From: Acidimicrobiia bacterium
GTDB taxonomy: Bacteria > Actinomycetota > Acidimicrobiia > IMCC26256 > PALSA-610
Length of the DNA: 64,000 nucleotides
Assembly (NCBI GenBank): GCA_038213435.1
Contig: JBBQTI010000007.1
Location: 16,729 to 80,728, forward strand
Direction: 5' to 3'
Part shown: positions 1 through 64,000 of the stretch, in pieces
How the letters are laid out: every line of letters starts with the position of its first letter
How positions within the stretch are numbered: position 1 is the first letter of the stretch
Notes under the pieces: model-generated
Seen by the model: the letters and a program-made list of their open reading frames with translations, nothing else
Database searches by the model: none
What the model was told of the DNA's origin: nothing
Translations under genes and position numbers: made by a program

Positions 1-218
1 CGCGGAACCGTCCAGCGGCGGAAGTGATGTCCGCGGGCGGCGAGAAGCAGCGCCTCGTCGGCGTCCGGTCGGAGGCGCAGGACCCACTCGGTGACGAGAT
101 CGGCGTGAACGATCTCCTTCGGACCGGTGCGGTCGCGCACCGTGACGACTGTGGGATCCGCGGCGTTCGCGTCGTCGATCGCGGCGAGGGCGGCGCGTAA
201 TCGGGCGGACGGGGCCAT
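1..218 (-). CDS. DUF4202-like protein; only the N-terminal 72 codons are present because the gene runs off the window start
   Basis: Minus-strand ATG at 218-216. Translation MAPSARLRAALAAIDDANAADPTVVTVRDRTGPKEIVHADLVTEWVLRLRPDADEALLLAARGHHFRRWTVP is GC3-rich and resembles DUF4202 N-termini. It is absent from the ORF track because no stop lies in the window. Confidence 0.5.
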   Translation of the reverse strand, partial: MAPSARLRAALAAIDDANAADPTVVTVRDRTGPKEIVHADLVTEWVLRLRPDADEALLLAARGHHFRRWTVP

Positions 219-230
219 CCGCCGCAGCCT

Positions 231-277
231 ACGCAGCCGTCGGAACGGACGCAGCCGTCGGAACGGACGCGGCCGTC
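231..277. repeat. 18-bp tandem repeat (ACGCAGCCGTCGGAACGG), about 2.6 copies, in the short spacer between two same-strand genes
   Basis: Direct reading: copies at 231-248 and 249-266, plus a partial copy at 267-277 that overlaps the TGA stop (276-278, minus strand) of the hydrolase gene. Confidence 0.85.
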
Positions 278-1010
278 AGTCGAGGTGCGACACGAACCAG
301 TCGAGCGCCCGCCGCCAGGCATCGGCGGCGTCGTCGGGTCGGTACTCGGCGCGCTGATCGCAATGGAAGCCGTGACCGGCGCCCGGGTAACGCACGATTT
401 CGGTGTCGACCTCGGCGACGCGCAGCGCCTCGCGCAGCTGTTCGACGTCGTCGACGGGAATCGAGGCGTCGTCGTCGCCGAACAGGCCGAGCCACGGCGT
501 CTGCAGCGACGGGCTCTCACCGACCAACGGCGGGAACTGCGCAAACCGGCCCGTGACGATGCCACCGCCGTAGAAGCCGACGGCGGCGCCGAGTGCACGC
601 CGGAGCGCGACCAGAAACGAGATCCGTCCGCCGAAGCAGAAGCCGACGACGCCGATTCGGGTGTCGGCGTGGCCCGCGGCGCGCAAATGTGCGAGGGCCG
701 CGTCGACATCGGTGAGGACGGCGTCGTCGCCGGACACGTCCTTGAAGTACTCCATCACCTTCTCGAAGTTGCCGTACTCGACGACGGAGCCGGGGCCCGA
801 ACGATGGAAAAGATCCGGCGCGACCGCGTGATAGCCCGCGGCCGCGGCGCGCCGGGTCACGTCTTCGATGTACGGGTTGACGCCGAAGGCTTCCTGGACG
901 ACGACGATCGCGCCCCGCGCCTCCCCCGGTGGTCTCGCCTCGTAGATGCGCATCGGGCCGTCGGCGGTGTCGACGGTGACGTCCCGCCCGGAAATGTTCG
1001 CGTCGCTCAT
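276..1010 (-). CDS. dienelactone hydrolase family protein (carboxymethylenebutenolidase-like)
   Basis: 244-aa ORF. The N-terminus (IYEARPPGEARGAIVVVQEAFGVNPYIEDVTRRAAAAGYHAVAPDLFHR), the GFCFGG nucleophile-elbow-like motif and the C-terminal GAGHGF are typical of the DLH fold. Confidence 0.85.
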   Translation of the reverse strand: MSDANISGRDVTVDTADGPMRIYEARPPGEARGAIVVVQEAFGVNPYIEDVTRRAAAAGYHAVAPDLFHRSGPGSVVEYGNFEKVMEYFKDVSGDDAVLTDVDAALAHLRAAGHADTRIGVVGFCFGGRISFLVALRRALGAAVGFYGGGIVTGRFAQFPPLVGESPSLQTPWLGLFGDDDASIPVDDVEQLREALRVAEVDTEIVRYPGAGHGFHCDQRAEYRPDDAADAWRRALDWFVSHLD

Positions 1011-1079
1011 CTCCCGGAAGCTAGCGCCGTGAGCGCGCGTTCGAGGAAGGCGCCACTCTTCGGGTTGCCGATCGACGGG

Positions 1080-2084
1080 TCAGTTGGCCTTGATCAGCCG
1101 GACGCACAACATCCTCGAGAGGTTGAGGAGCAGCTTGGCGGCCACGGTGGGGTCTTCGGCGATCATCTTGCGCAATGCGCGTTCGCTGAGGCTCAGGATG
1201 CGGGTGTGCTCGGTCGCGGCGTCGACATCGAACGCGCGGGGTCGTTCCAACAGGAACGCCATCTCGCCGAATGCGTCTCCTGTGCTCAGCACGCCGACCA
1301 CTCGATTGTCATCGAGGACTTTGAGGGTGCCGTCCAGGACACGAAGATGTTGCGGGCGGCACCGCCGCGTTTCAGGACGCGGTCGCCTTTCGCGCATGCG
1401 ATGACGGTGCTGCGGGCGATACAGCGTTGGGCTTCGCCGTCGGTGAACCCGTCGAACGCCGAGATCCCTTGCGCGTGGAGCTCGTCCAGAGTACGGCGAA
1501 CCTCGCTCCCAAACTCCTTCGGCGCGCTGAGGGACTGGCTGCGGACCGAACCACCGCGGGCGAGCACCCGTTCGACGCAGCCGGGCGGCCCATTCGGCGC
1601 GGTCACGTGACCCACGCCGCGGAGCGCTTCGACATCGGGGATGAACGCGAGCAGCGGGATCAGGTAGCCGGCGGAAGGACTGTTGATGTTGTGCTCGGCA
1701 TACGGTCGTTGCCCCATGCCGAGATACAACGACAGAAGATGCGGTTCGCAACAGCCGAAGACGAGCCGCAGGCCGCGGCTGTCGATGAACGGCCGACTGT
1801 GCTGCATCATCTCGTCGAGCACGCCGGTGCCGCGGTAGGCGGGTAACACGCTGTTGCGTTCTCCCACCGCCATCAACGCCGGCGGGATTTCCTCGAGAAT
1901 CGGCGCCAGCTGGTACTGCTCGATCTGTCGGGCCGAGAAGCCCTCACCACTCCGCGAACCTCCGACTCGCGCGGTCGGCGACCTCGCGGTAACGGCCCAG
2001 CTCCTCCACGTACACCGCGTAGCGCAGGCGCTGCACCGCCTCGACCTCCTCGACGGAGACCGCACGGACGAAGTCGAATCCCAT
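1080..2084 (-). pseudogene. two-domain gene (N-terminal GNAT / N-acyl amino acid synthase-like domain, C-terminal cyclic-nucleotide-binding domain) broken by two 1-nt frame shifts
   Basis: The coding signal runs through three frames. The first segment is MGFDFVRAVSVEEVEAVQRLRYAVYVEELGRYREVADRA...AEW-TGA, from ATG 2084. The second is the 1286..2065 frame (EGFSARQIEQYQ...AKGDRVLKRGGAARNIFV). The third is the 1080..1751 frame (LDGTLKVLDDNRVVGVLSTGDAFGEMAFLLERPRAF...). The cNMP-binding domain is only complete when the second and third frames are joined near 1340. Confidence 0.6.
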
Positions 2085-2085
2085 G

Positions 2086-2592
2086 TCAGAGCGGTTCGGT
2101 ACCGTCGTCTACCGGGACGAGCTCACCGTTGTGCACGTCGAAGATGAACCCGCCGACGTCGAGGTCGCGCGGCAGCAGCGGGCACGATTTGATCAGCTCG
2201 ATGTCGTCGTGCAGCGTCGCCCGCTGATCGGTGCTGGTCAGGAAGTCCCAACCCGTGGCATCACAGCCGCGCATCGTGCTGATACGAGCGCGAATTTCAT
2301 CGTCGGTCGAGCCGACCATGGCGCAGTCGGTGTGTTGGACGACGCAGACGCGCGTCACGCCGAGCAGGTTCACCGCGATCGCCAGGGAGCGAAGCGCGTC
2401 GGTGGTCACCCGCGCGCCCGCGTTGCGGATGATCTTCGCGTCGCCGGCGCGCAGCCCGAGCAGCGCGAGGGGATCGATGCGTGAGTCGATGCAGGTGAGT
2501 ACGGCGAGGCCCTTCGCCGCCGCGCCCGTAACGCTTGGGTCGTGGAACTCCGTTCGATAGTGCCGGTTGGCGGCGAGCAGGTCGTCGAACAT
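2086..2592 (-). CDS. beta-class carbonic anhydrase
   Basis: 168 aa. Contains CIDSR...HTDCA(M) zinc-ligand motifs and an N-terminus (LLAANRHYRTEF) typical of small actinobacterial beta-CAs. Confidence 0.85.
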   Translation of the reverse strand: MFDDLLAANRHYRTEFHDPSVTGAAAKGLAVLTCIDSRIDPLALLGLRAGDAKIIRNAGARVTTDALRSLAIAVNLLGVTRVCVVQHTDCAMVGSTDDEIRARISTMRGCDATGWDFLTSTDQRATLHDDIELIKSCPLLPRDLDVGGFIFDVHNGELVPVDDGTEPL

Positions 2593-2676
2593 CGTCCGTT
2601 CTTCTAGCAGGTGCAGGGCCGAGAGATCTGCCGTCGTGCGCTACGGTGCCGCCGTCAGTGTCCACGGGAGGAACAC

Positions 2677-2880
2677 ATGAGCTTCCGGGTTGTCGTCGAC
2701 TTCGACAAGTGCGAGAGCAACGCGTTGTGCATGGCCGCCGCGCCCGAGGTGTTCGAGGTCCGTGACGACGACTTCTTGTACCTGCTCCAGGAGGAACCGC
2801 CCGACGACCTGCGCGCCAAGTGCGAGGAAGCGGTCCGGGTCTGCCCGAAGCAGGCGATCTCGATCGTCGACGCTTCCTGA
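2677..2880 (+). CDS. small ferredoxin (single-cluster, actinobacterial Fdx type)
   Basis: ATG at 2677 preceded by GGGAGG (2665-2670). Sequence MSFRVVVDFDKCESNALCMAAAPEVFEV...VRVCPKQAISIV has the CxxxxC...CP pattern. Confidence 0.8.
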   Translation: MSFRVVVDFDKCESNALCMAAAPEVFEVRDDDFLYLLQEEPPDDLRAKCEEAVRVCPKQAISIVDAS

Positions 2881-2889
2881 GGGCGCGCG

Positions 2890-3684
2890 GTGCCCGGCAT
2901 GGAGGGGATGGCCACGCTCGTCACCGGCGGCGGCAGTGGCATCGGGTTCGGCTGCGCGCGGCGGTTCGCCGAGGATGGAGCGCACGTGACGATCGCGGGC
3001 CGCACCCAGGCGCGCCTCGCGGAAGCGGTGAAGCAGATCTCGGCCGCGGCCGCGCCCGGTGTCACCGCTCAGTACGTCGTGTGCGATGTCACCGACGAGG
3101 CCGACGTCGTGCGCGCGGTGGCCGCGGCGGCCGCGCCGACCGGCAAGCTCGACGTGCTCTTCGCGTGCGCGGGTGGCTCGTTGCACGGTGGCCCGATCAT
3201 GGCGTCGGATGCTGCCGGCTGGCGCGCGACGGTCGACCTGAACCTGGTGGGCACGTTCCTCTGCATCAAGCACGCGGCTCCGGCGATGATGCACGGCGGC
3301 GGCTCGATCGTGGGTATGTCGTCGATCGCGGGTCACACGACGCACCGATTCATGAGCGCGTACTGTGCGAGCAAAGCAGGGATCGAGATGCTCGTGAAGT
3401 GCGCGGCGGACGAGCTGGGTGAGCACAACATTCGCGTCAACGCGGTCCAGCCGGGCATCGTCGACACCGAGCTCGTGAGCTTCATCACGGCGGGCGGACC
3501 GATCCTCGACAGTTACCACGCGAACATGCCGGTCGCGCGTGTTGGCACCGTCGACGACATCGCTGCGGCGGTGCGCTATCTCGCCGGCCCGGAGTCGACG
3601 TGGGTCACCGGTCAGATGTTGGGGATCGACGGCGGCCATCAACTCCGGTGCGGGCCCGACTACGGTTCCGTGCTGGGCGGTTGA
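2890..3684 (+). CDS. SDR family oxidoreductase
   Basis: TGGGSGIG Rossmann motif and YxxxK (YCASKAG). 264 aa. The start could instead be ATG 2899 or 2908. Confidence 0.85.
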   Translation: MPGMEGMATLVTGGGSGIGFGCARRFAEDGAHVTIAGRTQARLAEAVKQISAAAAPGVTAQYVVCDVTDEADVVRAVAAAAAPTGKLDVLFACAGGSLHGGPIMASDAAGWRATVDLNLVGTFLCIKHAAPAMMHGGGSIVGMSSIAGHTTHRFMSAYCASKAGIEMLVKCAADELGEHNIRVNAVQPGIVDTELVSFITAGGPILDSYHANMPVARVGTVDDIAAAVRYLAGPESTWVTGQMLGIDGGHQLRCGPDYGSVLGG

Positions 3685-3687
3685 ACG

Positions 3688-4908
3688 GTGGACTTCGAGG
3701 AAACCGAAGAGGAGCGCGCGTTCCGGGTCGAGGTGCGGGCCTGGCTCGACGCTCATGCGACGCGGCGGGTTGCCGGGGAACGGTCCGACCACTCGTACAT
3801 GCCGGGTGACGGCAGCCCCGAGGCCGACGCCGCCCACGTGGGCGCGTGCAAGGAGTGGCAGCGCGTCCTCTACGAGGGTGGATGGGCAGGGATCACGTGG
3901 CCGGTCGACGCGGGAGGGCGCGGCGGACCGGGATGGCAACAGCGCATCTTCAACGAAGAGCAATCGCACTACAGCGTGGCCGTCGGTGTCTTCGCCGTGG
4001 GGATCGGCATGGCCGGGCCCACGATCATCGTGTGGGGTACACCCGAGCAGCAGGAGCGCTTCCTGCCCGCGATGTTGCGCGGCGACGACGTTTGGTGCCA
4101 GCTGTTCTCCGAACCGGGCGCGGGCTCCGACCTCGCGGGTTTGCGGACGCGCGCCGAGCGTGACGGCGATGAGTGGACCGCCAACGGTCAGAAGGTGTGG
4201 ACGTCGGGCGCGCACTACAGCGACTGGGGCCTGCTGCTGGTGCGCAGTGATCCCGACGCGCCGAAGCACAAGGGCATCACGGCCTTCCTGCTCGATATGC
4301 GCACGCCGGGAATCGACGTGCGGCCGCTGCGCCAGATCACCGGCGCGTCGCATTTCAACGAGGTGTTCCTCACCGACGTCCGCATTCCCGACTCGATGCG
4401 CGTCGGTCCGCTGGGCGGTGGCTGGCGGGTCGCGAACACGATGCTCTCGAACGAGCGGGCGTTGATCGGCAGCGGTGGGCGGGTCGGCTTCCGGGATCTG
4501 GTCTCACTCGCGCAGCGTTGCGGTGGGAGTGAGGATCCGGTGCTGCGTCAGGAGCTCGCCCGCAGCTACACACGGTTGCAGCTCATCAAGTGGCTCGGCT
4601 GGCGGGCGCGCAGCCGCAAGGACCAGGGCCTCGGTCCGGAGGCCTCGGTCGTCAAGCTCGCCGCGTCGCGCGAGCTCGAGCACGACGGAAACCTGGTGAT
4701 GACTCTGCAGGGCGCGGAGTCGATGCTGTATGACGACGACGCCATCCAGGACGGCTATTGGCAGCAGCAGTTTCTCGGACAATGGAGCAGCCGACTCGGC
4801 GGCGGCACCGAGCAGATCCAGCGCAATGTGATCGGGGAGCGGGTGCTCGGGCTACCGAGCGAGCCGCGGCCCGGCAAGGACACGCCCTTCCGCGAGCTCC
4901 CGAGCTAG
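3688..4908 (+). CDS. acyl-CoA dehydrogenase family protein
   Basis: 406 aa with ACAD N, middle and C-terminal signatures (WCQLFSEPGAGSDLAGLRTRAERDGDEWTANGQKVWTSGA; GGGTEQIQRNVIGERVLGLP). It ends in TAG at 4906-4908, which is also the first triplet of the 56-bp repeat. Confidence 0.85.
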   Translation: MDFEETEEERAFRVEVRAWLDAHATRRVAGERSDHSYMPGDGSPEADAAHVGACKEWQRVLYEGGWAGITWPVDAGGRGGPGWQQRIFNEEQSHYSVAVGVFAVGIGMAGPTIIVWGTPEQQERFLPAMLRGDDVWCQLFSEPGAGSDLAGLRTRAERDGDEWTANGQKVWTSGAHYSDWGLLLVRSDPDAPKHKGITAFLLDMRTPGIDVRPLRQITGASHFNEVFLTDVRIPDSMRVGPLGGGWRVANTMLSNERALIGSGGRVGFRDLVSLAQRCGGSEDPVLRQELARSYTRLQLIKWLGWRARSRKDQGLGPEASVVKLAASRELEHDGNLVMTLQGAESMLYDDDAIQDGYWQQQFLGQWSSRLGGGTEQIQRNVIGERVLGLPSEPRPGKDTPFRELPS

Positions 4909-5001
4909 GGAGACGACAGCGCAGCGACCGGAGGGGAGCGGAGCGTGGAGTCGACCCGGAAGTAGGGAGACGACCGCGCAGCGACCGAAGGGGGGCGGAG
5001 C
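4906..5001 (+). repeat. two tandem units (57 bp each) of the GGAG-dense stop-codon-abutting repeat family
   Basis: Unit 1 is TAGGGAGACGACAGCGCAGCGACCGGAGGGGAGCGGAGC followed by GTGGAGTCGACCCGGAAG. Unit 2 is TAGGGAGACGACCGCGCAGCGACCGAAGGGGGGCGGAGC, followed by the GTG at 5002. The same unit, in reverse complement, forms the array at 22205-22466. Confidence 0.9.
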
Positions 5002-5283
5002 GTGCAGCTCGACGAGTTCCAGGATTTGATGGCCCGCACCTTCGGTGCGCGCGACCGCAGCCGCGGCATCGACGCGACCGTCGCCTGGCTCGCGGAGGAG
5101 CTCGGCGAGCTGGCGCGGGCCGTCCGCAAGGGCAGCCGCGACGAGCAGCTCCACGAAATCGGCGATGTCCTCGCCTGGCTGGCGTCACTGACCGATCAGC
5201 TCGGGCTGTCGCTCGACGGCGCGGCTGCCCGCTACCGGTCGGGCTGCCCGCGCTGTCGCGCGCTCCCGTGCTCGTGTCCGTGA
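5002..5283 (+). CDS. MazG-like nucleotide pyrophosphohydrolase domain protein
   Basis: 93 aa. MQLDEFQDLMARTFG...LAEELGELARAV...EIGDVLAWLASL matches the small MazG/NTP-PPase EExxE...D pattern. The GTG start sits at the repeat's own GTG position. Confidence 0.75.
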   Translation: MQLDEFQDLMARTFGARDRSRGIDATVAWLAEELGELARAVRKGSRDEQLHEIGDVLAWLASLTDQLGLSLDGAAARYRSGCPRCRALPCSCP

Positions 5284-5364
5284 CCCGCGCTAGATCGCGA
5301 CGCGCGCGGGCGGACGGTACCCTCGCCCGGAGGTCGTGCGCACGCCTTTCGGGAGGATCGACCG

Positions 5365-6768
5365 GTGCGAATCATCGTTGTGGGCGGCGGGACCGCGGGA
5401 CTCGGCACCGCGCTCGCGTGCGCGCGCGACGGGCACGAGGTCACGGTGCTCGAACGTGACGACACTCCGATGCCGACCGACGCAAACGCCGCGTTCGAGT
5501 GGGTGCGCACCGGCGCGCCACAGGTGCGCCATTCGCACGCCTTCCTCGCGCGCCTGCGTAACCTGCTGCGCGAGCGCGCCCCCGACGTGCTCGACGCGCT
5601 CCTTGCCGCGGGTGCGTCGGAGATCGCGTTCACCGAGCACCTGCCCCCGACCCTCACCGATCGATTGCCGCGTCCGGGTGACGATGAGCTCGTGGCGCTT
5701 GCGTGCCGGCGTACCACGTTCGAATGGGTTCTGCAGAGGCTCGTGCTCGATGAGCCGGGCGTCGAGCTGCGTCATGGTGTCACGGCCGGCGAACTCGTCG
5801 CGCATTCGGGAGGGGTCCCGCTCGTCGTCGGCGTCGACGGAAGTCGGGCCGATCTGGTGGTCGACGCCCGCGGTCCGCGCTCGTCATCCGACGCTTGGCT
5901 CTCGGCGATCGCGGCGCCGCCGGCTCACGAGGAGCTCCACGAGAGCGGCATCATCTACTTCTCGCGGTTTTACCGGGTCCACGGCGGCGTCGAGGCGCCG
6001 CCGTACGTCGGGCCGACCGCGGCCGATCTCGGCTATCTCAAGTACGCCATCTTCCTGGGTGACAACCGGACCTTTTCGATCACCTACGCGATCGAAAGTC
6101 ATGACGAAGAGATGCGGCGCGCCCTCGCCGCGCCCGATGGCTTCGAAACCGTCGCCCGGTCGCTCGTCGCCACCGCGCCCTGGCGCGTCGACGGTGTCGC
6201 CGATCCGATCACCGGTGTGCACGTCATGGCAGGGCTGCGCAACCGGTACCGACCTCTCGTCGACGGCGAGGGCGAGCCGCTCGTGCACGGATTCGTCGCG
6301 GTGGGCGACGCGTCGGTGTGCACGAATCCGCTCTACGGACGCGGCTGCAGCCTCGCGTTCGTGCACGCGTTCGGCCTGGCCGATTCGCTGCGCGAGCACG
6401 CCGGCGATCTCGACGGACTCGGCCGTGCGTTCGCCGAGTTCACCGAACGCGAACTGGTGCCGTGGTTCCGTTCGGCCGTTTTGCAGGATGCGCAGGCTCG
6501 TGCGCTGCACGAGGAGCTGCCGCCCGAAGACCCGCGCGCCTTCATGCAGGCCGTGTTCCGTGAGGGACTCCTCCCGGCGATGCGCACGTCGCCCGTCGTG
6601 TTCCGGGCGTTTCTGCGGTGGTTCAACCTCTTGGCCACTCCCGACGCGCTCATGGCCGATCCCGAGATCGTGGGCGAGGTTCTCGCCGCCTACGACGACC
6701 GGCACAACCGTCCCGGACCACCGGTCCTCGGCCCCGACCGCGAGACGCTGCTGCTCGATCTCGCCTGA
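5365..6768 (+). CDS. FAD-dependent oxidoreductase (monooxygenase/reductase-like)
   Basis: N-terminal dinucleotide fold MRIIVVGGGTAGLGTALACARDGHEVTVLER. 467 aa, with a later GD motif (VAVGDASVCTNPLYGRG). Confidence 0.75.
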   Translation: MRIIVVGGGTAGLGTALACARDGHEVTVLERDDTPMPTDANAAFEWVRTGAPQVRHSHAFLARLRNLLRERAPDVLDALLAAGASEIAFTEHLPPTLTDRLPRPGDDELVALACRRTTFEWVLQRLVLDEPGVELRHGVTAGELVAHSGGVPLVVGVDGSRADLVVDARGPRSSSDAWLSAIAAPPAHEELHESGIIYFSRFYRVHGGVEAPPYVGPTAADLGYLKYAIFLGDNRTFSITYAIESHDEEMRRALAAPDGFETVARSLVATAPWRVDGVADPITGVHVMAGLRNRYRPLVDGEGEPLVHGFVAVGDASVCTNPLYGRGCSLAFVHAFGLADSLREHAGDLDGLGRAFAEFTERELVPWFRSAVLQDAQARALHEELPPEDPRAFMQAVFREGLLPAMRTSPVVFRAFLRWFNLLATPDALMADPEIVGEVLAAYDDRHNRPGPPVLGPDRETLLLDLA

Positions 6769-6783
6769 CGGGCTCCGTCGCGC

Positions 6784-8898
6784 TCAGTAAGCCAGAAGGG
6801 CGCGTAGATCGCGTTCGATGTCGGCGACCTGAGGGAGGATCGCGTTCTCGAGCGACGGCTCGTACGCGCAGAACGTGTCGGTCGCGGCCAGGCGCCAAAC
6901 CGGCGCGTCGAGGTCCTCGAAGCACTCGTCGGCGACGAACGCGGCGACCTCCGCGCCGAAGCCGCACGTGAGGGTGTCCTCGTGCAGGACGAGCACCCGA
7001 CCAGTCTTGTGTACCGACTCGGCCACGATGTCGCGGTCCCACGGCGCGATGGTTCGCAGGTCGATGATCTCGACACCGGCGTCATCGTCCAACGCCTTGG
7101 CGGCGAGCTGGGCGCGGTGCACGGTTGCGCCCCACGTCACGACGGTTGCACGATCGCCGCGCGTGACGTACGCGCCTTTGCCGAAGGGCAGCATCCAATC
7201 CTCGGGCGGCATCGGATCGCGGTTGTAGCCCTGTCGGTACAGATGCTTGTGCTCGAGGAAGAGCACCGGATCGTCGCAACGAAACGCGGTGCGCAACAAC
7301 CCGGCCGCGTCGCGAGCCCGCGAGGGAAAGGCGATCAGCAGCCCGGGTGTGTGGGCGAAGATCGATTCGCCCGACTGGCTGTGGTACAGCGCGCCGCCCT
7401 GGAGGTATCCGCCGATCGGGATGCGCACGACCATCGGGCATGTGAACGCGCCGTTCGAACGCCAGCGTGTCGTCGCGGCCTCCGACCGCAGCTGATTCAT
7501 CGCGGGCCACACGTAGTCGAAGAACTGGATCTCGGCGCACGGCCGGAGTCCGCGCATCGCCTGTCCGACCGCGCGGCCGATGACGTTCGCCTCCGCCAAC
7601 GGCGTGTTGAAACATCGGGCATCCCCGAACGCTCGTTGGAGGCCGAACGTGATGCCGAACACTCCGCCCTTGCCGGGCACTTCGTCGATGACATGCGGAT
7701 CGGCATCGGCCACGTCTTCGCCGAAGACGCGTATTCGTTCGTCGCGTGCCATCTGCTCGTGCAACGTGAGGCGGATCGTCTCGCCGAACGTGACGACCTC
7801 GACGGGCGTGTCGACGCGCGATCCGTCGATCGCGTGCGGGACCGGCTCTCCCGGGTCGACCTGCACCGGCAGGGGCCCGAACACGTGATCCATCACCGAC
7901 GCGGGAGCGGGTCGTGGCAGGGCGAGTGCGGCCTCGGCCGCCGCGCGTACCGTCTCCTTCGCTTCCGTCCGCATCTGTTCTGCGGTCTCGACGGTCAACG
8001 CGCCTGACGCGAGCAGGCGCTGCTCGAGTCGCGTGATCGGGTCGTGCTCGCGTTCGTCGTCGAGCTCCTCGGCCGCGCGGTACTTCTTCTGGTCGTCGGA
8101 GAGCGAGTGCGAGTAGGGACGGGTGACGAGCGCGTGCACCAGGCATGGGCCCGCGCCCGCTCGCACGTGCGCGATCGCGTTCGCCCCCTTGCTGCGGACC
8201 TCGAAGTAGTCGCAGCCGTCGATGTTCACGACGTGGAGCCCGCGAATGCCGCGCACCATCTCCGAGATCGGCGCCGGATGCTGATCGGTCGACCGCACCG
8301 AGATCGCGTAACCGTTGTCGGCGACGACGAACAACACCGGGAGATGGAGACGAGTGGCGGTGTTGAGCGATTCCCAGAACTCGCCCTCTGAGGTCGCGCC
8401 CTCGCCGAGCGACACGTAGGTCAATTCGTCGCCGTGCGCGGTGCAGCCCGGCAGGTGCGGGCGCCGCCCTATGTAGCGCGCCGCCTCCGCGCAGCCGACC
8501 GCGGGCAGGCACTGGCTCCCCGTCACGGACGTCTGGCTCACGATGTTGAGCCGGGCCGATCCCCAATGACAGGGCATCTGCCGGCCCCCTGATGCGGGGT
8601 CGGCGGCGGCCCCGACCGCCTGCATCAACATCTCGAGCGGCGTGACCCCGAGCGCCAACGCGAGCGCGCGATCGCGGTAGTAGGGGAAGAACCAGTCGTA
8701 GCCGGCGCGCAGCGAGCGCGCGAGGCCGAGCAGCAACGCCTCGTGTCCCGCGCCCGAGATCTGGAAGAACGCGCGGTTCTGCTGGCGGAGCGCGATCTCA
8801 CGGTCGTCGCAGAAGCGAGATACGAGCGCGAGGCGGAAGTCGTCGAGCGCTTCGTCGAGGTTTGCGCTGAGCGATCGGTCGAGTGCGGCGTCGTGCAC
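6784..8898 (-). CDS. 2-oxoacid (branched-chain/pyruvate type) dehydrogenase E1 component, fused alpha-beta subunits
   Basis: 704 aa. The N-terminal half has E1-alpha TPP-binding features (GEGATSEGEFWESLNTA, FVVADNGYAIS). The C-terminal half is E1-beta/transketolase-pyrimidine-like (FNTPLAEANVIGRAVG, MVVRIPIGG). Confidence 0.8.
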   Translation of the reverse strand: MHDAALDRSLSANLDEALDDFRLALVSRFCDDREIALRQQNRAFFQISGAGHEALLLGLARSLRAGYDWFFPYYRDRALALALGVTPLEMLMQAVGAAADPASGGRQMPCHWGSARLNIVSQTSVTGSQCLPAVGCAEAARYIGRRPHLPGCTAHGDELTYVSLGEGATSEGEFWESLNTATRLHLPVLFVVADNGYAISVRSTDQHPAPISEMVRGIRGLHVVNIDGCDYFEVRSKGANAIAHVRAGAGPCLVHALVTRPYSHSLSDDQKKYRAAEELDDEREHDPITRLEQRLLASGALTVETAEQMRTEAKETVRAAAEAALALPRPAPASVMDHVFGPLPVQVDPGEPVPHAIDGSRVDTPVEVVTFGETIRLTLHEQMARDERIRVFGEDVADADPHVIDEVPGKGGVFGITFGLQRAFGDARCFNTPLAEANVIGRAVGQAMRGLRPCAEIQFFDYVWPAMNQLRSEAATTRWRSNGAFTCPMVVRIPIGGYLQGGALYHSQSGESIFAHTPGLLIAFPSRARDAAGLLRTAFRCDDPVLFLEHKHLYRQGYNRDPMPPEDWMLPFGKGAYVTRGDRATVVTWGATVHRAQLAAKALDDDAGVEIIDLRTIAPWDRDIVAESVHKTGRVLVLHEDTLTCGFGAEVAAFVADECFEDLDAPVWRLAATDTFCAYEPSLENAILPQVADIERDLRALLAY

Positions 8899-8931
8899 TG
8901 CTCGGCAGTGTACGGCCTAGTCTGGGTCGCG

Positions 8932-9795
8932 GTGACGCAGTCCGTGCCCCTCCCTTGGCGCCGGCGCGCCGCGCGCGATACCGGTCGCTTCCTCTCGCCC
9001 GCGGTGCGGAATCTTGCGGGTGAGCTCGACGTCGATGCGGCGTCCTTGCTCGGCCGGGGTACGGGTGGTCGCGTGACGCGCGCGGACGTCGTCGCGGCGG
9101 CCGGTGCTCCCGGGAGCGTTCGCGACGAGGTTGTGCCGTTCGACAACGTCCGGCGCCGGACCGCGATCGGGCTCCTCGCGTCCAAGCGCGCGATCCCTCA
9201 CGCGCTCGTGGTGGTTGCGGCCGACTATGGCGCGATCGGACTCGCGCGCCGCGCCGGAGGTCTGACCGCGTTGCCGTTCGTGGCCCGGGCCGTCGTCGAT
9301 GCGCTCCGCGAATTTCCGCTGATGAACGCGACCACTGCCGAGGACGGGTTGTCCGTCGTGACCCACCGGGCCGTAAACCTCGGGATCGCGGTCGACCTCG
9401 ACTTCCACGGCCTCGTCGTGCCGGTGGTGCACGGCGCCGACGGTCTCCGCCTGCGCGCCCTCGCCGCCGCGATCCGCGACGTCGCCGGGCGCGCCCGGGC
9501 CCGGCAACTCGTGCCCGACGATCTCGCGGGCGGAACGTTCACGATCACCAACCCCGGTGCGTCGGGCACGTGGATCTCGTTCCCCGTCATCAATCGGCCC
9601 CAGGTCGGGATCCTCGCGACCGACGGCGTCTCCAAGCGGGTGGTCGCCGGTGACGACGGCCGCGTCGGTATCGCGCCGGTCGGTCATCTGTGCTGTGCGT
9701 TCGACCATCGCGCGCTCGACGGCGCGTACGCGGGCGCGTTTCTCCGGCGCGTCCGCGACATCGTCGAAACGCGCGACTGGCTCAGCGAACTTTGA
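8932..9795 (+). CDS. 2-oxoacid dehydrogenase E2 acyltransferase with subunit-binding and catalytic domains only; no lipoyl domain
   Basis: PSBD-like LSPAVRNLAGELDVDAASLLGRGTGGRVTRADV, then a catalytic domain with FTITNPGASG and DHRALDGA. GTG at 8932 (or 8944). The divergent E1 start at 8898 leaves no room for a lipoyl domain. Confidence 0.7.
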   Translation: MTQSVPLPWRRRAARDTGRFLSPAVRNLAGELDVDAASLLGRGTGGRVTRADVVAAAGAPGSVRDEVVPFDNVRRRTAIGLLASKRAIPHALVVVAADYGAIGLARRAGGLTALPFVARAVVDALREFPLMNATTAEDGLSVVTHRAVNLGIAVDLDFHGLVVPVVHGADGLRLRALAAAIRDVAGRARARQLVPDDLAGGTFTITNPGASGTWISFPVINRPQVGILATDGVSKRVVAGDDGRVGIAPVGHLCCAFDHRALDGAYAGAFLRRVRDIVETRDWLSEL

Positions 9796-10948
9796 CCGCC
9801 AGCCGCGCCGGGTCCTCGACGTCGGTCGGTTTGCACCCGGGCGGTCCGGTGACGGGATCACAGCGGGCGGGAGTGCCGCCCGGGATGCGGACCACGTAAC
9901 CGTTGCCGATCGTCGGGTCCGGCTGCTCGTAGTCGGTGCTCACCAGCTGCGCGCCACCATTCAGGGCCGCTCGCTCCATGTGCGTGTCGTTCGCCCGAGC
10001 GGCAAACGTGTCGGCGTCGGCCCGCGTGCGTACGATCATGTGCGCCGCCAGCGCCGACTTGATCCGGGTCGCGTCGGCGATCGGGTCGTTCAACTTCGCG
10101 TACGCGGCATCGTCTCGACCCGGCGACGACGGCGTGAAGAGCAGACGCCCACGCAGCGACGGGTGGCCGATCAGGTAGGCGTCGCGGAACGATTCGTTGT
10201 CGAGCGTGAAGTAGACCTTGCCGCGTACGCGGTCGAGCGTCGGCCAGCCGTGCGAGCGGACTGCCTCTCCCAACGTCGGAGCGTTGCCGCGCACGTCGTC
10301 GGGGGTGACGATCTGGTCGCGGGTGAACACTGAGAGGATCTCGCGCTCGAACGCGGCGAACATCGGTTCGGTCACGCGATCGTCCTTCATCTCGACGTGG
10401 ATGTCGAACGGCACATGAGCCGGGTGCGCATCCGACCACGTGCGAACGAGCCGAATGCACGAGACGAACGTGAGACAGGTCGAGTTCGTGTCGACATCGG
10501 CCTGGTGGATGACCTTGTAACCGGGCGTGCGCATCACCGGTTCGTCAGGCAGGCGCACCCCCACCTGGATCGGAAACGACGGCCGGGCGAACTTGCCGCC
10601 CCTCGGATCGGACCAGACGTCGAGCTCGATCTGGCGTACGCCGAGCGCGAATTGGCGGGGCAGTGGCGCGTGCGCGTAGTCAAGGCTCATCGCGAGCCCC
10701 GCGTTCCCGCCATTGCGCAGCGCGGCGAGCACCTGGGGATACGGCCGGCCGTGGTAACTGTTGTGCGACCCGAGCACCTGTATCTGATCGAGACGCAAGG
10801 TGCGGTCGAGTCGATACCCGGGAACCGACGTGGTCGTCGAGACCGGCGCGATCGCTTGGTGCCCGGCGCCACCACTACTGCACGCCGGCGCGACGAGAGC
10901 AACGAGACAAACCGCGATCGACATGTGGCGCCACACGCTTCGGAGCAT
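9782..10948 (-). CDS. secreted or lipoprotein PI-PLC-like (phosphoinositide phospholipase C X-domain-like) protein
   Basis: Start MLRSVWRHMSIAVCLVALVAPACSSGG (signal peptide with a lipobox-like Cys). LGSHNSYHGRPY and IELDVW motifs fit the bacterial PLC-like phosphodiesterase fold. The upstream 69 codons of the track ORF are Arg-rich and probably not translated. Confidence 0.65.
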   Translation of the reverse strand: MLRSVWRHMSIAVCLVALVAPACSSGGAGHQAIAPVSTTTSVPGYRLDRTLRLDQIQVLGSHNSYHGRPYPQVLAALRNGGNAGLAMSLDYAHAPLPRQFALGVRQIELDVWSDPRGGKFARPSFPIQVGVRLPDEPVMRTPGYKVIHQADVDTNSTCLTFVSCIRLVRTWSDAHPAHVPFDIHVEMKDDRVTEPMFAAFEREILSVFTRDQIVTPDDVRGNAPTLGEAVRSHGWPTLDRVRGKVYFTLDNESFRDAYLIGHPSLRGRLLFTPSSPGRDDAAYAKLNDPIADATRIKSALAAHMIVRTRADADTFAARANDTHMERAALNGGAQLVSTDYEQPDPTIGNGYVVRIPGGTPARCDPVTGPPGCKPTDVEDPARLAVKVR

Positions 10949-11028
10949 AGGATCTCGGCCGTGCACGCGCCTCCCGGCGAGTCGCGAGTCACGAGGCACG
11001 AGTACCGAAGAAAGGAGAAGCGGTCGCG

Positions 11029-11220
11029 GTGAGGGTGCGCGTCGATCCCGATCTGTGTGTCGGTCACGGCCGCTGCTACGTGCTGGCGCCTGACGTGTTC
11101 GCGGCCGACGACTTCGGACACTGCGAGATCGTCGCACCCGAGGTCGACGGCGCACTTGCCGACCAAGCGCGGATCGGCGCCGAGAACTGCCCCGAACGAG
11201 CCATCTCCTTGGAGGATTGA
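11029..11220 (+). CDS. small ferredoxin
   Basis: 63 aa. VRVDPDLCVGHGRCYVLAPDVF...AENCPERAISL has the CxxxxC...CP cluster pattern. It is followed 3 nt later by an SDR gene. Confidence 0.75.
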   Translation: MRVRVDPDLCVGHGRCYVLAPDVFAADDFGHCEIVAPEVDGALADQARIGAENCPERAISLED

Positions 11221-11223
11221 CGA

Positions 11224-12054
11224 ATGAGCGACGTGCTGCAGTACGAGGGCAAGCGCGTCATCGTGACGGGCGCGGCGTCGGGGATGGGCGCGGCGACCGC
11301 GCAGATCCTCGTCGATCTCGGTGCGGAGGTGCACGCCATCGATATCAAGAAGCCCGAGGTGACGGGGTTGGCCAGCTTCAGCCACTGCGACCTCCGCGAC
11401 CCGGCGCAGATCGACGAGACGGTCGCCAAGATCGGCAAGATCGTGAACGCGCTGTTCAATTGCGCCGGTCTGCCGAACACGTTTCCCGAGCTCGACGTGA
11501 TGCTCGTCAACTTCTGCGGGCTTCGTCAGGTGACCGAGTCGGTGATCCCGCTCATGATCGAGGGCTCGTCGATCGCGAGCATCGCGTCGACCGCGGGGAT
11601 CGGTTGGATGCAGAACATGGAGTTGCTTTTCGGTCTCGTGCTTACTCCCGACTTCGCCGCGGCGCGTGCGTGGTGCGAGGAGCACCCGAAGGAACTGGCG
11701 AACGCGTACGGGCTTTCGAAGGAAGCGATCAACGCGTACACGGCGTTTCGTTCGTTCAACCTCGCGAAGGACCGGATCCGCATCAACTGCGTGAACCCGG
11801 GTCCGACCGACACGCCGATGATGCCGGAGTTCGAGAAGGCCGTCGGCAAGAAGTACATGGACGACTTCCCGGTGCCCCTCGGTCGCCATGCGGTTGCAGA
11901 TGAGCAGGCCTGGCCGATGGTGTTCCTCAACAGTCCGCGTTCGTCGTTCGTCACGGGCCTGCAGTTCGACTGCGACGGCGGCTTCAAGGGGGGCTTGTTC
12001 ACGGGCCAGATCGACCCAACGGTCCTGATGCCGCAAGGCAACGACTCCGCCTGA
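11224..12054 (+). CDS. SDR family oxidoreductase (hydroxysteroid/coniferyl-alcohol dehydrogenase-like)
   Basis: VTGAASGMG Rossmann motif, NCAG, YGLSKEA (YxxxK), [12 protein letters not shown]. Confidence 0.8.
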
Positions 12055-12101
12055 CCCGTACATTGCCGGCCCGGGCGCCGAGCCGAATAGCCTCTCGTCG
12101 C

Positions 12102-13085
12102 ATGACCGACGCGCCGAGAAGTGACTGGACGATCGACGAGGTGCAGGCGCTCTTCGAGCTGCCGCTCATGGGATTGATCCGCCGGGCCGGCGGCGTGCAC
12201 GAGCAGTTCCACGATGTCGACGTCGTGCAGGTGAACCAGCTGCTGTCGATCAAGACCGGTGCTTGCCCCGAGGACTGCGGCTACTGCTCGCAGTCGGCGC
12301 GTCACGACACCGGTGTCAAGGCGCAGCCTCTCATGGCCGTCGACGAGGTCGTGCGCACGGCCAAGCGAGCCAAGGCCCAAGGCGTCACCCGGTTCTGCAT
12401 GGGTGCCGCATGGCGCGACGTGAAGGACAACGCGCAATTCGACCGGGTGCTCGAAATGGTGCGCCAGGTCAACGATCTGGGACTCGAGGTGTGTGCGACG
12501 CTCGGCATGCTGACGGCCGACCAGGCGCGCCGGCTGGAGGAAGCAGGCCTCTACGCTTACAACCACAACCTCGACACCTCACCCGAGTACTACGACTCGG
12601 TGATCACGACCCGCACCTACCAGGACCGCCTGGACACGATCGACAACCTGCGCACGACGAGCATCACGGTGTGCTGCGGCGGGATAATCGGGATGGGCGA
12701 ATCGGTCGCCGACCGGATCTCGTTCCTGCACCGGTTGGCGACTCTCGACCCCCACCCGGAGTCGGTGCCGATCAATATGTTGTCGCGCGTGCCGGGTACC
12801 CCCCTCGAGAACGCGGACGACGTCGAGATCCACGAGACCGTCCGCATGATCGCCGCCGCGCGAGTGCTCATGCCTACCTCTGTGGTTCGCATCGCCGCGG
12901 GCCGGCACCTGATGAGCTTCTCCGATCAGGCGCTCTGTTTCCTTGCCGGCGCCAACTCGATCTTCTCGAGCGAGCGCAACATGATGCTCACCGCGACGAC
13001 GCCGTGTGCCGACCACGCGAGCGACCGCTCGATGCTGGCGACGATGGGGTTGCGACCCCGGGTCCTCGAGCCCAGCGACCGGTGA
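12102..13085 (+). CDS. bioB: biotin synthase
   Basis: Radical-SAM [11 protein letters not shown] motif, plus the GMGE...(R)IAAGR architecture typical of BioB. ATG 12102 is preferred over the track start at 12063. Confidence 0.9.
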
Positions 13086-13107
13086 ACCGTTCCAGTTTCT
13101 CAGGCCG

Positions 13108-13890
13108 TCACGCGCCGCCGTGCGCGGTGTCGCAGAGGCGGGTCTGTCCGTCGGGCACCTGGCCGGCACCGACACCCTCGAGGGCGGCGAACGGTCCACA
13201 CTGATTCGGCACGACCCAGACGTGCAGCATCGGGGTGTTGCCGGCTTTCGACGACCCCGGCGCGCACTGGCCGTTGACGGCGGTAAGGCCCGACAGCGTC
13301 TTTTGCACCGGGTCGTTCGTCAGACAGAGATCGGCGTGCACGTGCCACTGTGTGAGCGCGCCGCCGACGTCGGGCGCGTCGGTGAAGCGGCTGCCGAACG
13401 GCAGCATGAACATCGCGGCGGCGATTTGCTGCGTGCCGTTCTTCACCTCGTAGACCAGTGACTCGGGTCGCGTCGGGTCGAGGATGTGGCCGTCGTCGAC
13501 GGTGGCCCAATTGATGAAGTGCTCGTCGCCGGTGATGCGGTCGCCGATCGAGCGGTACCCGGCCGCCATCGCGTCGGCCGGGTAGGTGAACTTGCGGAGG
13601 TCGACGATCGTCGAGCGGACCAACTGCTCGGCGCGGCGCTGCTCGGCCGGAGTGACGCCGGGGGTTCCCGCGAGGTCGATCGGCTTCGTCGGGTCGTAGG
13701 GCTTTGGTTTCGCGACCGTCGTCGAGGTGGTCGAGGTCGCCTTCGTCGTCGACGAGGCGGCGGGTGGGGGCGCGCTGGATTGATGCCCGCCCGACGATCC
13801 GCCGCACGCGCTCAGCACGAGCGCGAGCGCAAGCGACCCAATCGCGAACGGCCTGATACCAACCCGAGCCCCCGACTTCCGCATCCGCAC
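13108..13890 (-). CDS. lipoprotein of unknown function
   Basis: Signal peptide with lipobox LVLSAC, then a Ser/Thr/Pro-rich linker and a His/Cys-containing domain (QWHVHADLC). GC3-rich. Confidence 0.65.
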   Translation of the reverse strand: MRMRKSGARVGIRPFAIGSLALALVLSACGGSSGGHQSSAPPPAASSTTKATSTTSTTVAKPKPYDPTKPIDLAGTPGVTPAEQRRAEQLVRSTIVDLRKFTYPADAMAAGYRSIGDRITGDEHFINWATVDDGHILDPTRPESLVYEVKNGTQQIAAAMFMLPFGSRFTDAPDVGGALTQWHVHADLCLTNDPVQKTLSGLTAVNGQCAPGSSKAGNTPMLHVWVVPNQCGPFAALEGVGAGQVPDGQTRLCDTAHGGA

Positions 13891-14001
13891 AGACTACTCA
13901 GCGAATGTGTGGGCGTTACTGCGCCGGAAGTGGCTCAGTTCGAATCTGGCTCGACCGATATTGCATGTACGGTCCGATCCACGCAACCGAGGAGTATCGC
14001 C

Positions 14002-14235
14002 ATGATCGAGGTAGTCGCCTTACTGCTCATCGTGGCCGGGTTCGTGCTGTGGGACCGGAGGTCGCCGACGAGTGCCTCACCCGACACGCGCATGATCCGG
14101 ATCGGTGTAGTCCTCGCGGCTATCGGTGCGGTGTTCAGCTTCATCGCCTGGTGGGCGATCGTGCCAGTGGTCGTGCTGCTCGTCGGCGCGACGATGATCG
14201 TGGTGGGACGCCACCGGGTTGTTTCCGCGGCGTAG
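14002..14235 (+). CDS. small membrane protein (2 predicted TM helices)
   Basis: ATG 14002 preceded by GAGGAG (13989-13994). 77 aa with two hydrophobic stretches (MIEVVALLLIVAGFVLW; IGVVLAAIGAVFSFIAWWAIVPVVVLLVGATMIVVG). Confidence 0.5.
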   Translation: MIEVVALLLIVAGFVLWDRRSPTSASPDTRMIRIGVVLAAIGAVFSFIAWWAIVPVVVLLVGATMIVVGRHRVVSAA

Positions 14236-14349
14236 CGCCCAGCTCGCAGCAACCGCAGAGGCGGGCCGCTCGTCGTCCAGAAGTTCTGCGAGCTGAGTGA
14301 CTGACCACGAGTGCCGCTCGATCCCCGCCGCCATCGCCGGGGGTTCCAC

Positions 14350-16251
14350 CTACTGCGGCAGCGCTCGGAGGAATCCGGCGGCCAGCGGGGCCGCGACGCG
14401 CCCGCCCACACCGCCGTCCTCGACGATTACCGCGAACGCGAGGTCGCCTCGGAACCCGATGAACCACGCGTGCGTACGGGGTGGGTTGGCATTGCCGAAC
14501 TCGGCCGTGCCGGTCTTGCCGAACGAGTTGGCCGGCAGGCCCGCTCCGGCCGCGGTGCCACCCGGACGCACGACACTCGCCATGAACGATTTCAGCGTCG
14601 AGTCGACGCGCGGGTCGAGCGGGGCGACGCCCGGAGGGGCGGCCGGTGCCGGCTGGGTGACGAGTGCCGGTGCCCGCCACCGCCCATACGCGACGGTCGC
14701 CGCGACCGACGCCATCTGCACTGGGCTCGCGAGTATGCGTCCCTGTCCGATCGCCGATGCGGCGCGCTCGGCACGATCGCTCGGCTTCGGGTACGAACCG
14801 CCGGCCGCCTCGATACCGAGCGACCAATGCGCGTTGAACCCGAACAAGGTTGCCGCGTTCGCGAGCGCGTCCGCGGGGAGGGGATCGGCCAGACCGATGA
14901 ACGCGTTGTTGCACGAGATCGCGAACGCGCTCGCGAGGTCGAGCGAGCCGGAGGATTCGCCTTCGAAGTTCGCGAAGGTACGACCGTCGACGGTGATCGT
15001 CGGTGGACAAGGTGCCGGAGTGGACCCCGTGTCACCGGCGGCGAGCAGGGCCGCCGATGTGATGACCTTGAAGGTCGAACCCGGCGGGTACGTGCCCGAA
15101 AGTGCGCGATTGAATCCACCGTCGGGCTTCGAGACCACTGCTCGGATCGCGCCCGTCGACGGGTCGATTGCAACCAGCGCCGCGTTGTTGCGGACGCCGG
15201 CGAGCGCTGCTTCCGCGGCCCTCTGAGTCGAGGGATCGATCGTGAGCCGCACCGGTTGCCCCGGCTTGCCCGCGAAGCGCTTGAGCTTGCGTACGGTCGC
15301 GCCCTTGCGTTCGACGATCACGACGTCGGTGCTCGGCGATCCGGAGAGCCGCTTCTCGTAGACGGATTCCAGACCGGAGAGCCCGACTCGATCGCCGACC
15401 GCGTCGGGCGGGCCGCGCTGGTGGAGCCGTTCGGCCGTTATGCCGCCGCCGCTGCCGAGTATCGCCGCGCCGAGCGCGGCGTCGACCGCGACCACGCCCT
15501 GGGCGTCCCGGAAGATGATCCCGTTGATCGGCACCAGCTGATCGTGGATGCGTTGGTAGCGCTCCGCGGGAAGCCGTGAGACCGTGGCTACCGGGAGGAA
15601 GTAGAACGGCCGCACGCCGGGTGCGTGCAGCACCTTGTCGATCTCCGCCGGGTCGACGCCGAGCAACGACTTCATACCGAACTTCACGGCCGCGAGATCG
15701 GCCGGGGACTTGATGTGATCGGGTTCGAGGCCGACCTGCACGATTGCCTCGTCGCCGACGAGCACGCTGCCGTCGCTGGCGAGGATCGGCGCGCGCGCGG
15801 GCCAGACTCGATCGACCGTCAAGTGCTGGCCGGCGCCCAGACCCGGGAAGAGATCGGTCGGATTCCACTTGATGAGCCAGCCCGCCTTCGAGTGGACGAG
15901 CGCGAGCGCGCCGTCCCACTCGATCGCGCCGAGGCCCTTGAGCGCGACCTTCGCGTGATACCTCGCGCTCGCGTCGGTCGCGGTGCCGGAAAGGGCCGTT
16001 CGCGTGTACGTCGCCGAGCTACCGGGAACCGCCTGCACCAGGCCCGACACCGCGGCGGCGAGGTCGGTGGGCGGCGAGTCGAGGAGCGTGGCCATGTCGG
16101 CCGGGTCGTTGCGGGCCCACGCGTGCAGGAAGGTGTCGACCTCGCGGCTCGGGAGCGTGACCTTGTCCGTGTGGGTCTTCGCGACGACGACGCCCACGAT
16201 GCTGCCGGCGACGACGAGGAGCGCCGCAAAGAAGACGAGAGCGCGCTTCAT
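14350..16251 (-). CDS. penicillin-binding protein, class B transpeptidase with an N-terminal NTF2-like (MecA_N-type) domain
   Basis: Membrane anchor MKRALVFFAALLVVAGSIVGVVVA. Has SxxK (STFK), SxN (SCN) and KTG (KTGT) motifs. Confidence 0.85.
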   Translation of the reverse strand: MKRALVFFAALLVVAGSIVGVVVAKTHTDKVTLPSREVDTFLHAWARNDPADMATLLDSPPTDLAAAVSGLVQAVPGSSATYTRTALSGTATDASARYHAKVALKGLGAIEWDGALALVHSKAGWLIKWNPTDLFPGLGAGQHLTVDRVWPARAPILASDGSVLVGDEAIVQVGLEPDHIKSPADLAAVKFGMKSLLGVDPAEIDKVLHAPGVRPFYFLPVATVSRLPAERYQRIHDQLVPINGIIFRDAQGVVAVDAALGAAILGSGGGITAERLHQRGPPDAVGDRVGLSGLESVYEKRLSGSPSTDVVIVERKGATVRKLKRFAGKPGQPVRLTIDPSTQRAAEAALAGVRNNAALVAIDPSTGAIRAVVSKPDGGFNRALSGTYPPGSTFKVITSAALLAAGDTGSTPAPCPPTITVDGRTFANFEGESSGSLDLASAFAISCNNAFIGLADPLPADALANAATLFGFNAHWSLGIEAAGGSYPKPSDRAERAASAIGQGRILASPVQMASVAATVAYGRWRAPALVTQPAPAAPPGVAPLDPRVDSTLKSFMASVVRPGGTAAGAGLPANSFGKTGTAEFGNANPPRTHAWFIGFRGDLAFAVIVEDGGVGGRVAAPLAAGFLRALPQ

Positions 16252-16355
16252 CGGCCGCCAGTCTGGCCCAGGGGAGCCCGCCGTCGGTGGCGCGCCGCCC
16301 TCGGGATGCCGGAAGTGGGGCGTCGTTCGACACGTCACGGCTCAGAGGACGAAGA

Positions 16356-16369
16356 TGGAACACGTTCTA
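16356..16369. promoter_or_regulatory. KstR-type TetR operator candidate (TnnAACnnGTTnnA)
   Basis: TGGAACACGTTCTA lies 39 nt upstream of the ATG of the first of two adjacent ACAD genes. All 8 fixed positions of the published KstR motif are present. Confidence 0.4.
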
Positions 16370-16407
16370 TCCCCGTGACCATGCGGTCGAGTAGTGGCGG
16401 AGGCCAG

Positions 16408-17586
16408 ATGTACGTCGGGTTGAGCAAGGAGCAGGAGGCGCTGCGCGACGAGCTGCGCGCGTACTACGACGGCCTGCTGACGTCCGAGGTCGAGGACGAC
16501 CTGCGCAAGGGTGAGGGTGTCGGCCGGGTTTCGAAGGACGTCTGGAAGCAGATGTGTCGCGACGGCTGGGCGGGCGTCGGGTGGCCGAAGGAGTGGGGGG
16601 GCCGCGGCATGACCCCGATCGAGCAGTTCGTGTTCTTCGACGAGTCGATGCGCGCGGGTGCACCGGTGCCGATGCTCACGATCAATTCCGTCGCGCCGAC
16701 CATCATGCGGTATGGATCCGAAGAACAGAAGAACTTCTACGTCGACAAGATCCTCAAGGGCGAGATCCATTTCGCGATCGGCTACACCGAGTCCGACGCC
16801 GGCACCGACCTCGCGTCGCTGAAGACTCGCGCGGTGCGCGACGGCGACGAGTACGTCATAAACGGCCAGAAGGTCTTCACGAGTCTTGCGAGCGGCGCCG
16901 ACTACATCTGGCTCGCGGTGCGCACGAGCCAGGAGGCCAAGAAGCACAAGGGCATCTCGATCATCATCGTGCCCACCGACACGCCCGGGTTCTCGTACAA
17001 GAAGATCGAGAACTTCGGCGACACCAACACGAACATCACCTACTACGAGGACGTTCGGGTTCCGGCCGGCAACCTCGTTGGCGGGGAAAACCAGGGTTGG
17101 TCCCTCATCACGAACCAGCTGAACCACGAACGCGTGACGTTGTGCTCGTCGGGTGTCGTGGAGCGCCAGCTCGACGACGTCCGCAAATGGGCGCAGGACA
17201 CGAAGCTCGCAGACGGCCGGCGCGTGATCGACCAGGAATGGGTGCAGGTCAACCTTGCGCGCGTTCACGCCAAGCTCGAGTTCCTGAAGCTCGCGAACTG
17301 GCGGGTCGCGTGGCTCGCGCAGAACGGCGAGGCGTTGAATCCGGCCGACGCATCGTCGATCAAGGTGTACGGCACCGAGTTCTACATGGAAGCCGCGCGC
17401 CTCTTGATGGAGATCATGCGCGACCAGGCACCGATCGCAGGCAAGTCGCCCGGCGCCGTGGTGCGGGGCCGGGTCGAGCGCATGCTGCGCGGCATGCACA
17501 TCCTGACCTTCGGCGGCGGCACCAACGAGATGCAGCGAGACCTGATCGCGATCTTCGGGCTCAACATGCCCGGAAGCCCGCGCTGA
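16408..17586 (+). CDS. acyl-CoA dehydrogenase family protein (first gene of an adjacent pair)
   Basis: ATG 16408 with GGCGGAGG upstream. Contains YTESDAGTDLASLKTRAVRDGDEYVINGQKVFTS. The C-terminal GGGTNEMQR lacks the canonical YEG catalytic Glu position. Confidence 0.85.
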   Translation: MYVGLSKEQEALRDELRAYYDGLLTSEVEDDLRKGEGVGRVSKDVWKQMCRDGWAGVGWPKEWGGRGMTPIEQFVFFDESMRAGAPVPMLTINSVAPTIMRYGSEEQKNFYVDKILKGEIHFAIGYTESDAGTDLASLKTRAVRDGDEYVINGQKVFTSLASGADYIWLAVRTSQEAKKHKGISIIIVPTDTPGFSYKKIENFGDTNTNITYYEDVRVPAGNLVGGENQGWSLITNQLNHERVTLCSSGVVERQLDDVRKWAQDTKLADGRRVIDQEWVQVNLARVHAKLEFLKLANWRVAWLAQNGEALNPADASSIKVYGTEFYMEAARLLMEIMRDQAPIAGKSPGAVVRGRVERMLRGMHILTFGGGTNEMQRDLIAIFGLNMPGSPR

Positions 17587-17617
17587 GCCCTTACGACGGT
17601 ATTTGGGGAGACGAACC

Positions 17618-18739
17618 ATGGATTTCGCACTTTCCGAGGAACAGCAGGAGCTCGCCGGTCTCGCCGCGCGCATCCTCGAGGACCGGATGACGTTGCAGCA
17701 CCTGAAGGAGCGCGACCGGTCCGACGACTGGTACGACCTCGACACGTGGCGCGAGTTCGCGAAGGCGAACCTGCTCGGTATTGCTCTGCCGGAGACCGTC
17801 GGCGGCCTCGGTTTCGGCTTCCTCGATGTGTGCATGGTGTTGCGTGAGGTCGGGCGCCACGTCGCGCCCCTCCCGATGATCCCGACCCTCGTCAGCGCGG
17901 CGCTGCCGATCGCCCGCTTCGGCACCGACGCGCAGCGCGCGGTGCTGTCGAAGGTCGTCGCGGGCGATCTGCTCCTCACCGCCGCGCTCGTCGAGTACGG
18001 CAGCGAGCCGGAGCGACCGGCGACGACCGCGACGCGCGAAGGCGACGGCTGGCGGCTCGACGGGTTGAAGGGGAGTGTCCCGGGCGCCGCCGCGGCCGAG
18101 CTCGTCGTGGTCCCGGCGCGCGTCGACGACGGTGTCGGTGTGTTCCTCGTCCCCACCAACGCGACCGGCGTGACGCTGGAACGCCAGGAGATCATGAACC
18201 ACGAGCCGTTGTTCGAGCTTCGGCTCGACGGCGTGCGCGTCGGTGATGACGCGCGGCTCGGAACACCCGAGCAGGGCGGCGAGATCCTCGCGTTCGCGCT
18301 CAACCGCACAATGGTCGCGTCGTGTGCCGTCGTCTCCGGTGTCGCCGACAAGGCGCTTCGGCTCACCGCGCACTACACGACGGAGCGCAAGCAGTTCGAC
18401 CGCCAGATCGGAACGTTCCAGGCCGTCGGGCAGCGCATGGCCGACTGCTACATCGACAACCAGGCGATCGAGCTCACGATGCTGCAGGCGGCGACCCACC
18501 TCGACGAAGGGCGTGACGACCCGCTCGAGGTCGCGACCGCCAAGTTCTGGGCCGCCGACGGTGGAAACCGGATCGGCCACGCCGCCCTGCACATCCACGG
18601 CGGGATCAGCATCGACGTCGATTTCCCGATCCACCGCTACTTCCTGTGGCTGAAGCGCTACGAGTTCTCGCTCGGCTCGGCCACGCCGGAGCTACTCCGG
18701 ATCGGCGAGGTCCTCGCGGACACGCCCGTCCCCCATTGA
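17618..18739 (+). CDS. acyl-CoA dehydrogenase family protein (second gene of the pair)
   Basis: MDFALSEEQQELAGLAARILE..., with C-terminal ERKQFDRQIGTFQAV and IHGGISIDVDFPIHRYF. It starts 31 nt after the previous ACAD. Confidence 0.8.
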   Translation: MDFALSEEQQELAGLAARILEDRMTLQHLKERDRSDDWYDLDTWREFAKANLLGIALPETVGGLGFGFLDVCMVLREVGRHVAPLPMIPTLVSAALPIARFGTDAQRAVLSKVVAGDLLLTAALVEYGSEPERPATTATREGDGWRLDGLKGSVPGAAAAELVVVPARVDDGVGVFLVPTNATGVTLERQEIMNHEPLFELRLDGVRVGDDARLGTPEQGGEILAFALNRTMVASCAVVSGVADKALRLTAHYTTERKQFDRQIGTFQAVGQRMADCYIDNQAIELTMLQAATHLDEGRDDPLEVATAKFWAADGGNRIGHAALHIHGGISIDVDFPIHRYFLWLKRYEFSLGSATPELLRIGEVLADTPVPH

Positions 18740-18746
18740 GGGGGCG

Positions 18747-19508
18747 TCAGTCGCGCGCGGCACGCAGAAGCCTTTCCACCGGCGCGATGTCGAACGGTGG
18801 GCCGACCATCACGATCAGGTGGTCGGCACCCGCGTCGAGGTACGCAGGCCAGGCGTCGACCTCGCTGGCATTGATGGCGACGGTGCGCTCGATCTGACCC
18901 GGCTTGCGTTCGAGTCGCGCGCACCAATCGTCGAGCACGCGGTTCTTCTGTGCGAAGCTCTCCGCCGGTCCGAAGGTGTTCCATGCATCGGCATACTCCG
19001 CGACGAGCCGCAACGTCACCTTCTCGCCGCTCCCGCCGATGAGGATGGGGAGCCGGCCGCGCGGCGGCGGTTCCAGGCGGCTGAGGCGGTCCATCACGAT
19101 CGGCAGATCGCGCCTCAGGTCGCGCAACCGTGAGGCCGCGGAGCCGAACTCGTAGCCGTACTCGCGGTAGTCGCGGTCGAACCATCCCGAGCCGATGCCC
19201 AGCACGAATCGACCGTCGCTGATGTGGTCGATCGTGCGAGCCATATCGGCCAGCAGGTGCGGATTGCGGTACGAGTTGCACGTTACGAGGGCGCCGAGCT
19301 GCGCATGACGAGTGTCGGCAGCCATCGCGGCGAGCAATGTGTACGCCTCGAAGTGTGCGGCATCGGGATCGCCGTAGAGCGGATAGAAGTGGTCCCAGAG
19401 CCAAATGCTGTCGACCTCGAGCGCGTCGGCGGAGTTCCACGCGGCGCGCAGGTGTTCGACGGTCGTTGCTTGGGGATGGAGCTGCACACCGACCTTGAAT
19501 CGAGCCAT
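18747..19508 (-). CDS. LLM-class F420-dependent oxidoreductase
   Basis: 253 aa. VGVQLHPQ...SIWLWDHF...GRFVLGIGSGW is typical of the small F420-dependent luciferase-like family. Confidence 0.75.
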   Translation of the reverse strand: MARFKVGVQLHPQATTVEHLRAAWNSADALEVDSIWLWDHFYPLYGDPDAAHFEAYTLLAAMAADTRHAQLGALVTCNSYRNPHLLADMARTIDHISDGRFVLGIGSGWFDRDYREYGYEFGSAASRLRDLRRDLPIVMDRLSRLEPPPRGRLPILIGGSGEKVTLRLVAEYADAWNTFGPAESFAQKNRVLDDWCARLERKPGQIERTVAINASEVDAWPAYLDAGADHLIVMVGPPFDIAPVERLLRAARD

Positions 19509-19518
19509 TGCGCCGACG

Positions 19519-20658
19519 CTACCGGTCTTCCAGCTCGATACGGCGCCCGCCGTCGCGCATCCTGAGCGCGGCGTTGCCGTGCAGCAGTCGTTGGAGTGGC
19601 TCGCCGACGAGATCCGCCCGCCAGCCCGTGGCGAGGCGGCTCGGACGATCCTGCAACATCTGCGTGAGCTCGGCGCGGGTTGCGAGCAGCGACGGGTCGA
19701 GATCCAGCTCGGACGCGCGTTGCGCGAGCCACGCGCCCAGCACCGTTACCGCGGGTGCGAGCGACCGATCGATTCGGTCGGATTCGGGGAGAAGCAATTT
19801 CGACGACGGGAGCTCGATGCCCGCGGTAACCGCGTCGAGCAGATCCTTGGCGGTGTGATCCCGGAGCCGGCCGTCGATCCCGCGGATGCCCGTGAGGTCT
19901 TCGCGGCTGCGCGGCGGACGCTGCACGACACCTGCCAGGGCGAGGTCGGAGAGCACGTAGCGCGAGGGCACGTCGAGGGCCTCGGCTGTCCGCTCGCGCC
20001 ACGCCGCGACCTTCTGCGCGACGCCGCGCCCGTTCCCGCGCAGCTGGCGCGCCCCCTTGATCCGCCACCACGCGGTCTCGGGCTCGGGCCGCGTCCGGAT
20101 GCGCTGCCTCCGCTCCTCGCACTCGTCGGTGGCCCACTCGAGCCGGCCCATCGCCTCGAGCCGCCGCACGAGCTCGTCGTGCAACGGCAGCAGATGCTCC
20201 ACGTCGGCTGCGGCGTACACCCGTTGCTCGGCGCGCAACGGACGGCGCGTCCAATCGGTGAGTCGGTCGCCTTTGGTGAGCCTGGTTCCGAGCAGCTTCT
20301 CGACAGTCGCCGCCAACGATGGAGTCCCCATGCCGATGAATCCGGCGGCGACCTGCGTGTCGAACAGCTGGGACGGCGCGCACCCACACGCGCGCTCGAG
20401 GATCGTCAGATCCTGATCGGCCGCGTGCGCGACCATGCAGCCTTCTCCCGCGAGGAGGGTTCCGAGGGGAGCGGGGTCGACGGTCAGCGGATCGACCAAC
20501 GCGACGCCGTCGATCCATGCGATCTGGATCAGCGCCAGATGCGGCCAATAGGAACGCTCCCCGTGGAACTCGGTGTCGAGCGCGTAGAGCGGCTCGTCGG
20601 CGAGCGTCCGGACGAGCTCGGCCAGCTCGGCGGGAGCATCGATCCAGAGAAGTTCCAC
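19519..20658 (-). CDS. rnd: ribonuclease D (DEDD 3'-5' exonuclease plus HRDC)
   Basis: LYALDTEFHGERSYWPHLALIQI (ExoI), HAADQDL (ExoII), YAAADVEHL (ExoIII), followed by an HRDC-like region. GTG 20658 was chosen because the upstream codons are Arg/Pro-rich. Confidence 0.8.
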   Translation of the reverse strand: MELLWIDAPAELAELVRTLADEPLYALDTEFHGERSYWPHLALIQIAWIDGVALVDPLTVDPAPLGTLLAGEGCMVAHAADQDLTILERACGCAPSQLFDTQVAAGFIGMGTPSLAATVEKLLGTRLTKGDRLTDWTRRPLRAEQRVYAAADVEHLLPLHDELVRRLEAMGRLEWATDECEERRQRIRTRPEPETAWWRIKGARQLRGNGRGVAQKVAAWRERTAEALDVPSRYVLSDLALAGVVQRPPRSREDLTGIRGIDGRLRDHTAKDLLDAVTAGIELPSSKLLLPESDRIDRSLAPAVTVLGAWLAQRASELDLDPSLLATRAELTQMLQDRPSRLATGWRADLVGEPLQRLLHGNAALRMRDGGRRIELEDR

Positions 20659-20735
20659 GGCGCAAGCATGCCGCGCGCGCCGGGTCAGGCGCGGATTTGC
20701 CGTCGCCTCTGACGGGGCGGGCGACGCATCCGGGC

Positions 20736-21644
20736 TTACCGCAGTTCGGTTCGGACCGTCGCGAGTTGCTCGAACGACCGCAACACCGGGTCCTGGTCGT
20801 CGGCGAGGTGGCGGACGATGATGTCGGTACAACCCGATGCCCGCAGATCCGCGAACGCGTCGGTTACGCGGCCCGGTCCGCCGATTACGACCGCCGAGGG
20901 GTCGAAACCGCGGTATCCACGCGCGACGATCGGGTCCGCGACGGCGGCCGCCTGCTCGTCGGTAGCGGCGAGGTGGACGTCGCGGCGCACGGCGATCCGG
21001 GTTGGCTCGCGGCCGTGACGAACGCAGGCATCCCGGTAGCTCTGCACGAGTGCATCGACCTCGGCCGGTGTCGCTTCGGGGCCGATCAGGAAGGCGTCAC
21101 CCAGACGGGCCGCGCGATCGACGGCGCGCGGAGCCGCGGCACCGATCCATACCTCGAGCGGCTCCGGTGGGACCGGCGCGATCTGGGCCCGGTCGATCTT
21201 CCACGGTCCGTCGGGTACGGTCACCGACTCACCGCGGCACAACGTGCGCACGATCTCGAGCGCGGCCTCGAAGCGCGTCGCGCGCTCGCGCGACGAGGTG
21301 TCGAATGCGCGGAACTGCTCGTCGCCCGCGCCGACGGCGCACTGCATGATGAAGGGTCCACGGGCGATCGCGGCGAGCGTGCCGATCTGTTCCGCGACCA
21401 GTACCGGATGCCACAAGGGCAGCAGGAACAGCGCTCCCGCCGGGCGCCCGTCCCACTCGGCGAGCAGGCGACCGAGGATGGGGACGTTTTGGTAGTAGGG
21501 AACCGGGACGTTGTGGTGGTCGCCGACGAAGAGGCTGTCGAGGCCCGCCTCGGCCGCGGCCTTCGCCCGCTCGATCATCCACTTGGCGCCGACGCGCGCG
21601 TCCATCGGTGCGTACCCGCTCCGCAACGAAACGCCGATTTCCAT
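20736..21644 (-). CDS. LLM-class flavin/F420-dependent oxidoreductase
   Basis: MEIGVSLRSG...LDSLFVGDHH... luciferase-like TIM-barrel pattern. The alternative start is 21674. Confidence 0.7.
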   Translation of the reverse strand: MEIGVSLRSGYAPMDARVGAKWMIERAKAAAEAGLDSLFVGDHHNVPVPYYQNVPILGRLLAEWDGRPAGALFLLPLWHPVLVAEQIGTLAAIARGPFIMQCAVGAGDEQFRAFDTSSRERATRFEAALEIVRTLCRGESVTVPDGPWKIDRAQIAPVPPEPLEVWIGAAAPRAVDRAARLGDAFLIGPEATPAEVDALVQSYRDACVRHGREPTRIAVRRDVHLAATDEQAAAVADPIVARGYRGFDPSAVVIGGPGRVTDAFADLRASGCTDIIVRHLADDQDPVLRSFEQLATVRTELR

Positions 21645-21672
21645 CCTTGCAGCCTCGCGCGAAGATGCACCC

Positions 21673-22191
21673 ATGGCGACTCTCGATCGCGACCTCGTGG
21701 CCCTGGCAGAACGCCGCGCCGAGCTGCGCGCAAAGTTCCTGCGTCCCCCCGACTCACGCGCCGCGTCGAACGGCGGCGGAGTACATCACCTCGCATTGAT
21801 CTGTGCGGATCCCGAGCGAACGATTTCCTTCTACCAGGACGTGCTCGGCTTCCCGCTCGTCGAGCTGTTCGAGAACCGCGACTACGAAGGCTCGTCCCAC
21901 TTCTTCTTCGACATCGGCGCGGGCAACATGCTCGCGTTCTTCGACTTCCCCGGCCTCGGCCTCGAGCCGGTTCCGGAAGGCCTCGGCGGCGTGCAGCACG
22001 TTGCCATCTCGGTGACACCCGCGACGTTCGAGCTGCTGAAGGGCAGGCTCGAGGGCGCGGGCGTGGCGTATATCGGGCCCGACCGCGGGATCAAGGAGTC
22101 GGTGTACTTCAAGGATCCCGACGGCATCCAGGTCGAGCTGATCCGCCAGCCGCTGATGGAGGTGCCGGAGAGCGCGCCGCAAGGCGGCTGA
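21673..22191 (+). CDS. VOC (glyoxalase/bleomycin resistance/dioxygenase) family protein
   Basis: VHHLALICADPERTISFYQDVLGFPLVE...VQHVAISV...VYFKDPDGIQVELI paired beta-alpha-beta-beta-beta pattern. Confidence 0.8.
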   Translation: MATLDRDLVALAERRAELRAKFLRPPDSRAASNGGGVHHLALICADPERTISFYQDVLGFPLVELFENRDYEGSSHFFFDIGAGNMLAFFDFPGLGLEPVPEGLGGVQHVAISVTPATFELLKGRLEGAGVAYIGPDRGIKESVYFKDPDGIQVELIRQPLMEVPESAPQGG

Positions 22192-22204
22192 CCCGACGTA
22201 TCGA

Positions 22205-22466
22205 GCTCCGCTCCCTCCGGTCGCTGCGCTGTCGTCTCGCTACTCCTGGGTCGACTCCAAGCTCCGCTCCCTCGGGTCGCTGCGCTGTCGTCTCGCTACT
22301 CCTGGGTCGACTCCACGCTCCGCTCCCTCGGGTCGCTGCGCTGTCGTCTCGCTACTCCTGGGTCGACTCCACGCTCCGCTCCCTCCGGTCGCTGCGCTGT
22401 CGTCTCGCTACTCCTGGGTCGACTCCACGCTCCGCTCCCTCCGGTCGCTGCGCTGTCGTCTCGCTA
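22205..22466 (-). repeat. head-to-tail array of 4.7 x 56 bp of the GGAG-dense stop-codon-abutting repeat
   Basis: Unit starts at 22205, 22261, 22317, 22373 and 22429, an exact 56-bp period. The minus-strand sense unit is TAGCGAGACGACAGCGCAGCGACC(G/C)GAGGGAGCGGAGCGTGGAGTCGACCCAGGAG. The first TAG (22466-22464) is the stop codon of ccdA. There are no unique spacers. Confidence 0.95.
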
Positions 22467-23252
22467 ACCGAGCTCCACCAACCACTCGAGGTGCGCGTCG
22501 GTGAGCCACGTCTGCAGGTGCAGGCTCAGGCGCGAGAGCTCGTCGAACATCAGGAGCAGTCCGAAGGCGCCGATGACCGCGGCGGACCCGCCGACGATGA
22601 CCGAGAAGTGGCGCCTCACCCAGCCGAGCGCGCCGCCGAGCCGGCCGAGGAGCAGGCCGGTGAGCAGGAACGGCAGGCCGAGGCCGAGCGAGTAGACCGC
22701 GAGCAACGTTCCACCGGCCCACACGCGATGCTGGTTCGCCGCGATGCCGAGGATCGAGCCGAGGATCGGACCGATGCACGGCGACCAGCCGAAGCCGAAC
22801 GCCACCCCCGCGATCGCGGGCGCAGCGTCGCCGAAGCGACCGAGCCGAGGATGAAAGCGCTTCTCCTGGTACAGCCACGGCGCGTGCAGGAACAGGGAGC
22901 CGAGGAGGAACAGCGCCATCGCCAACATCAGCGTGCCTGACAGGCGCGTGAGGAGGCTCTGGTGATCTCGCAACTGCCGGCCGAGGGCGGTGGCCGACAA
23001 TCCCCACGCGACGAACACCGTGCCGAATCCGGCGACGAACCACGCGGTCGTGGCGACGATGCGCCGAGCGTGTACCCGCGACTGGTCTTGCAGCTCGGCG
23101 AGATCGAGACCGGACACCATCGAGAGATAGCCCGGCACGAGGGGCAGCACGCACGGCGAGAGGAACGAGACGACTCCGCCGCCGAATGCGGCGAGATACG
23201 CGAGCACGTTGACGTCGCCGATGCGAGTTCCGAGTGCGACGATCGCAATCAC
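22464..23252 (-). CDS. ccdA: cytochrome c biogenesis / thiol-disulfide electron transporter CcdA (DsbD family)
   Basis: FGGGVVSFLSPCVLPLVPGYL and FGWSPCIGPILG, the two conserved Cys-Pro motifs. Polytopic membrane protein. Confidence 0.85.
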   Translation of the reverse strand: MIAIVALGTRIGDVNVLAYLAAFGGGVVSFLSPCVLPLVPGYLSMVSGLDLAELQDQSRVHARRIVATTAWFVAGFGTVFVAWGLSATALGRQLRDHQSLLTRLSGTLMLAMALFLLGSLFLHAPWLYQEKRFHPRLGRFGDAAPAIAGVAFGFGWSPCIGPILGSILGIAANQHRVWAGGTLLAVYSLGLGLPFLLTGLLLGRLGGALGWVRRHFSVIVGGSAAVIGAFGLLLMFDELSRLSLHLQTWLTDAHLEWLVELG

Positions 23253-23384
23253 GGGTTCCCGATCACGAGAACATTGTGGGCGATCGCCTCCTCAGCGGGC
23301 GCACCCGGCGCTCACCTCCTGCACCGTCTCGGGTCGGTGCATAGGCTCCGAACGGGTTTCTCCGGAACGACCGAAAGGTGTCTC

Positions 23385-24188
23385 GTGACACGCGTGCAGG
23401 AGCTTTTCGACTTGTCGGGCCAGGTCGCGGTGCTGACCGGCGTAGCGAGCGGGATCGGCAAAGCGTCTGCGCACATGCTCTCGGCCGCCGGCGCGACGAT
23501 CGTGGGCGGCGACATCGACGAGGCCGGGGCCCAGGCCACCGTCGACGAGATCAGTCTCGAGGGCGGCACCGCGCGTGCGCAACGGGTCGACGTCACGAAA
23601 CGCGCCGACGTCGACGCCCTGGTCGACGGGGCCCGAGCCGACTTCGGTCGCGTCGACATCATGGGCAACATCGCCGGCATCCCGCACAACAAGATGGTCG
23701 CCGAGTGCACAGACGAGGAGTTCGAACGGATCCTGGCGATCAACCTGAAGAGTGTCTTCTATGGATGCCAGGCGGCGATCCGCCACATGATTCCGCAGGG
23801 CTCGGGCAACATCGTCAACATCTCCTCGGGCGCGATCGACACGCCCGCGCCGACGCTGGCGTGCTACGGCATGACGAAGGCTGCCGTGGCGATGCTCACC
23901 AAGACGCTGGCGACGGAGGTCGGTCGCAACGGAATCCGGGTGAACGCGATCGCGCCGGGAATGATCCTCACCAACTTCTCGCGGCACAACTTCACCGACG
24001 CCGACGGCAACATCGTGCCCGAGAAGCTCGAGCAGTATCACAAGCGCGCCGGCGCGATGGCGCCCCTCGGGCGCGCGGGCGAGGCCGAGGATGTCGCCCG
24101 CGCGTTCTTGTACCTCGTCTCGGAGGCCGCCGCGTTCGTGACCGGTCAAATCGAGCGACCCAATGGTGGCGTGTCGATGCCCTGGTAG
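23385..24188 (+). CDS. SDR family oxidoreductase
   Basis: GTG 23385 after GAAAGG. LTGVASGIG, NISS, YGMTKAA (YxxxK), NAIAPG. Confidence 0.8.
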   Translation: MTRVQELFDLSGQVAVLTGVASGIGKASAHMLSAAGATIVGGDIDEAGAQATVDEISLEGGTARAQRVDVTKRADVDALVDGARADFGRVDIMGNIAGIPHNKMVAECTDEEFERILAINLKSVFYGCQAAIRHMIPQGSGNIVNISSGAIDTPAPTLACYGMTKAAVAMLTKTLATEVGRNGIRVNAIAPGMILTNFSRHNFTDADGNIVPEKLEQYHKRAGAMAPLGRAGEAEDVARAFLYLVSEAAAFVTGQIERPNGGVSMPW

Positions 24189-24204
24189 TTCCGGACCGGG
24201 TGAA

Positions 24205-25557
24205 TCAGACGGAGCCGCCGCGACTGGTCGTACGCGGCGCGCGCCGCACGCGGACGTGTGACTCGACCGGCGGGCCGATGCGCGTCCCCGTGCGGTAGCG
24301 GCCGTCGACCACCGGCAGGCCACCGCTGCGCATCGCGCTGGCCCGCTGGCGATGCCGCGCGAGCCGCAGCATACGTTGCCGCTTCACCGCTCGCCGTCGG
24401 AACCCGATCACCACCGCCAGCAAGAGAATCAACACGATGGCGATGTTGCGCGTTCGCAGGAGTCCGGGCGATCGATGCGTGCTGCTCGTCGGAGCGGTCC
24501 GCAGGTGCTTGCTCGCAGTCGCCGCGAGCGGTGGCGACTCGAGAACGGGGACTACCTCCGGAACGGTGACGGCGGTCGGTGTCGCGGAGTTGACGGAGGT
24601 GCCGAGCTTCGCGAACGCGGCCTGGTCGGCGGCTCGGGCCGCGCAGCGCGAAACCGCGACCGCCGGCAAGGTCTGACCGGTCCCTGGCGCGTCGGGTGCG
24701 GTCGCGAACCCGGCGTCGAGCAGCGACGCGGCCTCCTGGTAGCCGGCGTCGGGGGCGCCGAGGATGACAGCGATCAGTGTGCGTCCGTTACGTGTCGCCG
24801 CCGCGACCAACGCGTGCTGCGAGCGGTTGGTGAAGCCGGTCTTGAAGCCGATCGCCCCCGCGTAGTCGTAGCCCCCACCCGGCAACATCTTGTTGTGGTT
24901 GATCAGATGGTGTTGCACGCCCGAGGGATCGACGAATGAGTACTCGTGCAGGGCCGCCCATTTCGCGATCTCGGGCACCGTGAGCGCGTTGCGCGTCGCG
25001 ATTGCGAGATCGTACGCGCTCATGACCGGGCCGCCCTTGTACGACGTCTCATCGTCGAGGCCGGCGGGGTCGCTGAGCGTGCTGTCGCGCAGACCGAGCT
25101 GGCGAGCCGTCGCGGCGAGATCGGTCGCGAACCCGTCGAGGCTGCCGCTGACCGTTTCGGCCAACGCATAGGCCGCGTCGTTGGCGGAAACCATCATCAG
25201 CGCGGCCATGATGTCGTCGGCACGCCACGGCTGGCCGACCGGAAGACCGATGCGCATCGCCTCGACACCCGCGTCCCGTGCGTTGGCCGTCACGCTCGCG
25301 CCGGGGCACAGACGCTCGACCCCGGTGAGCGCGGTCATGATCTTGGCCGTGCTCGCGGGGTGCACAGCCTCGTGAATGTTGTCACCGACCAAGATCCGCC
25401 CGGTTCCGGCGTCGACGACGATGTCCGCCTTGGGAGACGGAAGGCCCGCGGCCGCCGCGGTGCCGGTGACCGTTGGGCCGACCGTGGCGGTGGTGAGCAC
25501 GGCGACCACCGCCGTCGCCGCGCCGGCGAACCAAGCGTTGCGGCGAGGGCGGCGCAT
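24205..25557 (-). CDS. D-alanyl-D-alanine carboxypeptidase (serine-type, PBP5/DacB-like) with a C-terminal membrane anchor
   Basis: Signal peptide [21 protein letters not shown]. SxxK (STAK), SxN (SAN), KTG (KTGFT). C-terminal hydrophobic [15 protein letters not shown]. Confidence 0.8.
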
Positions 25558-25633
25558 GGGCGTCCAGGCTAGGCGGAACCGGTTCCCGAACGACGTCTTG
25601 CGGCGAAAACGGCTCGGGCCCGGGCGCGGCGAC

Positions 25634-26851
25634 GTGTCACCATGGGTCGTGGCCAACTCCCCGTCTCGAATCTCTGCCCGCATCGCCGCCATCCAGGAGT
25701 CCGCGACCCTCGCCGTCGACGCCAAGGCCAAGGCTCTGAAGGCTGCGGGCGAGAACGTCATCGGTTTCGGAGCCGGCGAGCCCGACTTCCCGACCCCCCG
25801 AAACGTGGTGGAGGCGGCGATCGCGGCGTGTCGTGAGCCCCGATACCACCACTATTCGCCGACACCGGGCCTGCCCGAGTTGCGCGAGGCGATCGCGTTC
25901 AAGACCAAGCGGGACTCCGGGGTCGATTGCTCGGCCGCGCAGGTCGTCGTGACGAACGGCGGGAAGCACGCCGTGTACAACACGTTCCAAGTCCTGTGCA
26001 ACGAAGGCGACGAGGTGTTGGTGCCGGCGCCGTACTGGACTTCCTACCCCGAGGTGATCACCCTCGCGGGCGGCGTGCCGGTTGTGCTTCCTACGTCGGA
26101 AGCCGACGGATTCCGCGTCGGAATCGATCAGCTGGAGGCGGCGTGGTCACCCCGCACCAAGGCGCTGTTGTTCGTCTCGCCGAGCAACCCGACCGGCGCG
26201 GTATACCCCTCCGAGGAGGTGGAAGCAATCGGCCGGTGGGCGCTCGATCGCGGCATCTGGGTCGTCACTGATGAGATCTACGAGCACCTGACCTACGACG
26301 GCCACGTGTTCTCGTCGATGCCGGGTCTGGTGCCCGAGCTCATGGATCGCTGCGTGATCCTGAACGGCGTCGCGAAAACGTATGCGATGACCGGCTGGCG
26401 CGTGGGCTGGATGATCGGCCCGCCCGACGTGACCGCCGCGGCGACCAACCTGCAGTCGCATTCGACCTCGAACGTGTCGAACGTCGCGCAGGTGGCCGCG
26501 CTCGCCGCGGTGAGCGGCGACCTGTCGGCCGTCGCCGAGATGCGGGGTGCATTCGCGCGACGCGGCCACACGATGTACGAGCTCTTGTCGAAGATCGAAG
26601 GTGTGAGCGTCCTCGCCCCGCAGGGCGCGTTCTATTGCTTTCCCTCCTTCGAAGCGGTGCTCGGGCGAGAGATCGCCGGCCGTACCCCGCAGACCACTCT
26701 CGAGCTGTGTGCGCTGCTGCTCGAGATCGCGAAGGTCGCGATCGTTCCGGGCGAGGCGTTCGGCGCGCCCGGCTACGCCCGGTTGTCGTTCGCGCTCGGC
26801 GACGACGACCTGGGTGTCGGGATGCGGCGGATCGCGGAGCTCCTGTCGTAA
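25634..26851 (+). CDS. pyridoxal-phosphate-dependent aminotransferase (aspartate aminotransferase class I)
   Basis: [62 protein letters not shown] (PLP Lys). The GTG start is uncertain: 25634 or 25649. Confidence 0.85.
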
Positions 26852-26889
26852 CTACTCGTCGGGACTACTCGTCGGGACTACTCGCAGGG
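26851..26889 (+). repeat. 13-bp tandem repeat x3 (ACTACTCGTCGGG, ACTACTCGTCGGG, ACTACTCGCAGGG)
   Basis: It starts on the last base of the aminotransferase TAA stop (26849-26851) and lies in the spacer before serA. Confidence 0.85.
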
Positions 26890-26946
26890 CTGCCCACCGC
26901 GGGAACGGCCCGTGAGCGACGTCGTCGCCGTCTACCCTCGGGGGCG

Positions 26947-28524
26947 ATGCCCGCGCGTGTTCTCGTCTCCGAACCCCTCGCCGAGCGCGGACTCGTCGCC
27001 ATGCGTACCGCCGGGCTCGACGTCGACGTGCGGACCGGTCTCTCCCGGGAGCAGCTGCTCGAAGCGGTCAAGGGCGCGCGGGCGCTCGTGATCCGCAGCG
27101 CGACCCAGGTCACGGCCGAAGTGCTCGAAGCGGCGACCGAACTCGTCGTCGTCGGGAGGGCGGGTATCGGACTCGACAACGTCGACGTCGTCGAGGCGAC
27201 ACGGCGAGGCGTGATGGTCGTCAACGCCCCCCAGTCCAACGTCCTGTCGGCGGCCGAGCACACGCTCGCGCTCCTCCTCGCGCAGGCGCGCAACGTCCCC
27301 CAGGCCAACGCCGACCTGAAGGCCGGTGCCTGGAACCGGTCGAAATGGGAAGGTGTCGAGCTGCACGGCAAGACGCTCGGCATCGTCGGTCTCGGACGCG
27401 TCGGTGTGCTCGTCGCACAACGCGCGCACTCGTTCGGCATGCGGCTCATCGCGTACGACCCGTTCGTCAGCTCGGATCGGGCGCGTCAGCTCGGCGTGGC
27501 GCTCCTTCCGACGGTCGAGGAGCTGGTGGCGATCTCCGACTTCGTTTCGATTCACGCCACGAAGACACCCGAGACGGTCGGGCTCATCAATGCGTCGGTG
27601 CTCGCCCACGCCAAGCCCGGCCTACGTCTCGTCAACGCGGGTCGCGGCGGCATCGTCGACGAGGACGCACTGGCGGCGGCCATCGCCGACGGCCGGCTCG
27701 GCGGCGCCGCGATCGACACGTTTGCAAAGGAACCGACCACCGAATCGCCGCTGTTCGCGCTGGACAACGTCGTCGTCACGCCGCACCTCGGCGCGTCGAC
27801 CGCCGAGGCCCAGGACAAGGCGGGGGAGACGATCGCGGAGCAGGTGATCCTCGCGTTGCGCGGCGACTTCGTGCCGTTCGCGGTCAACGTCGCCGCCTCC
27901 GAGGCCTCCGAGAGCGTGCGCCCGTTCCTGCCGCTGGCCGAGCGGCTCGGACGCCTGTTCACGGGTCTGGCCGGAGGCGCGCCCTCGACGCTCAATATCG
28001 AATACGAGGGCGAGATCGCCGACTACGACTGCCGCGTGCTCACCCTGTCGGTGTTGAAGGGCGTGCTCGCCCCCGTGGTCACGGAGCCGGTGTCGTACGT
28101 CAATGCTCCGCAGATCGCGGAACAACGCGGCATCTCGGTGCGTGAAACGAAGTCGTCCGACGCGCGCGATTACGTGAATCTCATCGTCGTTCGCGGCGAT
28201 CAGGGCACGCACGTCGCGGCAACACTGTTCGGCAAACACCAGGCGCCGCGCATCGTGGGGATCGACGGCCACCAGGTCGACCTACCGCCGGCGCGGCACA
28301 TGCTCGTCGTGCACAACGACGACAGCCCGGGCATGATCGGTCGCGTTGGCACGGTGCTCGGTGACGCCGGCATCAACATCTCGAACATGGACGTCGGGCA
28401 GAGCCCGAGCGGTGAGGCGGCGTTGATGGTGATCGCGACCGAAACGGCGGTAGCGGACAAGGTGGTCCAGCACGTGACGCGCCAGGAAGGCGTGCAGTCG
28501 GCTCGCGCCATTGATCTCGGTTGA
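26947..28524 (+). CDS. serA: D-3-phosphoglycerate dehydrogenase (long form with ASB and ACT domains)
   Basis: GRAGIGLDNVDV, GIVGLGRVG NAD motif, TPHLGAST, and a C-terminal ACT-like HNDDSPGMIGRVGTVLGDAGINI. Confidence 0.9.
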   Translation: MPARVLVSEPLAERGLVAMRTAGLDVDVRTGLSREQLLEAVKGARALVIRSATQVTAEVLEAATELVVVGRAGIGLDNVDVVEATRRGVMVVNAPQSNVLSAAEHTLALLLAQARNVPQANADLKAGAWNRSKWEGVELHGKTLGIVGLGRVGVLVAQRAHSFGMRLIAYDPFVSSDRARQLGVALLPTVEELVAISDFVSIHATKTPETVGLINASVLAHAKPGLRLVNAGRGGIVDEDALAAAIADGRLGGAAIDTFAKEPTTESPLFALDNVVVTPHLGASTAEAQDKAGETIAEQVILALRGDFVPFAVNVAASEASESVRPFLPLAERLGRLFTGLAGGAPSTLNIEYEGEIADYDCRVLTLSVLKGVLAPVVTEPVSYVNAPQIAEQRGISVRETKSSDARDYVNLIVVRGDQGTHVAATLFGKHQAPRIVGIDGHQVDLPPARHMLVVHNDDSPGMIGRVGTVLGDAGINISNMDVGQSPSGEAALMVIATETAVADKVVQHVTRQEGVQSARAIDLG

Positions 28525-28529
28525 GGCCG

Positions 28530-28973
28530 CTAGAACTTCGAGGGCCGTAGCCCGTCGGCGGCGGCAGCGGCATCGTCGGCGTAACAACGGTCGGGCTTCG
28601 TGCGCGCGTAGTTCGCGCCCCCCGGCGAGTGGTAGATCCCGCTCGCGAGCTTCGCTTTTATCGGATGGGTCGGCGGGCAGCTGCCGTCGGCGTTCGGCTC
28701 GACCCACTGCTCCGGCTCGGCTGCCGTCGCCGGCGCGGCGGACGCATCCGTGGCCGGCTCGGCCGGCGCGGCGGACGCGTCGCGCGGAACGGGCGGGAAG
28801 GGGAACGGCGCCGTCGACCATTCCACGCCTCGCGGTCGCTCCTCCGCCCTTGCGCTCCAGGCGCGCCACGCCGCATATGCGATGCCGCCGAGGATCCCGG
28901 CGCCGAGTGCCCGCTTCAGCGCCTTATGCATCGGCCGGCCCGTCAGAGTGCTCCATCCGGCGAATTCTCTCAT
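28530..28973 (-). CDS. membrane-anchored protein with a C-terminal Cys-bracketed 'sunset'-type domain
   Basis: TM segment ALGAGILGGIAYAAW, a Pro/Ala-rich linker, then CPPTHPIKAKLASGIYHSPGGANYARTKPDRCY. The start is uncertain (28973 or 28931). Confidence 0.55.
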   Translation of the reverse strand: MREFAGWSTLTGRPMHKALKRALGAGILGGIAYAAWRAWSARAEERPRGVEWSTAPFPFPPVPRDASAAPAEPATDASAAPATAAEPEQWVEPNADGSCPPTHPIKAKLASGIYHSPGGANYARTKPDRCYADDAAAAADGLRPSKF

Positions 28974-29041
28974 GCGCGGGCCGGTGGCTGCCGACCGAAG
29001 GTTTGACGAACGCGATCGACGCTGGCACACTGGAGCGACTT

Positions 29042-29095
29042 ATGCGCAAGGAGACAACGGCTTCCGCAGCTCTGCTGGTCCTCCTCCTTATGTAG
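29042..29095 (+). CDS. leucine-rich leader peptide (MRKETTASAALLVLLLM) of the leuA attenuator
   Basis: ATG 29042 with GGAG 6 nt upstream. 17 codons, with 5 Leu among the last 7 sense codons (CTG CTG GTC CTC CTC CTT), then a TAG stop. It is followed by hairpins and a U-tract terminator before leuA. Confidence 0.65.
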   Translation: MRKETTASAALLVLLLM

Positions 29096-29125
29096 GCGCG
29101 AGCGCCCGTTGGTGCTCGCGCTCGA

Positions 29126-29155
29126 CCCTCCGTGCCGACCGGCCGGAGGGTTTTT
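29126..29155 (+). terminator. intrinsic terminator (attenuator) between the leader peptide and leuA
   Basis: CCCTCCG...CGGAGGG stem (29126-29150) followed by TTTTT (29151-29155). A preceding 8-bp hairpin GCGCGAGC/GCTCGCGC lies at 29096-29121. Confidence 0.65.
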
Positions 29156-29207
29156 CGTTGCAGCAACGGGCCGGGTATCCCGGCCCGCAGAGAGCGAGTG
29201 AAGAGTT

Positions 29208-30749
29208 ATGGACACGGTCAGGATCTTCGATACGACCCTTCGAGACGGCGAGCAGTCGCCCGGTATCTCGCTCGACGTCACCGAGAAGCTCGAGATCGCC
29301 GACCAGCTCGCCCGGCTCGGCGTGGACGTGATCGAAGCCGGCTTCCCGATCGCGTCCGATGGCGATTTCGAGTCGGTCGAGGCCATCGCCAAGGCAGTGA
29401 AGGGGCCGATCATCACCGCCCTCTCGCGCACCGGCTTCAAAGATGTCGACCGGGCGTGGGAGGCGGTTCGCCACGCCGTGAAGCCGCGCATCCACGTGTT
29501 CATCGCGACGTCGAAGATTCACATGGAAAAGAAGCTCCGCATGACTCCCGAGCAGGTGAAGCACGAGGCCGGGGCGGCGGTGGCGCGGGCCAAGGGTTAC
29601 GTCGTCGACGTGGAGTTCTCGCCCGAGGACGGGTACCGCTCCGATCCCGTCTTCATGTGCGAGGTGTGCCAGATCGCGGTCGACAACGGCGCGACGACGC
29701 TGAACATCCCCGACACCGTCGGCTTCGCGGTACCGGAGGACTACGGGCAGTTGATCAAGTACGTCATCGAGACCGTGCGGGGCGATTTCATCGTCTCGAC
29801 GCACTGCCACAACGATCTCGGCCTGGCGGTCGCGAACTCGCTCGCCGGCGTCTCGAACGGCGCGCGTCAGGTCGAGTGCGCGGTCAATGGGCTCGGCGAG
29901 CGTGCGGGCAACGCCGCGCTCGAAGAGGTCGTGATGGCGATCCGGACCCGGCGCGACTACTTCGACGCGGTCGACGTGAACGTTCGCACGGAGGAGCTGG
30001 CCCGTACCTCGCGCATGGTCGCGCGTCTGACCGGCTACCACGTGCAGTACAACAAGGCCGTCGTCGGTCGCAACGCGTTCGCGCACGAAGCCGGCATTCA
30101 TCAGCATGGTGTGCTTGCAGACCGTGAGACGTACGAGATCATCGACGCTTCGACGGTCGGCCAGGAAGCGGCGCAGATCGTGCTCGGCAAGCACTCGGGT
30201 CGCCACGCGTTTGCCGACACGCTCGAGAAGATGGGAATTCACGTGCAGGGCGACGCGCTGAACAGCGCGTTCGTGCGCTTCAAGGAGCTCGCCGACAAGA
30301 AGGTCGCGATCACGGACGCCGATCTCGAGGCGATCATCGCGGAGGAGATCGGGAGCGGCAAGGTACATCGTTACGGCTTGCACGAGCTCGAGGTTCGCGG
30401 CGGCACCAGCACCCCACCGTCCGCCCGAGTGGTGCTCACCGATGCCGACGGCAAGATCGAAGCCGGCGGCACTGGAGACGGCATGATCGACGCCGCGATC
30501 GCGGCCATCGGCGAGGCGACGGGCGTGCAGGGCGTTCTCGGCAACTTCCAGGTCTCGTCGGTGACAGGTGGCGCCGACGCGCTGGGCGCGGTGACGGTGA
30601 CCGTCGACGCGGAAGGGCGCAAAGTGACGGGTCGGGGCGTCGCGACCGACGTCGTCGAAGCCTCTGCGCGCGCGTACCTCAACGCGGTCAACAAGCTCGT
30701 ACGCCTGCGCGGCCGCGACGAGGTCCGCGAGAGCACTGTCGGCCCCTGA
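29208..30749 (+). CDS. leuA: 2-isopropylmalate synthase
   Basis: MDTVRIFDTTLRDGEQSPG, HCHNDLGLAVANSLA, and a C-terminal LeuA-dimer regulatory domain. 513 aa. Confidence 0.9.
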   Translation: MDTVRIFDTTLRDGEQSPGISLDVTEKLEIADQLARLGVDVIEAGFPIASDGDFESVEAIAKAVKGPIITALSRTGFKDVDRAWEAVRHAVKPRIHVFIATSKIHMEKKLRMTPEQVKHEAGAAVARAKGYVVDVEFSPEDGYRSDPVFMCEVCQIAVDNGATTLNIPDTVGFAVPEDYGQLIKYVIETVRGDFIVSTHCHNDLGLAVANSLAGVSNGARQVECAVNGLGERAGNAALEEVVMAIRTRRDYFDAVDVNVRTEELARTSRMVARLTGYHVQYNKAVVGRNAFAHEAGIHQHGVLADRETYEIIDASTVGQEAAQIVLGKHSGRHAFADTLEKMGIHVQGDALNSAFVRFKELADKKVAITDADLEAIIAEEIGSGKVHRYGLHELEVRGGTSTPPSARVVLTDADGKIEAGGTGDGMIDAAIAAIGEATGVQGVLGNFQVSSVTGGADALGAVTVTVDAEGRKVTGRGVATDVVEASARAYLNAVNKLVRLRGRDEVRESTVGP

Positions 30750-30750
30750 C

Positions 30751-31392
30751 GTGACCGTGAATCTGTGGGTCAACGAGGAGCATGCCCTCGCCTACTTGCG
30801 CGAGCGCGACACGCTCCCGCACCGTGTCGACGCGCTCGAAGTCCTGTGCGAGCTGCTACCGGCGCGGGTCGAGCGGATCCTCGATCTCGGAACCGGCGAC
30901 GGAGTCACGCTCGGGCTCGTGCTCGCGGCGCGACCGGACGCGACCGGAATCGGTCTCGATTTCGGCGACGAGATGTTGCGCCGCGCCCGGGATCGCTTCA
31001 CGGGCGACACTCGGGTCGAGATCGACCGGCACGATCTCGATCAGCCCCTGCAGAGCGCACTCGGCGACTTCGACGTGGTCGTGTCGAGCTTCGCGATCCA
31101 CCACTGCGCGCCCGCTCGCCAACGCGCGCTTTACGGCGAGGTGTTCGAAATCTTGCGTCCGGGTGGGCTCTTCGTGAACGCCGAGCACGTGGCGTCGCCC
31201 ACCGAAGCGCTCCATCTCGAATTTCTCGCAGCACTCGGGCGGACGCCCGCCGACGACGACCCGTCCAATCAGCTCGTCGGCGTCGAACAGCATCTGACCT
31301 GGTTGAACGACCTCGGATTCGAGAATTGTGAGTGCTTTTGGAAGTGGCGCGAGCTTGCGGTGATCGCCGCGACACGGCCCGCGGTCGCATGA
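30751..31392 (+). CDS. class I SAM-dependent methyltransferase
   Basis: Motif I ILDLGTGDG, and a post-I acidic residue (GLDF). Confidence 0.7.
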   Translation: MTVNLWVNEEHALAYLRERDTLPHRVDALEVLCELLPARVERILDLGTGDGVTLGLVLAARPDATGIGLDFGDEMLRRARDRFTGDTRVEIDRHDLDQPLQSALGDFDVVVSSFAIHHCAPARQRALYGEVFEILRPGGLFVNAEHVASPTEALHLEFLAALGRTPADDDPSNQLVGVEQHLTWLNDLGFENCECFWKWRELAVIAATRPAVA

Positions 31393-31479
31393 CCCGGGGC
31401 CACGGGCGGGAACAATCACCCAACTTCGAAACTTGAACGTCGCAATAGCGACATCGGGCAATCCTGCGGAGGACGTGTG

Positions 31480-31602
31480 ATGAGCGTCATCGATTTCTTC
31501 GAGTACCTGGCCGGCAGCGCGCACACGGTCGACCTCGCGCACGAGCTCGCCGACGTGTGGGTCGCGCGCCAGATGGCCGACCTGTACGAACCCGCCGCCT
31601 GA
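31480..31602 (+). CDS. candidate 40-aa acidic small protein (MSVIDFFEYLAGSAHTVDLAHELADVWVARQMADLYEPAA)
   Basis: Below the ORF-track length cutoff. ATG 31480 is preceded by GCGGAGGA (31467-31474). Third codon positions are almost all G/C, like the surrounding genes. Confidence 0.35.
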   Translation: MSVIDFFEYLAGSAHTVDLAHELADVWVARQMADLYEPAA

Positions 31603-31610
31603 GCCGGCGG

Positions 31611-32207
31611 CTATGCCAGGGCCGACGGCAGCCAGGTTGGCCTGGTCGACTCGTAGACGTCGATCGCGTCGGCGTGTCGCAACGACAGACCGATGTCGTC
31701 GAGACCGTTGAGCAATCGGTATTGCGTGAAGTCGTCGAGCTCGAACGAGACATCGAGGTCGATGGCCGGCGCGGCGACGCGCTTGCGCTCCACGTCGACG
31801 ACGATCTCGAGGTTCGGGTCTTCCTCGATTGCTTCCCAGAGACGGTGAACCGCGGCCTCGGGGATCGCCGCGACGACGAGGCCCATCTTGCCCGCGTTAT
31901 TGCGAAAGATATCGGCGAAGCGCGTCGAGAGCACCGCCCGGAAGCCATAGTCCATGAGCGCCCAAACGGCGTGCTCTCGTGACGAGCCGGTGCCGAAGTT
32001 CGGGCCCGCGACGAGAACGTTTGCGCCCTCGTAGCGCGCCTGGTTGAGCACGAAATCGGAGTTCTCGCGCCACTCCGAGAACAATCCCTCGCCGAAACCG
32101 GTGCGCTCGACGCGCTTCAGCCAGTCGCTCGGGATGATCTGATCGGTATCGACGTCGGAGCGCACCAGCGGCAATCCGCGCCCGGTGATCACATTTACCT
32201 TCTCCAT
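31611..32207 (-). CDS. leuD: 3-isopropylmalate dehydratase small subunit
   Basis: [26 protein letters not shown]...GPNFGTGSSREHA. The ATG overlaps the leuC stop (ATGA). Confidence 0.9.
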   Translation of the reverse strand: MEKVNVITGRGLPLVRSDVDTDQIIPSDWLKRVERTGFGEGLFSEWRENSDFVLNQARYEGANVLVAGPNFGTGSSREHAVWALMDYGFRAVLSTRFADIFRNNAGKMGLVVAAIPEAAVHRLWEAIEEDPNLEIVVDVERKRVAAPAIDLDVSFELDDFTQYRLLNGLDDIGLSLRHADAIDVYESTRPTWLPSALA

Positions 32208-33691
32208 CAGCTCAGGTCTTCCGGAGTCGAGAAGCGACCCGCGATCGCGGTCGCGGCCGCGACCGCGGGCGAGACGAGGTGCGTGCGGCCGCCCTTGCCC
32301 TGACGGCCTTCGAAGTTGCGATTCGACGTCGATGCGCAACGCTCGCCCGGGGCGAGCTTGTCGGGATTCATTGCCAGGCACATCGAGCAGCCCGGTTCGC
32401 GCCAGTCGAAACCGGCTTCGCGGAACACCCGGTCGAGGCCTTCCGACTCGGCTTGGGCCTTGACCGCGGCCGACCCCGGAACCACGAGCGTCCGCACGCC
32501 GGTCTTGACCTGGCGACCGCGGGCGACGGCCGCCGCGACCCGCAGGTCCTCGATCCGCGAGTTCGTGCACGAGCCGATGAAAACGGTGTCGACCGCGATG
32601 TCGCGCATCGGTGTACCCGCCTTCAGACCCATGTACACGAGTGCCCGCTTGGCCGACTCCCTCGCCGATTCGTCGCTGAAAGTATCGGGATCGGGAACGG
32701 TGTCGTCGATCGGGATCGTCTGCGCGGGATTCGTACCCCACGACACGTGGGGTCGCAACGTTGTCGCGTCGATGAAGACCTCCTTGTCGAAGGCGGCGTC
32801 GGGGTCGGTGACGAGCGTTCGCCAGTCGTCGACCGCGCGTTCCCACTCCGCGCCTTGCGGTGCGAACTCCCGCCCGTTGACGTACGCGAACGTCGCGTCG
32901 TCGGGGGCGACCAGGCCGGCGCGGGCGCCGGCTTCGATCGACATGTTGCAGACCGTCATCCGGCCCTCGATCGACAGGCCACGGATCGCCGAACCGCGGT
33001 ACTCGATGACGGAGCCGATGCCACCGCCCGTGCCGATGCGGGCGATGATCGCGAGCACGATGTCCTTGGCCGACACGCTCGAGGGCACGTTGCCGTCGAC
33101 CGTGATCGCCATCGTCCCGGGCCTCATCTGCGGCAGCGTCTGAGTCGCGAGCACGTGCTCGACCTCGCTCGTGCCGATGCCGAATGCCAACGCGCCGAAT
33201 GCGCCGTGGGTAGAGGTGTGGCTGTCGCCGCACACGATCGTCATGCCCGGCTGCGTGAGTCCCTGCTCCGGTCCGATGACGTGGACGATCCCTTGCCCCG
33301 GATCGCGCATGCCGTAGAGCCGGATACCGAACTCTTCGCAGTTGCGCGCGAGCACGTCCATCTGCTTGGCGGAGATCGGATCGGTCAGCGGCTTGTCGAG
33401 GCCGGCGGTGGGCACGTTGTGGTCCATCGTCGCCACGGTGAGCTCGGGTCGGCGCACACGTCGGCCCGCGGCGCGCAGACCGTCGAACGCCTGCGGCGAG
33501 GTCACTTCGTGCACCAGATGCAAGTCGACGTAGAGGAGGTCGGGCTCGTCGGACGCGGAGTGGACGACGTGGCGCTCCCAGAGCTTCTCGGACAGTGTCC
33601 TCGGGGTCGCTGTCCTCGGGGTCGCTGTCCTCGGGGTCAGTGTCTTCGGGGTTGCGGTCTTCGGGGTTGCGGTCTTCGGGGTCGTCGCCAT
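32207..33691 (-). CDS. leuC: 3-isopropylmalate dehydratase large subunit with a repeat-encoded N-terminal extension
   Basis: Aconitase-family motifs ([35 protein letters not shown]). ATG 33691 with AGGAG 6 nt upstream. Residues 2-31 are (TP[KR]T[AL]) x6. Confidence 0.9.
33597..33686 (-). repeat. 15-bp in-frame tandem repeat x6 inside the 5' end of leuC
   Basis: Plus-strand units are GTCCTCGGGGTCGCT x2, GTCCTCGGGGTCAGT, GTCTTCGGGGTTGCG x2 and GTCTTCGGGGTCGTC. They encode [30 protein letters not shown]. Confidence 0.9.
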
Positions 33692-33702
33692 GGGTTGCTC
33701 CT

Positions 33703-33719
33703 GTCTCAGTGTATGAGAC
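33703..33719. promoter_or_regulatory. inverted repeat GTCTCA-N5-TGAGAC in the 42-bp leuC / IclR-regulator divergent spacer (candidate operator)
   Basis: Perfect 6-bp arms read directly from the sequence. It is located between ATG 33691 (leuC, minus) and GTG 33734 (IclR gene, plus). Confidence 0.4.
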
Positions 33720-33733
33720 GCTAGTATCGCTAG

Positions 33734-34459
33734 GTGGTCAGTGTAACAAGCGGCATCCAGGTGGTCGATCGCGCCGTGCTGGTTCTCGACGCGGTGGCGC
33801 GCGGAGGACCCTGCTCTCTCGCCGAGCTCCAGCGTGCGACCGATCTTCCGCGCCCGACCGCGTATCGGCTCGCGGTTGCGCTCGAACGCCACGGCGTGCT
33901 GGCGCGCGACGCCGACGGGCGCTTCGTGCTCGGTCGGCGCCTGGCGGCATGGGGTGCAGTAGCGGGCCGCGGGCTGCCCGATGCCGGGCGTCCGGTGCTC
34001 GCTCGCCTGGGTGAGACAACCGGCGAGAGCGCGCAACTCTATGTACGCGAGGGTGACCACCGCGTCTGCGTCGCGGTGCACGAGCGGCCGAGCGGTCTGC
34101 GTGACACCGTGCCGCTCGGCGCAGTGTTGCCGCTCGATCGCGGCTCGGGCGGCAAGGTGCTCCTCGCGTGGGCGAGCGACGCGTCCCGGTTCGAGATCAC
34201 GGCGAGTGAGGTCGCGGCCGTGCGTCGGCGCGGCTGGGCCGCGAGCGCGGGCGAACGGGAAGCCGGCGTCGCGAGTGTGAGCGCTCCGGTCTTCGACAGG
34301 CCCGGCGTGGTCGCGGCCGCGATCAGCGTGAGCGGCCCGATCGACCGGCTCGGATTGCATCCCGGCCGCCGGTTGGGGGCTTCGGTCGCGGCCGCGGCGG
34401 CCGACCTCTCGGCCACGCTGCGCGGCACCGGCAACCCCTCGCACGTCACGGGGGGGTAA
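33734..34459 (+). CDS. IclR family transcriptional regulator (LtbR-like position, divergent from leuCD)
   Basis: N-terminal wHTH ([41 protein letters not shown]) plus a C-terminal IclR effector domain. The conserved actinobacterial arrangement next to leuCD supports the call. Confidence 0.8.
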
Positions 34460-34494
34460 CAAGGGCGTAACAAATTGGCCCTACCGTCGGCTCC

Positions 34495-34995
34495 GTGAAC
34501 GTCGAGGTGGTCCGATGGCCCGCTGACGCGCAGCGGCTGGCCGAGCTTCGGGAGCTGCGCATTCCACGGTTGCTGGTCGTGGCGGACGGTGACGGAGAGC
34601 TGCCGTTGCCCGTCGACTGCCTCGAGGACTGGGTGACCCCCGGGGCGCCGGAATGGGAGGTCGATGCCCGCAGGCACGCGCTCGTGTTGCGCTCGGGCCG
34701 GCATGCGGTGCGGCCGCTGCTCGACGAGGACGGCTTGCTCCATCATCGCGACGCCTGGGTCTCGCTCTCACCGGTCGAGCAGGCGCTCGCGGGCGTGTTG
34801 CTCGACCGTTTCGGTGCGGTCGTCACCCGCGAGATGCTCGCCGATCGCGCCTGGCCGTCGGGTGTGCCGACGCGCAACGCGCTCGACGTGCACGTGCTGC
34901 GGTTGCGCCGCCGCATCGCACCCGTGGGTCTCGAGATCCGGACCGTCCGGTCGCGCGGGTATCTCATACAAACCCGCGAGGTCGTGCTGCAGTAG
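34495..34995 (+). CDS. OmpR/PhoB-type winged-helix DNA-binding protein without a recognisable receiver domain
   Basis: The C-terminal LSPVEQALAGVLLDRFGAVVTREMLADRAW...NALDVHVLRLRRRI...IRTVRSRGYLI is a trans_reg_C pattern. The N-terminal ~85 aa are unassigned. It ends in TAG at 34993-34995, the first triplet of a repeat unit. Confidence 0.6.
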   Translation: MNVEVVRWPADAQRLAELRELRIPRLLVVADGDGELPLPVDCLEDWVTPGAPEWEVDARRHALVLRSGRHAVRPLLDEDGLLHHRDAWVSLSPVEQALAGVLLDRFGAVVTREMLADRAWPSGVPTRNALDVHVLRLRRRIAPVGLEIRTVRSRGYLIQTREVVLQ

Positions 34996-35048
34996 GAAGC
35001 GAGACGACAGCGCAGCGACCGAAGGGAGCGGAGCGTGGAATCGACCCA
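34993..35048 (+). repeat. single unit of the GGAG-dense stop-codon-abutting repeat
   Basis: TAGGAAGCGAGACGACAGCGCAGCGACCGAAGGGAGCGGAGCGTGGAATCGACCCATG. Same orientation as the gene whose TAG it shares. Confidence 0.85.
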
Positions 35049-35096
35049 TGAACATGTCACGCGATTCGGTCGTCGGCGCCTGAGTAGCGTCCGGGT

Positions 35097-36869
35097 GTGC
35101 GACTCGGAATCGACAGCGGCGGGACGTTCACCGACGTCGTCGCCGCCGACGGTCGGGTCGCCAAGGTCGCGTCGACACCGGAGGATCCGGCGCGAGCGGT
35201 CGAACGGGCGGTCGATGCCGTCGACGGCCGGGGTCGGGTCGACGTGCTTGCCCACGGCACGACGGTCGCCACCAACGCCCTGCTGGAGCGGCGGGGCGCC
35301 CGGGTCGCGCTGATCGCCACGCGTGGCTTCGTCGACGAGATCGAGATCGCGCGGCAGGTCAGGCCCTCGCTCTACGACCCCTTCGTCGACCGGCCGCAAC
35401 CGCTCGTGCCGCGCGCGCTGCGGTTCGAGGTCTCCGGTCGCCTCGACGCGCGCGGCGTCGAGATCGAGCCCTTCGACGGTGCACTGCCCGAGATCGTCGA
35501 CGAGATCGACTCGATCGCCGTGTGTCTGCTGCACTCCGATCTCGACGCCCGGCTCGAGCGCGAGGTCGCCGACGCGTTACGCGCCGCACGGTCTGAGCTC
35601 GTCGTGTGTTCGCACGAGGTCAGTCCGGAGTTCCGCGAATACGAACGCATGGTTACGACGGTCGTCGAAGCATTCCTCGAGCCCGCGTGCGCGCCGTATC
35701 TGATGCAGCTCGCGGCGTTCGCGTCCGAAGCCCTGGTCATGACCTCGGCGGGCGGACTTGTGCCGGTGAACGGTGGCGCGCGCGCGGCGGCGTCGTTGCT
35801 GCTGTCGGGACCCGCCGGCGGCGTGCGCGCCGCAGCTGAGGTCGCGGCCGCATGTGGCTTCGCCGACGCGGTGAGCTTCGACATGGGCGGGACGAGCACC
35901 GACGTATGCCTCGTGCGCGGTCGCGTGCCCGAACCGACCTCCGAGCGCGTCGTCGCGGGCTTCCCGATCCGGCTGCCGGCGCTCGACGTGCACACCGTCG
36001 GCGCCGGGGGTGGCTCGATCGCCCGGCTCGACGCCGGGGGAGCCCTGGTCGTCGGCCCTCGCAGCGCCGGAGCAGTACCCGGGCCTGCATGCTACGGCCG
36101 CGGCGGCACCGACCCCACGGTCACCGATGCCGATCTCGCGCTCGGCCGTATCCCGGCCGGCTCGGCCTTCCCGGATCTCGGTCGGCTCGACGGGGCCGCG
36201 GCTCGGCGCGCGCTCGAGCGAGCGGGAGTCACCGCCGAAGGAGTCGTGCGCGTTGTCGACGCGGCGATGGAACGCGCAGTGCGCGCCGTGACCGTCGAGC
36301 GCGGTGTCGATCCGACGGAGCTCGTGCTCGTCGCATTCGGAGGCGCCGGACCGTTGCATGCCTGCGCGATCGCCGACGCGCTCGGGATGCGTGCGGTCGT
36401 TGTGCCGCCGCGCGCCGGCGTGTGCTCGGCCGCGGGTCTTTTGTGCGCACCGAAGGCTCGCGAGGTGGTTCACACCTTCCGCGGCGGATCACTGGCCGGT
36501 GCACTCACGCGCGTCGAACGCGAAGCGCGCTCCCGGGTGGGAGCGGACGCGATCGTCGAGACCGCGGTCGACTGTCGCTACGTCGGCCAGAGTCACGAGT
36601 TGACGGTGGCCTCTCCCGATGAATTCCCGGCGGAGCACGAGAGGCGCAACGGCCACGTTCGTCCGGGCGCCCCGATCGAGGTGATCGCAGTGCGGGCGCG
36701 CGCGTCGATCGCTGCTCCGTTGCGCATCACCGATCTGCCCGATGTCGACCGGCGCCGAGTGATCGGCCCTGCGGTCGTGGCCGAAGCCGACTGCACGGTG
36801 TGGGTTCCGGAAGGCTGGCGGGCCGAGCCGGCAGAGCTGGGGGCGTGGATCGTCCGCGGGGGAGGGTAG
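35097..36869 (+). CDS. hyuA: hydantoinase/oxoprolinase family protein, A subunit
   Basis: N-terminal [27 protein letters not shown], and a later DMGGTSTDV motif. 590 aa. Confidence 0.85.
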
Positions 36870-36871
36870 CG

Positions 36872-38410
36872 ATGGATCCGGCGTCGCTTCAGGTGTGGAT
36901 CTCACGGCTCGCGGCCGTGGCCGACGAGATGGGCGCGGTGTTGCGGCGGGCCGCGTACAGCCCCAACATCAAGGAGCGCGCCGACTGCTCGTGTGCGGTG
37001 TTCACCGCCGACGGCACGCTGCTCGCACAAGCCGAGCACATCCCCGTGCACCTCGGCTCCATGCCCGCCGCGGTCCGCGCCGCGATCGACTCGTGTGGCG
37101 AGGGTCTCCGTCCCGGCGATCAGATCGTCGTCAACGATCCGTTCGCCGGCGGGACGCATCTCAACGACATCACGTTCGTCGCGCCCGCGCACGCCGACGG
37201 CGGAGCGCTGATCGGATGGGCGGCGAACCGCGCGCACCACGCGGACGTCGGTGGGATGGCTCCCGGCTCGTTGCCGCCCGACGCGACGGAGATATTCCAG
37301 GAAGGGCTGCGAATCCCGCCCGTACGTTGGACGCGGGAGGTCGAGGCTCTCGTCGTCGCCGCGTCGCGCACGCCCGACGAACGGCGCGGCGATCTCGACG
37401 CGCAGCTGGGCGCGAACCGATTGGGCATCGCCAGGCTGCGCGAGCTCATGCCCGTGCCGGAGCTACTCGCCGAGATCGTGGAATACGGCGAACGGCGCAT
37501 GCGCGCCGCGATCGACGCCCTTCCCGATGGTGAGTATCGGTTCGACGACGTGCTCGACTCGACGGGCGGACCGGGCGACGCGCGATCGGCGCGTATCTGC
37601 GTGAAGGTCACCGTGCTGGGCGACACGATCACCTTCGACTTCGCGGGTACCGACGCGCAACGCGCGGGGTCGGTCAATGCGGTAGAGGCCGTGACCGTGA
37701 GCGCGGTGGCGTTTGCGCTGCGCTCGGTCGTCGATCCCGATCTCCCGGCGAACGGCGGCGTGTTTCGTCCGGTGCGGGTGATCACACCCCCGGGCTCGAT
37801 CGTGTCCGCGCGGATGCCCGTCGCGGTCGGCGCCGGCAACGTCGAGGTGAGCCAGCGGGTCGCCGATGTGTGCCTGGGCGCGCTCGCGCAGGCGGCGCCG
37901 GATCGCGTCGGCGGCGCGTCGCAAGGAACGATGAACAACCTTCTCGTGGGCGGCGAGGGCTGGGTGTATTACGAGACGATCGGTGGCGGCCAGGGCGGAC
38001 GGCCGGACGGGAGCGCGGGGATGAACGGCGTGCACACCGCGATGACGAACACGCGCGACACGCCGGTCGAAGCGTTCGAACGCGCGTTCCCGATGCGCGT
38101 CCGCCGTTACGCGTTGAGGACGAACAGCGGCGGCGCCGGGCTCGCCGCCGGAGGTGACGGCATCGTCCGAGAGCTCGAGATGCTCGAGGACGCGACCCTC
38201 TCGCTGATCACCGAGCGGCGAACGTCTCGCCCGTGGGGCATCGCGGGGGGCGAGCCGGGCGCCGCCGGCGAGAATTGGTTGCTTGTCGGCGGTGAGGCGG
38301 CCCGAGCGCAGCGGCTCGCCGACAAGTGCACGGTGCGATTGCAGCGCGGCGACGTCGTTCGGATACTGACGCCGGGTGGCGGCGGGTTCGGTCGGCCCGC
38401 GTACACCTGA
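36872..38410 (+). CDS. hyuB: hydantoinase B/oxoprolinase family protein
   Basis: [21 protein letters not shown]..., [27 protein letters not shown]-type motif ([17 protein letters not shown]). It starts 2 nt after the hyuA stop. Confidence 0.85.
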
Positions 38411-38441
38411 TCGGCCGCGTCGCCTAAGTCGGCCACGCCAC

Positions 38442-38915
38442 CTAATCGGGTAGCCGCACCGCGACGACGGTGACCGACATCTCGCGCTTTGGACCTTGAT
38501 ACGTCACTGTCGCGTCGGGTGCCTTGCCGAGGAGGGCCTGGCCGAGCGGCGAGTTCGTCGACAAGACGTCGTACTTCTCGTGTCGTTCCTCGATGGAGCC
38601 GACGAGATAGGTCACGAGATCGTCGTCGTCCTCGTATCGAAGGTCGACGAGCGTGCCCGGCTCCACCACGTCACCGGCAGCGCTGGAGTCGATCACGATC
38701 GCGTTCTTGAGCATCGCTTCGAGTTGGCGGACGCGAGCCTCGTTGTGACCCTGCTCGTTCTTCGCCGCGTCGTAATCGGCGTTCTCGGAGATGTCACCGT
38801 GCTCACGGGCTCGCTCGATCCACAGAGAGAGCTCGCGCCGGCGCGTCGTCGTCCGTTCTTCCAATTCTGCCTTCAGCCGCGCGTAGGCTTGGGGCGAGAG
38901 GTGGGGCTCGCTCAT
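38442..38915 (-). CDS. greA: transcription elongation factor GreA
   Basis: LSPQAYARLKAELEE...HGDISENADYDAAKNEQG...SPLGQALLGK. 157 aa from ATG 38915. Confidence 0.9.
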   Translation of the reverse strand: MSEPHLSPQAYARLKAELEERTTTRRRELSLWIERAREHGDISENADYDAAKNEQGHNEARVRQLEAMLKNAIVIDSSAAGDVVEPGTLVDLRYEDDDDLVTYLVGSIEERHEKYDVLSTNSPLGQALLGKAPDATVTYQGPKREMSVTVVAVRLPD

Positions 38916-39008
38916 GACGGGCAGGGTAGTTCGGTCCCTCGGCCGAATCCGGCGACGGGGCACTTTTTCGCGCGCGGCGCGGAGCGTTGCCTGCGACGGG
39001 GAGCGGTG

Positions 39009-39089
39009 ATGTGGTTTGACATTGTTGTGATCTGCTGCGATCCTGGTGCCTTCATGCCCGTGCACCTCTCGGTCATCGTCATTCGATAA
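39009..39089 (+). CDS. Ile/Val-rich leader peptide ([26 protein letters not shown]) of an attenuator upstream of leuB-ilvE-cimA
   Basis: ATG 39009 with GGGGAG 5 nt upstream. 26 codons containing DIVVI and LSVIVI runs, then TAA. The region is locally AT-richer than its surroundings. It is followed by two hairpins, the second with a U6 tract. An in-frame internal ATG at 39054 would give [11 protein letters not shown]. Confidence 0.55.
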
Positions 39090-39117
39090 GCGAGCGCCGC
39101 CCCGGCGTTCGCATCAG

Positions 39118-39145
39118 CCGTCCACGCCTGCGTGGGCGGTTTTTT
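39118..39145 (+). terminator. intrinsic terminator (attenuator) 33 nt upstream of leuB
   Basis: CCGTCCACG-CCTG-CGTGGGCGG 9-bp stem (39118-39139) followed by TTTTTT (39140-39145). A preceding 9-bp hairpin lies at 39090-39112. No gene ends here, so this is not a 3'-end terminator. Confidence 0.65.
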
Positions 39146-39178
39146 CGTGAGCGCACCGAATCGGAAAGGACAGAGCCC

Positions 39179-40171
39179 GTGGCCCATCGGGTCGGGATCA
39201 TCGGCGGCGACGGTATCGGCCCCGAGGTCGTGCGCGTAGCCCTCAACGTCGTGCGCGCCGCGGGCGTCGAGCTCGACCAAGTCGAGTACGACCTCGGCGG
39301 TCGCCGTTACCTGGCGACCGGCGAGGTGCTCCCCGATGCCGTGCTCGATGAGCTGCGCGGGCTCGACGCGATCCTGCTCGGTGCCGTCGGGACGCCCGAG
39401 GTTCCGCCGGGTGTGCTCGAGCGTGGCCTGTTGTTGAAGATGCGTTTCGCGCTCGACCTCTATGTGAACCTGCGACCGTTCAAGGCCGGGCCCGGCCGAC
39501 ACAACGACGGTGTCGACTTCCTCGTGGTACGTGAGAACACCGAAGGAGCATACGCGGGTGAGGGTGGGTTCCTGCGCCAAGGCACGCCGCACGAGATCGC
39601 GACGCAGGGCTCCGTGAACACGCGCGCGGGCGTCGAACGTTGCGTGCGGTTTGCGTTCGAGCTTGCCCGATCACGCGATCGCAAGCACCTCACACTCGTG
39701 CACAAGACGAATGTGCTCACCTTCGCCGGTGACCTGTGGCAACGCACGTTCGACGATGTCGCTCGTTCGTTCGACGATGTGGGTACGGCCTACAACCATG
39801 TCGACGCGGCGTGCATCTACTTCGTGCAGGATCCCGGGCGCTACGACGTGATCGTCACCGACAACCTGTTCGGCGACATCCTCACCGACCTGGGCGGCGC
39901 GATCGGTGGTGGCATCGGTCGGGCGGCGTCGGCGAACCTCAACCCGGCCCGGACCGGCCCATCGCTCTTCGAACCGGTCCACGGCTCCGCTCCCGACATC
40001 GCGGGCACGGGGCAGGCCGACCCTCGGGCCGCCGTGATCTCGGCCGCCATGATGTGTGATTTCCTGGGCGAGGGCGACGCAGTGGCCCGAATTCAAAAGG
40101 CTCTGGACACAACCGACGATATAAAAGGCACGACCACGCAGATCGGCGATGCGATCGCCGCCGCCTGCTGA
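39179..40171 (+). CDS. leuB: 3-isopropylmalate dehydrogenase
   Basis: [40 protein letters not shown] motifs. 330 aa, short actinobacterial type. Confidence 0.9.
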
Positions 40172-40212
40172 CGTCGCCTCCTCACGCCGCGTGCTCGACG
40201 AAAGGCCCCGCG

Positions 40213-41127
40213 ATGCCCATCACGCCGACTGAGAAGATCTGGATGAACGGTGAGCTCATCCCGTGGGCCGACGCGCGGATGCACGTCCTCACGCACTCCT
40301 TGCATTACGGCACCGGAGTCTTCGAAGGCATCCGCGCGTACGAGACGAAGCGGGGCCCGGCGGTGTTCCGGCTCACCGAGCACGTCGTGCGGCTGTTCGA
40401 CTCCGCCAAGATCATGATGATGGAGATCCCCTACACGGTTGATGAGATCGTGCAGGCGACAAAGGACACCGTGCGCTCTACAGGACTCTCGTCGTGCTAC
40501 GTCCGGCCGATCGCGTACTACGGCTACGGCGAGATGGGGCTCAACACCCTGCCGTGTCCGGTCGACGTCGCGATCGCGTGTTGGCCGTGGGGCGCCTACC
40601 TCGGTGACGATGCCGTCACCAAGGGCGTGCGCATGAAGATCTCGAGCTGGACACGCCACGATCACAACACGATGCCGCCGCTGTCGAAGACGACCGGCAA
40701 TTACGTGAACTCGTCGCTCGCGAAGGTCGAAGCGCTCAAGGCCGGTTACGACGAGGCGATCATGCTCAACCCGGATGGGCTCGTGTCCGAGTGCACCGGC
40801 GAGAACATCTTCGCGGCGCGGCGCGGCGTGCTCGTCACGCCTCCGACCTCGGCGGGCGCGCTGCCCGGAATCACGCAGGACTCGGCGATGACGATCGCAC
40901 GCGACCACGGTTTCGAGGTTCGTGTCGACGACCTGTCACGTAGCGACCTCTACGTCGCGGAGGAAATGTTCGTGTGCGGCACCGCGGCCGAGGTCAGCGC
41001 GGTGAACTCCGTCGACGACCGCACGATCCCGTGCCCGGGCCCGATGACCGGGACGATCGCGGCCGAGTACGCCAAAGCCGTGCGCGGCCAGATCGACAAG
41101 TACAAAGACTGGTGCGAGCTCGTATGA
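40213..41127 (+). CDS. ilvE: branched-chain amino acid aminotransferase
   Basis: IWMNGELIPWADARMHVLTHSLHYGTGVFEGIRAY, plus SKTTGNYVNS (PLP Lys region) and ECTGENIF. Confidence 0.9.
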   Translation: MPITPTEKIWMNGELIPWADARMHVLTHSLHYGTGVFEGIRAYETKRGPAVFRLTEHVVRLFDSAKIMMMEIPYTVDEIVQATKDTVRSTGLSSCYVRPIAYYGYGEMGLNTLPCPVDVAIACWPWGAYLGDDAVTKGVRMKISSWTRHDHNTMPPLSKTTGNYVNSSLAKVEALKAGYDEAIMLNPDGLVSECTGENIFAARRGVLVTPPTSAGALPGITQDSAMTIARDHGFEVRVDDLSRSDLYVAEEMFVCGTAAEVSAVNSVDDRTIPCPGPMTGTIAAEYAKAVRGQIDKYKDWCELV

Positions 41128-42725
41128 GGATTGAAATCTACGACACCACTCTTCGGGACGGGTCGCAGCTCGAAGGGATCTCGCTCACGGTCGAGGACAA
41201 GCTGCGGATCGCGGAACAACTCGACTGGCTCGGTGTGCACTACATCGAGGCCGGTTGGCCCGGTGCGAACCCGAAGGACGACGAGCTGTTCCGCCGTGTT
41301 CCGAACGAGCTGAGGCTTGAGACGAGCACACTCGTCGCGTTCGGATCGACCCGCCGGGTCAAGGGAAGGGTCGACAGCGACGACACGTTGCGACATCTCG
41401 TCGAGGCCAACGTCGCGACCGTGTGCATCGTCGGCAAGTCGTGGGACTACCACGTCACCGAGGCGCTGGGAACGACGCTCGACGAGGGCGTGGCGATGGT
41501 CGGCGATTCGGTCGAGTTCCTGCGTCGCTCGGGGATGAAGGTGCTCTTCGACGCCGAACACTTCTTCGACGGTTTCAAGCGCAATCCCGAGTTCTCGCTG
41601 CGTGTGCTCGAAGCCGCGGCGACGAAGGGTGCGAGCCATCTCGTTCTCTGCGACACGAACGGCGGTGCGCTGCCACACGAAGTTGAGCAGGCCGTCGCCG
41701 AGGTCGTCCGTTACTTCGGCCCCGACGTGACGATCGCGGTACATGCTCACGACGACGCGGGCACCGGCGTCGCGAACGCGTTGGCCGGCGTGCGCGGCGG
41801 TGCGACGCAGGTGCAGGGCACGATCAACGGCTACGGCGAGCGCACCGGCAACTGCAACCTCACGACGATCATCCCGAATCTCACCCTCAAGATGGGGTAC
41901 GAGACCATCCCGCGCGATCGGCTCGAGCGGCTCACACCGGTCGCGCACCACGTCGCAGAGCTCGTGAACATGCCGCTCAACCCGCAGGCCGCCTACGTGG
42001 GCCATTCGGCGTTCGCGCACAAGGCCGGGCTGCACACGAGCGCGATCGCGAAACGGCCGGACGCGTATGAGCACGTATCTCCCGAGATCGTGGGCAATGG
42101 CACGCGATTCGTCGTGTCGGAGCTCGCGGGCAAGTCGACGCTCGGGCTCAAGGCGAAAGAGCTCGGTCTCCGGCTCGACGGCCCGCAGCTCGCCGAGGTC
42201 GTCGAGACGTTGAAGCGACTGGAGCACGAGGGTTACCACTTCGAGGTCGCCGACGGCTCGCTGGAGTTACTGATGCGGCGCGCCACCGGCTGGGATCCGG
42301 ACTGGTTCCAGGTCGAGTCGTTCCGGGTGATCACCGACGACAACGTTGGTGTCGGCACGCTCACCGACAAGACGCGGGCGACGGTGATGACGGAGGCGAC
42401 GGTCAAGGTCCACATCGGCGGACGGCGAGTCGTGGCGACCGCCGAGGGCAACGGTCCGGTCAACGCGCTCGACTGCGCGCTCCGAACCGCGCTCGACGGC
42501 AGCTTCCCCGCGCTCGAGCGGTTACACCTCACCGACTACAAGGTCCGCGTGCTCGATACGAACAAGGGCACCGGCGCCGCGACGCGGGTGTTGATCGATT
42601 CCACCGACGGCGAGGCCACCTGGACGACCATCGGTGTGAACGAGAACATCATCGAGGCCTCGTGGCAGGCCCTTCTCGACTCGATCCATTTCGGTCTGCT
42701 GCGCGCCGAGGTGGCCGGTCGCTGA
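41124..42725 (+). CDS. cimA: citramalate synthase (LeuA-family, CimA type)
   Basis: MRIEIYDTTLRDGSQLEGISLTVEDKLRIAEQLD, HAHDDAGTGVANALAGV, GTINGYGERTGNCNL, plus a C-terminal LeuA-dimer domain. The start overlaps the ilvE stop (ATGA). Confidence 0.8.
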   Translation: MRIEIYDTTLRDGSQLEGISLTVEDKLRIAEQLDWLGVHYIEAGWPGANPKDDELFRRVPNELRLETSTLVAFGSTRRVKGRVDSDDTLRHLVEANVATVCIVGKSWDYHVTEALGTTLDEGVAMVGDSVEFLRRSGMKVLFDAEHFFDGFKRNPEFSLRVLEAAATKGASHLVLCDTNGGALPHEVEQAVAEVVRYFGPDVTIAVHAHDDAGTGVANALAGVRGGATQVQGTINGYGERTGNCNLTTIIPNLTLKMGYETIPRDRLERLTPVAHHVAELVNMPLNPQAAYVGHSAFAHKAGLHTSAIAKRPDAYEHVSPEIVGNGTRFVVSELAGKSTLGLKAKELGLRLDGPQLAEVVETLKRLEHEGYHFEVADGSLELLMRRATGWDPDWFQVESFRVITDDNVGVGTLTDKTRATVMTEATVKVHIGGRRVVATAEGNGPVNALDCALRTALDGSFPALERLHLTDYKVRVLDTNKGTGAATRVLIDSTDGEATWTTIGVNENIIEASWQALLDSIHFGLLRAEVAGR

Positions 42726-42728
42726 CCG

Positions 42729-43322
42729 ATGGCCCGGGCCGGCGCGGTCCGGCCGATCTCGGTCGAAGTAGTGTCGGCTCTCGTGCCGACCGATCCGTTC
42801 GTGCCGCCCGATCCGAGTGCTCGGCCGCGCCAACAGCAGAACCTGCCTCCCGGTGTGGCACTGCCGGCGGCGACCGACTGGCGCGCCGACCGTCCCGGCG
42901 ACCTCGGCCCGCACCAGCCTGAGGGCGCGTTGTTCGGGCGTCCGGGTCCGAACGTCGGCTATGCGTACACGCTCGCCCAGCGGGCCCGGGACCGGTTGCG
43001 GCTCGGTCCGTTCGAACACGCCGACGACTCGGTCGCGGTGATCGCCGAGATCGCGGGCAAGCGCGCCTCGCTGTTCGGTCGCGCCCCTGTGATCGGCGAC
43101 GTCGATTTCGTCGTGGCGCTGCTCGGATACGACGCCAGCGCAACCGACACCTTCGTCAAGGCGCGATCGGCCCTCGTGCACGAGGCCGGCCACGATTATC
43201 GGCGAAGGCGCGCGCTCGTCGACGCAGTGCCCGATGCGTTGCTGCGGATGCGCACGCCCCAGGCGGCCGCCGAGATCGAGTCGTGGCGCGCCTCGATGCC
43301 CACGCTCGCGGCGTCGGGGTAA
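42729..43322 (+). CDS. hypothetical protein
   Basis: 197-aa GC3-rich ORF starting 3 nt after cimA. No motif recognised. Confidence 0.55.
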   Translation: MARAGAVRPISVEVVSALVPTDPFVPPDPSARPRQQQNLPPGVALPAATDWRADRPGDLGPHQPEGALFGRPGPNVGYAYTLAQRARDRLRLGPFEHADDSVAVIAEIAGKRASLFGRAPVIGDVDFVVALLGYDASATDTFVKARSALVHEAGHDYRRRRALVDAVPDALLRMRTPQAAAEIESWRASMPTLAASG

Positions 43323-43356
43323 CGGGCGCCCGAGCTTCGCGGCGAAAGGTTCGCGG

Positions 43357-44511
43357 TTGACCAGCTTCACCCCGTCTGCAGACCTCGAGGAGTTGCGGGC
43401 ATCCGTTCGGCGCCTGGCCGAAGACAAGATCGCACCGAATGCCGCGCGCGCCGACGAGAACGAGCAGTACCCGTGGGACTCGTGGCACGCGTGGCACGAC
43501 GCGGGCTTCGCGGGTCTCGCGTTCCCGGAGGAGCTCGGCGGTCAGGGCGCAGGCTTTCTCGCCCACGCGATCTGCGTGGAGGAGGTGGCGCGCGTCTGTG
43601 CGTCGTCGTCGATCTTCACCTTCATCTCGAAGCTGGCGATGACACCGGTGCTCGACCACGGCGGCGACGCGCTCGCGCGGAAGTACGTCTCCCGCGTCGC
43701 GAGCGGCGAGTGCCAGGCGTCCTATTGCCTCTCGGAGGCCGACGCGGGGAGCGACGTGGCCGGAATGCGCACCAAGGCGGTGCGCGACGGCGACCACTAC
43801 GTGTTGACGGGTCGCAAGCTCTGGATCACGAACGCGGGCGTGAGTGACTTCTACACCGTGTTCGCGAAGACCGATCCCGAAGCGGGCAACCGCGGTATCA
43901 GTTGCTTCGTCGTCGAGAAGGACTTCGCCGGATTCGCGGTGTCGAAGCTCGAGCACAAGATGGGAGTGCGAGGCTCTCCTACCGGAGAGATCGTCCTCGA
44001 CGAATGTGTCGTACCGGCGGAGAACCTCATCGGTGAGCCGGGGCAGGGGTTCGCGTACGCGATGGGCGCGCTCGACCGCTCGCGCCCCCTCGTCGGCGCG
44101 CAGGCCCTGGGCATCGCCCAGGGCGCACTCGACCTCGCGGCCGGCTACCTGCAGGAGCGCAAGCAGTTCGGACGCCGTATCGCCGACTTCCAAGGCTTGC
44201 AGTTCATGCTCGCCGACATGGCGACCGCCGTCGACGCGGCCCGACTGCTCGTGTACCGCGCCTGCGCGCTGCTCGACGACGGGCTCGGCGGCACTCCCAC
44301 GACGGCGAGCGCCTCGTCGATGGCGAAGCTCTTCGCGTCGGACACCGCGATGCGGGTCACCACCGATTGCGTGCAGCTCCTCGGGGGGATCGGCTACACC
44401 AAGGACGTCCCTGCGGAGCGCTTCATGCGCGATGCCAAGATCACGCAAATCTACGAGGGTACGAATCAGATCCAGCGCGTCGTGATCGCCAAGCGGCTCC
44501 TCGGCGGGTGA
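43357..44511 (+). CDS. acyl-CoA dehydrogenase (canonical short/medium-chain type)
   Basis: CLSEADAGSDVAGMRTKAVRDGDHYVLTGRKLWITNA, ERKQFGRRIADFQ, IYEGTNQIQR (catalytic Glu context). TTG 43357 after GAAAGG is the provisional start. Confidence 0.85.
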   Translation: MTSFTPSADLEELRASVRRLAEDKIAPNAARADENEQYPWDSWHAWHDAGFAGLAFPEELGGQGAGFLAHAICVEEVARVCASSSIFTFISKLAMTPVLDHGGDALARKYVSRVASGECQASYCLSEADAGSDVAGMRTKAVRDGDHYVLTGRKLWITNAGVSDFYTVFAKTDPEAGNRGISCFVVEKDFAGFAVSKLEHKMGVRGSPTGEIVLDECVVPAENLIGEPGQGFAYAMGALDRSRPLVGAQALGIAQGALDLAAGYLQERKQFGRRIADFQGLQFMLADMATAVDAARLLVYRACALLDDGLGGTPTTASASSMAKLFASDTAMRVTTDCVQLLGGIGYTKDVPAERFMRDAKITQIYEGTNQIQRVVIAKRLLGG

Positions 44512-44545
44512 CGACGCCAGGTTGCCTCGTAGAATCAGAGATCCG

Positions 44546-45961
44546 ATGAGCCAGGTTCGCCTCCGCTTCTCGCCCGCGCCGACAGGGTTCCTGCACATCG
44601 GCAGCGTGCGTACCGCGCTCTACAACTGGCTGCACGCGCGCCACACCGCCGGCACGTTCATCCTCCGGATCGAGGACACCGATATCGCCCGGTCGACGCA
44701 GGAGTCGGTCGACCAGATCCAGCACGTGCTGCGCTGGTTGGGTCTTGACTGGGACGACGGACCCTACCTGCAGAGCACGCGATTCGACGCGTACCTCGCG
44801 GCGGCTCACCGCATGGTCGAAGAGCAGCGCGCGTACGAGTGTTACTGCACCGAGGACGAGGTCCGCGAACGCAACGAGCAGGCGATGCGCGCCGGCCGGC
44901 CGCCGGGCTACGACGGGCGGTGTCGCCATCTGACCCCGGCCGACCGGGGCGCGCGCGTTGACGAGGGTCGGATGCCGTCCATTCGATTCCGGACCCCCGA
45001 CGACGGTCGCAGCTCCTTCACCGACGTGATCCGCGGCGAGGTCTCGGTCGAGTGGTCGACGATTTCCGACTTCGTGATCGTCCGATCGAACGGCACGCCG
45101 GTGTTCTTCCTCGCGAACGCGGTCGACGACCTCGACATGGAGATCACGCACGTGTTGCGCGGAGAGGACCTCATCGACTCGACCCATCGCGTCCTCGCGC
45201 TCCGCCGCGCCCTCGGACACGACGATCAGCCGGTGTACGCGCACATGCCGCTGATCCTCGGCCCCGGCGGGGCGAAGCTGTCGAAGCGCCACGGTGCCGT
45301 ATCGGTCGAGGAGTATCGCGACGCGGGGTTCCTACCCGCGGCGCTCTTGAATTACCTCGCGCTGCTCGGTTGGGGTACCGAGGACGGCCGCGAGATCCTC
45401 AGCCTCGAGGAGCTCGTTGCCGAGTTCGAGCTCGAGCGCGTGAACACCTCGGCCGCGACGTTCGACCCCAAGAAGCTCGAGTGGATGAACGGAGAGCACA
45501 TCCGGGCCACGCCGCTGCCCGACCTCGTGTCGGTCGTGCTGCCGTTCGCGCGCACGCGGTACGGCGCGCGGCTCGACATCCCGCGTTTCGAGGCCGCGGT
45601 CCGGCTGGCACAACTACGCGCGACGACGCTCGTGCAGATCGCCGACCAGATGGCGTTTCTCTTCACGCCCGACGACGAGCTCGAGATCGATCCCGCATCG
45701 TGGGAGAAGCTGACCAAGGTCGAGAACGTGGCGGCGATCCTGGATGCCGTCATCGAGTTCGTGCGCGATTGCGAGTGGAGCGACGAGATCGACCCGCGGC
45801 CCGCGATCGAAGCACTCGGCCTCAAGCCCGGCAAGGTCATGCACGTCCTGTACTCCGCGATCGAGGGTCGAAGCCAAGGTTTGCCGCTGTTCGACTCGAT
45901 CAGCCTGCTGCGCCGCGACTCGGCCCTCAACCGCCTGCGGGCCGCTCGCGCCCGTCTGTGA
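44546..45961 (+). CDS. gltX: glutamate--tRNA ligase
   Basis: RFSPAPTGFLHIGSVRTALYNW (HIGH) and KLSKRHG (KMSKS). It is followed by tRNA-Gln and tRNA-Glu, as in other actinobacteria. Confidence 0.9.
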   Translation: MSQVRLRFSPAPTGFLHIGSVRTALYNWLHARHTAGTFILRIEDTDIARSTQESVDQIQHVLRWLGLDWDDGPYLQSTRFDAYLAAAHRMVEEQRAYECYCTEDEVRERNEQAMRAGRPPGYDGRCRHLTPADRGARVDEGRMPSIRFRTPDDGRSSFTDVIRGEVSVEWSTISDFVIVRSNGTPVFFLANAVDDLDMEITHVLRGEDLIDSTHRVLALRRALGHDDQPVYAHMPLILGPGGAKLSKRHGAVSVEEYRDAGFLPAALLNYLALLGWGTEDGREILSLEELVAEFELERVNTSAATFDPKKLEWMNGEHIRATPLPDLVSVVLPFARTRYGARLDIPRFEAAVRLAQLRATTLVQIADQMAFLFTPDDELEIDPASWEKLTKVENVAAILDAVIEFVRDCEWSDEIDPRPAIEALGLKPGKVMHVLYSAIEGRSQGLPLFDSISLLRRDSALNRLRAARARL

Positions 45962-46665
45962 GGCTCGCCCTCAAGATCTCGCGGCGCGTCGCCATCGCGC
46001 TGTTCGCCGTCGGGCTCGCGTATCTGTCCGTCGTGTTCGTGCAGGTGTGGTTGGCGGCGCGCCGGGACGACGCCCGTCCGTCCGACGCGATCATCGTGCT
46101 CGGGGCAGCACAGTTCGACGGTCGTGCGTCGAAGATCCTCTCGGCGCGGCTCGATCACGCCGTCGACCTGTACCGCCGCGGTATCGCGCCCGTCGTCGTC
46201 GTGACGGGCGGCCGGCAACCGGGCGACCGCTTCACGGAGGCGAGCGTCGGTGCGAGCTATCTGCACGATCACCAGGTCCCCGAGCGCGCGATCCTGCGTG
46301 AGACGACCGGTCGGTCGTCGTGGCAGTCGCTCGCCGCGGCTGCACGCTTCCTGAAGGAGCGCCACCTCACGCGCGTCGTGCTCGTCTCCGATCCGTACCA
46401 TTCGGCGCGCGTCGAAGACGTCGCGCACGACGTCGGGTTGCAAGGGGCGACGTCGCCCACCCGCACGAGCCCGATCAAGGGCGCGGGCGAATGGCGGCGG
46501 TTCGGCACCGAGACCATCCGTGTCGCCGCCGGGCGCATCTTCGGCTACGGCCGACTCGACCGGCATCGCGAGGTCGAGAGGCTCGTACCGGGACTCGCTA
46601 CACTGTGCCCTCCGTTGCGGCGGCCGGAGCGGCGTCGCAAGGGCACCCATTCGGGGGTGGTGTAA
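45958..46665 (+). CDS. YdcF/ElyC (DUF218) family protein
   Basis: The GTG overlaps the gltX stop (GTGA). TM anchor IALFAVGLAYLSVVFVQVWL, then AIIVLGAAQ...VVVTGG...VLVSDPYH. The last 15 nt, including the stop, overlap the 5' end of tRNA-Gln. Confidence 0.7.
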   Translation: MRLALKISRRVAIALFAVGLAYLSVVFVQVWLAARRDDARPSDAIIVLGAAQFDGRASKILSARLDHAVDLYRRGIAPVVVVTGGRQPGDRFTEASVGASYLHDHQVPERAILRETTGRSSWQSLAAAARFLKERHLTRVVLVSDPYHSARVEDVAHDVGLQGATSPTRTSPIKGAGEWRRFGTETIRVAAGRIFGYGRLDRHREVERLVPGLATLCPPLRRPERRRKGTHSGVV

Positions 46666-46722
46666 TCGGCAACACGACAGGTTCTGGCCCTGTTATTGGG
46701 GGTTCGAGTCCTCCCCCCCGAG
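46651..46722 (+). tRNA. tRNA-Gln (anticodon CTG)
   Basis: Hand-folded cloverleaf: acceptor TCGGGGG/CCCCCGA, anticodon stem ACAGG/CCTGT with loop TTCTGGC, T-arm GGGGG-TTCGAGT-CCTCC. No encoded CCA. Confidence 0.85.
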
Positions 46723-46737
46723 CGCAGCCGGAGACAT

Positions 46738-46813
46738 GCCCCGTTCGTCTAGCGGCCCAGGACGCCAGGTTCTCATCCTGGTAACACGGGTTCAAATCCC
46801 GTACGGGGTGCCA
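46738..46813 (+). tRNA. tRNA-Glu (anticodon CTC)
   Basis: Acceptor GCCCCGT/ACGGGGT, anticodon stem CCAGG/CCTGG with loop TTCTCAT, T-arm ACGGG-TTCAAAT-CCCGT. CCA is encoded. Confidence 0.85.
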
Positions 46814-46852
46814 TGTGGCCCGAGCAAATGCCGCTCGGGCCACATTTCTTTT
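46813..46852 (+). terminator. rho-independent terminator after the tRNA pair
   Basis: 13-bp perfect stem ATGTGGCCCGAGC / GCTCGGGCCACAT (46813-46825 and 46833-46845), followed by TTCTTTT. Confidence 0.8.
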
Positions 46853-46991
46853 GCGGACGCGTTCTCGGCGCGCGAGGTCACGCTGTGCGCGCATCGAGCA
46901 GACTGCGCGTGCAGTAGCAACGGCGTGCCAACGTCAAGACCGCGTCACCGCGCGCGCCGCGTCGAATGCCGCGCGATCGACGCGACACCCG

Positions 46992-47210
46992 TCATTGCGC
47001 GACGCGGATCTCGTTGTCGCGCACGATGAGCGTGCACGCCAAACCGACGAGTGAAAGCGGATCGCGCGCGACATAACTGCTGGTCACGATGTTGATGACC
47101 TCGCCGCGCTGTTCGCCGGACGTGATCGTGCACTCGAGCGCGACACCGTCATCGCGTTGCTCGGCCCAGATGATGAACGCGTCGTACGTTCCGTCGCGGA
47201 GCATCGTCAT
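46992..47210 (-). CDS. hypothetical small protein (72 aa)
   Basis: MTMLRDGTYDAFIIWAEQRDDGVALECTITSGEQRGEVINIVTSSYVARDPLSLVGLACTLIVRDNEIRVAQ. GC3-rich. The upstream 22 codons of the track ORF are Arg-rich. Confidence 0.45.
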   Translation of the reverse strand: MTMLRDGTYDAFIIWAEQRDDGVALECTITSGEQRGEVINIVTSSYVARDPLSLVGLACTLIVRDNEIRVAQ

Positions 47211-47400
47211 AAGCGTCGCGGCACGCCGACTCGTGCGATCTCCGAGCAATCCGCACGCGCGTCTCCGCGCATCCAACGATCTTGGCAGAAGTCGCGCAAC
47301 GAGTGGTGGATACCACGCGCGTTGCGTGAGAAATGCTTGACGTATCTAGGTGAATACGTTCTCATAACACGAACACACACGCAGTGCGTGGAGGTCTTAC

Positions 47401-47679
47401 GTGAACAAAGGCGAACTCGTCGACGCGATCGCGACCGACGCGAACATCAGCAAGACGGATGCCGAGAGCGCGCTCAACGCGTTCATCAACAGCGTTCAAT
47501 CCGCGATCACCGCGGGCGAGAAGGTGACGCTCCCGGGTTTTGGGACGTTCTCGCCGGCGTTGCGCAAAGCGCGTACTGGTATGGATCCGCGCACCCGGGC
47601 GCCGGTGCAGATCCCCGAGCGCAAGAGCGCGAAGTTCTCCGTGGGCTCGAAGTTCAAAGCCCAGGTGCAAGGGTCCTGA
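47401..47679 (+). CDS. hup: HU family DNA-binding protein (core domain only)
   Basis: VNKGELVDAIA...GEKVTLPGFGTFS...RTGMDPRTRAPVQIPERKSAKFSVGSKFK. GGAGG lies 7 nt upstream of the GTG. Confidence 0.9.
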   Translation: MNKGELVDAIATDANISKTDAESALNAFINSVQSAITAGEKVTLPGFGTFSPALRKARTGMDPRTRAPVQIPERKSAKFSVGSKFKAQVQGS

Positions 47680-47764
47680 TCGCGTAGGGCGTGGGGTCGC
47701 ACTCCCTCGCGCACCGAATGACCTATGAAGTTCGAACTTCCTCGAGTGAGAGCTCTCAGGAAAG

Positions 47765-48049
47765 GTGGTGACCGTGCCTCCGGCTAAAAAGGCAACGAAG
47801 AGAAGGGCTGCCAAGAAGGCTCCGGCCAAGCGCAAGGCCGCGAAGAAGGCGCCCGCGAAGCGGAAGACGACCAAGCGCAAGGCGGCCAAGAAGACCGTCA
47901 AGCGCAAGGCGGCCAAGAAGAAGGCTCCGGCCAAGCGCAAGGCGGCCAAGAAGAAGGCTCCCGCCAAGAAGCGCCGCAAGGCCGCGAAGAAGGCGCCGGC
48001 GAAGCGTGCCGTGCGTCGCACGACGCGCAAGCGCGCAGCGAAGAAATAG
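47765..48049 (+). CDS. Lys/Ala/Pro-rich histone-H1-like basic repeat protein
   Basis: 94 aa made of AAKKAPAKRK-type repeats. Own SD-like AGGAAAGG upstream. In-frame alternative GTG starts at 47768 and 47774. Confidence 0.65.
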   Translation: MVTVPPAKKATKRRAAKKAPAKRKAAKKAPAKRKTTKRKAAKKTVKRKAAKKKAPAKRKAAKKKAPAKKRRKAAKKAPAKRAVRRTTRKRAAKK

Positions 48050-48066
48050 CAACGCTGCGGACGTCT

Positions 48067-48100
48067 CGAAGAAGGACCCGGGCAACCGGGTCCTTCTTCG
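48067..48100. terminator. 15-bp perfect hairpin with a GCAA tetraloop between convergent genes (I-shaped, no U-tract)
   Basis: CGAAGAAGGACCCGG-GCAA-CCGGGTCCTTCTTCG, read directly from the sequence. Confidence 0.6.
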
Positions 48101-48110
48101 CGTCGCGTTG

Positions 48111-48185
48111 GCGCGGCGCTGTCGTCTCCCTGTTTTCCGGGTCGACTCCACGCTCCGCTCCCGTCGCGCCGCTGTCGTCTCCCTA
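48111..48185 (-). repeat. about 1.4 units of the GGAG-dense stop-codon-abutting repeat
   Basis: The minus strand reads TAGGGAGACGACAGCGGCGCGACGGGAGCGGAGCGTGGAGTCGACCCGGAAAACAGGGAGACGACAGCGCCGCGC. The first TAG (48185-48183) is the stop of the PIG-L deacetylase gene. Confidence 0.85.
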
Positions 48186-48908
48186 GAGATTGTCGATGCG
48201 TGCGAAGGACTCCGCTGCGCGCAGCCCGGCGCGTAACCCAACGGTCCGGGCTTCGGCTCGTAGCTTCGCCGCGAACACCGCGCGCTGCTCGTCGGGTCGC
48301 TCGTCGATCTGCATCGTGGAGCGCCATTGGCTCCGATGCGCGAGCAACGCGTCGATCTTGCGATCGACGTAGCCGTCGACGTTCTCGATGTGATCGACGT
48401 GGCCCGGCTCGAAGCACAGCAGGCTTGCGGGCCGGTGGGGCGCGACGCCTTGCTCGGGAAAGAAGAGCGGGTCGCGCGCGGCGACGATGCCTGCAGTGAC
48501 GAGCAACCCCGCGTGGTAGTGGTCGGGATGGATCCGATACGGCTGCCACGGGTCGTGTCCGAGCACGACGTCGGGGCGAGCCTGGCGGATCACGCGGCAG
48601 ACCGCGGCGCGCGGCGCGAGCGCACTGTCGAGCTCGCCGTCGACGTAGCGCAGGAACACGACGTCGACCGCTCCGAGGATCGCGGCGGCGTCGCGTTGTT
48701 CCTCCTCGCGCTTCGCGATGAGCGCGGCGAGTTCGGTGTCACCGTCCCAGGTTCCCTTGGAACCATCGGTGCACACGCAGATCGTCACGTGCGTGCCGGT
48801 GGCGGCCCATTTTGCGAGCGTCGCACCGCACCCGAACTCGACATCGTCGGCGTGGGCACCGATCGCGAGCGCTCGGCGCGGGACCGGGAGGTCGACCGCG
48901 ATCGTCAT
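48183..48908 (-). CDS. PIG-L (LmbE-like) family deacetylase
   Basis: LAIGAHADDVEFGCGATLAKW and HPDHYHAG metal-binding motifs. Confidence 0.8.
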   Translation of the reverse strand: MTIAVDLPVPRRALAIGAHADDVEFGCGATLAKWAATGTHVTICVCTDGSKGTWDGDTELAALIAKREEEQRDAAAILGAVDVVFLRYVDGELDSALAPRAAVCRVIRQARPDVVLGHDPWQPYRIHPDHYHAGLLVTAGIVAARDPLFFPEQGVAPHRPASLLCFEPGHVDHIENVDGYVDRKIDALLAHRSQWRSTMQIDERPDEQRAVFAAKLRAEARTVGLRAGLRAAESFARIDNL

Positions 48909-49519
48909 TTCGTGGGCGTGGACGCGGCCGTCCGCCGGAGCGCATCGAGCGCGTCGAGATCGGCGGCGGTGTCGACATCGAACGACAACGCGGCGTCGCG
49001 CAAGATCCGAACGGTGAGCGATCGACGGGCCGCCTCGCCGGCGTGGCGCGCCGCCGAATCGGGCCCGTAGGCGAAGGTGAACGGCACGCGGGTGGGAAGC
49101 GAGAGCACCGGAGTCCCGTCATTGCGATGGTCGGGCACGATCACCGCGACGGGTGCGTCGCCGTCGGTGAGGACCGCGTCGAGCGATCGTGCGAGCGGGA
49201 GATCGGCGTGGACGACGGCGTAGCGCGACAGCGCTCGGCTGATCGCCCAGGCCCGGCCGGCCGCGGCGGCGGCGTCGAGCGAACCGGGGTCGTCGACGAT
49301 GTCGTGGCCACGTTTGCGGGCCCACGCGACCACTTCGGTCGAGCTCGAAACCACTGCCACCGGACGAGCGCCGGCCGCGTTCACGACGCACTCCGCCATC
49401 GAACGAGCGAGCGATTCGCGCTCGGATTCCGAGAGCGCCGCGGCGAGCCGCGCCTTGCCCAAGGTGAACGACCGGAGCGGGACGACGATCCCCGCATCGT
49501 CTTGGGATCGACTCGGCAT
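48905..49519 (-). CDS. cofC: 2-phospho-L-lactate / phosphoenolpyruvate guanylyltransferase (F420 biosynthesis)
   Basis: GIVVPLRSFTLGKARL...VVHADLPLA...DHRNDGT pattern. The position next to gpsA/plsC matches mycobacterial fbiD. Confidence 0.75.
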   Translation of the reverse strand: MPSRSQDDAGIVVPLRSFTLGKARLAAALSESERESLARSMAECVVNAAGARPVAVVSSSTEVVAWARKRGHDIVDDPGSLDAAAAAGRAWAISRALSRYAVVHADLPLARSLDAVLTDGDAPVAVIVPDHRNDGTPVLSLPTRVPFTFAYGPDSAARHAGEAARRSLTVRILRDAALSFDVDTAADLDALDALRRTAASTPTK

Positions 49520-49528
49520 TGGCTGCGT

Positions 49529-50245
49529 ATGCTACCGACCGTGGACGCGGTGTATCCCGCCGCGAAGGCGGTGTTCTGGCCCTGGTTGCGCTTCGGCTTG
49601 CGTTGGACGATCGAAGGCGAGTCGAACATCCCTACACACGGCCCGACGATCCTTGCGAGCAACCACGTGTCGTATCTCGACCCGCTCACTCTGGCCTGGG
49701 TGGCCGGTCGGCGCGCGCGCCGTGTCCGCTTCCTCGCCAAGGCGGAGCTCTTCAAGAATCCGGCTCTCGGCCCGCTGTTGCGAGCGGCGCACCAGATCCC
49801 GGTGCGCCGGGGAACGATCGAATCCGCCGGTGCACTCTCCGCAGCAGTCGTTGCTCTGCGGAAGGGCGAATGCGTCGCGGTGTTCCCGGAAGGCACGATC
49901 TCCGAGGATCTGGAACCCATGCGCGGTAAGTCGGGAACCGCCCGGCTTGCGCAGGAATCCGGCGTTGCCGTCGTCCCCGTCGGCCTTTGGGGCACGCACC
50001 GAATGTTGATGAAAGGGCGCAGGCCTCACCTGTTATGGGGCGTCGCGCAGGTCGCGGTTGCCGGCGAGCCGGTGCACGTCGCCGAAGGTGAGCGTGTGCG
50101 GGACGCGACCGTGCGCATCATGGATGCGATCACCGAGTGCGTCGCGCGGGCGCGCGCGATCTACCCGCAACGGCCCGCTCCCGGAGACGACGCGTGGTGG
50201 TGGCGCGATCCGGGAACGGCAACCTCGCACCGGCGGCCCGCGTGA
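49529..50245 (+). CDS. plsC: 1-acyl-sn-glycerol-3-phosphate acyltransferase
   Basis: NHVSYLDP (HX4D block) and VFPEGT block. Confidence 0.85.
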   Translation: MLPTVDAVYPAAKAVFWPWLRFGLRWTIEGESNIPTHGPTILASNHVSYLDPLTLAWVAGRRARRVRFLAKAELFKNPALGPLLRAAHQIPVRRGTIESAGALSAAVVALRKGECVAVFPEGTISEDLEPMRGKSGTARLAQESGVAVVPVGLWGTHRMLMKGRRPHLLWGVAQVAVAGEPVHVAEGERVRDATVRIMDAITECVARARAIYPQRPAPGDDAWWWRDPGTATSHRRPA

Positions 50246-51252
50246 CGCGCGTCGCGGTGATCGGCGCGGGGTCGTGGGGAACTGCGGTCGCGGCGGTCGC
50301 GGCCGGGAACGTGGCGACGACGTTGTGGGCACGTCGGCACGAGCTCGCGGAGCAGATCCGCGACGCGCACGAGAACCCGACATACCTGCCGGGCATCGTG
50401 TTGCCGAGCCGTCTGCACGCGACCGCTTCGCTCGAGGAGGCATGCACCGGTGCCGATGTGCTGGTGCTCGGCGTGCCGTCGCACGGGCTGCGGGCGGTGC
50501 TCGGCGAGGCGCGGCCGTTCATCGGGCCGCGCGTTCCCGTGGTGAGCCTGGCCAAGGGGATCGAGCAGGGGACGCTCGCGCGTATGACGGAGGTCTCGTG
50601 CGAGGTTCTCGCGGGTCACGAGCCCGCGTGCGTGGGCGTGCTCACCGGCCCGAATCTCGCGCGCGAGGTTGCAGCCGGTCAGCCGACGGCGTCGGTCGTG
50701 GCGATGGCGGACACGACGATCGCCCAAGAAATGCAACAACTGTTCTTCGCTCCGTCGTTGCGCGTCTACACGAACCCGGACGTCGTCGGTTGTGAGATGG
50801 CGGGCGCGCTCAAGAACGTGCTCGCCATCGGCGCCGGTATCGCCGACGGCCTCGGGTACGGCGACAACACCAAGGCCGCGCTGATGACACGCGGTCTCGC
50901 CGAGCTGGCGCGGCTGGGCGCCGCGATGGGCGGCGATCCGCTGACGTTCGCCGGGCTCGCGGGTATGGGCGATCTGATCGCGACGTGCAGCAGCCCGCAG
51001 AGCCGGAACCGTCACGTCGGCGTCGAGCTCGGTAAGGGTCGCGCCCTCGACGACATCGTCAACGAGATGAACATGGTCGCGGAGGGCGTGAAGACGACGG
51101 CGGCGGTCCTGGAGCTCGCCGCGCGTCATGGAGTCGAGATGCCGCTCGCGTCGTTCGTCCGCCGCGTGCTCTACGAGGGCGCCCGTCCGGCAGATCTCGT
51201 GCCCGAGCTGATGCTGCGCAAGGCGAAGCCCGAGCTCCACGGGATGCGGTGA
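50242..51252 (+). CDS. gpsA: NAD(P)H-dependent glycerol-3-phosphate dehydrogenase
   Basis: VAVIGAGSWGTAVA, GPNLAREV, ALKNVLAIGAGI, EGVKT. The GTG overlaps the plsC stop. Confidence 0.9.
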   Translation: MTRVAVIGAGSWGTAVAAVAAGNVATTLWARRHELAEQIRDAHENPTYLPGIVLPSRLHATASLEEACTGADVLVLGVPSHGLRAVLGEARPFIGPRVPVVSLAKGIEQGTLARMTEVSCEVLAGHEPACVGVLTGPNLAREVAAGQPTASVVAMADTTIAQEMQQLFFAPSLRVYTNPDVVGCEMAGALKNVLAIGAGIADGLGYGDNTKAALMTRGLAELARLGAAMGGDPLTFAGLAGMGDLIATCSSPQSRNRHVGVELGKGRALDDIVNEMNMVAEGVKTTAAVLELAARHGVEMPLASFVRRVLYEGARPADLVPELMLRKAKPELHGMR

Positions 51253-52352
51253 CGACTCCCGCGATGCTCGGTATCGGCACGCTGGCGACGGGGATCACGG
51301 CCGAGGTCGACGCGCAGGGCACCGTGCAGCAGGGCTCGCGGCGGCTCGGATGGCGCGTACGCAGCGGGAACGAATGGCTGGTGCCGGGTCGCGACCTGCC
51401 GGCGCATCGGACGCGACCGCACGCCGCGCCGATCGCGCACACCGCGGTGCGCGTCTCCGGCGGCGCCGCGATCGAGCGCGTCTACGCAGTTGGCGACGGT
51501 GATCGCGGCGTCGTCGTCGTCGAGATCGAGAACGACTCTCCCGCCGCGATCGCCGTCGCCTTCGTGGTCGACGCGCCGGGTGTGGTCGCGGTCGACGACG
51601 ACGGAGTGCGCGTCGACGGGAAGTCGGCCATCGCGTTCGCGCGCCGTCCCGGCGCGGTCGAAGACGGCGAGCTCCTGGTGTACCCGGTTCCGCACCGGAC
51701 GACGGTGCGGGTCGCGCTCACCGACGCCGCGGTCGACGTGCGCGCGCTCGCCGATGCCGAGGCCATCGTTCGCTCATGGGAACGGGTGCTCGACCGCGGT
51801 CTGCGCACCGAGCTGCCGGAGCAGCTTCAATCCGCGGTCGACGCGGCGCGCGCCGATCTTCTGCTCGCGCCTCCGTCGGCCGAGGCATTCGTCGCACTCG
51901 AGGCGTGGGGCTTCGACGGCGAAGCCATCGACGTGTGGGCCAAACTTCGGATGCGCGCCCGGCGCGCCGCGCGGCGGTCGTCCGCGAGGCGGTCATGCGG
52001 CGACGTGCTCGGCGAGACGCGTGCGGCACTCGTGCGGGAGCAGGGCCGCACGGTCGAGATATTGCCGGGGTTCCGAATCGCATGGCTCGGCGAGCAGCTC
52101 GCGGCGCACGACGTGCCGCTGCGGCGAGGGTTGTGCTCCTTCGCGGTGCGCTGGCATGGAGCGCGCCCCGCGTTGTTGTGGGACGTACCGCCCGGTTCGA
52201 CCGTTAGCGCGCCCGAACTCGACCCCGCCTGGTCATCGGATGAGCCGGTCGGAGAGACCTTGCTGGCCGCCGCGCCCACCTCGTTGTTGTCGATGGGAGA
52301 GCGCGCTCCCCTCTCCGGGACCAGTGTCGACGCGCCGGAACAATTCTCGTGA
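51249..52352 (+). CDS. hypothetical protein
   Basis: 367-aa GC3-rich ORF, translationally coupled (GTGA) to gpsA upstream and to the cyclase gene downstream. No motif recognised. Confidence 0.55.
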   Translation: MTTPAMLGIGTLATGITAEVDAQGTVQQGSRRLGWRVRSGNEWLVPGRDLPAHRTRPHAAPIAHTAVRVSGGAAIERVYAVGDGDRGVVVVEIENDSPAAIAVAFVVDAPGVVAVDDDGVRVDGKSAIAFARRPGAVEDGELLVYPVPHRTTVRVALTDAAVDVRALADAEAIVRSWERVLDRGLRTELPEQLQSAVDAARADLLLAPPSAEAFVALEAWGFDGEAIDVWAKLRMRARRAARRSSARRSCGDVLGETRAALVREQGRTVEILPGFRIAWLGEQLAAHDVPLRRGLCSFAVRWHGARPALLWDVPPGSTVSAPELDPAWSSDEPVGETLLAAAPTSLLSMGERAPLSGTSVDAPEQFS

Positions 52353-53467
52353 CCGAACACCTCGAGGACCTCGTCGCCGCGGGCCTGTACGACCCCGACG
52401 ATCCGGCCGCGGTCGAGCGCCTCGAGCTGTTCGTCTTCCTACTCGACGAGATCGGCGCGTCGATTCCCGAGCTGGTGCAGGCCGACGAGCAGGGAGGGGC
52501 GCTCAGTTTCGCGGCGTTTCGAACGCTGCGGATAGGGCGGGACGGCTTCACATTCGCCGAGGCCGCCGCACGCGCCGAGATCGATCCCGACATCGCGCTC
52601 ACCCTCTGGCGGGGCGCCGGATTCGCCGACCCACGTCCCTTCGAACGCCGCTTCGGTCCCGATGACGTCGAGATGTTCCGCCTGTTCGGACTGCTCGCGA
52701 CGTTCGTGCCGCAGGCGCAGGTGTTGCAGCTGATACGCACGATGGGTGAGGCCGTCGGACGGGTCGCCGAGGCCGAGGTGGCGTTGTTGCGATCGAACAT
52801 CGAGGCACCACTCGCGGAGCAGCGGCAGTACGTCGAGGTCGCGCGCACGTACCAGGCGGTGGCCAACGCGATACTCCCGCGCATCTCCGCGGCGATCGAC
52901 TCGATGCACCGGCACCATCTCCAGGCGATCGGTCGGCGATACAGCGAGGTCGGGGCTCCGACGTCGGCGCTGAACGTCGTGCAGCTCGCCGTGGGCTTCG
53001 CGGACCTCGCCGGCTACACCGGGCTGTGGCACGACCTCGAACCGCTTCATCTCGCGCTGATGCTCGACCGGTTCGAGGCGACGACAGGCGACGTGATCGC
53101 GGGCGCGGGCGCGAACGTCGTCAAGCGGATCGGTGACGCGGTCATGTTCGTGACCAACGCACCCGGCGTCGCGTGCTCGCTGGCGCTCGACCTCCTCGAC
53201 GCGTGCGCGGCCGCAAAATTGCCGAAGCTGCGCGTTGGTCTGGCGTTCGGTGACGTGATGGTGCGCCAAGGCGACTTCTACGGACCGACGGTGAATCTGG
53301 CGGCACGTCTCGTCGCGTCCGCCGAGGCGGGTACTGCACTCACCGACGTCGAGTTACGACAACGACTCGGGCGCGTACGCGGTGGGTATGCGTTCGCGGC
53401 GGCGGGCAAGCAGAATCTCGCCGGTTTCGTCGACCCGGTAGAGACGTACCAACTCCTCCGCGCCTGA
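52349..53467 (+). CDS. class III adenylate/guanylate cyclase domain protein
   Basis: C-terminal FADLAGYT...KRIGDAVMFV...GLAFGDVMVRQGDFYGPTVNLAARL cyclase homology domain. The N-terminal ~190 aa are unassigned. Confidence 0.8.
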   Translation: MTEHLEDLVAAGLYDPDDPAAVERLELFVFLLDEIGASIPELVQADEQGGALSFAAFRTLRIGRDGFTFAEAAARAEIDPDIALTLWRGAGFADPRPFERRFGPDDVEMFRLFGLLATFVPQAQVLQLIRTMGEAVGRVAEAEVALLRSNIEAPLAEQRQYVEVARTYQAVANAILPRISAAIDSMHRHHLQAIGRRYSEVGAPTSALNVVQLAVGFADLAGYTGLWHDLEPLHLALMLDRFEATTGDVIAGAGANVVKRIGDAVMFVTNAPGVACSLALDLLDACAAAKLPKLRVGLAFGDVMVRQGDFYGPTVNLAARLVASAEAGTALTDVELRQRLGRVRGGYAFAAAGKQNLAGFVDPVETYQLLRA

Positions 53468-53707
53468 CCCTCCACCCTGACTCCTCGGCCCTGATGCGCG
53501 TGATGTTGAGGTTTCGAACGGACCTATTCGCGCGCTTTGTCCGACTCAACCGGCGGTGAGGTTTGTCGAGGTTAACGGTGTGGGGGAGACCATCGATCGC
53601 GCCATCCCGGCGCGGAGTTCAGCGGGGCGGGTCCGGATCGGATTCACTCGCCCCGGGCGCGTGATCCGCAGCGTTGCGTTCTGGGTCGTGATCCTGTCGG
53701 TGGCTGC

Positions 53708-54784
53708 GTGCATATCGGCGATACCGGTCTCGCCTCGCCGGAGACGGATTACGCGGGCGCAACCGCGCAGGCAACGAAGATCCAAGAACAGATCGCGTCT
53801 AACAGTCGGCGCGCCGACATGCTCGACGAGCAATACCTGAAAGCCCAACGCGCGGTCACCGTCGCAAACCGCAGGATCACTGCCACGCAGCAGCAGATCT
53901 CCGTCATCGAAGCGCGCGCTCGCCGCTTGCGCGATCGACTCCGGAGCCGAGCCGCGCTGCTCTACATGGGCGCCGGGAACAGCGACCCGATCGGAGTCGA
54001 CGCGGCGAGTGTGCAGGACCTCGGATCGATGGCTCAGTACGCGGCCGCGGCCGCGTCGCGAGACGGGCGTCTCCTCGACGACCTGAAGCGCGCCGACGCT
54101 CAGCTCAACTCGCAACACGACACTCTCGACGGCCAGTTGGCCGCGGCGCAGGATCAGGAGCGAGCCGCGGAGAGCTCGCGCCGGGAGGTCGCGCACATCA
54201 ACGCCACGATGCAGAAGTTGCTCGACTCGACGAGCGCCAACGTCAGGGTCCTCGTCGCCAAGATCGAACAACAGGGCCTGGCAGCGGCCGCGGCAGCCGA
54301 GCGGGCGTGGCTTCAACGGCTCGCCGCACAGCAGGCATCACGCCGAGCCCACGCGCGTGACGGCGACGCGGCGGCACCGATACCCGGCGACGTCGGTGCG
54401 GCCCCCGGCAACCTCCCGGCGCCGACGGTCGGGGCGCTCGCCGCGGTCGCCTACGCCCGAGCACAACTCGGAAAGCCCTACGCCTACGCGGGGGTCGGGC
54501 CCGACGCCTTCGACTGCTCCGGCTTGACGATGATGGCCTGGGCCCAAGGCGGGGTCTCGATGGCGCACGGCTCCCAAGCGCAATACGACGCGTTCCCTCA
54601 TGTGCCGATCGATCAGCTCCAGCCCGGCGATCTCGTGTTCTTCGGAACGTCCGGGCCGACGAACCACCACGTCGGCATCGTCGTGGGACCCGGCATCATG
54701 ATCGACGCACCCCATACCGGCGCATACGTGCAGCTCGTCAGCTACTTCCGACCCGACCTCGTCCTCGTGGGCGGGCGCCCCTGA
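53708..54784 (+). CDS. NlpC/P60 (C40) peptidoglycan endopeptidase with an N-terminal coiled-coil (RipA-like). The 5' end is problematic.
   Basis: Catalytic domain YAYAGVGPDAFDCSGL...HHVGIVVG...IDAPHTG. The long coiled-coil region is Gln/Ala-rich. A lipoprotein-type signal peptide is encoded just upstream in a different frame (see findings). Confidence 0.75.
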   Translation: MHIGDTGLASPETDYAGATAQATKIQEQIASNSRRADMLDEQYLKAQRAVTVANRRITATQQQISVIEARARRLRDRLRSRAALLYMGAGNSDPIGVDAASVQDLGSMAQYAAAAASRDGRLLDDLKRADAQLNSQHDTLDGQLAAAQDQERAAESSRREVAHINATMQKLLDSTSANVRVLVAKIEQQGLAAAAAAERAWLQRLAAQQASRRAHARDGDAAAPIPGDVGAAPGNLPAPTVGALAAVAYARAQLGKPYAYAGVGPDAFDCSGLTMMAWAQGGVSMAHGSQAQYDAFPHVPIDQLQPGDLVFFGTSGPTNHHVGIVVGPGIMIDAPHTGAYVQLVSYFRPDLVLVGGRP

Positions 54785-54836
54785 CGTCGTTCCGACGACG
54801 ACCGGTGCGACCGCCTACGAATGGCCTGCGAAGTGC

Positions 54837-57608
54837 CTACGAATTGGGGCTGAGCCGGAGCGTCGCGATCTCGAAGGGCCGCAGCTCCAGCGCTCCTTCG
54901 AACGTTGCGACCGGTCGTCCGCGCAGGTCGACGACGAAGCCGCGCGCCGGCACGCCTTCGTGTTCCAGCGTCACCCGTCCGGTGTCGGGACCGGTGCGGA
55001 ACACGCGCACTACGAGCCCGCCGGGCACGCGATGAACCGCGGAAACCTCGGCGCCGTCGACACGCAACGCCGCGCCGGCACGGGGCCGGCTCGCGTCCGA
55101 ACCCGCGGCGAGGCGGGTCCGTTCCAGGGGGACCAGGAAGGCGTCGGCCGCGCCGTAGCAATCGGCCGCCCGCCAGTCGCCGGTGTGCAGCAACACCGCG
55201 TACTCCGCTCGCTGTTGTCCGGGCAGTTGCGGACCTGAGAGCGGACTGGGCGGGCCCGCCGGGTTCGGACGCAGTTGCGGCTCCGTGCGAGACAGGTAAC
55301 CCACGGCGCGCAAGAGGGTGAGCGCCAGCGCGTGGCCGCCGGCGACGACCTCGTACTCGAGGAGGCCGTCGTGGATCAGCGCGAGGCCGGCGGTGCCGTC
55401 GGACGCGTCGACGAACCGCCGCGACGGAAATGTCGGCAACCCGACCTCGTGCACGCCGCCTTCGGCAGTGAGCGCACGATGCACCACGGCGAACGCGCAT
55501 TCGGCGTCCGAGCCGTCGACCCGGGCCGGGAGCGGGAAGTGTGCCCGCAGCCGGTGGTCGCGGGCGCGATTGTCGATTTCGTGCGCGACGCGCAGGAACC
55601 GTTCCCCCGGTCGCAGCTCGAGCGTGGTGCGCACCGACGCGCGGACCATCTCCTCGCTTCGCCGGCTGCACGAGCGCTCGTCGCCGATCGCGAACGCCGG
55701 CCACGTGTATTCGGCCTGGATGGTGACCCGCGCCCGTACCGGCCCGGTTTCCGGCGTGTCGATGCGAACCGTGTCGGGTCGGTCGACGACGACGTCGTCG
55801 TCGGGCGGGGAGTAGTTGTAGGTGTCGCCGCCGTCTCCGTCGTCGACGAGCCGTCCGCATCCCGTGACGCGCAGACCGTCGGCGGCTTCGATGGCGTACG
55901 TGCCGTCGGTCGGATCGACGGTTATCCGCAAGTATTCGTTCGACAGCTCGTAACCGTGGCTCACCGTGGCGGCGGTGGCCCGTGCGGGGGCGGGAGCCGG
56001 GCCCTCGGCCGGAGTGAAGCACGACCAGCCGAAGCCGTCGATCTCACCGGCGTCGAACAGCACGTGGCGCACCGGCGCGATCTGCACTCGCACGCGCATT
56101 GTGTGACCGGCCTCGCCGAGCGCGAGCATCTGCTCCTTCAACTCGGCCAGGTCGACGCGTTCGTCGGCTCCGCGCGCTTCGTGCAGGACGATGTCGTGCT
56201 GGTCGCCCGCGCGTTGCCCGTCCGACACCTCGTAGGCGTGGATCTGGCGACCGGCGAACTCCGTGCCGCGCATCATGTCGAGCACCCACCGGACCTTCTG
56301 ACCGGTGACCATTGCCTGGAAGCCGTCATCGCCGACCTCGTCGAGCAGTTGTGCCGCGTGCGGCTCGCCGTCGGCACCCAGGAAGTGACACGGGCCGGTC
56401 CCGGGCACCCGCACATCGACGAGCCCGGAGCGCGCTCGAGAGGTCGAGTTCGCGACGACGGTCGCGCCTGCGGGCCCGCTCACGTGACCCGCCAGCGCGC
56501 GCATCGCGTCGTGCGTGAGACCGTCACCGATCTGGCGCGCTTCGTAGTAGCGAACCAGGACCTGGTCGACAACCTCGTCGCTGCTGCACGCGCACGACGA
56601 GTCGTGCGCGCTGTTCAACACGAGCTTGCGCCAGGCGATCTCGGCCAGCGCGTGCGGGTACTGCCCGCTGGGGACGAACAGCGCGGAAAGGGGCTCGGCC
56701 CGCCGTTCGAGCGATCGCTCGGCCGCTGCGCACGCCCGGTGCACGTCGACCCGGTTCGACCCGACACCCATCAGCAGGTTCGCCCGCGCGCCCGATCGCA
56801 GCTCACCGGCGACCGTCACGAGCCCGTCGGACGGCTGGTCGGCGAGGTACTCGGGCAGCGACGTGACCGCGAACTCGTACTCGTCCTGGACCGAATTTGC
56901 CTCGGCGACGACGCGCCCGAGCCACGGCTGCGGCATCTGATGATCCGTCCCGTTCATCAGCAACATGTCGTGCACGCGTGCCGGGCCGAGCTCGTGCTCG
57001 TAGTCGCGGGCGCGCAGCACCAGCCGTTTGGCGTCTTCGGGAATGTCGCGGCCGTTGGAGTACGAGCCGTAGAGGTACTCGGCACGCACGCGCGAACCGT
57101 CGGGCGCTTCCCACCAGAACGCGGTCTTCTCGACCGCGGCGGGCACGCCCCGCCAGACGACCGCGTGCTCGAAGCCCGCGAGCTGCAGCAGCTGGGGCAT
57201 CTGGGCGACGTGGCCGAACATGTCGGGGAGGTAGCCGACGTCCATGACTCCGCCGAGCTCGGAGCCTCTCGCGAGGCCGAACTGCAGATCGCGCACCATC
57301 GTCTCGCCCGACACCATGAACTCGTCCATGAGGACCATCCACGGGCCGATCGCGAGCCGGCCCGAGCTCGCGAGCCGTGCCAGCGCGGGCGCGGCCTCGG
57401 GACGAACGGCGAGGTAATCGTCGAGCACAGCGGTCTGGCCGTCGAGCAGGAACCGTGAGTACGACAAGTCGGATTCGAGCATCGGCAGCAGCGCATCGAG
57501 CAGCCGGACGAGACGCAGTCGGAACGTCTGGAAGGGCGAGTACCACTCGCGATCCCAGTGCGTGTGCGGGACGATGGCGACCCGGACTGGAGACCGGCGC
57601 GTAGGCAT
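54837..57608 (-). CDS. glycoside hydrolase family 38 alpha-mannosidase-like protein
   Basis: N-terminal VAIVPHTHWDREWY and YLPDMFGH motifs. 923 aa. Confidence 0.8.
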   Translation of the reverse strand: MPTRRSPVRVAIVPHTHWDREWYSPFQTFRLRLVRLLDALLPMLESDLSYSRFLLDGQTAVLDDYLAVRPEAAPALARLASSGRLAIGPWMVLMDEFMVSGETMVRDLQFGLARGSELGGVMDVGYLPDMFGHVAQMPQLLQLAGFEHAVVWRGVPAAVEKTAFWWEAPDGSRVRAEYLYGSYSNGRDIPEDAKRLVLRARDYEHELGPARVHDMLLMNGTDHQMPQPWLGRVVAEANSVQDEYEFAVTSLPEYLADQPSDGLVTVAGELRSGARANLLMGVGSNRVDVHRACAAAERSLERRAEPLSALFVPSGQYPHALAEIAWRKLVLNSAHDSSCACSSDEVVDQVLVRYYEARQIGDGLTHDAMRALAGHVSGPAGATVVANSTSRARSGLVDVRVPGTGPCHFLGADGEPHAAQLLDEVGDDGFQAMVTGQKVRWVLDMMRGTEFAGRQIHAYEVSDGQRAGDQHDIVLHEARGADERVDLAELKEQMLALGEAGHTMRVRVQIAPVRHVLFDAGEIDGFGWSCFTPAEGPAPAPARATAATVSHGYELSNEYLRITVDPTDGTYAIEAADGLRVTGCGRLVDDGDGGDTYNYSPPDDDVVVDRPDTVRIDTPETGPVRARVTIQAEYTWPAFAIGDERSCSRRSEEMVRASVRTTLELRPGERFLRVAHEIDNRARDHRLRAHFPLPARVDGSDAECAFAVVHRALTAEGGVHEVGLPTFPSRRFVDASDGTAGLALIHDGLLEYEVVAGGHALALTLLRAVGYLSRTEPQLRPNPAGPPSPLSGPQLPGQQRAEYAVLLHTGDWRAADCYGAADAFLVPLERTRLAAGSDASRPRAGAALRVDGAEVSAVHRVPGGLVVRVFRTGPDTGRVTLEHEGVPARGFVVDLRGRPVATFEGALELRPFEIATLRLSPNS

Positions 57609-57656
57609 GATTTCGACGCTAGTAGCGCCGAGGCGGGCGGGGTGGCGGATACGAGG

Positions 57657-58352
57657 TCACTCCGGGCTCTCCTCGCCCGCGATCCAGCGGTAGCCGATAC
57701 CCGGCTCGGTCAGGATGAGCCGCGGGTGGGCGGCGTCGTCGCCGAGCTTCTTGCGGAGCTGGCCGACGTAGACGCGGAGGTAGTTGCTCTCGCTCCCGTA
57801 GCCCTGGCCCCACACCTCGCGCAGCAGGTACTCCTGCGTCAGCAGCTTGCCCGGGTGGCCGACGAGCAACTCGAGCAACGCGAGCTCGGTGCGCGTCAGG
57901 TGAACGGGGAGGTCGTCGCGGGTCACCCGCCGGCGCGCGATGTCGATCTCGACGCCATCGACGCGCACGAGCGTGGGCGTCGGGCTCGATTGCGGAACGC
58001 GGCGCAGGGTTGCGCGGACCCGCGCGAGCAGCTCCTCGGTGTCGAAGGGTTTCGTGACGTAGTCGTCGGCACCGGCGTCGAGCGCTCGGATCTTTTCCGA
58101 TTGTTGATGGTGCGCGGTAAGGACGATGACCGGCATCGTGGAGAACGCTCGCACGCGTCGCAGCACCTCGAGACCGTCGATGTCGGGGAGTCCGAGGTCG
58201 AGCACGAGGAGGTCGGGCGCGCCGCTCGAAGCCACGACGATCGCCTCCTCGCCCGTGGCGACGTCGAGCACGTCGAGATCGCGGCTGCGCATCATCGTGC
58301 GGAGCGCGCGCCTCAGCGCGGGATCGTCCTCGACGAGCAGGATCGTGGTCAC
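57657..58352 (-). CDS. OmpR-family response regulator (KdpE-like)
   Basis: ILLVEDD...LLVLDLGLPDIDG...DDYVTKPF receiver, plus a winged-helix C-terminus (LTRTELALLELL...GYRW). The GTG overlaps the kinase stop. Confidence 0.85.
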   Translation of the reverse strand: MTTILLVEDDPALRRALRTMMRSRDLDVLDVATGEEAIVVASSGAPDLLVLDLGLPDIDGLEVLRRVRAFSTMPVIVLTAHHQQSEKIRALDAGADDYVTKPFDTEELLARVRATLRRVPQSSPTPTLVRVDGVEIDIARRRVTRDDLPVHLTRTELALLELLVGHPGKLLTQEYLLREVWGQGYGSESNYLRVYVGQLRKKLGDDAAHPRLILTEPGIGYRWIAGEESPE

Positions 58353-59761
58353 GCGGCCGGCGCCTCCCGCGGAAACGTACATACGAACGTGGCGCCCCCG
58401 CCCGGCGTGTCCTCGTAGCGGACCGAGCCTCCATGCGCGACGACCAGGGCTCGTACGATGGCGAGACCGAGACCCGTGCCGCTGCGATCGGGGCGGGTCT
58501 CGGCACTCTGGAACTCTTCGAAGATCAGGTCGCGGGCCTCGGGCGGCACACCAGGACCGTGATCGGAGACTCGCAGCTCGATCTCGTCGTCATCCCGCCC
58601 ACCCACGTGGGCACCGACGGCGATTTCCGAGCCGGGCGGTGCGAAGCGCAGCGCGTTCTCCAACAGGTTGAGCAGGATCTGCTCGGCCATCGTGACGTCG
58701 AGAGACACCGGCGGCAGGTCGTCGTCGACGTCGAGCCGAACCCGGTGCGCCCGCGCGATCGGTCGCAGCCTGCGCACGGCGTGCTGCACGAGATCGGCGA
58801 TGTCGACGCGCTCGGGCGCGATGTCGAGCGCGCCGGCACGGATGCGGCTCAGCTCGAGTGTGTTGCGCACGAGGCGCTCCAGTCGTTCGGACTCGTCGGA
58901 GATCGTCTCGAGGAGCTCGCGCCGTTCCTCGGGCTCGATGCGCGACCACGACGCGAGCAGCGTGCCGGCGGCCGCTTTCACCGCCGTCAGCGGTGTTCGC
59001 AGGTTGTGGCTGACGGCCGAGAGAAATCCGGCGCGCTGGCGCCCGACCTCGGCGGCGAGCCGCGCCTCGCGCACCTCCTCTTGGAGGCGCAGCCGGTCGA
59101 CACGCCCGGCGACGAGTGCTTCGAGCAGCTCGCGGTCGGGAGGCGTGAGCCGCTCTTGCGCGCGCGCGAGCAAGGTGACGCCGGGGCCGTCGACGCGTAC
59201 GTTCGCGCGCGCGGGCTCGTCGGCCGCCGCGAGTGGTTCACCCGCCGTGAGGGTGCACGCTTCGAACGCGAAGAGCGCGCCAAGCGCGTCCGCGGCGCTG
59301 TGCAGCGCGTCGTCGACGTCGGCGCCCGTCAGCAACCGGTTCGTCAAGTCGAGACGCACCTTGGCCTCGGCCTCGCGCTGGAGTGCAGTGCGGCGCAGGG
59401 TCGACAAGCGTTGCACCGTCCAGCCGACCAGCGCCGCCGACGCCGCGAAGACGGCGAGCGCGACGACATCGTCGGTCCGGTGGATCTTGAACGATCCGGT
59501 CGGCTCGGTGAAGAGCCAGTTCAACGCCAGGAACCCGACGATCGCCGCCGCGATCCCCGACGGCAAGCCGAGCGTGCCGACGGCGAGAACGGTGACGAGC
59601 AGGAGGAGCGCGGCCTCCGTGAGGTCGGCCTGCGCGGCGCGTGCGCCGCCTGCGACCGCAGCGACGGCGATCACGGCGAGCATCACCCGGATCACTGAAC
59701 GCTCGCGTGTGCGCATCTCGGCCGACACGATCGCACGGATCCCGCGTCCGAGCTGGATCAT
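58349..59761 (-). CDS. sensor histidine kinase, KdpD C-terminal-half type (DUF4118 membrane domain, GAF-like, HisKA, HATPase)
   Basis: H-box FLSAVSHNLRTPL, N-box LLNLLENALRF, G-boxes DHGPGVP and GTGLGLAIV. The N-terminal membrane segments resemble the KdpD TM module. No KdpD N-terminal/Usp domain is present. Confidence 0.8.
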   Translation of the reverse strand: MIQLGRGIRAIVSAEMRTRERSVIRVMLAVIAVAAVAGGARAAQADLTEAALLLLVTVLAVGTLGLPSGIAAAIVGFLALNWLFTEPTGSFKIHRTDDVVALAVFAASAALVGWTVQRLSTLRRTALQREAEAKVRLDLTNRLLTGADVDDALHSAADALGALFAFEACTLTAGEPLAAADEPARANVRVDGPGVTLLARAQERLTPPDRELLEALVAGRVDRLRLQEEVREARLAAEVGRQRAGFLSAVSHNLRTPLTAVKAAAGTLLASWSRIEPEERRELLETISDESERLERLVRNTLELSRIRAGALDIAPERVDIADLVQHAVRRLRPIARAHRVRLDVDDDLPPVSLDVTMAEQILLNLLENALRFAPPGSEIAVGAHVGGRDDDEIELRVSDHGPGVPPEARDLIFEEFQSAETRPDRSGTGLGLAIVRALVVAHGGSVRYEDTPGGGATFVCTFPREAPAA

Positions 59762-59800
59762 CGCGCCGCCGCCCTCGGTACCGGATTAGCCTCCGCCCCC

Positions 59801-60094
59801 ATGCCCATGTACGCGATGCTCTCCACCCTCGGTCCGGGCGGCTGGGAGACCCTGCGCGAGAAGCCGGATCGCATCCGCGAGGTCGCCTCCGAAGTGGAAG
59901 CGCTCGGTCTGAAGGTGCACGCCCAGTACGCGCTCATGGGTCAGTACGACTTCTTGAACATTCTCGAAGCGCCGGACGAGCAGACGATGGCGAAGGCCGC
60001 GATCATGCTGGCGTCCCGCGGCACGATGCGAACCACGACCCTGCCCGCGATCCCGGTGGATCAATTGATCGCCCGCTTGAAGGCGGACGGCTAG
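59801..60094 (+). CDS. GYD domain-containing protein
   Basis: MPMYAMLSTLGPGGWETLREKP...ALMGQYDFLNILEAPDE is the GYD family signature. Confidence 0.7.
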   Translation: MPMYAMLSTLGPGGWETLREKPDRIREVASEVEALGLKVHAQYALMGQYDFLNILEAPDEQTMAKAAIMLASRGTMRTTTLPAIPVDQLIARLKADG

Positions 60095-60110
60095 CGCCGC
60101 ACCCGCTTGG

Positions 60111-60368
60111 TCAGGCGATCCACCAGGTGCTACGGCGGTTCTCCTCGCGCAGGTCGGCCTCGGCAAACTTCACCGGGAGGATCGAACCGTCCGAGCGGCG
60201 GCGGACGTTGTACATCACCTCGCCGCGGCCGTCGGTGGCGGCCTGCTCGGCGACCTCGAATCCGCGTGTCCACTTCGACTCGAAGCGGCTCCGGACCTCG
60301 ACGCGGGTGCCGGGTCTCACCACCTCATCGTACGGCGCGTGTCCAGGCGTCCTGACGTGCCGAAACAC
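60111..60368 (-). CDS. hypothetical small protein (85 aa)
   Basis: GC3-rich ORF with no motif recognised. Convergent with the GYD gene. Confidence 0.45.
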   Translation of the reverse strand: MFRHVRTPGHAPYDEVVRPGTRVEVRSRFESKWTRGFEVAEQAATDGRGEVMYNVRRRSDGSILPVKFAEADLREENRRSTWWIA

Positions 60369-60380
60369 GAACCGCGCGAC

Positions 60381-61097
60381 GTGAGGCGAGTAGCGTCACC
60401 CGCTGTGATCGCGCCGTATCCGACGCTTCGGGTGGAGCGGAAATGCTGGGCGGCGGGCGACCGAATCGTGGTCGGAATCGACGAGGTCGGGCGCGGGTCG
60501 TGGGCCGGTCCGGTGACGGTCGCCGCGGTCGTGCCCGGCGACAAGCACCTGATCGGCGTGCGCGATTCGAAGCTGTTGACGCCCGGCGAACGCGAGATCG
60601 CGGCCGCGCGCGTGCGCGCTTGGGCGCGCGGGATCGGCGTGGGGCACGCCACCCACGAGGAGTGCGATCTCGTCGGCATGACCGAGGCGCAACGGCGCGC
60701 CGCGAACCGGGCACTCGCTCAGCTCGCCGCACAGGGATTCGAGCCCGACCGGATCGTGCTCGACGGCAAGCACGACTACCTCGGGCTGCCGCGCGTCGTC
60801 CGCACGATTGTGAAGGGCGACCAGACGGTGCTCTCGGTCGCGGCCGCGTCGGTGGTCGCGAAGACGACGCGCGATGCGATCATGGCCGACGAGTCCGAGC
60901 ACTATCCGGCCTATGGGTTCGAGTCGAACCGCGGCTATCCCGCACCCCAACACAAGTGCGCGCTCGCGGGATACGGGCCGTCGGCGATCCACCGGCGCTC
61001 GTGGATCTTCATGGAATACTGCCTGTGGGGCGGGATCCCGCGCTTCGACCGCCAGCCGAGCCTCTTCTCGGGTGCGCTCGGTGCCCTCGGTGCCTGA
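60381..61097 (+). CDS. rnhB: ribonuclease HII
   Basis: [45 protein letters not shown]. The start is GTG 60381 or 60405. Confidence 0.9.
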
Positions 61098-62676
61098 CGT
61101 CTGGGACGCGCTCTCGCGGCATGCCACAGCGATGCGCGAGCGCACGGTTCGCCAGTTGTTCGTGGAGGAGCGCGACCGGGACCGAATGCACGTCGAGGCC
61201 GCGGGTTGGTACCTCGACTACGCCAAACACCGGGTGCGTTCCGAGACGCTGCGCCTGTTGCGCGATCTTGCCGTAGCGCGGGGACTTCGGGAGCGCATCG
61301 ACGCGATGTTCCGAGGCGAGCACGTCAACGTCACCGAGGACCGCGCCGTGTTGCACGTCGCGCTGCGGATGCCGGCCGACGCGCAGCTCCTCGTCGACGG
61401 TGTGGATGTCGTGGCCGAGGTGCAGCGCGTGCTGAAGCAGATGTCGGAGTTCGCGGCGTCGATCCGCGACGGCAGCCGGATCGGTCACACCGGCCGAGTG
61501 ATTCGCAACGTCGTGAACATCGGCATCGGTGGCAGTGACCTCGGGCCGGCGATGGCCTACGACGCGCTGCGCGCCTACAGCCGGCGAGAGATGCAGTTCC
61601 GGTTCGTGTCGAACGTCGACGGCGCGGATCTCGTTGAGGCGCTCTACGGGTTGGACGCGGCCGAGACGTTGTTCGTCGTGTCGTCCAAGACGTTCACGAC
61701 ACTCGAGACGCTCACCAACGCGCGGGCGGCGCGCGCGTGGTTGGTCACCGCCTTGGGCGGCGACGTTGCCGCGGTGTCACGGCATTTCGTCGCAGTGTCG
61801 ACAAACGGGGTGAAGGTAGCCGAGTTCGGCATCGACACTACCGATATGTTCGAGTTCTGGGACTGGGTGGGTGGTCGCTATTCGATGTGGTCCGCAATCG
61901 GATTGTCGCTGATGCTCGCGATCGGTCCGGACAACTTCCGCGAGCTGCTCGCCGGCGCGCACGCGATGGACGAGCACTTCCGCACTGCGCCGTTCGACGC
62001 GAACCTGCCGGTGCACTTGGCGTTGCTCGCCCTTTGGTACCGCGACTTTCTCGATGCGCAGACGCAGGCAGTTGTTCCGTACGCGCAAGCGTTGGTGAAG
62101 TTGCCCGCCTACCTGCAACAACTCGAGATGGAGAGCAACGGCAAGTCGGTGCGCACCGACGGTTCGCGCGTCGACACGCCCACGGGCGAGATCGTATGGG
62201 GCACCGTCGGAACGAACGGTCAGCACGCCTACTTCCAGCTCTTGCATCAGGGCACGACGACGGTGCCGATCGACTTCATCGGATTCGATCACCCGCAGCC
62301 CGGTCACGAGCTCGGCGAACAGCAAGACCTCCTCGTTGCGAATCTGTTCGCGCAGGCCGAAGCGCTCGCGTTCGGTACCGACGATCCGGCGCTGCCGCCC
62401 TACCGGGTCATGCCTGGGAACCGGCCGTCGTCGACGTTGATGTCGTCGCAACTCACACCGTTCGCGTTGGGGGCGCTGATCGCCGCGTACGAGCACAAGG
62501 TGATGACGCTCGGCACGATCTGGGGCATCGATTCGTTCGATCAGTGGGGGGTCGAGCTCGGCAAGGTGCTCGCGCAGCGCATCGCGTCGGAGATCGCGGC
62601 GCCGCGCGACACCGATCTCGCGCACGACCCTTCGACCAACGCGCTGATCCGGCGCTATCGGGGGCGTTCCTCCTAG
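61081..62676 (+). CDS. pgi: glucose-6-phosphate isomerase
   Basis: [54 protein letters not shown]. The GTG start (61081 or 61090) overlaps the rnhB 3' end. Confidence 0.9.
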
Positions 62677-62685
62677 GCTGACGCG

Positions 62686-63042
62686 ATGGGTCAGCCGATC
62701 ACGGTGACAGTGCGCGGAGGTGCGTCGCCCGACGTTCGCTTCTTCGAGTGCGATCGTTCGCTCACTGGCATGGCCATCGAGGTGTACACCGCAGATCCCG
62801 TGGCGGTCGTCTCCGGGGCCAGGCCGCCCGACGTGCTGGCACGGCGGCTGCTCGATGCGGGTGCGTTCAAGGTGACGATCTACTCCAACGTCGTGACCGT
62901 CGAGGCGCCGCCCGAGGCCTGGGCCGAGCTGGAGCCCAGGGTGACGCACACGATCGAGCACCTCTTCGAGTTCTACGGCGACGAAGCCGGCTGGTCGTTC
63001 GACGCCCGCGGCGTCGAGCCCGAGATCTCCAAGATCCAGTAG
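62686..63042 (+). CDS. small protein with an Nfu/NifU-N-terminal-like fold (tentative)
   Basis: 118 aa. The pattern PDVRFFECDRSLTG...LARRLLDAGAFKVTIYSNVVTVEAPPEAW loosely resembles Nfu_N scaffolds. Confidence 0.5.
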   Translation: MGQPITVTVRGGASPDVRFFECDRSLTGMAIEVYTADPVAVVSGARPPDVLARRLLDAGAFKVTIYSNVVTVEAPPEAWAELEPRVTHTIEHLFEFYGDEAGWSFDARGVEPEISKIQ

Positions 63043-63071
63043 CCCGAATTCTCGGTCGGTCTCCCGCGCAC

Positions 63072-63177
63072 GTTGTTCAGGCTGCCGCGGATAGGCGGTA
63101 GGTGCGCAGCTTCAGGGTCTCGTCGGATCTGAAGGCGTCAACACCTTCAGTCTCCAAGGAGACCCGGCCTGAACAAC
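63072..63177 (+). other. nested inverted-repeat element (candidate structured RNA or mobile-element end) in a locally lower-GC spacer
   Basis: Outer 11-bp perfect arms GTTGTTCAGGC (63072-63082) / GCCTGAACAAC (63167-63177). Inner GGGTCTC (63115-63121) / GAGACCC (63159-63165). Innermost CTGAAGG (63129-63135) / CCTTCAG (63144-63150). CTTCAG at 63110-63115 can pair alternatively with 63129-63134. Confidence 0.5.
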
Positions 63178-63253
63178 ATCATCAGGAACTACAGCTAGCG
63201 CGGGCGACAGCACCGCTGCTAGCGCGGGTGCTAGCTATAAAACTGACGGAGGT

Positions 63254-63350
63254 TGTTTACATCTGGGTCTCTCATGCATCAGCCGCCAGGTCTTCTACAA
63301 GTGGCGCCGTCGCTTCGAAGAGGGCGGCGAAGAGGGCGCCCAAGTTTTGG
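63254..63350 (+). mobile_element. remnant of an IS-family transposase N-terminal HTH (IS3/IS481-like); no start codon
   Basis: The frame containing 63278 reads ...CLHLGLSCISRQVFYKWRRRFEEGGEEGAQVLDQCRPP. This resembles the '(L)G(I/V)SRxTxYKWxxRxxxxGxxGLxDRSRRP' HTH of IS transposases. The open frame from 63173 has no ATG/GTG start, so it is a relic. Confidence 0.3.
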
Positions 63351-63380
63351 ACCAATGCCGGCCACCGGCTCTTGCAGGGG

Positions 63381-63394
63381 CGAACATATGTTCG
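63381..63394. promoter_or_regulatory. actinobacterial LexA (SOS) box
   Basis: CGAACATATGTTCG is a perfect palindrome matching TCGAAC-N4-GTTCGA in 14 of 16 positions. It lies 14 nt upstream of the GTG of the imuA'-like ORF. TATCTT (63396-63401) between the box and the GTG could be a -10 element for a leaderless transcript. Confidence 0.7.
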
Positions 63395-63407
63395 CTATCT
63401 TCACAGG

Positions 63408-64000
63408 GTGGTCGCAGCCCCGGTTTCCCCGGTTCTTCCCCGGCGTGACGAGCACGCTCGGGCGCAGTTGCGAGCGACCGCCACCCGTGCCGCTCCGGCG
63501 GTGCTGGCCGGCGAACGGCTCCTCGCCGTCGCCGGTCCGATGGGTCAGCTCCTCCCGGCGGGCGGTATCCAGCGCGGCAGCACGGTTGCGCTCGATGGGC
63601 CAACGGGTGCGGGGTCGACGACCGTTGCGCTCCTGCTCGCCGCGGCAACCACCTCCGTAGGCGAGTGGGCGGCGGTCGTCGACCCCGACGGCACCTTGGG
63701 GGCGCGAGCCGCGGCCAAGATCGGCGTCGTCTTGGAACGGTGCGCGATCGTCCGCTCCGTGCCACCCGATCGATGGCCGGCGGTCGTCGGCGCCCTGCTC
63801 GACGGAGTCTCGCTCGTCGCGGCCGCAGTCCCACCGAGCTTGCGGCCCGGCGACGCCCGCCGGCTCGCGGCCCGAGCGCGCGAGCGCGCCACGGTGCTCG
63901 TGACGCTCGGACCGTGGCCGGTCGAAGCAACCCTCCGCCTCCACGCCCAGGGTTGGGATTGGTCGGGGCTCGCGACCGGAGGAGGTCTGCTCGCCGACAG
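63408..64000 (+). CDS. imuA: ImuA'-like RecA-fold protein of the SOS mutagenesis cassette (partial; continues beyond the window)
   Basis: Hand translation shows an open, GC3-rich frame to the window end: VVAAPVSP...ERLLAVAGPMGQLLPAGGIQRGSTVALDGPTGAGSTTVALLLAAATTSVGEWAAVVDPDGTLGARAAAKIGVVLERCAIVRSVPPDRWPAVVGALLDGVSLVAAAV... This matches the degenerate Walker-A/RecA-like layout of ImuA' proteins. It is not in the ORF track because no stop lies in the window. Confidence 0.6.
   Translation, partial: MVAAPVSPVLPRRDEHARAQLRATATRAAPAVLAGERLLAVAGPMGQLLPAGGIQRGSTVALDGPTGAGSTTVALLLAAATTSVGEWAAVVDPDGTLGARAAAKIGVVLERCAIVRSVPPDRWPAVVGALLDGVSLVAAAVPPSLRPGDARRLAARARERATVLVTLGPWPVEATLRLHAQGWDWSGLATGGGLLAD

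Follow-up and report, generated by a model that had tools for sequence, protein, structure and literature searches.

The closest described counterparts of the element analyzed here are the mycobacterial MIRUs (Supply et al. 1997). As summarized in PMC12548453 and PMC3184786, these are tandem units of 40-100 bp present at many intergenic sites, with array ends that overlap the upstream stop codon and the downstream start codon, and with a unit-borne ORF that makes a 4-nt overlap. Other short intergenic repeats include REPs, palindromes of 21-65 nt that often alternate in orientation and are linked to RAYT transposases (PMC3184786, PMC2817692). Dispersed ("transposed") non-coding satellites were found to be rare in a survey of prokaryotic satellites: of the reference genomes included, only those of Leptospira interrogans and Methanocella conradii had such families, and neither Acidimicrobiia nor placement at gene boundaries was described (PMC6749651). 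In termination-reinitiation coupling and bicistronic designs, the SD of the following gene lies within a short leader ORF that terminates near the start of that gene (PMC12548453). The family reported below, of which we found no description in the literature on MIRU-like elements and Acidimicrobiia repeats, resembles MIRUs by analogy of layout and is only moderately new; like the dispersed satellites, it is a tandem family found at many loci per genome.

We analyzed a 64,000-nt stretch of DNA (hereafter the window), and in particular the junction between an acyl-CoA dehydrogenase (ACAD) gene and a MazG-like gene (Table 1), which belong to a conserved gene row, ferredoxin-SDR-ACAD-MazG. Pfam analysis confirmed three ACAD domains in the upstream ORF, whose orthologues are likewise 406 aa long and end in ...FRELPS*, and a MazG domain (E = 8.7e-9) in the downstream product. 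Nearly all of the best 120 MazG homologues are 93 aa long and begin with MQLDEFQ, with residues L3, F6, Q7, L9 and M10 invariant among them. Because of this common length and conserved N-terminus, GTG 5002 is well supported as the predicted start codon, from which MazG would be translated through SD-directed initiation.

Table 1. Positions of the genes, repeat units and translation signals discussed in the text (numbering of the window)
Feature	Position	Strand	Remarks
ACAD gene, 406 aa	3688-4908	+	TAG stop 4906-4908; listed ORF and Pfam
Repeat unit 1, full length, 57 nt	4906-4962	+	TAG is its opening triplet
SD-like run GGAGGGGAGCGGAGC of unit 1, 5' of mini-ORF	4930-4944	+	
Mini-ORF GTG GAG TCG ACC CGG AAG TAG, 6 codons and stop	4945-4965	+	
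Repeat unit 2, ends at internal GTG, the MazG start codon	4963-5004	+	
SD-like run GAAGGGGGGCGGAGC of unit 2, 5' of MazG	4987-5001	+	
MazG-like NTP pyrophosphohydrolase gene, 93 aa, GTG start	5002-5283	+	PF03819
Array B, about 5 units, 56-nt period	22205-22466	-	starts on TAG stop 22464-22466
Single unit	35000-35047 (feature 34993-35047)	+	4 nt past TAG stop 34993-34995
Decayed unit and partial second unit	48113-48185 (related copy 48139-48185)	-	on TAG stop 48183-48185

The entire gap between the co-oriented, syntenic ACAD and MazG genes is repeat. Unit 1 (TAGGGAGACGACAGCGCAGCGACCGGAGGGGAGCGGAGCGTGGAGTCGACCCGGAAG) comprises a core at about 4908-4956 (nhmmer model positions 2-50) and a linker, GGAAG, at 4958-4962; unit 2 reads TAGGGAGACGACCGCGCAGCGACCGAAGGGGGGCGGAGC and then GTG, and up to this codon the two units are identical at 39 of 42 positions, with three differences. 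The two GTG codons are exactly 57 nt apart, the stop codon of the mini-ORF (4963-4965) is the opening triplet of unit 2, and the ACAD stop, GTG 4945, TAG 4963-4965 and GTG 5002 lie in a single reading frame. Each GTG is preceded by an SD-like run, with an anti-SD duplex of -10.0 kcal/mol and a 3' end 9 nt from GTG 4945 in unit 1, and of -11.8 kcal/mol and 6 nt from GTG 5002 in unit 2. The sequence prerequisites of termination-reinitiation (same strand, SD, in-frame stops and starts) are present. An earlier, sequence-only reading of this DNA had described the same layout, namely an ACAD stop codon that forms the first triplet of unit 1, a mini-ORF whose TAG opens unit 2, a second GTG 57 nt past the first that opens the MazG-like ORF with what looked like a genuine N-terminus (MQLDEFQDLM), and an element spanning the gap from stop to start, and our analysis bears it out on each of these points. 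A 40-nt degenerate pattern derived from both units matches these two alone within the 64-kb window, and has no match in 100 dinucleotide shuffles.

Related copies bring the number of loci in the window to four, including the ACAD-MazG array (1.7 units), which shows a repeat family rather than a local duplication at 4906-5004. Array B follows the gene of a CcdA/DsbD-like membrane protein (22464-23252, minus strand), fills the gap as far as a convergent glyoxalase-family gene, and again contains the GTG...TAG mini-ORF. The single unit lies between a gene for a winged-helix regulator (34495-34995) and a gene that starts at 35097. The decayed copy follows a PIG-L-like gene (48183-48908, minus strand), and a hairpin comes after the array; at the orthologous, 95% identical site in L101 (JALYLU01), a relative with 95% nucleotide identity that covers a part of the window other than the ACAD-MazG locus, the unit is more intact and lies 9 nt further from the stop codon.

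The repeat is common among uncultured Acidimicrobiia from soil. A genome scan retrieved more than 111 stretches, nearly all from MAGs of Acidimicrobiia or Actinomycetota, and over 70 arrays from MAGs of Acidimicrobiia, with 1-11 units each and a period of 56-58 nt; the sample was drawn with an exact 20-mer and is biased by that choice, and the units were located and delimited with nhmmer. The family unit has a core of about 48-50 nt that hardly varies, GGAGACGACAGCGCAGCGACCGGAGGGGAGCGGAGCGTGGAGTCGACCC, and a locus-specific linker of ~8 nt. The linkers (~8-9 nt) are identical within one array, which rules out a CRISPR array with its unique spacers of ~30 nt. Copy number varies at orthologous sites, e.g. 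at least three units in L079 and one in L082, and the window and L101 also differ. A search of plasmid and phage collections gave no match. We also considered and rejected SECIS, PYLIS and integron attC elements, as neither a consistent frame nor a core-site motif is present and the flanks are syntenic core genes.

Analysis of orthologous ACAD-MazG junctions revealed about 20 that are free of the repeat (L001-L015, L024, L063-L066, L179, L180). Their spacers measure 0-53 nt, the position of the start codon is unchanged, and all of them resume at (A/G)TGCAGCTCGAC; the start codon is mostly ATG (ATG CAG CTC GAC...). The 93-nt spacer of our locus is absent from every one of them. Since the orthologous junctions lack the repeat and have the start codon in the same place, the repeat is, judged from these alignments, a lineage-specific insertion that replaced the native spacer. 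Comparison of filled and empty junctions shows an array that took the place of a short native spacer. The 5' end of this array is fused to the ACAD stop TAG, and its last unit breaks off at the internal GTG, where it passes in frame into codon 2 of MazG; the position of the MazG start is ancestral, and the preceding 36 nt, strong SD included, are now repeat. The earlier claim that the repeat donates both the SD and the GTG of MazG, for which an alignment of orthologous junctions had been proposed as a check, is partly supported. The 36 nt upstream of 5002, with their SD-like run, are indeed repeat sequence and occur in no orthologue, but the position of the start codon was not donated: every orthologue starts there, and two that are free of the repeat, L063 and L065, have GTG. 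An SD, too, was already present in the closest relatives, where a native G-rich run gives -6.6 to -10.7 kcal/mol (versus -11.8 here), and more distant orthologues have unrelated spacers without an SD. For the ACAD-MazG pair itself the consequence of the insertion is modest, as the start position is unchanged and the closest relatives already have an SD.

The same comparison refutes the idea that a native SD and GTG context only happens to look like the repeat, which we consider next to impossible. A chance resemblance does exist past the GTG, where CAGCTCGAC, which is native MazG sequence, is similar to GAGTCGAC of the unit; however, the 39 of 42 identical positions, the absence of matches in shuffled sequences, the recurrence of the core at more than 70 other loci and the lack of the 93-nt spacer in all orthologues argue against coincidence upstream of it. 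No duplication flanks the array when filled and empty sites are compared, and its ends are linked only by a broken ~7-nt match (GGG..CGAC / GTCG.CCC); the element has neither the terminal inverted repeats nor the target-site duplication of a MITE, and this assignment was rejected.

Alternatively, the element might be ancestral at the junction and have been lost later in the relatives, their short spacers being deletion footprints that retained the SD. In the nearest relatives, the spacers TAGCGAGGGGGCGGTC-ATG and TAGGGAGAACGCAC-ATG do agree with the unit at its 5' end (TAG[C/G]GAG) and over a portion of the 3' end (GGGG.CGG..NTG), the spacers of more distant orthologues are unrelated and without an SD, and the 9-nt difference between the window and L101 exemplifies, at another locus, a deletion that fuses TAG to the element. 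Nevertheless, we regard this history as unlikely, given that the matching stretches are only 7-9 nt long, that any SD followed by a start codon resembles the G-rich 3' end of the unit, and that L001, which is equally close (91%), has an unrelated spacer of 53 nt. One-unit intermediates were not found among the orthologues of this junction, and at this locus no genome nearer than 94% turned up in our searches. In L009 (DATJAA01) the junction is empty, yet the MAG has the family elsewhere (L089). The explanation we favor, and consider distinctly probable, is that 4906-5004 is an array of a dispersed Acidimicrobiia minisatellite, which replaced the native spacer and supplies the SD of MazG in front of an ancestral start.

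Arrays of the family are preferentially placed and oriented. Close to the 5' end (within 20 nt), 27 arrays have a co-oriented stop codon versus 7 in the mirrored arrangement (p = 8e-4), and at the 3' end 15 have a co-oriented start codon versus 1 mirrored (p = 5e-4). Within co-directional gene pairs the element is in sense orientation in 23 cases and in antisense in 7 (p = 0.005), and 16 of the 27 abutting stops are TAG, versus 24% of all predicted stops (p = 1e-4). These statistics depend on a home-made gene caller using codon log-odds, which makes some errors (at the least, it calls the glyoxalase gene at 21511-22191 wrongly), and some of the loci are orthologous and hence non-independent. 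Orientation is a bias, not an absolute rule. In 11 cases the genes on either side of the array converge and none lies downstream for it to serve; elsewhere the start of the downstream gene usually falls 0-7 nt past the core, not on the internal GTG. The family behaves like a selfish or neutral element whose stop codon, SD and start-proximal end would make it tolerable at gene boundaries, as has been proposed for mycobacterial MIRUs. A bolder reading, which we think improbable, takes it for an actively spreading "intercistronic cassette" that is targeted to gene boundaries or kept nowhere else, brings its TAG, SD and start-proximal end, and hands ribosomes over across a hairpin whose foot would bring stop and start together, with translation of the operon preserved. 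If true, this would be a second, independently evolved system of the MIRU type, and would imply a general, still unknown, transposase-free mode of minisatellite dispersal in Actinomycetota.

The orientation bias also points to a constraint at the level of the transcript, and the unit might be a gene-end hairpin that acts on mRNA stability, processing or start masking, with incidental translation features. In agreement with this, the sense strand of the unit folds at -21.3 kcal/mol (z = -3.1) versus -14.5 kcal/mol (z = -0.9) for the antisense strand, and the predicted apical loop is where substitutions, deletions and an insertion of 30 nt are concentrated. On the other hand, none of the nine consensus pairs has compensatory changes, although this covariation test is uninformative since the core is nearly invariant; the consensus energy is just -9.6 kcal/mol, and in its native context the fold is no better than in shuffled sequences (z = -1.3). 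Only two tRNAs in the whole window pass the gathering score of Rfam 15, a permissive Rfam scan of array B gave nothing better than E = 0.68, and a scan of 4500-5500 found neither promoter nor terminator, not even a terminator-like U-run. We judge such a role as an RNA element quite unlikely. The family shares with REP/BIME and ERIC elements that they are short, abundant, transcribed intergenic repeats at gene ends and capable of forming hairpins (PMC3184786, PMC2817692), but its arrays are head-to-tail and weakly palindromic and show no covariation; as direct repeats with this consensus energy and without inverted partners within arrays, they do not fit REP/BIME elements, which are imperfect palindromes with a stable stem-loop.

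The single frame shared by the four landmarks, with a strong SD before each restart codon, raises the question of whether the stop-restart relay named in the earlier reading is selected, the element existing to pass ribosomes from ACAD through the mini-cistron to MazG as its function in the whole family. This would fit the recurrence of the mini-ORF in array B, the fold of the isolated unit, whose 5' arm pairs with the GTG and some of the SD in a helix that a terminating ribosome would open, and the way in which MIRUs are thought to operate. However, a mini-ORF of 5-7 codons is present in only 24 of the 97 start-bearing units, while the ORF exceeds 25 codons in 62 of them; GCG replaces GTG in 12 of 110 family units, units with a 56-nt period shift the frame, and neither the arrays between convergent genes nor the usual start of downstream genes after the core agrees with such a role. 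As conservation of the GTG...TAG mini-ORF does not extend to the family at large, the relay, plausible as it is at the ACAD-MazG junction, does not appear to be a selected family property, and we hold a family-wide selected function to be possible but somewhat unlikely. We also considered an ACAD-MazG fusion by readthrough of the stop codons, since everything is in frame; it was rejected as a family property because 56-nt-period units break the frame.

At this one junction, ribosomes that finish ACAD could restart at the repeat SD and GTG 4945, read six codons and stop at 4963-4965; this would bring them to the second SD and GTG, located 36 nt further on, or open the structure there, much as the leader ORF in termination-reinitiation coupling could deliver ribosomes and remove inhibitory structure (PMC12548453). 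We propose this helper step tentatively and consider it less likely than not: the 36 nt between stop and restart are long for classical coupling, where stop and start overlap or are a few nt apart, the mini-ORF is missing from most family units, and support is weak for the hairpin predicted to mask the SD and GTG (z = -3.1 in isolation, -1.3 in native context, no covariation). Here, moreover, two steps would be chained. The TAG within the array is most simply explained as the upstream stop codon, copied together with the unit as the array grew; the relay would then be a by-product, not design.

Comparison with MIRUs reveals agreement in organization. Tandem units of 56-58 nt are dispersed over many intergenic sites, arrays tend to be co-oriented with flanking genes, their ends fall on the upstream stop and downstream start (here TAG is common to ACAD and the array, and GTG to MazG), filled and empty orthologous sites exist (two units here, none in about 20 orthologues), and genomes differ in copy number. 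The rationale put forward is also the same, i.e. a unit-borne ORF or SD that keeps the downstream gene translated. Unlike MIRUs, the family, whose host belongs to another class (Acidimicrobiia), lacks a conserved unit-long ORF (a short one occurs in 24/97 units) and an ATGA-type 4-nt overlap, its internal GTG is seldom the downstream start, and its linker is locus-specific next to a nearly invariant core. An alignment of the unit with the 77-bp M. tuberculosis senX3-regX3 MIRU (L178) yielded a best local score of 15, which is also the average over 5000 shuffles (p = 0.51). With no sequence similarity to the M. tuberculosis MIRU, the element is, by this comparison, analogous rather than homologous to it; an apparent resemblance (AGCGYAGCGA, G-rich run) proved no better than shuffles and was dropped. 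Among M. tuberculosis RegX3 entries we noticed forms of 245-277 aa beside the 227-aa form, in which the ORF is probably extended through MIRUs.

Arrays of this kind break short-read assemblies and mislead gene callers, and could be of use as markers for typing strains of soil Acidimicrobiia. The clean pairs of filled and empty sites provide material for studying the mechanism of insertion. What is known of MIRU-type elements is almost wholly mycobacterial. A sequence-unrelated family in an uncultured class that follows the same placement rules, with the 5' end on stop codons, the 3' end on start codons, an SD within the unit and a variable copy number, suggests a recurrent evolutionary solution rather than a mycobacterial oddity.

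The sequence-only reading had described two repeat units between the acyl-CoA dehydrogenase (ACAD) and MazG-like genes, arranged so that ribosomes stopping at ACAD might restart at a mini-ORF and then at MazG, and the ACAD stop, the mini-ORF, the shared TAG and the GTG at 5002 are exactly as it stated. Over the 42 positions up to the GTG the units show 3 differences, unit 1 being full length and unit 2 cut at the GTG; a 40-nt pattern from both matches the window at those two places only, with no match in 100 shuffles. Pfam finds three acyl-CoA dehydrogenase domains in the ACAD protein and a MazG domain (PF03819, E = 8.7e-9) in the 93-aa protein.

Coordinates of the repeat copies, the junction genes and other features of the window
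Feature	Position	Strand	Remarks
ACAD ORF	3688-4908	plus	406 aa; TAG stop at 4906-4908
Repeat unit 1	4906-4962	plus	57 nt, opening with the TAG
Mini-ORF	4945-4965	plus	GTG GAG TCG ACC CGG AAG TAG, inside unit 1; TAG 4963-4965 opens unit 2
MazG ORF	5002-5283	plus	93 aa; GTG at 5002 is the equivalent GTG of unit 2
Repeat array	22205-22466	minus	~5 units, 56-nt period
Tandem repeat	26851-26884		perfect, 13 nt (ACTACTCGTCGGG), 2.6 copies
Tandem repeat	33593-33685		15 nt, ~6 copies
Repeat unit	35000-35047	plus	one unit
tRNA genes (adjacent)	46651-46722, 46738-46810	plus	the window's only Rfam matches above gathering score
HU-like DNA-binding ORF	47401-47679	plus
Lys/Ala-rich ORF	47765-48049	plus	94 aa, AAKKA-type repeats
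Repeat copy	48113-48185	minus	one decayed unit and a partial one

The MazG N-terminus at 5002, taken as genuine in that reading, is well supported by orthology: of the thousands of homologous proteins retrieved, the best 120 are nearly all 93 aa long with 100% query coverage and an MQLDEFQ N-terminus (L3, F6, Q7, L9 and M10 being invariant), and no in-frame start codon lies between the TAG at 4963 and 5002. The claim that the repeat had donated this start and its Shine-Dalgarno (SD) sequence was only partly borne out by the proposed alignment of orthologous junctions. The gene order ferredoxin-SDR-ACAD-MazG is conserved, and across ~20 distinct loci (L001-L015, L024, L063-L066, L179 and L180) the repeat is absent from every junction read. 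The native spacers measure 0-53 nt, comprising a TAGTG overlap (L063), TAGggagaacgcacATG (L064, L179), TAGggggaaacgcgcATG (L066), TAGcgagggggcggtcATG (L024, L180), TAGcgaggggacggtcGTG (L065), TGAcgcgccagactgcgccATG (L007-L011) and an unrelated 53-nt spacer (L001-L006). MazG opens in all of them with (A/G)TG CAG CTC GAC GA at the same codon, GTG being the start in two, which indicates that the start position is ancestral; CAGCTCGAC, which resembles the unit's GAGTCGAC, is native sequence. Anti-SD duplex energies, computed over the 22 nt upstream of each start, are -11.8 kcal/mol for MazG in the window (duplex end 6 nt from the start codon) and -10.0 kcal/mol for the mini-ORF (9 nt), with a mean of -3.5 kcal/mol for random window 22-mers, to which no such distance applies. 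The five closest orthologue types reach -6.6 to -10.7 kcal/mol and the more distant ones +0.4 to -3.5 kcal/mol, at varying distances. The repeat spans the stop-to-start gap and today supplies the upstream initiation region, but it replaced an SD of the kind already present in the nearest relatives and did not create the start site.

The repeat-free orthologues, their common start position and an empty junction in a MAG (L009, assembly DATJAA01) that nevertheless carries a family copy at another locus (L089) argue that the array is a lineage-specific insertion in place of the native spacer. Its origin by local duplication of a truncated unit is excluded, since unit 1 is whole and unit 2 is cut; more likely, a longer array would have been trimmed, or converted, at short similarities on both sides (TAGGGAGA on the left, TG.AG.TCGAC on the right). 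In the window the last ACAD codon (4903-4905, Ser) is AGC; the ACAD-linked orthologous junctions that were read have TCG or TCC there, with the exception of L014 (AGT). Because this switch takes 2-3 substitutions right at the repeat edge, the insertion event may also have altered the end of ACAD. On the other side of MazG, most orthologous loci carry, on the opposite strand, a gene for a 117-aa SnoaL-like protein, located between MazG and the FAD oxidoreductase gene and overlapping the MazG 3' end (compare L001 3201-3554, L007 3260-3613). It is absent from the window, where the gap is just 81 nt (5284-5364), and apparently missing from L063 and L180 too.

The junction repeat is a member of a repeat family and no mere local duplication. 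All four arrays of the window begin on, or 4 nt past, a TAG that ends a co-oriented upstream gene, and species-representative genomes scanned with the 20-mer GAGACGACNGCGCAGCGACC yielded at least 111 stretches. Among the matches listed, almost all come from MAGs of uncultured Acidimicrobiia or Actinomycetota, several species being represented, arrays have 1-11 units, and the core (GGAGACGACAGCGCAGCGACCGGAGGGGAGCGGAGCGTGGAGTCGACCC) is almost unchanged across loci and genomes, conservation of its 5' half being set by the search pattern and that of its 3' half being independent of it. The linker of 8-9 nt is the same within an array, varies from one array to the next and is often similar to the local flank; in the ACAD-MazG and 22205-22466 arrays its stop is most simply the upstream gene's TAG, copied in each repeated unit.

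Individual copies decay. A related contig, L101, shares 95% identity with window 43200-51077, which makes the source of the window a close relative of MAG JALYLU01; window and contig both carry the element at the PIG-L locus. Compared with L101, the window (48183-48200) has lost the 9 nt agaggctcg that separate the PIG-L stop from the repeat, fusing TAG directly to GGAGAC, and its unit has internal deletions, one of 5 nt. One orthologous locus has at least 3 units in L079 and a single unit in L082. Near-identical cores between loci together with decay at single loci fit a history of spread, or of gene conversion, and then neutral erosion.

Placement was analyzed with nhmmer unit calls and a codon log-odds gene finder, which in the window predicted 65 genes (90% coding) and, with some errors, recovered the expected genes near the junction. 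Among the matches listed, 27 arrays have a co-oriented stop no more than 20 nt from their 5' end versus 7 mirrored (p = 8e-4), 15 have a co-oriented start equally near their 3' end versus 1 mirrored (p = 5e-4), and arrays between co-directional genes are sense in 23 cases and antisense in 7 (p = 0.005). TAG accounts for 16 of those 27 abutting stops, compared with 24% across the predicted stops overall (p = 1e-4). In about nine arrays the repeat takes up the whole stop-to-start gap, with a downstream ATG or GTG 0-21 nt past the core (...GTGGAGTCGACCC-ATG) and the GGAG of the core at SD distance from it; another 11 arrays lie between convergent genes, with no downstream gene to serve. The internal GTG is normally not the downstream start, which makes the MazG junction an atypical, truncated case.

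The proposed stop-restart relay stands as a layout of this locus. Among the matches listed, the internal codon is GTG in 96 of 110 units, GCG in 12, TTG in 1 and ACG in 1; of the 97 that have a start-type codon, only 24 open a 5-7-codon ORF, and in 62 the frame runs on past 25 codons. The relay configuration thus exists here but is no conserved property, or selected function, of the family; judged from the sequence, that ribosomes would use it at ACAD-MazG is possible, if doubtful. Folded in isolation, the consensus unit forms an imperfect hairpin (-21.3 kcal/mol, z = -3.1; antisense strand z = -0.9), predicted to pair the 5' arm with the GTG and part of the SD, and unit variation and indels gather at the predicted apex. 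Since none of the 9 consensus pairs has compensatory changes and the native-context fold is no better than shuffles (z = -1.3), unmasking of the SD and GTG via this hairpin is only a model. In one family copy (L090, 66-143) the predicted apical loop is the exact site of a 30-nt insertion, and both arms are intact.

Elsewhere in the window, the HU-like ORF is followed 85 nt on, in another frame, by the Lys/Ala-rich ORF. Many actinobacteria have the two parts joined in a single HupB/Hlp protein; a split gene, a frameshift or a misassembly could explain the pair. The 15-nt tandem repeat would encode TPKTA/TPRTA pentapeptides if read in a putative minus-strand ORF (32207-34462), upstream of its aconitase/LeuC-like part.

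The closest known kind of element is the MIRU, with units of 40-100 bp in ~40-50 copies per genome, co-transcribed with flanking genes, with ends overlapping neighbouring genes, both empty and filled sites, and an internal ORF whose coupling to the gene downstream is proposed to keep the cost of insertion low (PMC3184786, PMC12548453). The unit has no significant similarity to the MIRU array of the M. tuberculosis senX3-regX3 spacer, so the Acidimicrobiia family is analogous, not homologous, to MIRUs. Tests for REP/BIME, MITE and CRISPR identity and against Rfam were negative, and plasmid and phage collections contained no copies. Several M. tuberculosis RegX3 proteins (P0121-P0124; locus L178, CP012506.2 578409-580379) have 245-277 aa versus 227 aa, probably because gene callers extended the ORF upstream through in-frame MIRU units; if so, the long entries show how tandem intercistronic repeats can give rise to annotation artefacts. 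Dispersed non-coding satellite families are rare according to a prokaryotic satellite survey (PMC6749651), and we found no published description of this one. The repeat represents a new MIRU-like family of Acidimicrobiia.

Follow-up and report, generated by a model that had tools for sequence, protein, structure and literature searches.

Structure of the Array Downstream of ccdA

In the 64,000-nt stretch of Acidimicrobiia DNA analyzed here (the window), a gene for a ccdA-like cytochrome c biogenesis membrane protein and a convergent gene of the glyoxalase/VOC family are separated by a short tandem array (Table 1). In line with what had been described in a previous, sequence-only reading of this DNA, Tandem Repeats Finder recovered near-identical head-to-tail units with a period of 56 nt, present in the assembled sequence in 4.7 copies with 98% matches, no indels and a score of 503. 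In minus-strand orientation, the sequence of the full unit is TAGCGAGACGACAGCGCAGCGACC(G/C)GAGGGAGCGGAGC(G/T)TGGAGTCGACCCAGGAG, and the three internal variant positions among the units follow an ordered pattern. The periodicity starts exactly at the T of a TAG triplet which, as had been proposed, is the stop codon of ccdA in the ORF table. The five GGAG motifs reported for each unit were also seen in the unit sequences. With regard to the mini-ORF claimed for every unit, three copies do read GTG-GAG-TCG-ACC-CAG-GAG-TAG, whereas the fourth starts with TTG instead of GTG; in all of them, the TAG is the first triplet of the following unit.

The 13 nt between the glyoxalase stop codon and the truncated end of the array are likely to represent the original intergenic spacer. 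Consensus scans for promoters and terminators gave no match in or around the array, no intrinsic terminator was predicted for ccdA or for the glyoxalase gene, and the fold of the array was not significant on either strand (z −0.4 and +0.8). GC skew of the plus strand across the array ranged from −0.24 to −0.31, and a transcript of the glyoxalase/VOC gene would run through this C/T-rich strand. The neighboring genes being convergent, the array has no gene downstream that it could serve.

Table 1. Coordinates of the repeat copies and neighboring genes in the window.
Feature	Position	Strand	Remarks and basis
Second array	4906..5004	+	TAG stop 4906-4908 of acyl-CoA dehydrogenase gene; 57-nt unit, then 39-nt partial unit
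Mini-ORF in second array	4945-4965	+	
Partial unit of second array	TAG 4963-4965 plus 36 nt	+	GTG 5002-5004 is the mazG start
Convergent glyoxalase/VOC-family gene	21673..22191	+	TGA stop 22189-22191; Pfam Glyoxalase E=1.5e-15
Spacer, 13 nt	22192..22204	n/a	CCCGACGTATCGA; between glyoxalase stop and truncated end of array
Head-to-tail array	22205..22466	-	Four full 56-nt units and one partial; Tandem Repeats Finder, unit sequences, nhmmer
Partial unit, 38 nt	22242-22205	-	Ends ...GGAGCGGAGC
Full units 1-4	22466-22411, 22410-22355, 22354-22299, 22298-22243	-	
Mini-ORF (VESTQE*), predicted only	22408..22428	-	GTG-GAG-TCG-ACC-CAG-GAG-TAG; unit sequences
Mini-ORF repeats	22352-22372, 22296-22316; TTG version 22240-22260	-	Unit sequences
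ccdA TAG stop	22464..22466	-	First triplet of unit 1; ORF table, element-free orthologue L113
ccdA-like gene	22467..23252	-	Longest ORF, true start uncertain; Pfam DsbD_TM E=1.4e-16
Single copy after OmpR-type regulator gene	34993..35047	+	TAG stop 34993-34995, core 34999-35047, ATGA directly after; profile match, Pfam, sequence
Single unit after PIG-L deacetylase gene	48110..48185	-	Flush with TAG stop 48183-48185; 8-nt linker, partial second unit 48110-48130

Other Copies in the Window

A 38-nt unit pattern matched six times in the window and not once in 100 shuffled versions. The three additional loci named in the earlier reading do carry copies, each located after a co-oriented gene that ends in TAG; however, the claim that the TAG is shared in register fails for the copy behind the OmpR-type regulator gene, where the sequence is TAG-GAA-GCGAGACG and the core begins 6 nt past the T, so that the TAG is adjacent rather than part of the unit. 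The orthologue of the PIG-L-associated copy in L036, whose flanks are 94% identical, has nine additional nucleotides between TAG and core. The second array lies between the acyl-CoA dehydrogenase gene and mazG, and the 120 MazG homologues listed are all 92–96 aa long, nearly all of them 93. As had been stated, most coding sequences in the window end in TGA (34 TGA, 14 TAG and 4 TAA, by crude codon-bias gene calls). The orientation of the repeat alternates along the window with gene direction, not with the replication strand.

The Repeat Family in Soil Acidimicrobiia

A 23-nt core pattern had more than 112 matching loci, spread over at least 21 MAG assemblies of Acidimicrobiia/Actinomycetota, plus one Gaiellales MAG. 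CAWIMB01 (contigs of 4.0 and 1.3 Mb) and CAWIJC01 are examples of near-complete MAGs from long reads in which the family is present. Among the matches listed, nhmmer delimited 225 units in 127 arrays, with 84 single copies and the longest arrays comprising 11 units. The core of about 50 nt can be written as A-GGGAGACGACAGCGCAGCGACC-GGAG-GGGAGCGGAGCGTGGAGTCGACCC and is followed by a linker of 6–8 nt; it is purine-rich, free of stop codons in all frames, and contains several Shine-Dalgarno-like GGAG motifs and an internal GTG. Its 5′ half, which the search pattern left free, is near-invariant (GAGACGACAGCG in 96–103 of 103 copies), while the 3′ ends of units are truncated to varying extent. Arrays usually have a period of 57 nt, that of 56 nt being a variant of the window genome; consequently, the suggestion that consecutive units place a TAG in every frame is limited to this variant, as 57 is a multiple of three. 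Furthermore, most linkers among the arrays listed do not contain a TAG.

The family could not be assigned to any known one, as the earlier reading had surmised. In the window, Rfam returned only two tRNAs above the gathering threshold, and at permissive settings the array gave nothing credible (best E=0.9); the canonical L029 array gave nothing at E≤1. Neither the unit nor MIRU292 had a BLAST match in 72,556 plasmids, and no description of the family was found in the searchable literature. It is therefore a previously undescribed interspersed repeat, scattered through soil Acidimicrobiia genomes.

The view that the unit has no strong self-complementarity holds for the ccdA array (z −0.4 to −0.65) but not for the family, the consensus of which has a significant predicted RNA hairpin (z −4.6), with canonical arrays reaching z −11, on the sense strand only. 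Over 165 units, the median fold z was −2.6 for the sense strand versus −0.7 for the antisense strand, and with DNA parameters the fold was not significant (z −0.9). The predicted hairpin is irregular, with tandem G.A loops; its foot is formed by the partly complementary core ends GGGAGAC ... GTCGACCC, and the GTG and the Shine-Dalgarno-like run would pair with the ~15 nt that directly follow the stop. Covariation amounted to one or two double changes (RNAalifold term −0.13) in a family that is too conserved for more and whose 3′ arm was fixed by the search pattern. The restriction of the predicted hairpin to the sense strand hints at selection at the RNA level.

Orientation and Position Relative to Genes

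The context of the copies was tabulated with our own crude codon-bias gene caller for the loci among the matches listed, and the biases anticipated from the window emerged. In co-directional spacers, 39 copies were in sense and 8 in antisense orientation (p=5.5e-6), and copies overlapping ORFs showed a similar profile (20 versus 2, p=1.2e-4). An upstream stop codon lay at −4 to +3 nt of the 5′ end of the element in 28 of 53 cases, far above chance, and in convergent spacers the 5′ side was the tighter one in 10 of 11 (p=0.012). A co-oriented downstream gene was present in 67 of the 86 arrays flanked on both sides, with core-to-start distances that spread from −12 to more than 100 nt. The stronger claim, namely that each unit invariably comes after a gene with which it shares the TAG, was not sustained, since 28 arrays reside in spacers between divergent genes and 8 run antisense to the genes on either side. 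In addition, in-frame copies split SRAP and DUF512 domains, and another one is placed inside a LipB catalytic domain.

The T preceding AG (position −6) was present in only 23 of 103 copies, and among arrays whose upstream gene is co-oriented, 11 of 51 had a TAG at the 5′ flank, compared to 1 of 37 where this gene is on the opposite strand. As judged from these flanks, the TAG is therefore a codon of the host gene and not part of the element, and at ccdA, judging from the element-free orthologue L113, it predates the insertion.

Filled and Empty Sites

The unit was absent from all 80 metagenomic loci orthologous to ccdA. The closest orthologue (L113; 95% amino acid identity) is element-free, with the sequence ...ctcggtTAGcc, and its stop codon overlaps that of the convergent glyoxalase gene; in the orthologues, the spacer between both genes is 0–40 nt. 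By comparison with these loci, the insertion at ccdA is recent and lineage-specific. Likewise, the acyl-CoA dehydrogenase–mazG junction is empty in L202 (tcc-TAGTG-cag), while the filled site of the window reads TAG-[94 nt]-GTG. Three independent insertions took place directly after pre-existing stops in an apparent infA-rpmJ-rpsM operon (judged from the encoded peptides). At L065, the empty site is GGCGACGACGCG, and the array starts GAGACGAC and finishes GCGACGAC.

Copy number also differed between orthologous loci, as would be expected of a VNTR: those in different MAGs had three, one, three and one units versus an empty site, four versus one, one versus two, five versus none, and seven versus a 22-nt relic. 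No target-site duplication, including TA or TAG, was detected in about ten filled/empty comparisons, in which the most that was shared was a single G. Terminal inverted repeats flanking the element beyond the hairpin foot were not found, nor was a mobilizing enzyme.

Comparison with Known Repeat Systems

Among known repeats, mycobacterial MIRUs are the closest in behavior. They are intergenic units of 40–100 bp, single or head to tail, which are oriented with the flanking genes, occupy stop/start junctions in operons, carry small ORFs able to overlap the flanking stop and start codons, vary in copy number and have no terminal inverted repeats or target-site duplications (Supply et al. 1997, as summarized in PMC12548453). 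The family described here resembles them in its period of 56/57 nt, its arrays of 1–11 units (n=127, at more than 112 loci), its orientation with flanking genes in co-directional spacers (by crude gene calls), its variable copy number between orthologous loci and the lack of detectable terminal inverted repeats and target-site duplications. Small ORFs overlapping stop and start codons are exemplified by the second array of the window and by L018 (GTGA...ATGA), but among the loci listed the GTG mini-ORF had no statistical phasing to downstream starts (14 versus 8 and 9 in control frames). The parallel with MIRUs drawn in the sequence-only reading thus stands with respect to single or head-to-tail units, sense bias, 5′ ends at stops and copy number. 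In contrast to MIRUs, of which M. tuberculosis has 41 loci and which M. avium also carries, the hosts are Acidimicrobiia/Actinomycetota and not Mycobacterium, the canonical unit has a predicted sense-RNA hairpin, and many copies are located in divergent spacers or in frame inside genes. Supply et al. (1997) reportedly found MIRUs to be without dyad symmetry.

The reverse complement of MIRU292 (PMC7977185), the sole MIRU compared, has GACGAC...AGCGCAGCGA...GGAGG.GAGCGG in common with the core. Their local alignment scored 30 versus 19.7±3.9 for shuffled sequences, with 87 of 5000 shuffles scoring at least as high (p ~0.02). This pairwise similarity is suggestive; however, the family profile gave no match to MIRU292, and homology is therefore neither demonstrable nor claimed.

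REP, BIME and REPIN sequences of Proteobacteria are short, very abundant extragenic repeats, often located just 3′ of stops, and their RNA hairpins can affect mRNA 3′ ends and the translation of the upstream gene. The family shares with them its small size, abundance, frequent position right after stops and predicted RNA hairpin, but it has no conserved GTAG-type flank, its hairpin is not significant as DNA, and its copies are arranged head to tail rather than as inverted doublets. Rickettsia palindromic elements and the enterobacterial RU-1/2/3 repeats are small, non-autonomous and stop-free, and occur in frame in genes or between them (PMC2759123), which is comparable to the in-frame copies in SRAP, DUF512 and LipB-like genes. 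Unlike the family, these elements measure ~100–170 bp and have an evident palindromic or MITE-like structure, and they are not arranged in long head-to-tail arrays.

Origin of the ccdA Array and Alternative Explanations

Taken together, the ccdA array probably goes back to the lineage-specific insertion of a small, non-coding, MIRU-like mobile repeat that is common in soil Acidimicrobiia, with subsequent amplification at the site, and the family is best read as a MIRU-like mobile minisatellite tolerated in operons. As neither a mobilizing enzyme nor terminal inverted repeats or target-site duplications came to light, we infer the copying mechanism throughout: new copies would arise from a copy-in process whose junctions show microhomology instead of target-site duplications. 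They would persist chiefly where harm is small, that is, in sense orientation right after a stop and/or right before a start, or in frame in tolerant protein regions. At ccdA, one copy may have entered exactly behind the TAG, ahead of the short spacer that leads to the convergent glyoxalase gene, and replication slippage or unequal recombination may then have expanded the segment of TAG, core and linker to 4.7 copies; expansion of this segment would explain why each unit contains a TAG and a six-codon mini-ORF. In operons, such as at the acyl-CoA dehydrogenase–mazG junction, the element keeps the upstream stop and appears to supply a Shine-Dalgarno-like run and a GTG at the position of the downstream start. 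In our opinion, the ccdA array serves no dedicated function other than to make up the 3′ UTR of that gene.

An alternative role, which we regard as unlikely, is that of a translational-coupling cassette, in which a terminating ribosome would melt the 5′ arm of the predicted hairpin and expose the GGAG run and the GTG for initiation. In arrays, the six-codon mini-ORFs, each ending on the TAG of the next unit, would hand the ribosome on toward the downstream gene as a kind of "ribosome relay". The 5′ ends flush with stops and the predicted pairing of the GTG and Shine-Dalgarno-like run with the nucleotides after the stop are consistent with such a cassette, as is the replacement of the TAGTG overlap before mazG by TAG-unit-miniORF-TAG-unit-GTG. 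So are the double overlap in L018 (GTGA before ATGA), an ORF from the internal GTG that stops 2 nt before the downstream ATG in L029, and the capture of the internal GTG as a start codon in L038, where, compared with the empty site L091, it is now the sole in-frame start. However, with regard to the re-initiation suggested in the sequence-only reading, mini-ORF stops were no better phased to downstream starts than those of control frames: −4 overlaps numbered 14 in the GTG frame versus 8 and 9, without enrichment, and coupled plus fused cases 39 versus 30 and 40. Moreover, the distances from core to downstream start are scattered, most linkers have no TAG, the predicted hairpin is weak in the 56-nt variant of the window genome (z −0.65), and the ccdA array precedes no co-oriented gene. 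It is doubtful to a comparable degree that the repeat is a self-propagating module of this kind, the spread of which would be targeted to stop/start junctions by translation- or transcript-linked copying via TAG/TGA/GTG microhomology. If true, selfish DNA would be seen to inhabit operons in a novel manner, and the long-sought principle behind MIRU mobility might be the same.

Somewhat less plausible is a 3′-end or insulator element, in which sense hairpins after the stop would serve as exonuclease barriers or U-tract-less terminators and the opposite, C-rich strand as a Rho loading site; at ccdA, Rho would end the convergent glyoxalase transcript before it ran antisense into ccdA. Placement immediately 3′ of stops, the 11 arrays in convergent spacers, the skewed and unstructured plus strand of the ccdA array, the lack of a predicted intrinsic terminator for either gene and the strong, sense-only folding of canonical arrays all point in this direction, and avoidance of a rut-like strand inside operons would also account for the sense bias. 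On the other hand, most arrays with a neighbor on each side are followed by a co-oriented gene; many copies are found a few nucleotides ahead of a start or in divergent spacers on the promoter side, places where termination would do harm, and others are in frame inside genes. The ccdA array itself has no significant fold, and the 80 orthologous ccdA loci all do without a copy.

A derivative of a DNA transposon, whether a MITE, a solo IS end or a REP/REPIN moved by a RAYT or an IS200/IS605-type single-strand transposase, is very unlikely. The partly complementary core ends and the precise 5′ join to a short flank (TAG or TGA), reminiscent of the fixed left-flank tetranucleotide of IS608-type elements, would fit. 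However, the flank varies (the T at −6 is present in only 23 of 103 copies), 3′ ends are variably truncated, and orientation in the window follows gene direction and not the replication strand. A MITE or IS end was rejected on the lack of target-site duplications in the filled/empty pairs and of inverted repeats beyond the hairpin foot, and a RAYT-associated REP/REPIN on the DNA fold, the variable 5′ flank and the exclusively head-to-tail arrays without inverted pairs. Integron attC sites, CRISPR and a translated repeat domain were discarded for the ccdA array (no palindrome, no spacers, and a period of 56, which is not a multiple of three).

Short tandem repeats are error-prone in metagenome assemblies. 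The exact CcdA, VOC and MazG proteins of the window had no match in the public gene index, and there was consequently no second assembly of the locus for comparison. Nevertheless, it is extremely improbable that the array, or the number of its units, arose as an artefact of assembly, given family arrays of 2–11 units in many independent assemblies, including contigs of 0.3–4 Mb, the ordered variant positions of the ccdA units, and three other copies in the window with different flanks.

Implications

To our knowledge, the spread of MIRU-type repeats and their exact placement at stop/start junctions have never been explained. The family could make this question testable: it is abundant, with four loci in 64 kb, its activity spans a long time, some insertions being shared and others lineage-specific, and it offers clean filled/empty pairs, such as TAGTG versus TAG-insert-GTG. 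It is also broadly tolerated, with copies persisting in operons, promoter-side spacers and even enzyme domains. At orthologous filled sites, the 5′ half was ~90% identical compared to ~86% for the mostly coding flanks. Purifying selection acting on a function, as opposed to selfish spread or gene conversion, could account for such high conservation, and the difference is not decisive. From a practical point of view, the arrays confound short-read assembly and, because their stop-free units lengthen ORFs, gene callers as well, and they provide ready-made VNTR markers for uncultured soil Acidimicrobiia.

The array downstream of ccdA

The array under study consists, on the minus strand, of four full units and one partial unit of 38 nt, each unit starting with TAG and holding five GGAG motifs as well as a six-codon ORF whose stop is the TAG of the following unit. 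This ORF opens at GTG, as the sequence-only reading had it, except in unit 4, where the first codon is TTG. Minor corrections aside, that reading was confirmed with regard to the coordinates, the period, the start on the ccdA stop codon and the three further co-oriented copies behind TAG-ending genes. A 38-nt unit pattern matched six times within the window and never in shuffles, and the probability that all four loci follow a TAG is about 0.005, given 14 TAG among 52 crude gene calls.

Features of the window (minus and plus denote strands)
Feature	Position	Strand	Remark
Array under study	22205-22466	-	4.7 copies, period 56, 98% matches, no indels (Tandem Repeats Finder)
CcdA/DsbD_TM protein ORF	22464-23252	-	ORF and domain match
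ccdA TAG stop	22464-22466	-	first triplet of the array
Glyoxalase-family gene, convergent	ends 22191		13 nt from truncated far end of the array
Spurious 807-aa ORF	20517-22940	+	reads straight across the array
Related repeat copy	4906-5004	+	after co-oriented gene ending TAG
Related repeat copy	34993-35047	+	after co-oriented gene ending TAG
Related repeat copy	48110-48185	-	after co-oriented gene ending TAG
Perfect 13-nt direct repeat, 2.6 copies (ACTACTCGTCGGG)	26851-26884		begins at stop TAA 26849-26851, reaches into spacer before next gene (start 26947)
15-nt tandem repeat, 5.9 copies	33596-33684	-	within 625-aa ORF 32207-34081; encodes TPKTA/TPRTA pentapeptides near N-terminus
Adjacent tRNA genes	46651-46722, 46738-46810	+	only Rfam gathering-level matches of the window
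Small Lys/Ala-rich protein	47765-48049	+	KKAAK-type repeats, histone-like tail, no Pfam match
GC-rich hairpin and T-run (GAAGAAGGACCCGGGCAACCGGGTCCTTCTTC)	48067-48100		after Lys/Ala-rich gene; abuts partial repeat unit 48110-48130

A dispersed, MIRU-like repeat family of Acidimicrobiia

The array belongs to a family of interspersed repeats in Acidimicrobiia that is real and previously undescribed. When one genome per species was scanned with a 23-nt core pattern, the matches listed comprised more than 112 stretches, all in metagenome-assembled genomes (MAGs) that bear the label Acidimicrobiia, Actinomycetes or Actinomycetota, apart from one Gaiellales MAG; they come from at least 21 assemblies, contigs of 0.3-4 Mb included, and window positions 43200-51077 are 94% identical to one repeat-carrying MAG. 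An iterated nhmmer profile yielded, again among the matches listed, 225 units that group into 127 arrays, of which 84 hold one copy, 21 hold two and the longest holds 11; the family is thus dispersed. By anchored profiles, the core measures about 50 nt and reads A-GGGAGACGACAGCG(C/A)AGCGACC-G(G/A/T)A-GGG(G)AGCGGAGCGTGGAGTCGACCC, followed by a purine-rich linker of 3-8 nt. The search pattern set the 3' half of the core but placed no constraint on the 5' half, whose GAGACGACAGCG was found in 96-103 of 103 copies. As all frames of the core are free of stop codons, the plus strand has a spurious ORF that spans the array, and such repeats will mislead ORF-based annotation of high-GC genomes of this kind.

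No match was found in Rfam or among plasmids, nor any description in the searchable literature, in agreement with the initial failure to recognise the sequence. The likeness to mycobacterial interspersed repetitive units (MIRUs) proposed there holds for the organisation, which matches MIRU descriptions. At the sequence level, where the comparison was made with MIRU292 alone (PMC7977185), the blocks GACGAC...AGCGCAGCGA...GGAGG.GAGCGG are common to the core and the MIRU292 reverse complement; the alignment was marginally above shuffles (87 of 5000 scored at least as high) and the family profile did not detect MIRU292, so the family works like a MIRU and is not filed as a homologue.

Orientation and the adjacent stop codon

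Orientation is informative in co-directional spacers only, and there, with genes called by a crude in-house codon-bias caller on which all these context statistics rest, 39 arrays were sense and 8 antisense to both neighbours (p=5.5e-6); the other arrays with both neighbours called lay in divergent (28) or convergent (11) spacers. Arrays overlapping called ORFs were sense in 20 of 22 cases. The family thus has a sense-orientation bias. Within the window, orientation alternates with gene direction and so is not tied to a replication strand. Of 53 arrays behind a co-oriented gene, 28 had its stop codon -4 to +3 nt from the element's 5' end, ten times as TAG|GGAGACGAC and six times as G-TGA-GACGAC, with the stop inside the core. 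TAG was enriched among adjacent stops (25/53 vs about 25% background, p=3.5e-4). In convergent spacers, the 5' gap (-5 to +7 nt) was smaller than the 3' gap (0-89 nt in all 11) in 10 of 11 cases (p=0.012), a polarity that cannot be explained by spacer shortness alone. Downstream starts were often near, in scattered registers: -12 (internal GTG), +1/+2 (CCC-ATG), +8, +12 and +19.

The TAG is nevertheless the host gene's and not the element's. A T precedes the element's AG in just 23 of 103 copies; a TAG takes that position in 11 of 51 arrays if the upstream gene is co-oriented and in 1 of 37 if it lies on the opposite strand (Fisher p=0.012). Linkers within arrays are locus-specific and frequently lack TAG. 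As the T of the ccdA TAG is the exact point where the periodicity sets in, the segment repeated there is stop plus core plus linker, which accounts for the recurring TAG and mini-ORF. Likewise, a TAG in all three frames, claimed from the 56-nt period, holds for this genome's variant and not for the family, whose units mostly recur at 57 nt (63 intervals, vs 19 at 56 nt). The copy at 48139-48185 is flush with its TAG, and its orthologue in a 94% identical genome (L036:5000-5064) is set 9 nt off (AGGCTCGAG); stop-adjacency can therefore change after insertion.

Filled and empty sites

None of 80 metagenomic ccdA orthologous loci carried the unit. In the closest (95% amino acid identity), ctcggtTAGcc, the glyoxalase stop (TTA on the ccdA strand) overlaps the ccdA TAG, and the others have spacers of 0-40 nt. 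The window's array is therefore a recent insertion, specific to its lineage, that sits right behind the TAG and has left the old spacer on its far side. In two ccdA orthologues of other lineages, the place straight after the ccdA stop (L114:1054-1125 and L127:2777-2870) is taken by a different element: CCACCAACTGTTGTCGGAGATATCAGCTCC|TGGAGCTGATATCTCCGACAACAGTTGGTGG and a relative of it, both long and near-perfect palindromes. The ccdA/glyoxalase junction thus seems prone to receiving small repeats.

Between an acyl-CoA dehydrogenase gene (ACAD) and mazG, the window has TAG-[94 nt]-GTG, the mazG start being GTG 5002 given that essentially all MazG homologues among the matches listed have 93 aa. 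A 91%-identical relative has tcc-TAGTG-cag, a one-base stop/start overlap, and in other relatives 16 or 53 nt of unrelated sequence separate the two genes. The 53-nt spacer, which belongs to another lineage (L193-L196, for example L193:1448-1500), reads CGACCCCTGCGTCCCGACGGTGCGGGCAGTGCGGGCAAGTAAGACTTCGCGGC, at a junction where relatives show 0 or 16 nt. The window's insert is bordered on both sides by triplets also present inside the repeat (linker TAG, internal GTG); it has microhomology at both ends and no target duplication.

Three independent insertions lie directly behind pre-existing stops of neighbouring genes whose encoded peptides suggest the infA-rpmJ-rpsM operon. At one locus, two MAGs have a single unit, two have 3 units and a fifth has none, its genes overlapping by GTGA; at another, an array of 7 units is matched by a relic of 22 nt in a second MAG. 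Copy number thus changes between orthologous loci. The L065 array begins GAGACGAC and ends GCGACGAC, and the empty site has GGCGACGACGCG. At L038, the downstream gene starts at the element's GTG (VESTHARGELIVGAYR vs MRASLTVGAYR in the empty site L091), a donation of a start codon. Junctions at stop and start codons are precise and free of duplications.

Copies also lie in frame within protein-coding genes (L065:3773-4053, L062:7028-7182, L009:2930-2982, L063:1930-1980). An SRAP peptidase domain is split by five 19-aa repeats and a DUF512 domain by three units, and a LipB (LplA-B_cat) catalytic domain holds one unit just before its KIAAIGVRV motif. All three sense frames are used (GDDSAATGGERSVEST, RRQRSDRRGAERGVDP, ETTAQRPEGSGAWSRP), and the repeat is tolerated inside ORFs.

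Predicted RNA structure and possible roles

The array and its unit folded no better than shuffles, the array on both strands, in line with the self-complementarity initially judged weak; this did not extend to the family consensus, which as sense RNA has a predicted fold of -22.4 kcal/mol (z -4.6). The predicted hairpin is irregular, with GGG/CCC, GAC/GUC, CA/UG, CGC/GCG, GC/GC and CC/GG stems, GA-GA internal loops between them and a variable GGAG at the tip. Median z over 165 distinct units was -2.6 sense and -0.7 antisense; canonical arrays gave -4 to -11 sense and about 0 antisense, and the window's array at 4906 gave -3.0. With DNA parameters the consensus hairpin was not significant. These values point to the RNA level, with a hairpin that is degenerate in the array after ccdA. 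Covariation was uninformative: double changes number one or two, the search pattern dictated the 3' arm, and some pairs fail to form in about 27% of the copies. The hairpin therefore stands as a thermodynamic prediction only.

The repeat may be copied by a microhomology-guided process, its arrays growing through slippage or unequal recombination, and it may persist because it is stop-free, with Shine-Dalgarno-like motifs and a start codon, and because its C-rich strand is kept out of mRNAs. The array after ccdA, which has no downstream gene, is not expected to have a dedicated function. A more interesting possibility, a hairpin unzipped by the ribosome that would act as a coupling relay, agrees with several loci; the one statistical test run on it gave a negative result, and we regard it as rather unlikely. 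A 3'-end or Rho-insulator element, which would suit the convergent position of the array, is quite improbable given the many copies just before start codons or inside genes. The family offers a tractable case for how repeats at stop/start junctions move and why operons tolerate them.

Follow-up and report, generated by a model that had tools for sequence, protein, structure and literature searches.

The divergent spacer between greA and leuB in the window, i.e., the whole stretch of 64,000 nucleotides of high-G+C DNA, from an as yet uncultured Acidimicrobiia bacterium, analysed here, contains a short open reading frame (ORF) with a run of isoleucine and valine codons, followed by two hairpins and a run of thymines. 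It raises the question of whether the genes beyond it are placed under the control of amino acid supply and, if so, through which ORF, which codons and which RNA structures. The spacer measures 263 nt and houses the whole leader element. On one side lies greA (38442-38915, reverse strand; NCBIfam match above the curated cut-off) and on the other leuB, the presumed first regulated gene, which encodes 3-isopropylmalate dehydrogenase (39179-40171, forward strand like all features given below, with a GTG start at 39179; NF002898, 489 bits against a cut-off of 393) and is preceded by a Shine-Dalgarno (SD)-like GGAAAGGA (39163-70). There follow ilvE, coding for a branched-chain amino acid (BCAA) transaminase (40213-41127; NF005146, 415 bits against a cut-off of 279), and cimA, coding for citramalate synthase (41124-42725; TIGR00977, 672 bits against a cut-off of 450), whose ATG overlaps the stop codon of ilvE (ATGA). 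A previous sequence-only reading of this stretch had named the same three functions downstream of the hairpins and had remarked that no gene ends at the hairpin site; both statements hold, the former with matches above the curated NCBIfam cut-offs and the latter through the divergent orientation of greA. The citramalate route to isoleucine is independent of threonine and leads from cimA through leuCD to leuB, yielding 2-oxobutyrate. The closest relatives of the window leuB are found in MAGs labelled Acidimicrobiia or Actinomycetota.

An element shared by leuB and cimA loci

The element was compared across 80 leuB loci of Acidimicrobiia, taken from one genome per species, with a covariance model (R1) built from 34 copies. 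R1 matches the window leuB element at E = 8.7e-19 and detects the element in 61 of the 80 loci, in 34 of them before leuB and in 27 further downstream; wherever the 27 loci of the latter group offer sequence beyond the element, the next gene is cimA (25/25). A search with regular expressions had overlooked the cimA-proximal copies as well as that of one further locus (L039), which the covariance model recovered. A pattern scan of metagenomes contributed eight extra copies, all upstream of leuB-ilvE-cimA, and the 61 locus copies together with these eight make up a 69-copy alignment. The element consistently lies directly upstream of leuB or cimA in the orientation of that gene, and where cimA has moved, the element has moved with it. 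Its motifs occur in the relatives in the order Ile/Val codon run, one codon, stop codon, covarying hairpin (A), short spacer, CCGUCC...GGGCGG hairpin (T) and T-rich tail, and from T to the regulated gene there are 19-150 nt.

In the window, hairpin A (GCGAGCGCCG-CCC-CGGCGTTCGC, 39090-39112) has 10 bp, a 3-nt loop and a folding energy of about -17 kcal/mol, and starts at +3, immediately after the stop codon; in 64 of the 69 aligned copies, the first base of A is the second or third nucleotide of the stop codon. The terminator-like hairpin T (AGCCGTCCACG-CCTG-CGTGGGCGGTT, 39116-39141), to which a pattern scan assigns 11 pairs, seven of them G-C, passes into a T6 tract (39140-39145) that runs on as TTTTTTCGTG. 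The sequence-only reading had already described two hairpins and a U6 stretch after the TAA, and they are confirmed here with these dimensions. The terminator pattern scan covered 1.2 kb and returned three sites, T among them, where 0.9 would be expected, and the fold of the whole region 38990-39185 has z = -1.2.

The comparison of homologs adds to this picture. All nine model pairs of hairpin A covary among the 69 copies. For T, 97% of cells are paired and six of the 11 pairs show a compensatory change; its core, CCG(U/C)C / G(G)CGG, consists of four invariant pairs and a fifth that varies one-sidedly (U-G or C-G), and is surrounded by outer pairs that covary. When both helices are pooled, 96.8% of cells form standard pairs and 15 of 20 pairs carry compensatory changes, a degree of covariation reached by 0 of 500 column shuffles, while slid controls pair at 33-50%. 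In each of the 69 copies, the minimum free energy (MFE) structure of the stretch that starts at the stop codon and closes with T consists of hairpins A and T and nothing else, with ΔG values of -18.0±2.5 (A) and -17.3±2.0 kcal/mol (T). The spacer between the two measures 0-6 nt, and the 10 nt after T contain on average 5.8 T. Hairpin T may be regarded as an intrinsic-terminator-type structure, i.e., a putative terminator, which separates the leader ORF from the structural genes.

The predicted leader ORF and its codon run

The sequence-only reading had assigned the leader to a 26-codon, SD-dependent ORF in which two Ile/Val clusters would form the sensor. The parts of this ORF are present in the window, where GGGGAG (38998-39003) precedes ATG 39009 by five nucleotides and the frame stays open to the TAA at 39087-39089. 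As a unit, however, it is not conserved: among the relatives with 90-93% LeuB identity, only one (L004) has both the SD and this ATG, two (L001 and L002) lack the start codon and another (L003) has a TGA in frame, while in more distant copies the ORF varies from 10 to 25 codons and has an unrelated N-terminus. What is conserved in the 69 elements is a short ORF corresponding to the last 11 codons and the TAA (39054-39089, starting at ATG 39054 and lying 89 nt upstream of leuB on the same strand), together with its terminal Ile/Val run. The second of the two clusters thus stands, whereas the codons of the first, read as 'DIVVI', fall on a conserved -35 hexamer, TTGACA (39016-39021), at a fixed distance (-38) from ATG 39054.

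This hexamer is followed, after a 17-nt spacer, by GATCCT (39039-39044), a -10-like motif match that ends 9 nt before ATG 39054; the -10 hexamers of the family, including GATCCT in the window, are weak matches. When a promoter is defined by at least five of the six positions of TTGACA and a NANNNT hexamer ending 5-10 nt upstream of an in-frame start, promoter and start are found together in 36 of 69 elements, against 9 of 4048 random ATG/GTG sites (0.2%) from the same loci. Judging from these motifs, transcripts from the promoter TTGACA-17-GATCCT would begin at ATG 39054 or no more than about 3 nt from it, with a predicted transcription start site at about 39051-54 and a 5' UTR of 0-3 nt. Such a start lies downstream of ATG 39009, which would be off the transcript if this promoter is used. 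No SD was found before ATG 39054 in the window sequence, and with a promoter placed so close to this codon the 11-codon ORF would therefore be translated without one, probably from a leaderless or nearly leaderless mRNA. Against this background, it is extremely improbable that the 26-codon frame acts as the sensing ORF.

The 11-codon ORF contains two Ile, three Val and one Leu codon and ends with the run GTC ATC GTC ATT (V-I-V-I, 39072-39083), the last Ile codon standing two before the stop. The last Ile is found at this position (-2) in 67 of the 69 elements and Ile at -1 in none of them; positions -5 to -2 of the leader are I/V, and the Ile codons of the runs are ATC and ATT only. Homologous leader ORFs have 10-16 codons in most leuB-proximal copies and up to 25 across the 69 copies. 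Their N-termini are not conserved and are unrelated between clades, and this is the strongest evidence that the role of the ORFs lies in sensing through their codons and not in the peptides they encode.

The composition of the run varies with the gene that follows. Within the last six residues, copies heading leuB-ilvE-cimA (n = 43) have means of 2.23 for Ile and 1.56 for Val, five of these leaders having Val at -1, and copies heading cimA alone (n = 26) have means of 3.77 for Ile and 0.19 for Val, typically as A-I-I-I-I-R-stop. A paralogous, Leu-type element is found in the window before leuA (29208-30749, ATG 29208; NF002086, 709 bits against a cut-off of 532). It spans 29003-29155, with an R1 match at 29078-29161 (E = 2.6e-5), and comprises the -35 and -10 motifs TTGACG (29003-08) and CACACT (29026-31), a leader ORF encoding MRKETTASAALLVLLLM before its stop codon (29042-29095), a hairpin A (29096-29121) and a hairpin T (29125-29151) followed by T5. 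The Leu-type element is present in all nine leuA loci compared, i.e., those of the window, seven further relatives and L150, and its leaders end in LLGLLL-(M/S/T)-stop or, in L150, in GLLL-T-stop, with Leu at -1 in 0/9. Downstream of these leaders stand hairpin A, a spacer of 1-3 nt, a terminator-like hairpin and U5. The T core of the Leu-type copies, CCCUCC/GGAGGG, differs from that of the leuB/cimA copies; the geometry is alike.

The regulatory codons follow the regulated gene: Ile and Val before leuB-ilvE-cimA, Ile before cimA and Leu before leuA. The element would primarily be an Ile sensor tied to cimA, with Val codons where ilvE and leuB are co-regulated. Leu, which the sequence-only reading had counted among the amino acids sensed by a multi-BCAA leader, does not appear to be regulatory here, its control lying on the separate element before leuA.

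This distribution also bears on the alternative that the unit is a stand-alone small gene—a hydrophobic micropeptide or a small RNA—with its own constitutive terminator, and that leuB and cimA are transcribed independently. Such a gene would be in keeping with a unit that has a promoter and a terminator of its own, and with a hairpin T that thermodynamically always forms. The peptide, however, is conserved only in its codon run, which switches between I/V, pure I and L with the downstream gene, and the element always lies on the same strand at 19-150 nt before leuB, cimA or leuA and travels with cimA. Where this distance is short, another promoter has no room between T and the gene. A stand-alone gene is for these reasons very improbable.

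The proposal of the sequence-only reading, i.e., an Ile/Val leader peptide combined with a terminator-type attenuator, finds strong comparative support in the presence of the element in 61 of 80 loci, the covarying helices, the fixed codon placement and the Leu copy before leuA. The reading had also been unaware of any described attenuator on leuB, and none emerged from the databases and literature searched: against Rfam, the leuB and leuA elements gave nothing at the gathering score and, at E<=1, only chance matches (Hrs13, 18 bits; Lst thermometer, 18 bits), and full-text literature searches returned no relevant attenuator on cimA, on citramalate synthase or in Acidimicrobiia. Neither the leuB/cimA nor the leuA element is described in Rfam or in the literature searched. 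The leuB/cimA element is very probably a genuine attenuator that responds to amino acids in a well-known manner but is itself new, and would be the first leader-peptide attenuator on cimA and on leuB to emerge from the literature searched. It represents a widespread candidate regulatory element for the class Acidimicrobiia, mostly uncultured actinobacteria of soil, freshwater and marine environments, and its covariance model can improve the annotation of MAGs. The Leu, Ile and Ile+Val versions amount to a natural experiment that points to the codon run as the sensor, through which the threonine-independent Ile pathway would be tied to the charging of tRNA-Ile.

Possible relays from ribosome position to the putative terminator

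We assign a probability of a little under 0.8 to the reading that the element is a ribosome-mediated leader-peptide transcription attenuator coupling leuB-ilvE-cimA to charged tRNA-Ile and, in this clade, tRNA-Val. As sequence and covariation show, the RNA after the stop codon folds as the independent hairpins A and T. Hairpin T would terminate transcription by default, also when the leader is untranslated or translated fast, and a ribosome waiting at the V-I-V-I codons (39072-83) would bring about readthrough into leuB. Default termination is plausible, since T is part of the MFE structure whatever part of the leader is masked.

The connection between a waiting ribosome and T can be drawn in more than one way. 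Leader-peptide attenuators have their universal precedent in the classical 1:2/2:3/3:4 scheme (PMC11857589, PMC13236596). Here, a stalled ribosome would cover the 5' arm of hairpin A (A5), and the freed 3' arm (A3, 39103-12) would pair, as the antiterminator, with the 5' arm of T (T5) and the top of T; upon fast translation, release of the ribosome would let A, then T, form. The polarity of the arms fits this scheme, the G-rich A3 adjoining the C-rich T5 in all copies, and a ribosome halted at Ile(-2) would hide most of A5 if it occludes +/-13 nt on either side of the A-site codon, the value assumed in PMC13236596. When the window leader is folded without the 3' arm of T (T3) and with A5 masked, GGCGU (39104-08) pairs with ACGCC (39124-28), an A3:T5 contact of -7.9 kcal/mol that, here as in the closest relatives, takes up the end from which T nucleates, and Leu-type copies reach -7 to -9 kcal/mol.

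However, a mutually exclusive and conserved antiterminator is not detectable in the leuB/cimA family. Constrained folds with five ribosome masks on the window leader keep T in the MFE structure under each mask and yield no antiterminator. Across the family, A3:T5 pairing ranges from -2 to -10 kcal/mol, with only -2 to -5 kcal/mol in many copies, and over the 69 copies it is weaker than that of shuffled A3 (mean -5.5 against -6.8 kcal/mol; median empirical p 0.76), with p<0.1 in 3/69 copies; a shuffle test on 42 copies likewise gives no enrichment and, if anything, depletion. Pairing of the 5' part of the leader with T5 is depleted as well (0/57 copies at p<0.1). The sequence-only reading had looked to alternative pairings over 39050-39150, and neither the masked folds nor the shuffle tests brought any to light, an outcome that echoes Seliverstov et al. 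2005 (PMC1262725). The placement of the codons bears on the same question: the cognate codon never occupies -1, where a stall would best disrupt A—an argument that is weakened by the five leuB-type leaders with Val at -1 if Val is sensed—and A3 would become equally free once a ribosome reaches the stop codon, so that very fast release would be needed. Taken together, these observations make the classical switch an unlikely form of the attenuator.

Several other pairings and read-outs were considered. The 5' part of the leader shows a mild enrichment of pairing with T3 (11/57 copies at p<0.1), which was set aside as a mechanism because it cannot plausibly outcompete the adjacent T5. The three reading frames are open across T in 60, 62 and 65 of 68 copies (~90%), so that they do not discriminate frameshifting or read-through; as to hungry-codon frameshifting, the Ile runs are not slippery. 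A T-box-like tRNA sensor was rejected, there being no Rfam match, and the UGGG in T3 misfitting an A73 discriminator.

The conserved core of T would also allow for a factor acting in trans on CCG(U/C)C...GGGCGG, be it an RNA-binding protein, an uncharged tRNA or a DNA-binding protein on the palindrome, with the ORF in an auxiliary role. That the core is invariant in the 69 copies, apart from the one-sided variation of its fifth pair, while A covaries freely, and that no RNA antiterminator was found, would agree with such a factor. It is, however, at odds with the Leu-type copies, in which a different T core is carried on the same geometry, and with Rfam, where no T-box or other match beyond chance appears even at E<=1, and it would leave the cognate runs and their fixed distance to A unexplained. 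Control in trans is therefore quite improbable.

The leader-peptide attenuator may also operate without any antiterminator RNA, either with hairpin A as ruler and bumper or with a polymerase that is effectively coupled, although either arrangement is doubtful. The ribosomal helicase is separated by about 11 nt from the P site, counted from its first nucleotide, and the structures that stimulate frameshifting stand 5-9 nt after the A-site codon. Going by these figures, when the A site holds the last Ile codon, the entry channel of the ribosome would end at the first pair of A, which would stay folded. A ribosome at the stop codon, two codons on, would unwind most of the 5' arm of A and be released, T would then terminate transcription, and hairpin A would in this way tell a 'stalled' from a 'finished' ribosome. 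By a steric or tethering effect, the parked ribosome, the folded A and the 0-6-nt spacer would keep the ribosome near the RNA polymerase, such that T could not fold in the exit channel; once both hairpins are folded, the entry site of the ribosome and the exit channel of the polymerase would be no more than these 0-6 nt and the width of a helix apart. A bumper of this kind would explain the fixed cognate codon at -2 and its absence at -1, the stop codon inside the stem of A and the short spacer, as well as the apparent avoidance of A3:T5 and leader:T5 pairing. To our knowledge, a steric relay through hairpin A from a stalled ribosome to T has no precedent, and although it is the relay that we favour, it is put forward here as a tentative model. 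Should there truly be no antiterminator, the element would be a compact (~95 nt) system in which ribosome position alone controls an intrinsic terminator.

Relation to known attenuators

The enterobacterial attenuators (trp, his, leu, ilvGMEDA and thr) share with the window element a cognate codon run that senses charged tRNA and an intrinsic terminator. They differ in having an SD-led ORF and a well-defined, conserved 2:3 antiterminator, and the Rfam leader families have no match here. The LEU element of other Actinobacteria (PMC1262725) invites comparison with the leuA copy of the window, both having a Leu-run ORF (CUC CUC) and a complementary GGAG motif. In the LEU element, a pseudoknot, the Leu codons and the leuA SD pair with each other to form the base stem, and there is no terminator (PMC1262725); unlike it, the window leuA element has a hairpin A and a putative U-tract terminator, and its GGAG motif is inside the leader ORF.

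Closer to the leuB element in their layout are leaders in which a short ORF is followed by a terminator upstream of BCAA biosynthesis genes. The uORF of Mtb ilvB1NC has, as in the window, a short BCAA run (LVVI) near its stop codon and a Rho-independent terminator before the structural gene; the read-out proposed for it is the position of the ribosome, stalled either at the run or on the stop codon, and the change of LVVI to AAAA abolishes induction (PMC13236596). The stop-adjacent hairpin in Mtb is an antiterminator that overlaps the terminator, whereas hairpin A shares no nucleotides with T, and the Mtb element is experimentally supported, whereas the window family is a prediction from sequence.

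The ilvBNC attenuator of C. glutamicum (IlvL, MTIIRLVVVTARRLP) is likewise actinobacterial, with a promoter that abuts an SD-less short ORF and with a BCAA codon run followed by hairpins and an intrinsic terminator before genes of BCAA biosynthesis (PMC11857589). Its transcription starts 1 nt before the start codon, and mutants of the start codon as well as Val-to-Ala mutants lose regulation (PMC11857589). The C. glutamicum leader is 292 nt long and has three overlapping hairpins, i.e., anti-antiterminator, antiterminator and terminator (PMC11857589), as opposed to two non-overlapping hairpins in ~95 nt, with no antiterminator detectable, in the window family. The two also differ in their targets (ilvBNC in C. 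glutamicum, leuB-ilvE-cimA or cimA here), have no sequence similarity, and are set apart by the codon run, which is fixed two codons before the stop in the window family, unlike in C. glutamicum ilvL.

Finally, S. lividans has eight leaders (ilvL, leuL1/2, trpL1/2, thrL, alaL and metL) that encode peptides of 12-29 amino acids with cognate codons, several of them followed by hairpins and a U stretch, and all eight are carried on leaderless transcripts (PMC8079986). The class of Actinomycetota concerned is a different one, none of the eight stands before leuB or cimA, and their runs are not fixed near the stop codon, in contrast to the window family. With its predicted SD-less start and a codon run matched to the genes that follow, the element described here would join the actinobacterial leaderless leader-peptide attenuators as an additional member.

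Copies of the element directly upstream of cimA

In 27 other Acidimicrobiia genomes, the predicted Ile/Val leader-peptide attenuator is followed directly by cimA and not by leuB (loci from relatives, one genome per species: L015-L017, L019, L021, L024-L027, L031, L035, L037, L038, L040, L043, L044, L047-L049, L054, L059, L062, L064, L067, L070, L072 and L079; for example, L064:5593-5669). These copies have a promoter of their own, a codon run that is nearly pure IIII, and a terminator that differs slightly (AGCCGCCC...GGGCGGCU), and the predicted attenuator seems to travel together with cimA. In the window, the ilvE stop codon overlaps the cimA start codon in an ATGA (41124-41127), leaving no space for the internal attenuator found in other genomes; from this overlap, ilvE and cimA are probably translationally coupled.

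A further arrangement is found in Ilumatobacteraceae-like genomes (L023, L035-L037, L045, L047, L070 and others), where the spacer between leuB and the divergent greA is very short and a conserved TACGAT (-10-like) box lies approximately 9 nt 5' of the leuB ATG (TACGAT-box region, about 40-50 nt upstream of leuB). Together, the short spacer and the box near the ATG suggest that the leuB mRNA of these genomes is leaderless and lacks an attenuator.

A Leu-codon paralogue upstream of leuA

An attenuator-like paralogue with a run of Leu codons (Leu-type element) is located 5' of leuA (29208-30749) at window positions 29003-29155 (+), downstream of serA, the phosphoglycerate dehydrogenase gene (ORF start 26635, end 28524). 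It consists of a promoter (TTGACG/CACACT), a leader ORF (29042-29095) encoding MRKETTASAALLVLLLM followed by a stop, a hairpin (29096-29121) and a terminator (29125-29151) followed by T5, and was found in 9/9 leuA loci examined (the window, L150 and L201-L207). Codons 3-4 of these leaders carry AAGGA(G/C/U), conserved at the nucleotide level (window 29048-29053 and the equivalent site in L201-L207). The motif complements the Leu codons CUCCUU and, in part, the terminator 5' arm CCCUCC; it may serve intra-leader pairing or act as an SD-like pause site.

Between the leuA region and greA lie two long ORFs (35097-38410, +), the second of which (36800-38410) bears a weak likeness to caprolactamase beta and acetophenone carboxylase subunits (hydantoinase B-type), with scores far below the curated cut-offs. 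Across the entire window, just two Rfam matches exceed the gathering score, both of them tRNA genes that lie next to each other (46651-46722 and 46738-46810, +).

Apparent sequence constraint on the terminator core

While hairpin A covaries freely across the 69 aligned element copies, none of them departs from the terminator core CCG(U/C)CC / GGGCGG (invariant in 69/69; columns 59-64 and 85-90 of alignment A2; window 39118-39123 / 39133-39138), and 40/69 have a U-G wobble within it. This invariance looks like a sequence-specific constraint; it could stem from a pause signal, from a protein or DNA-level site, or just from strong selection beside the U-tract.
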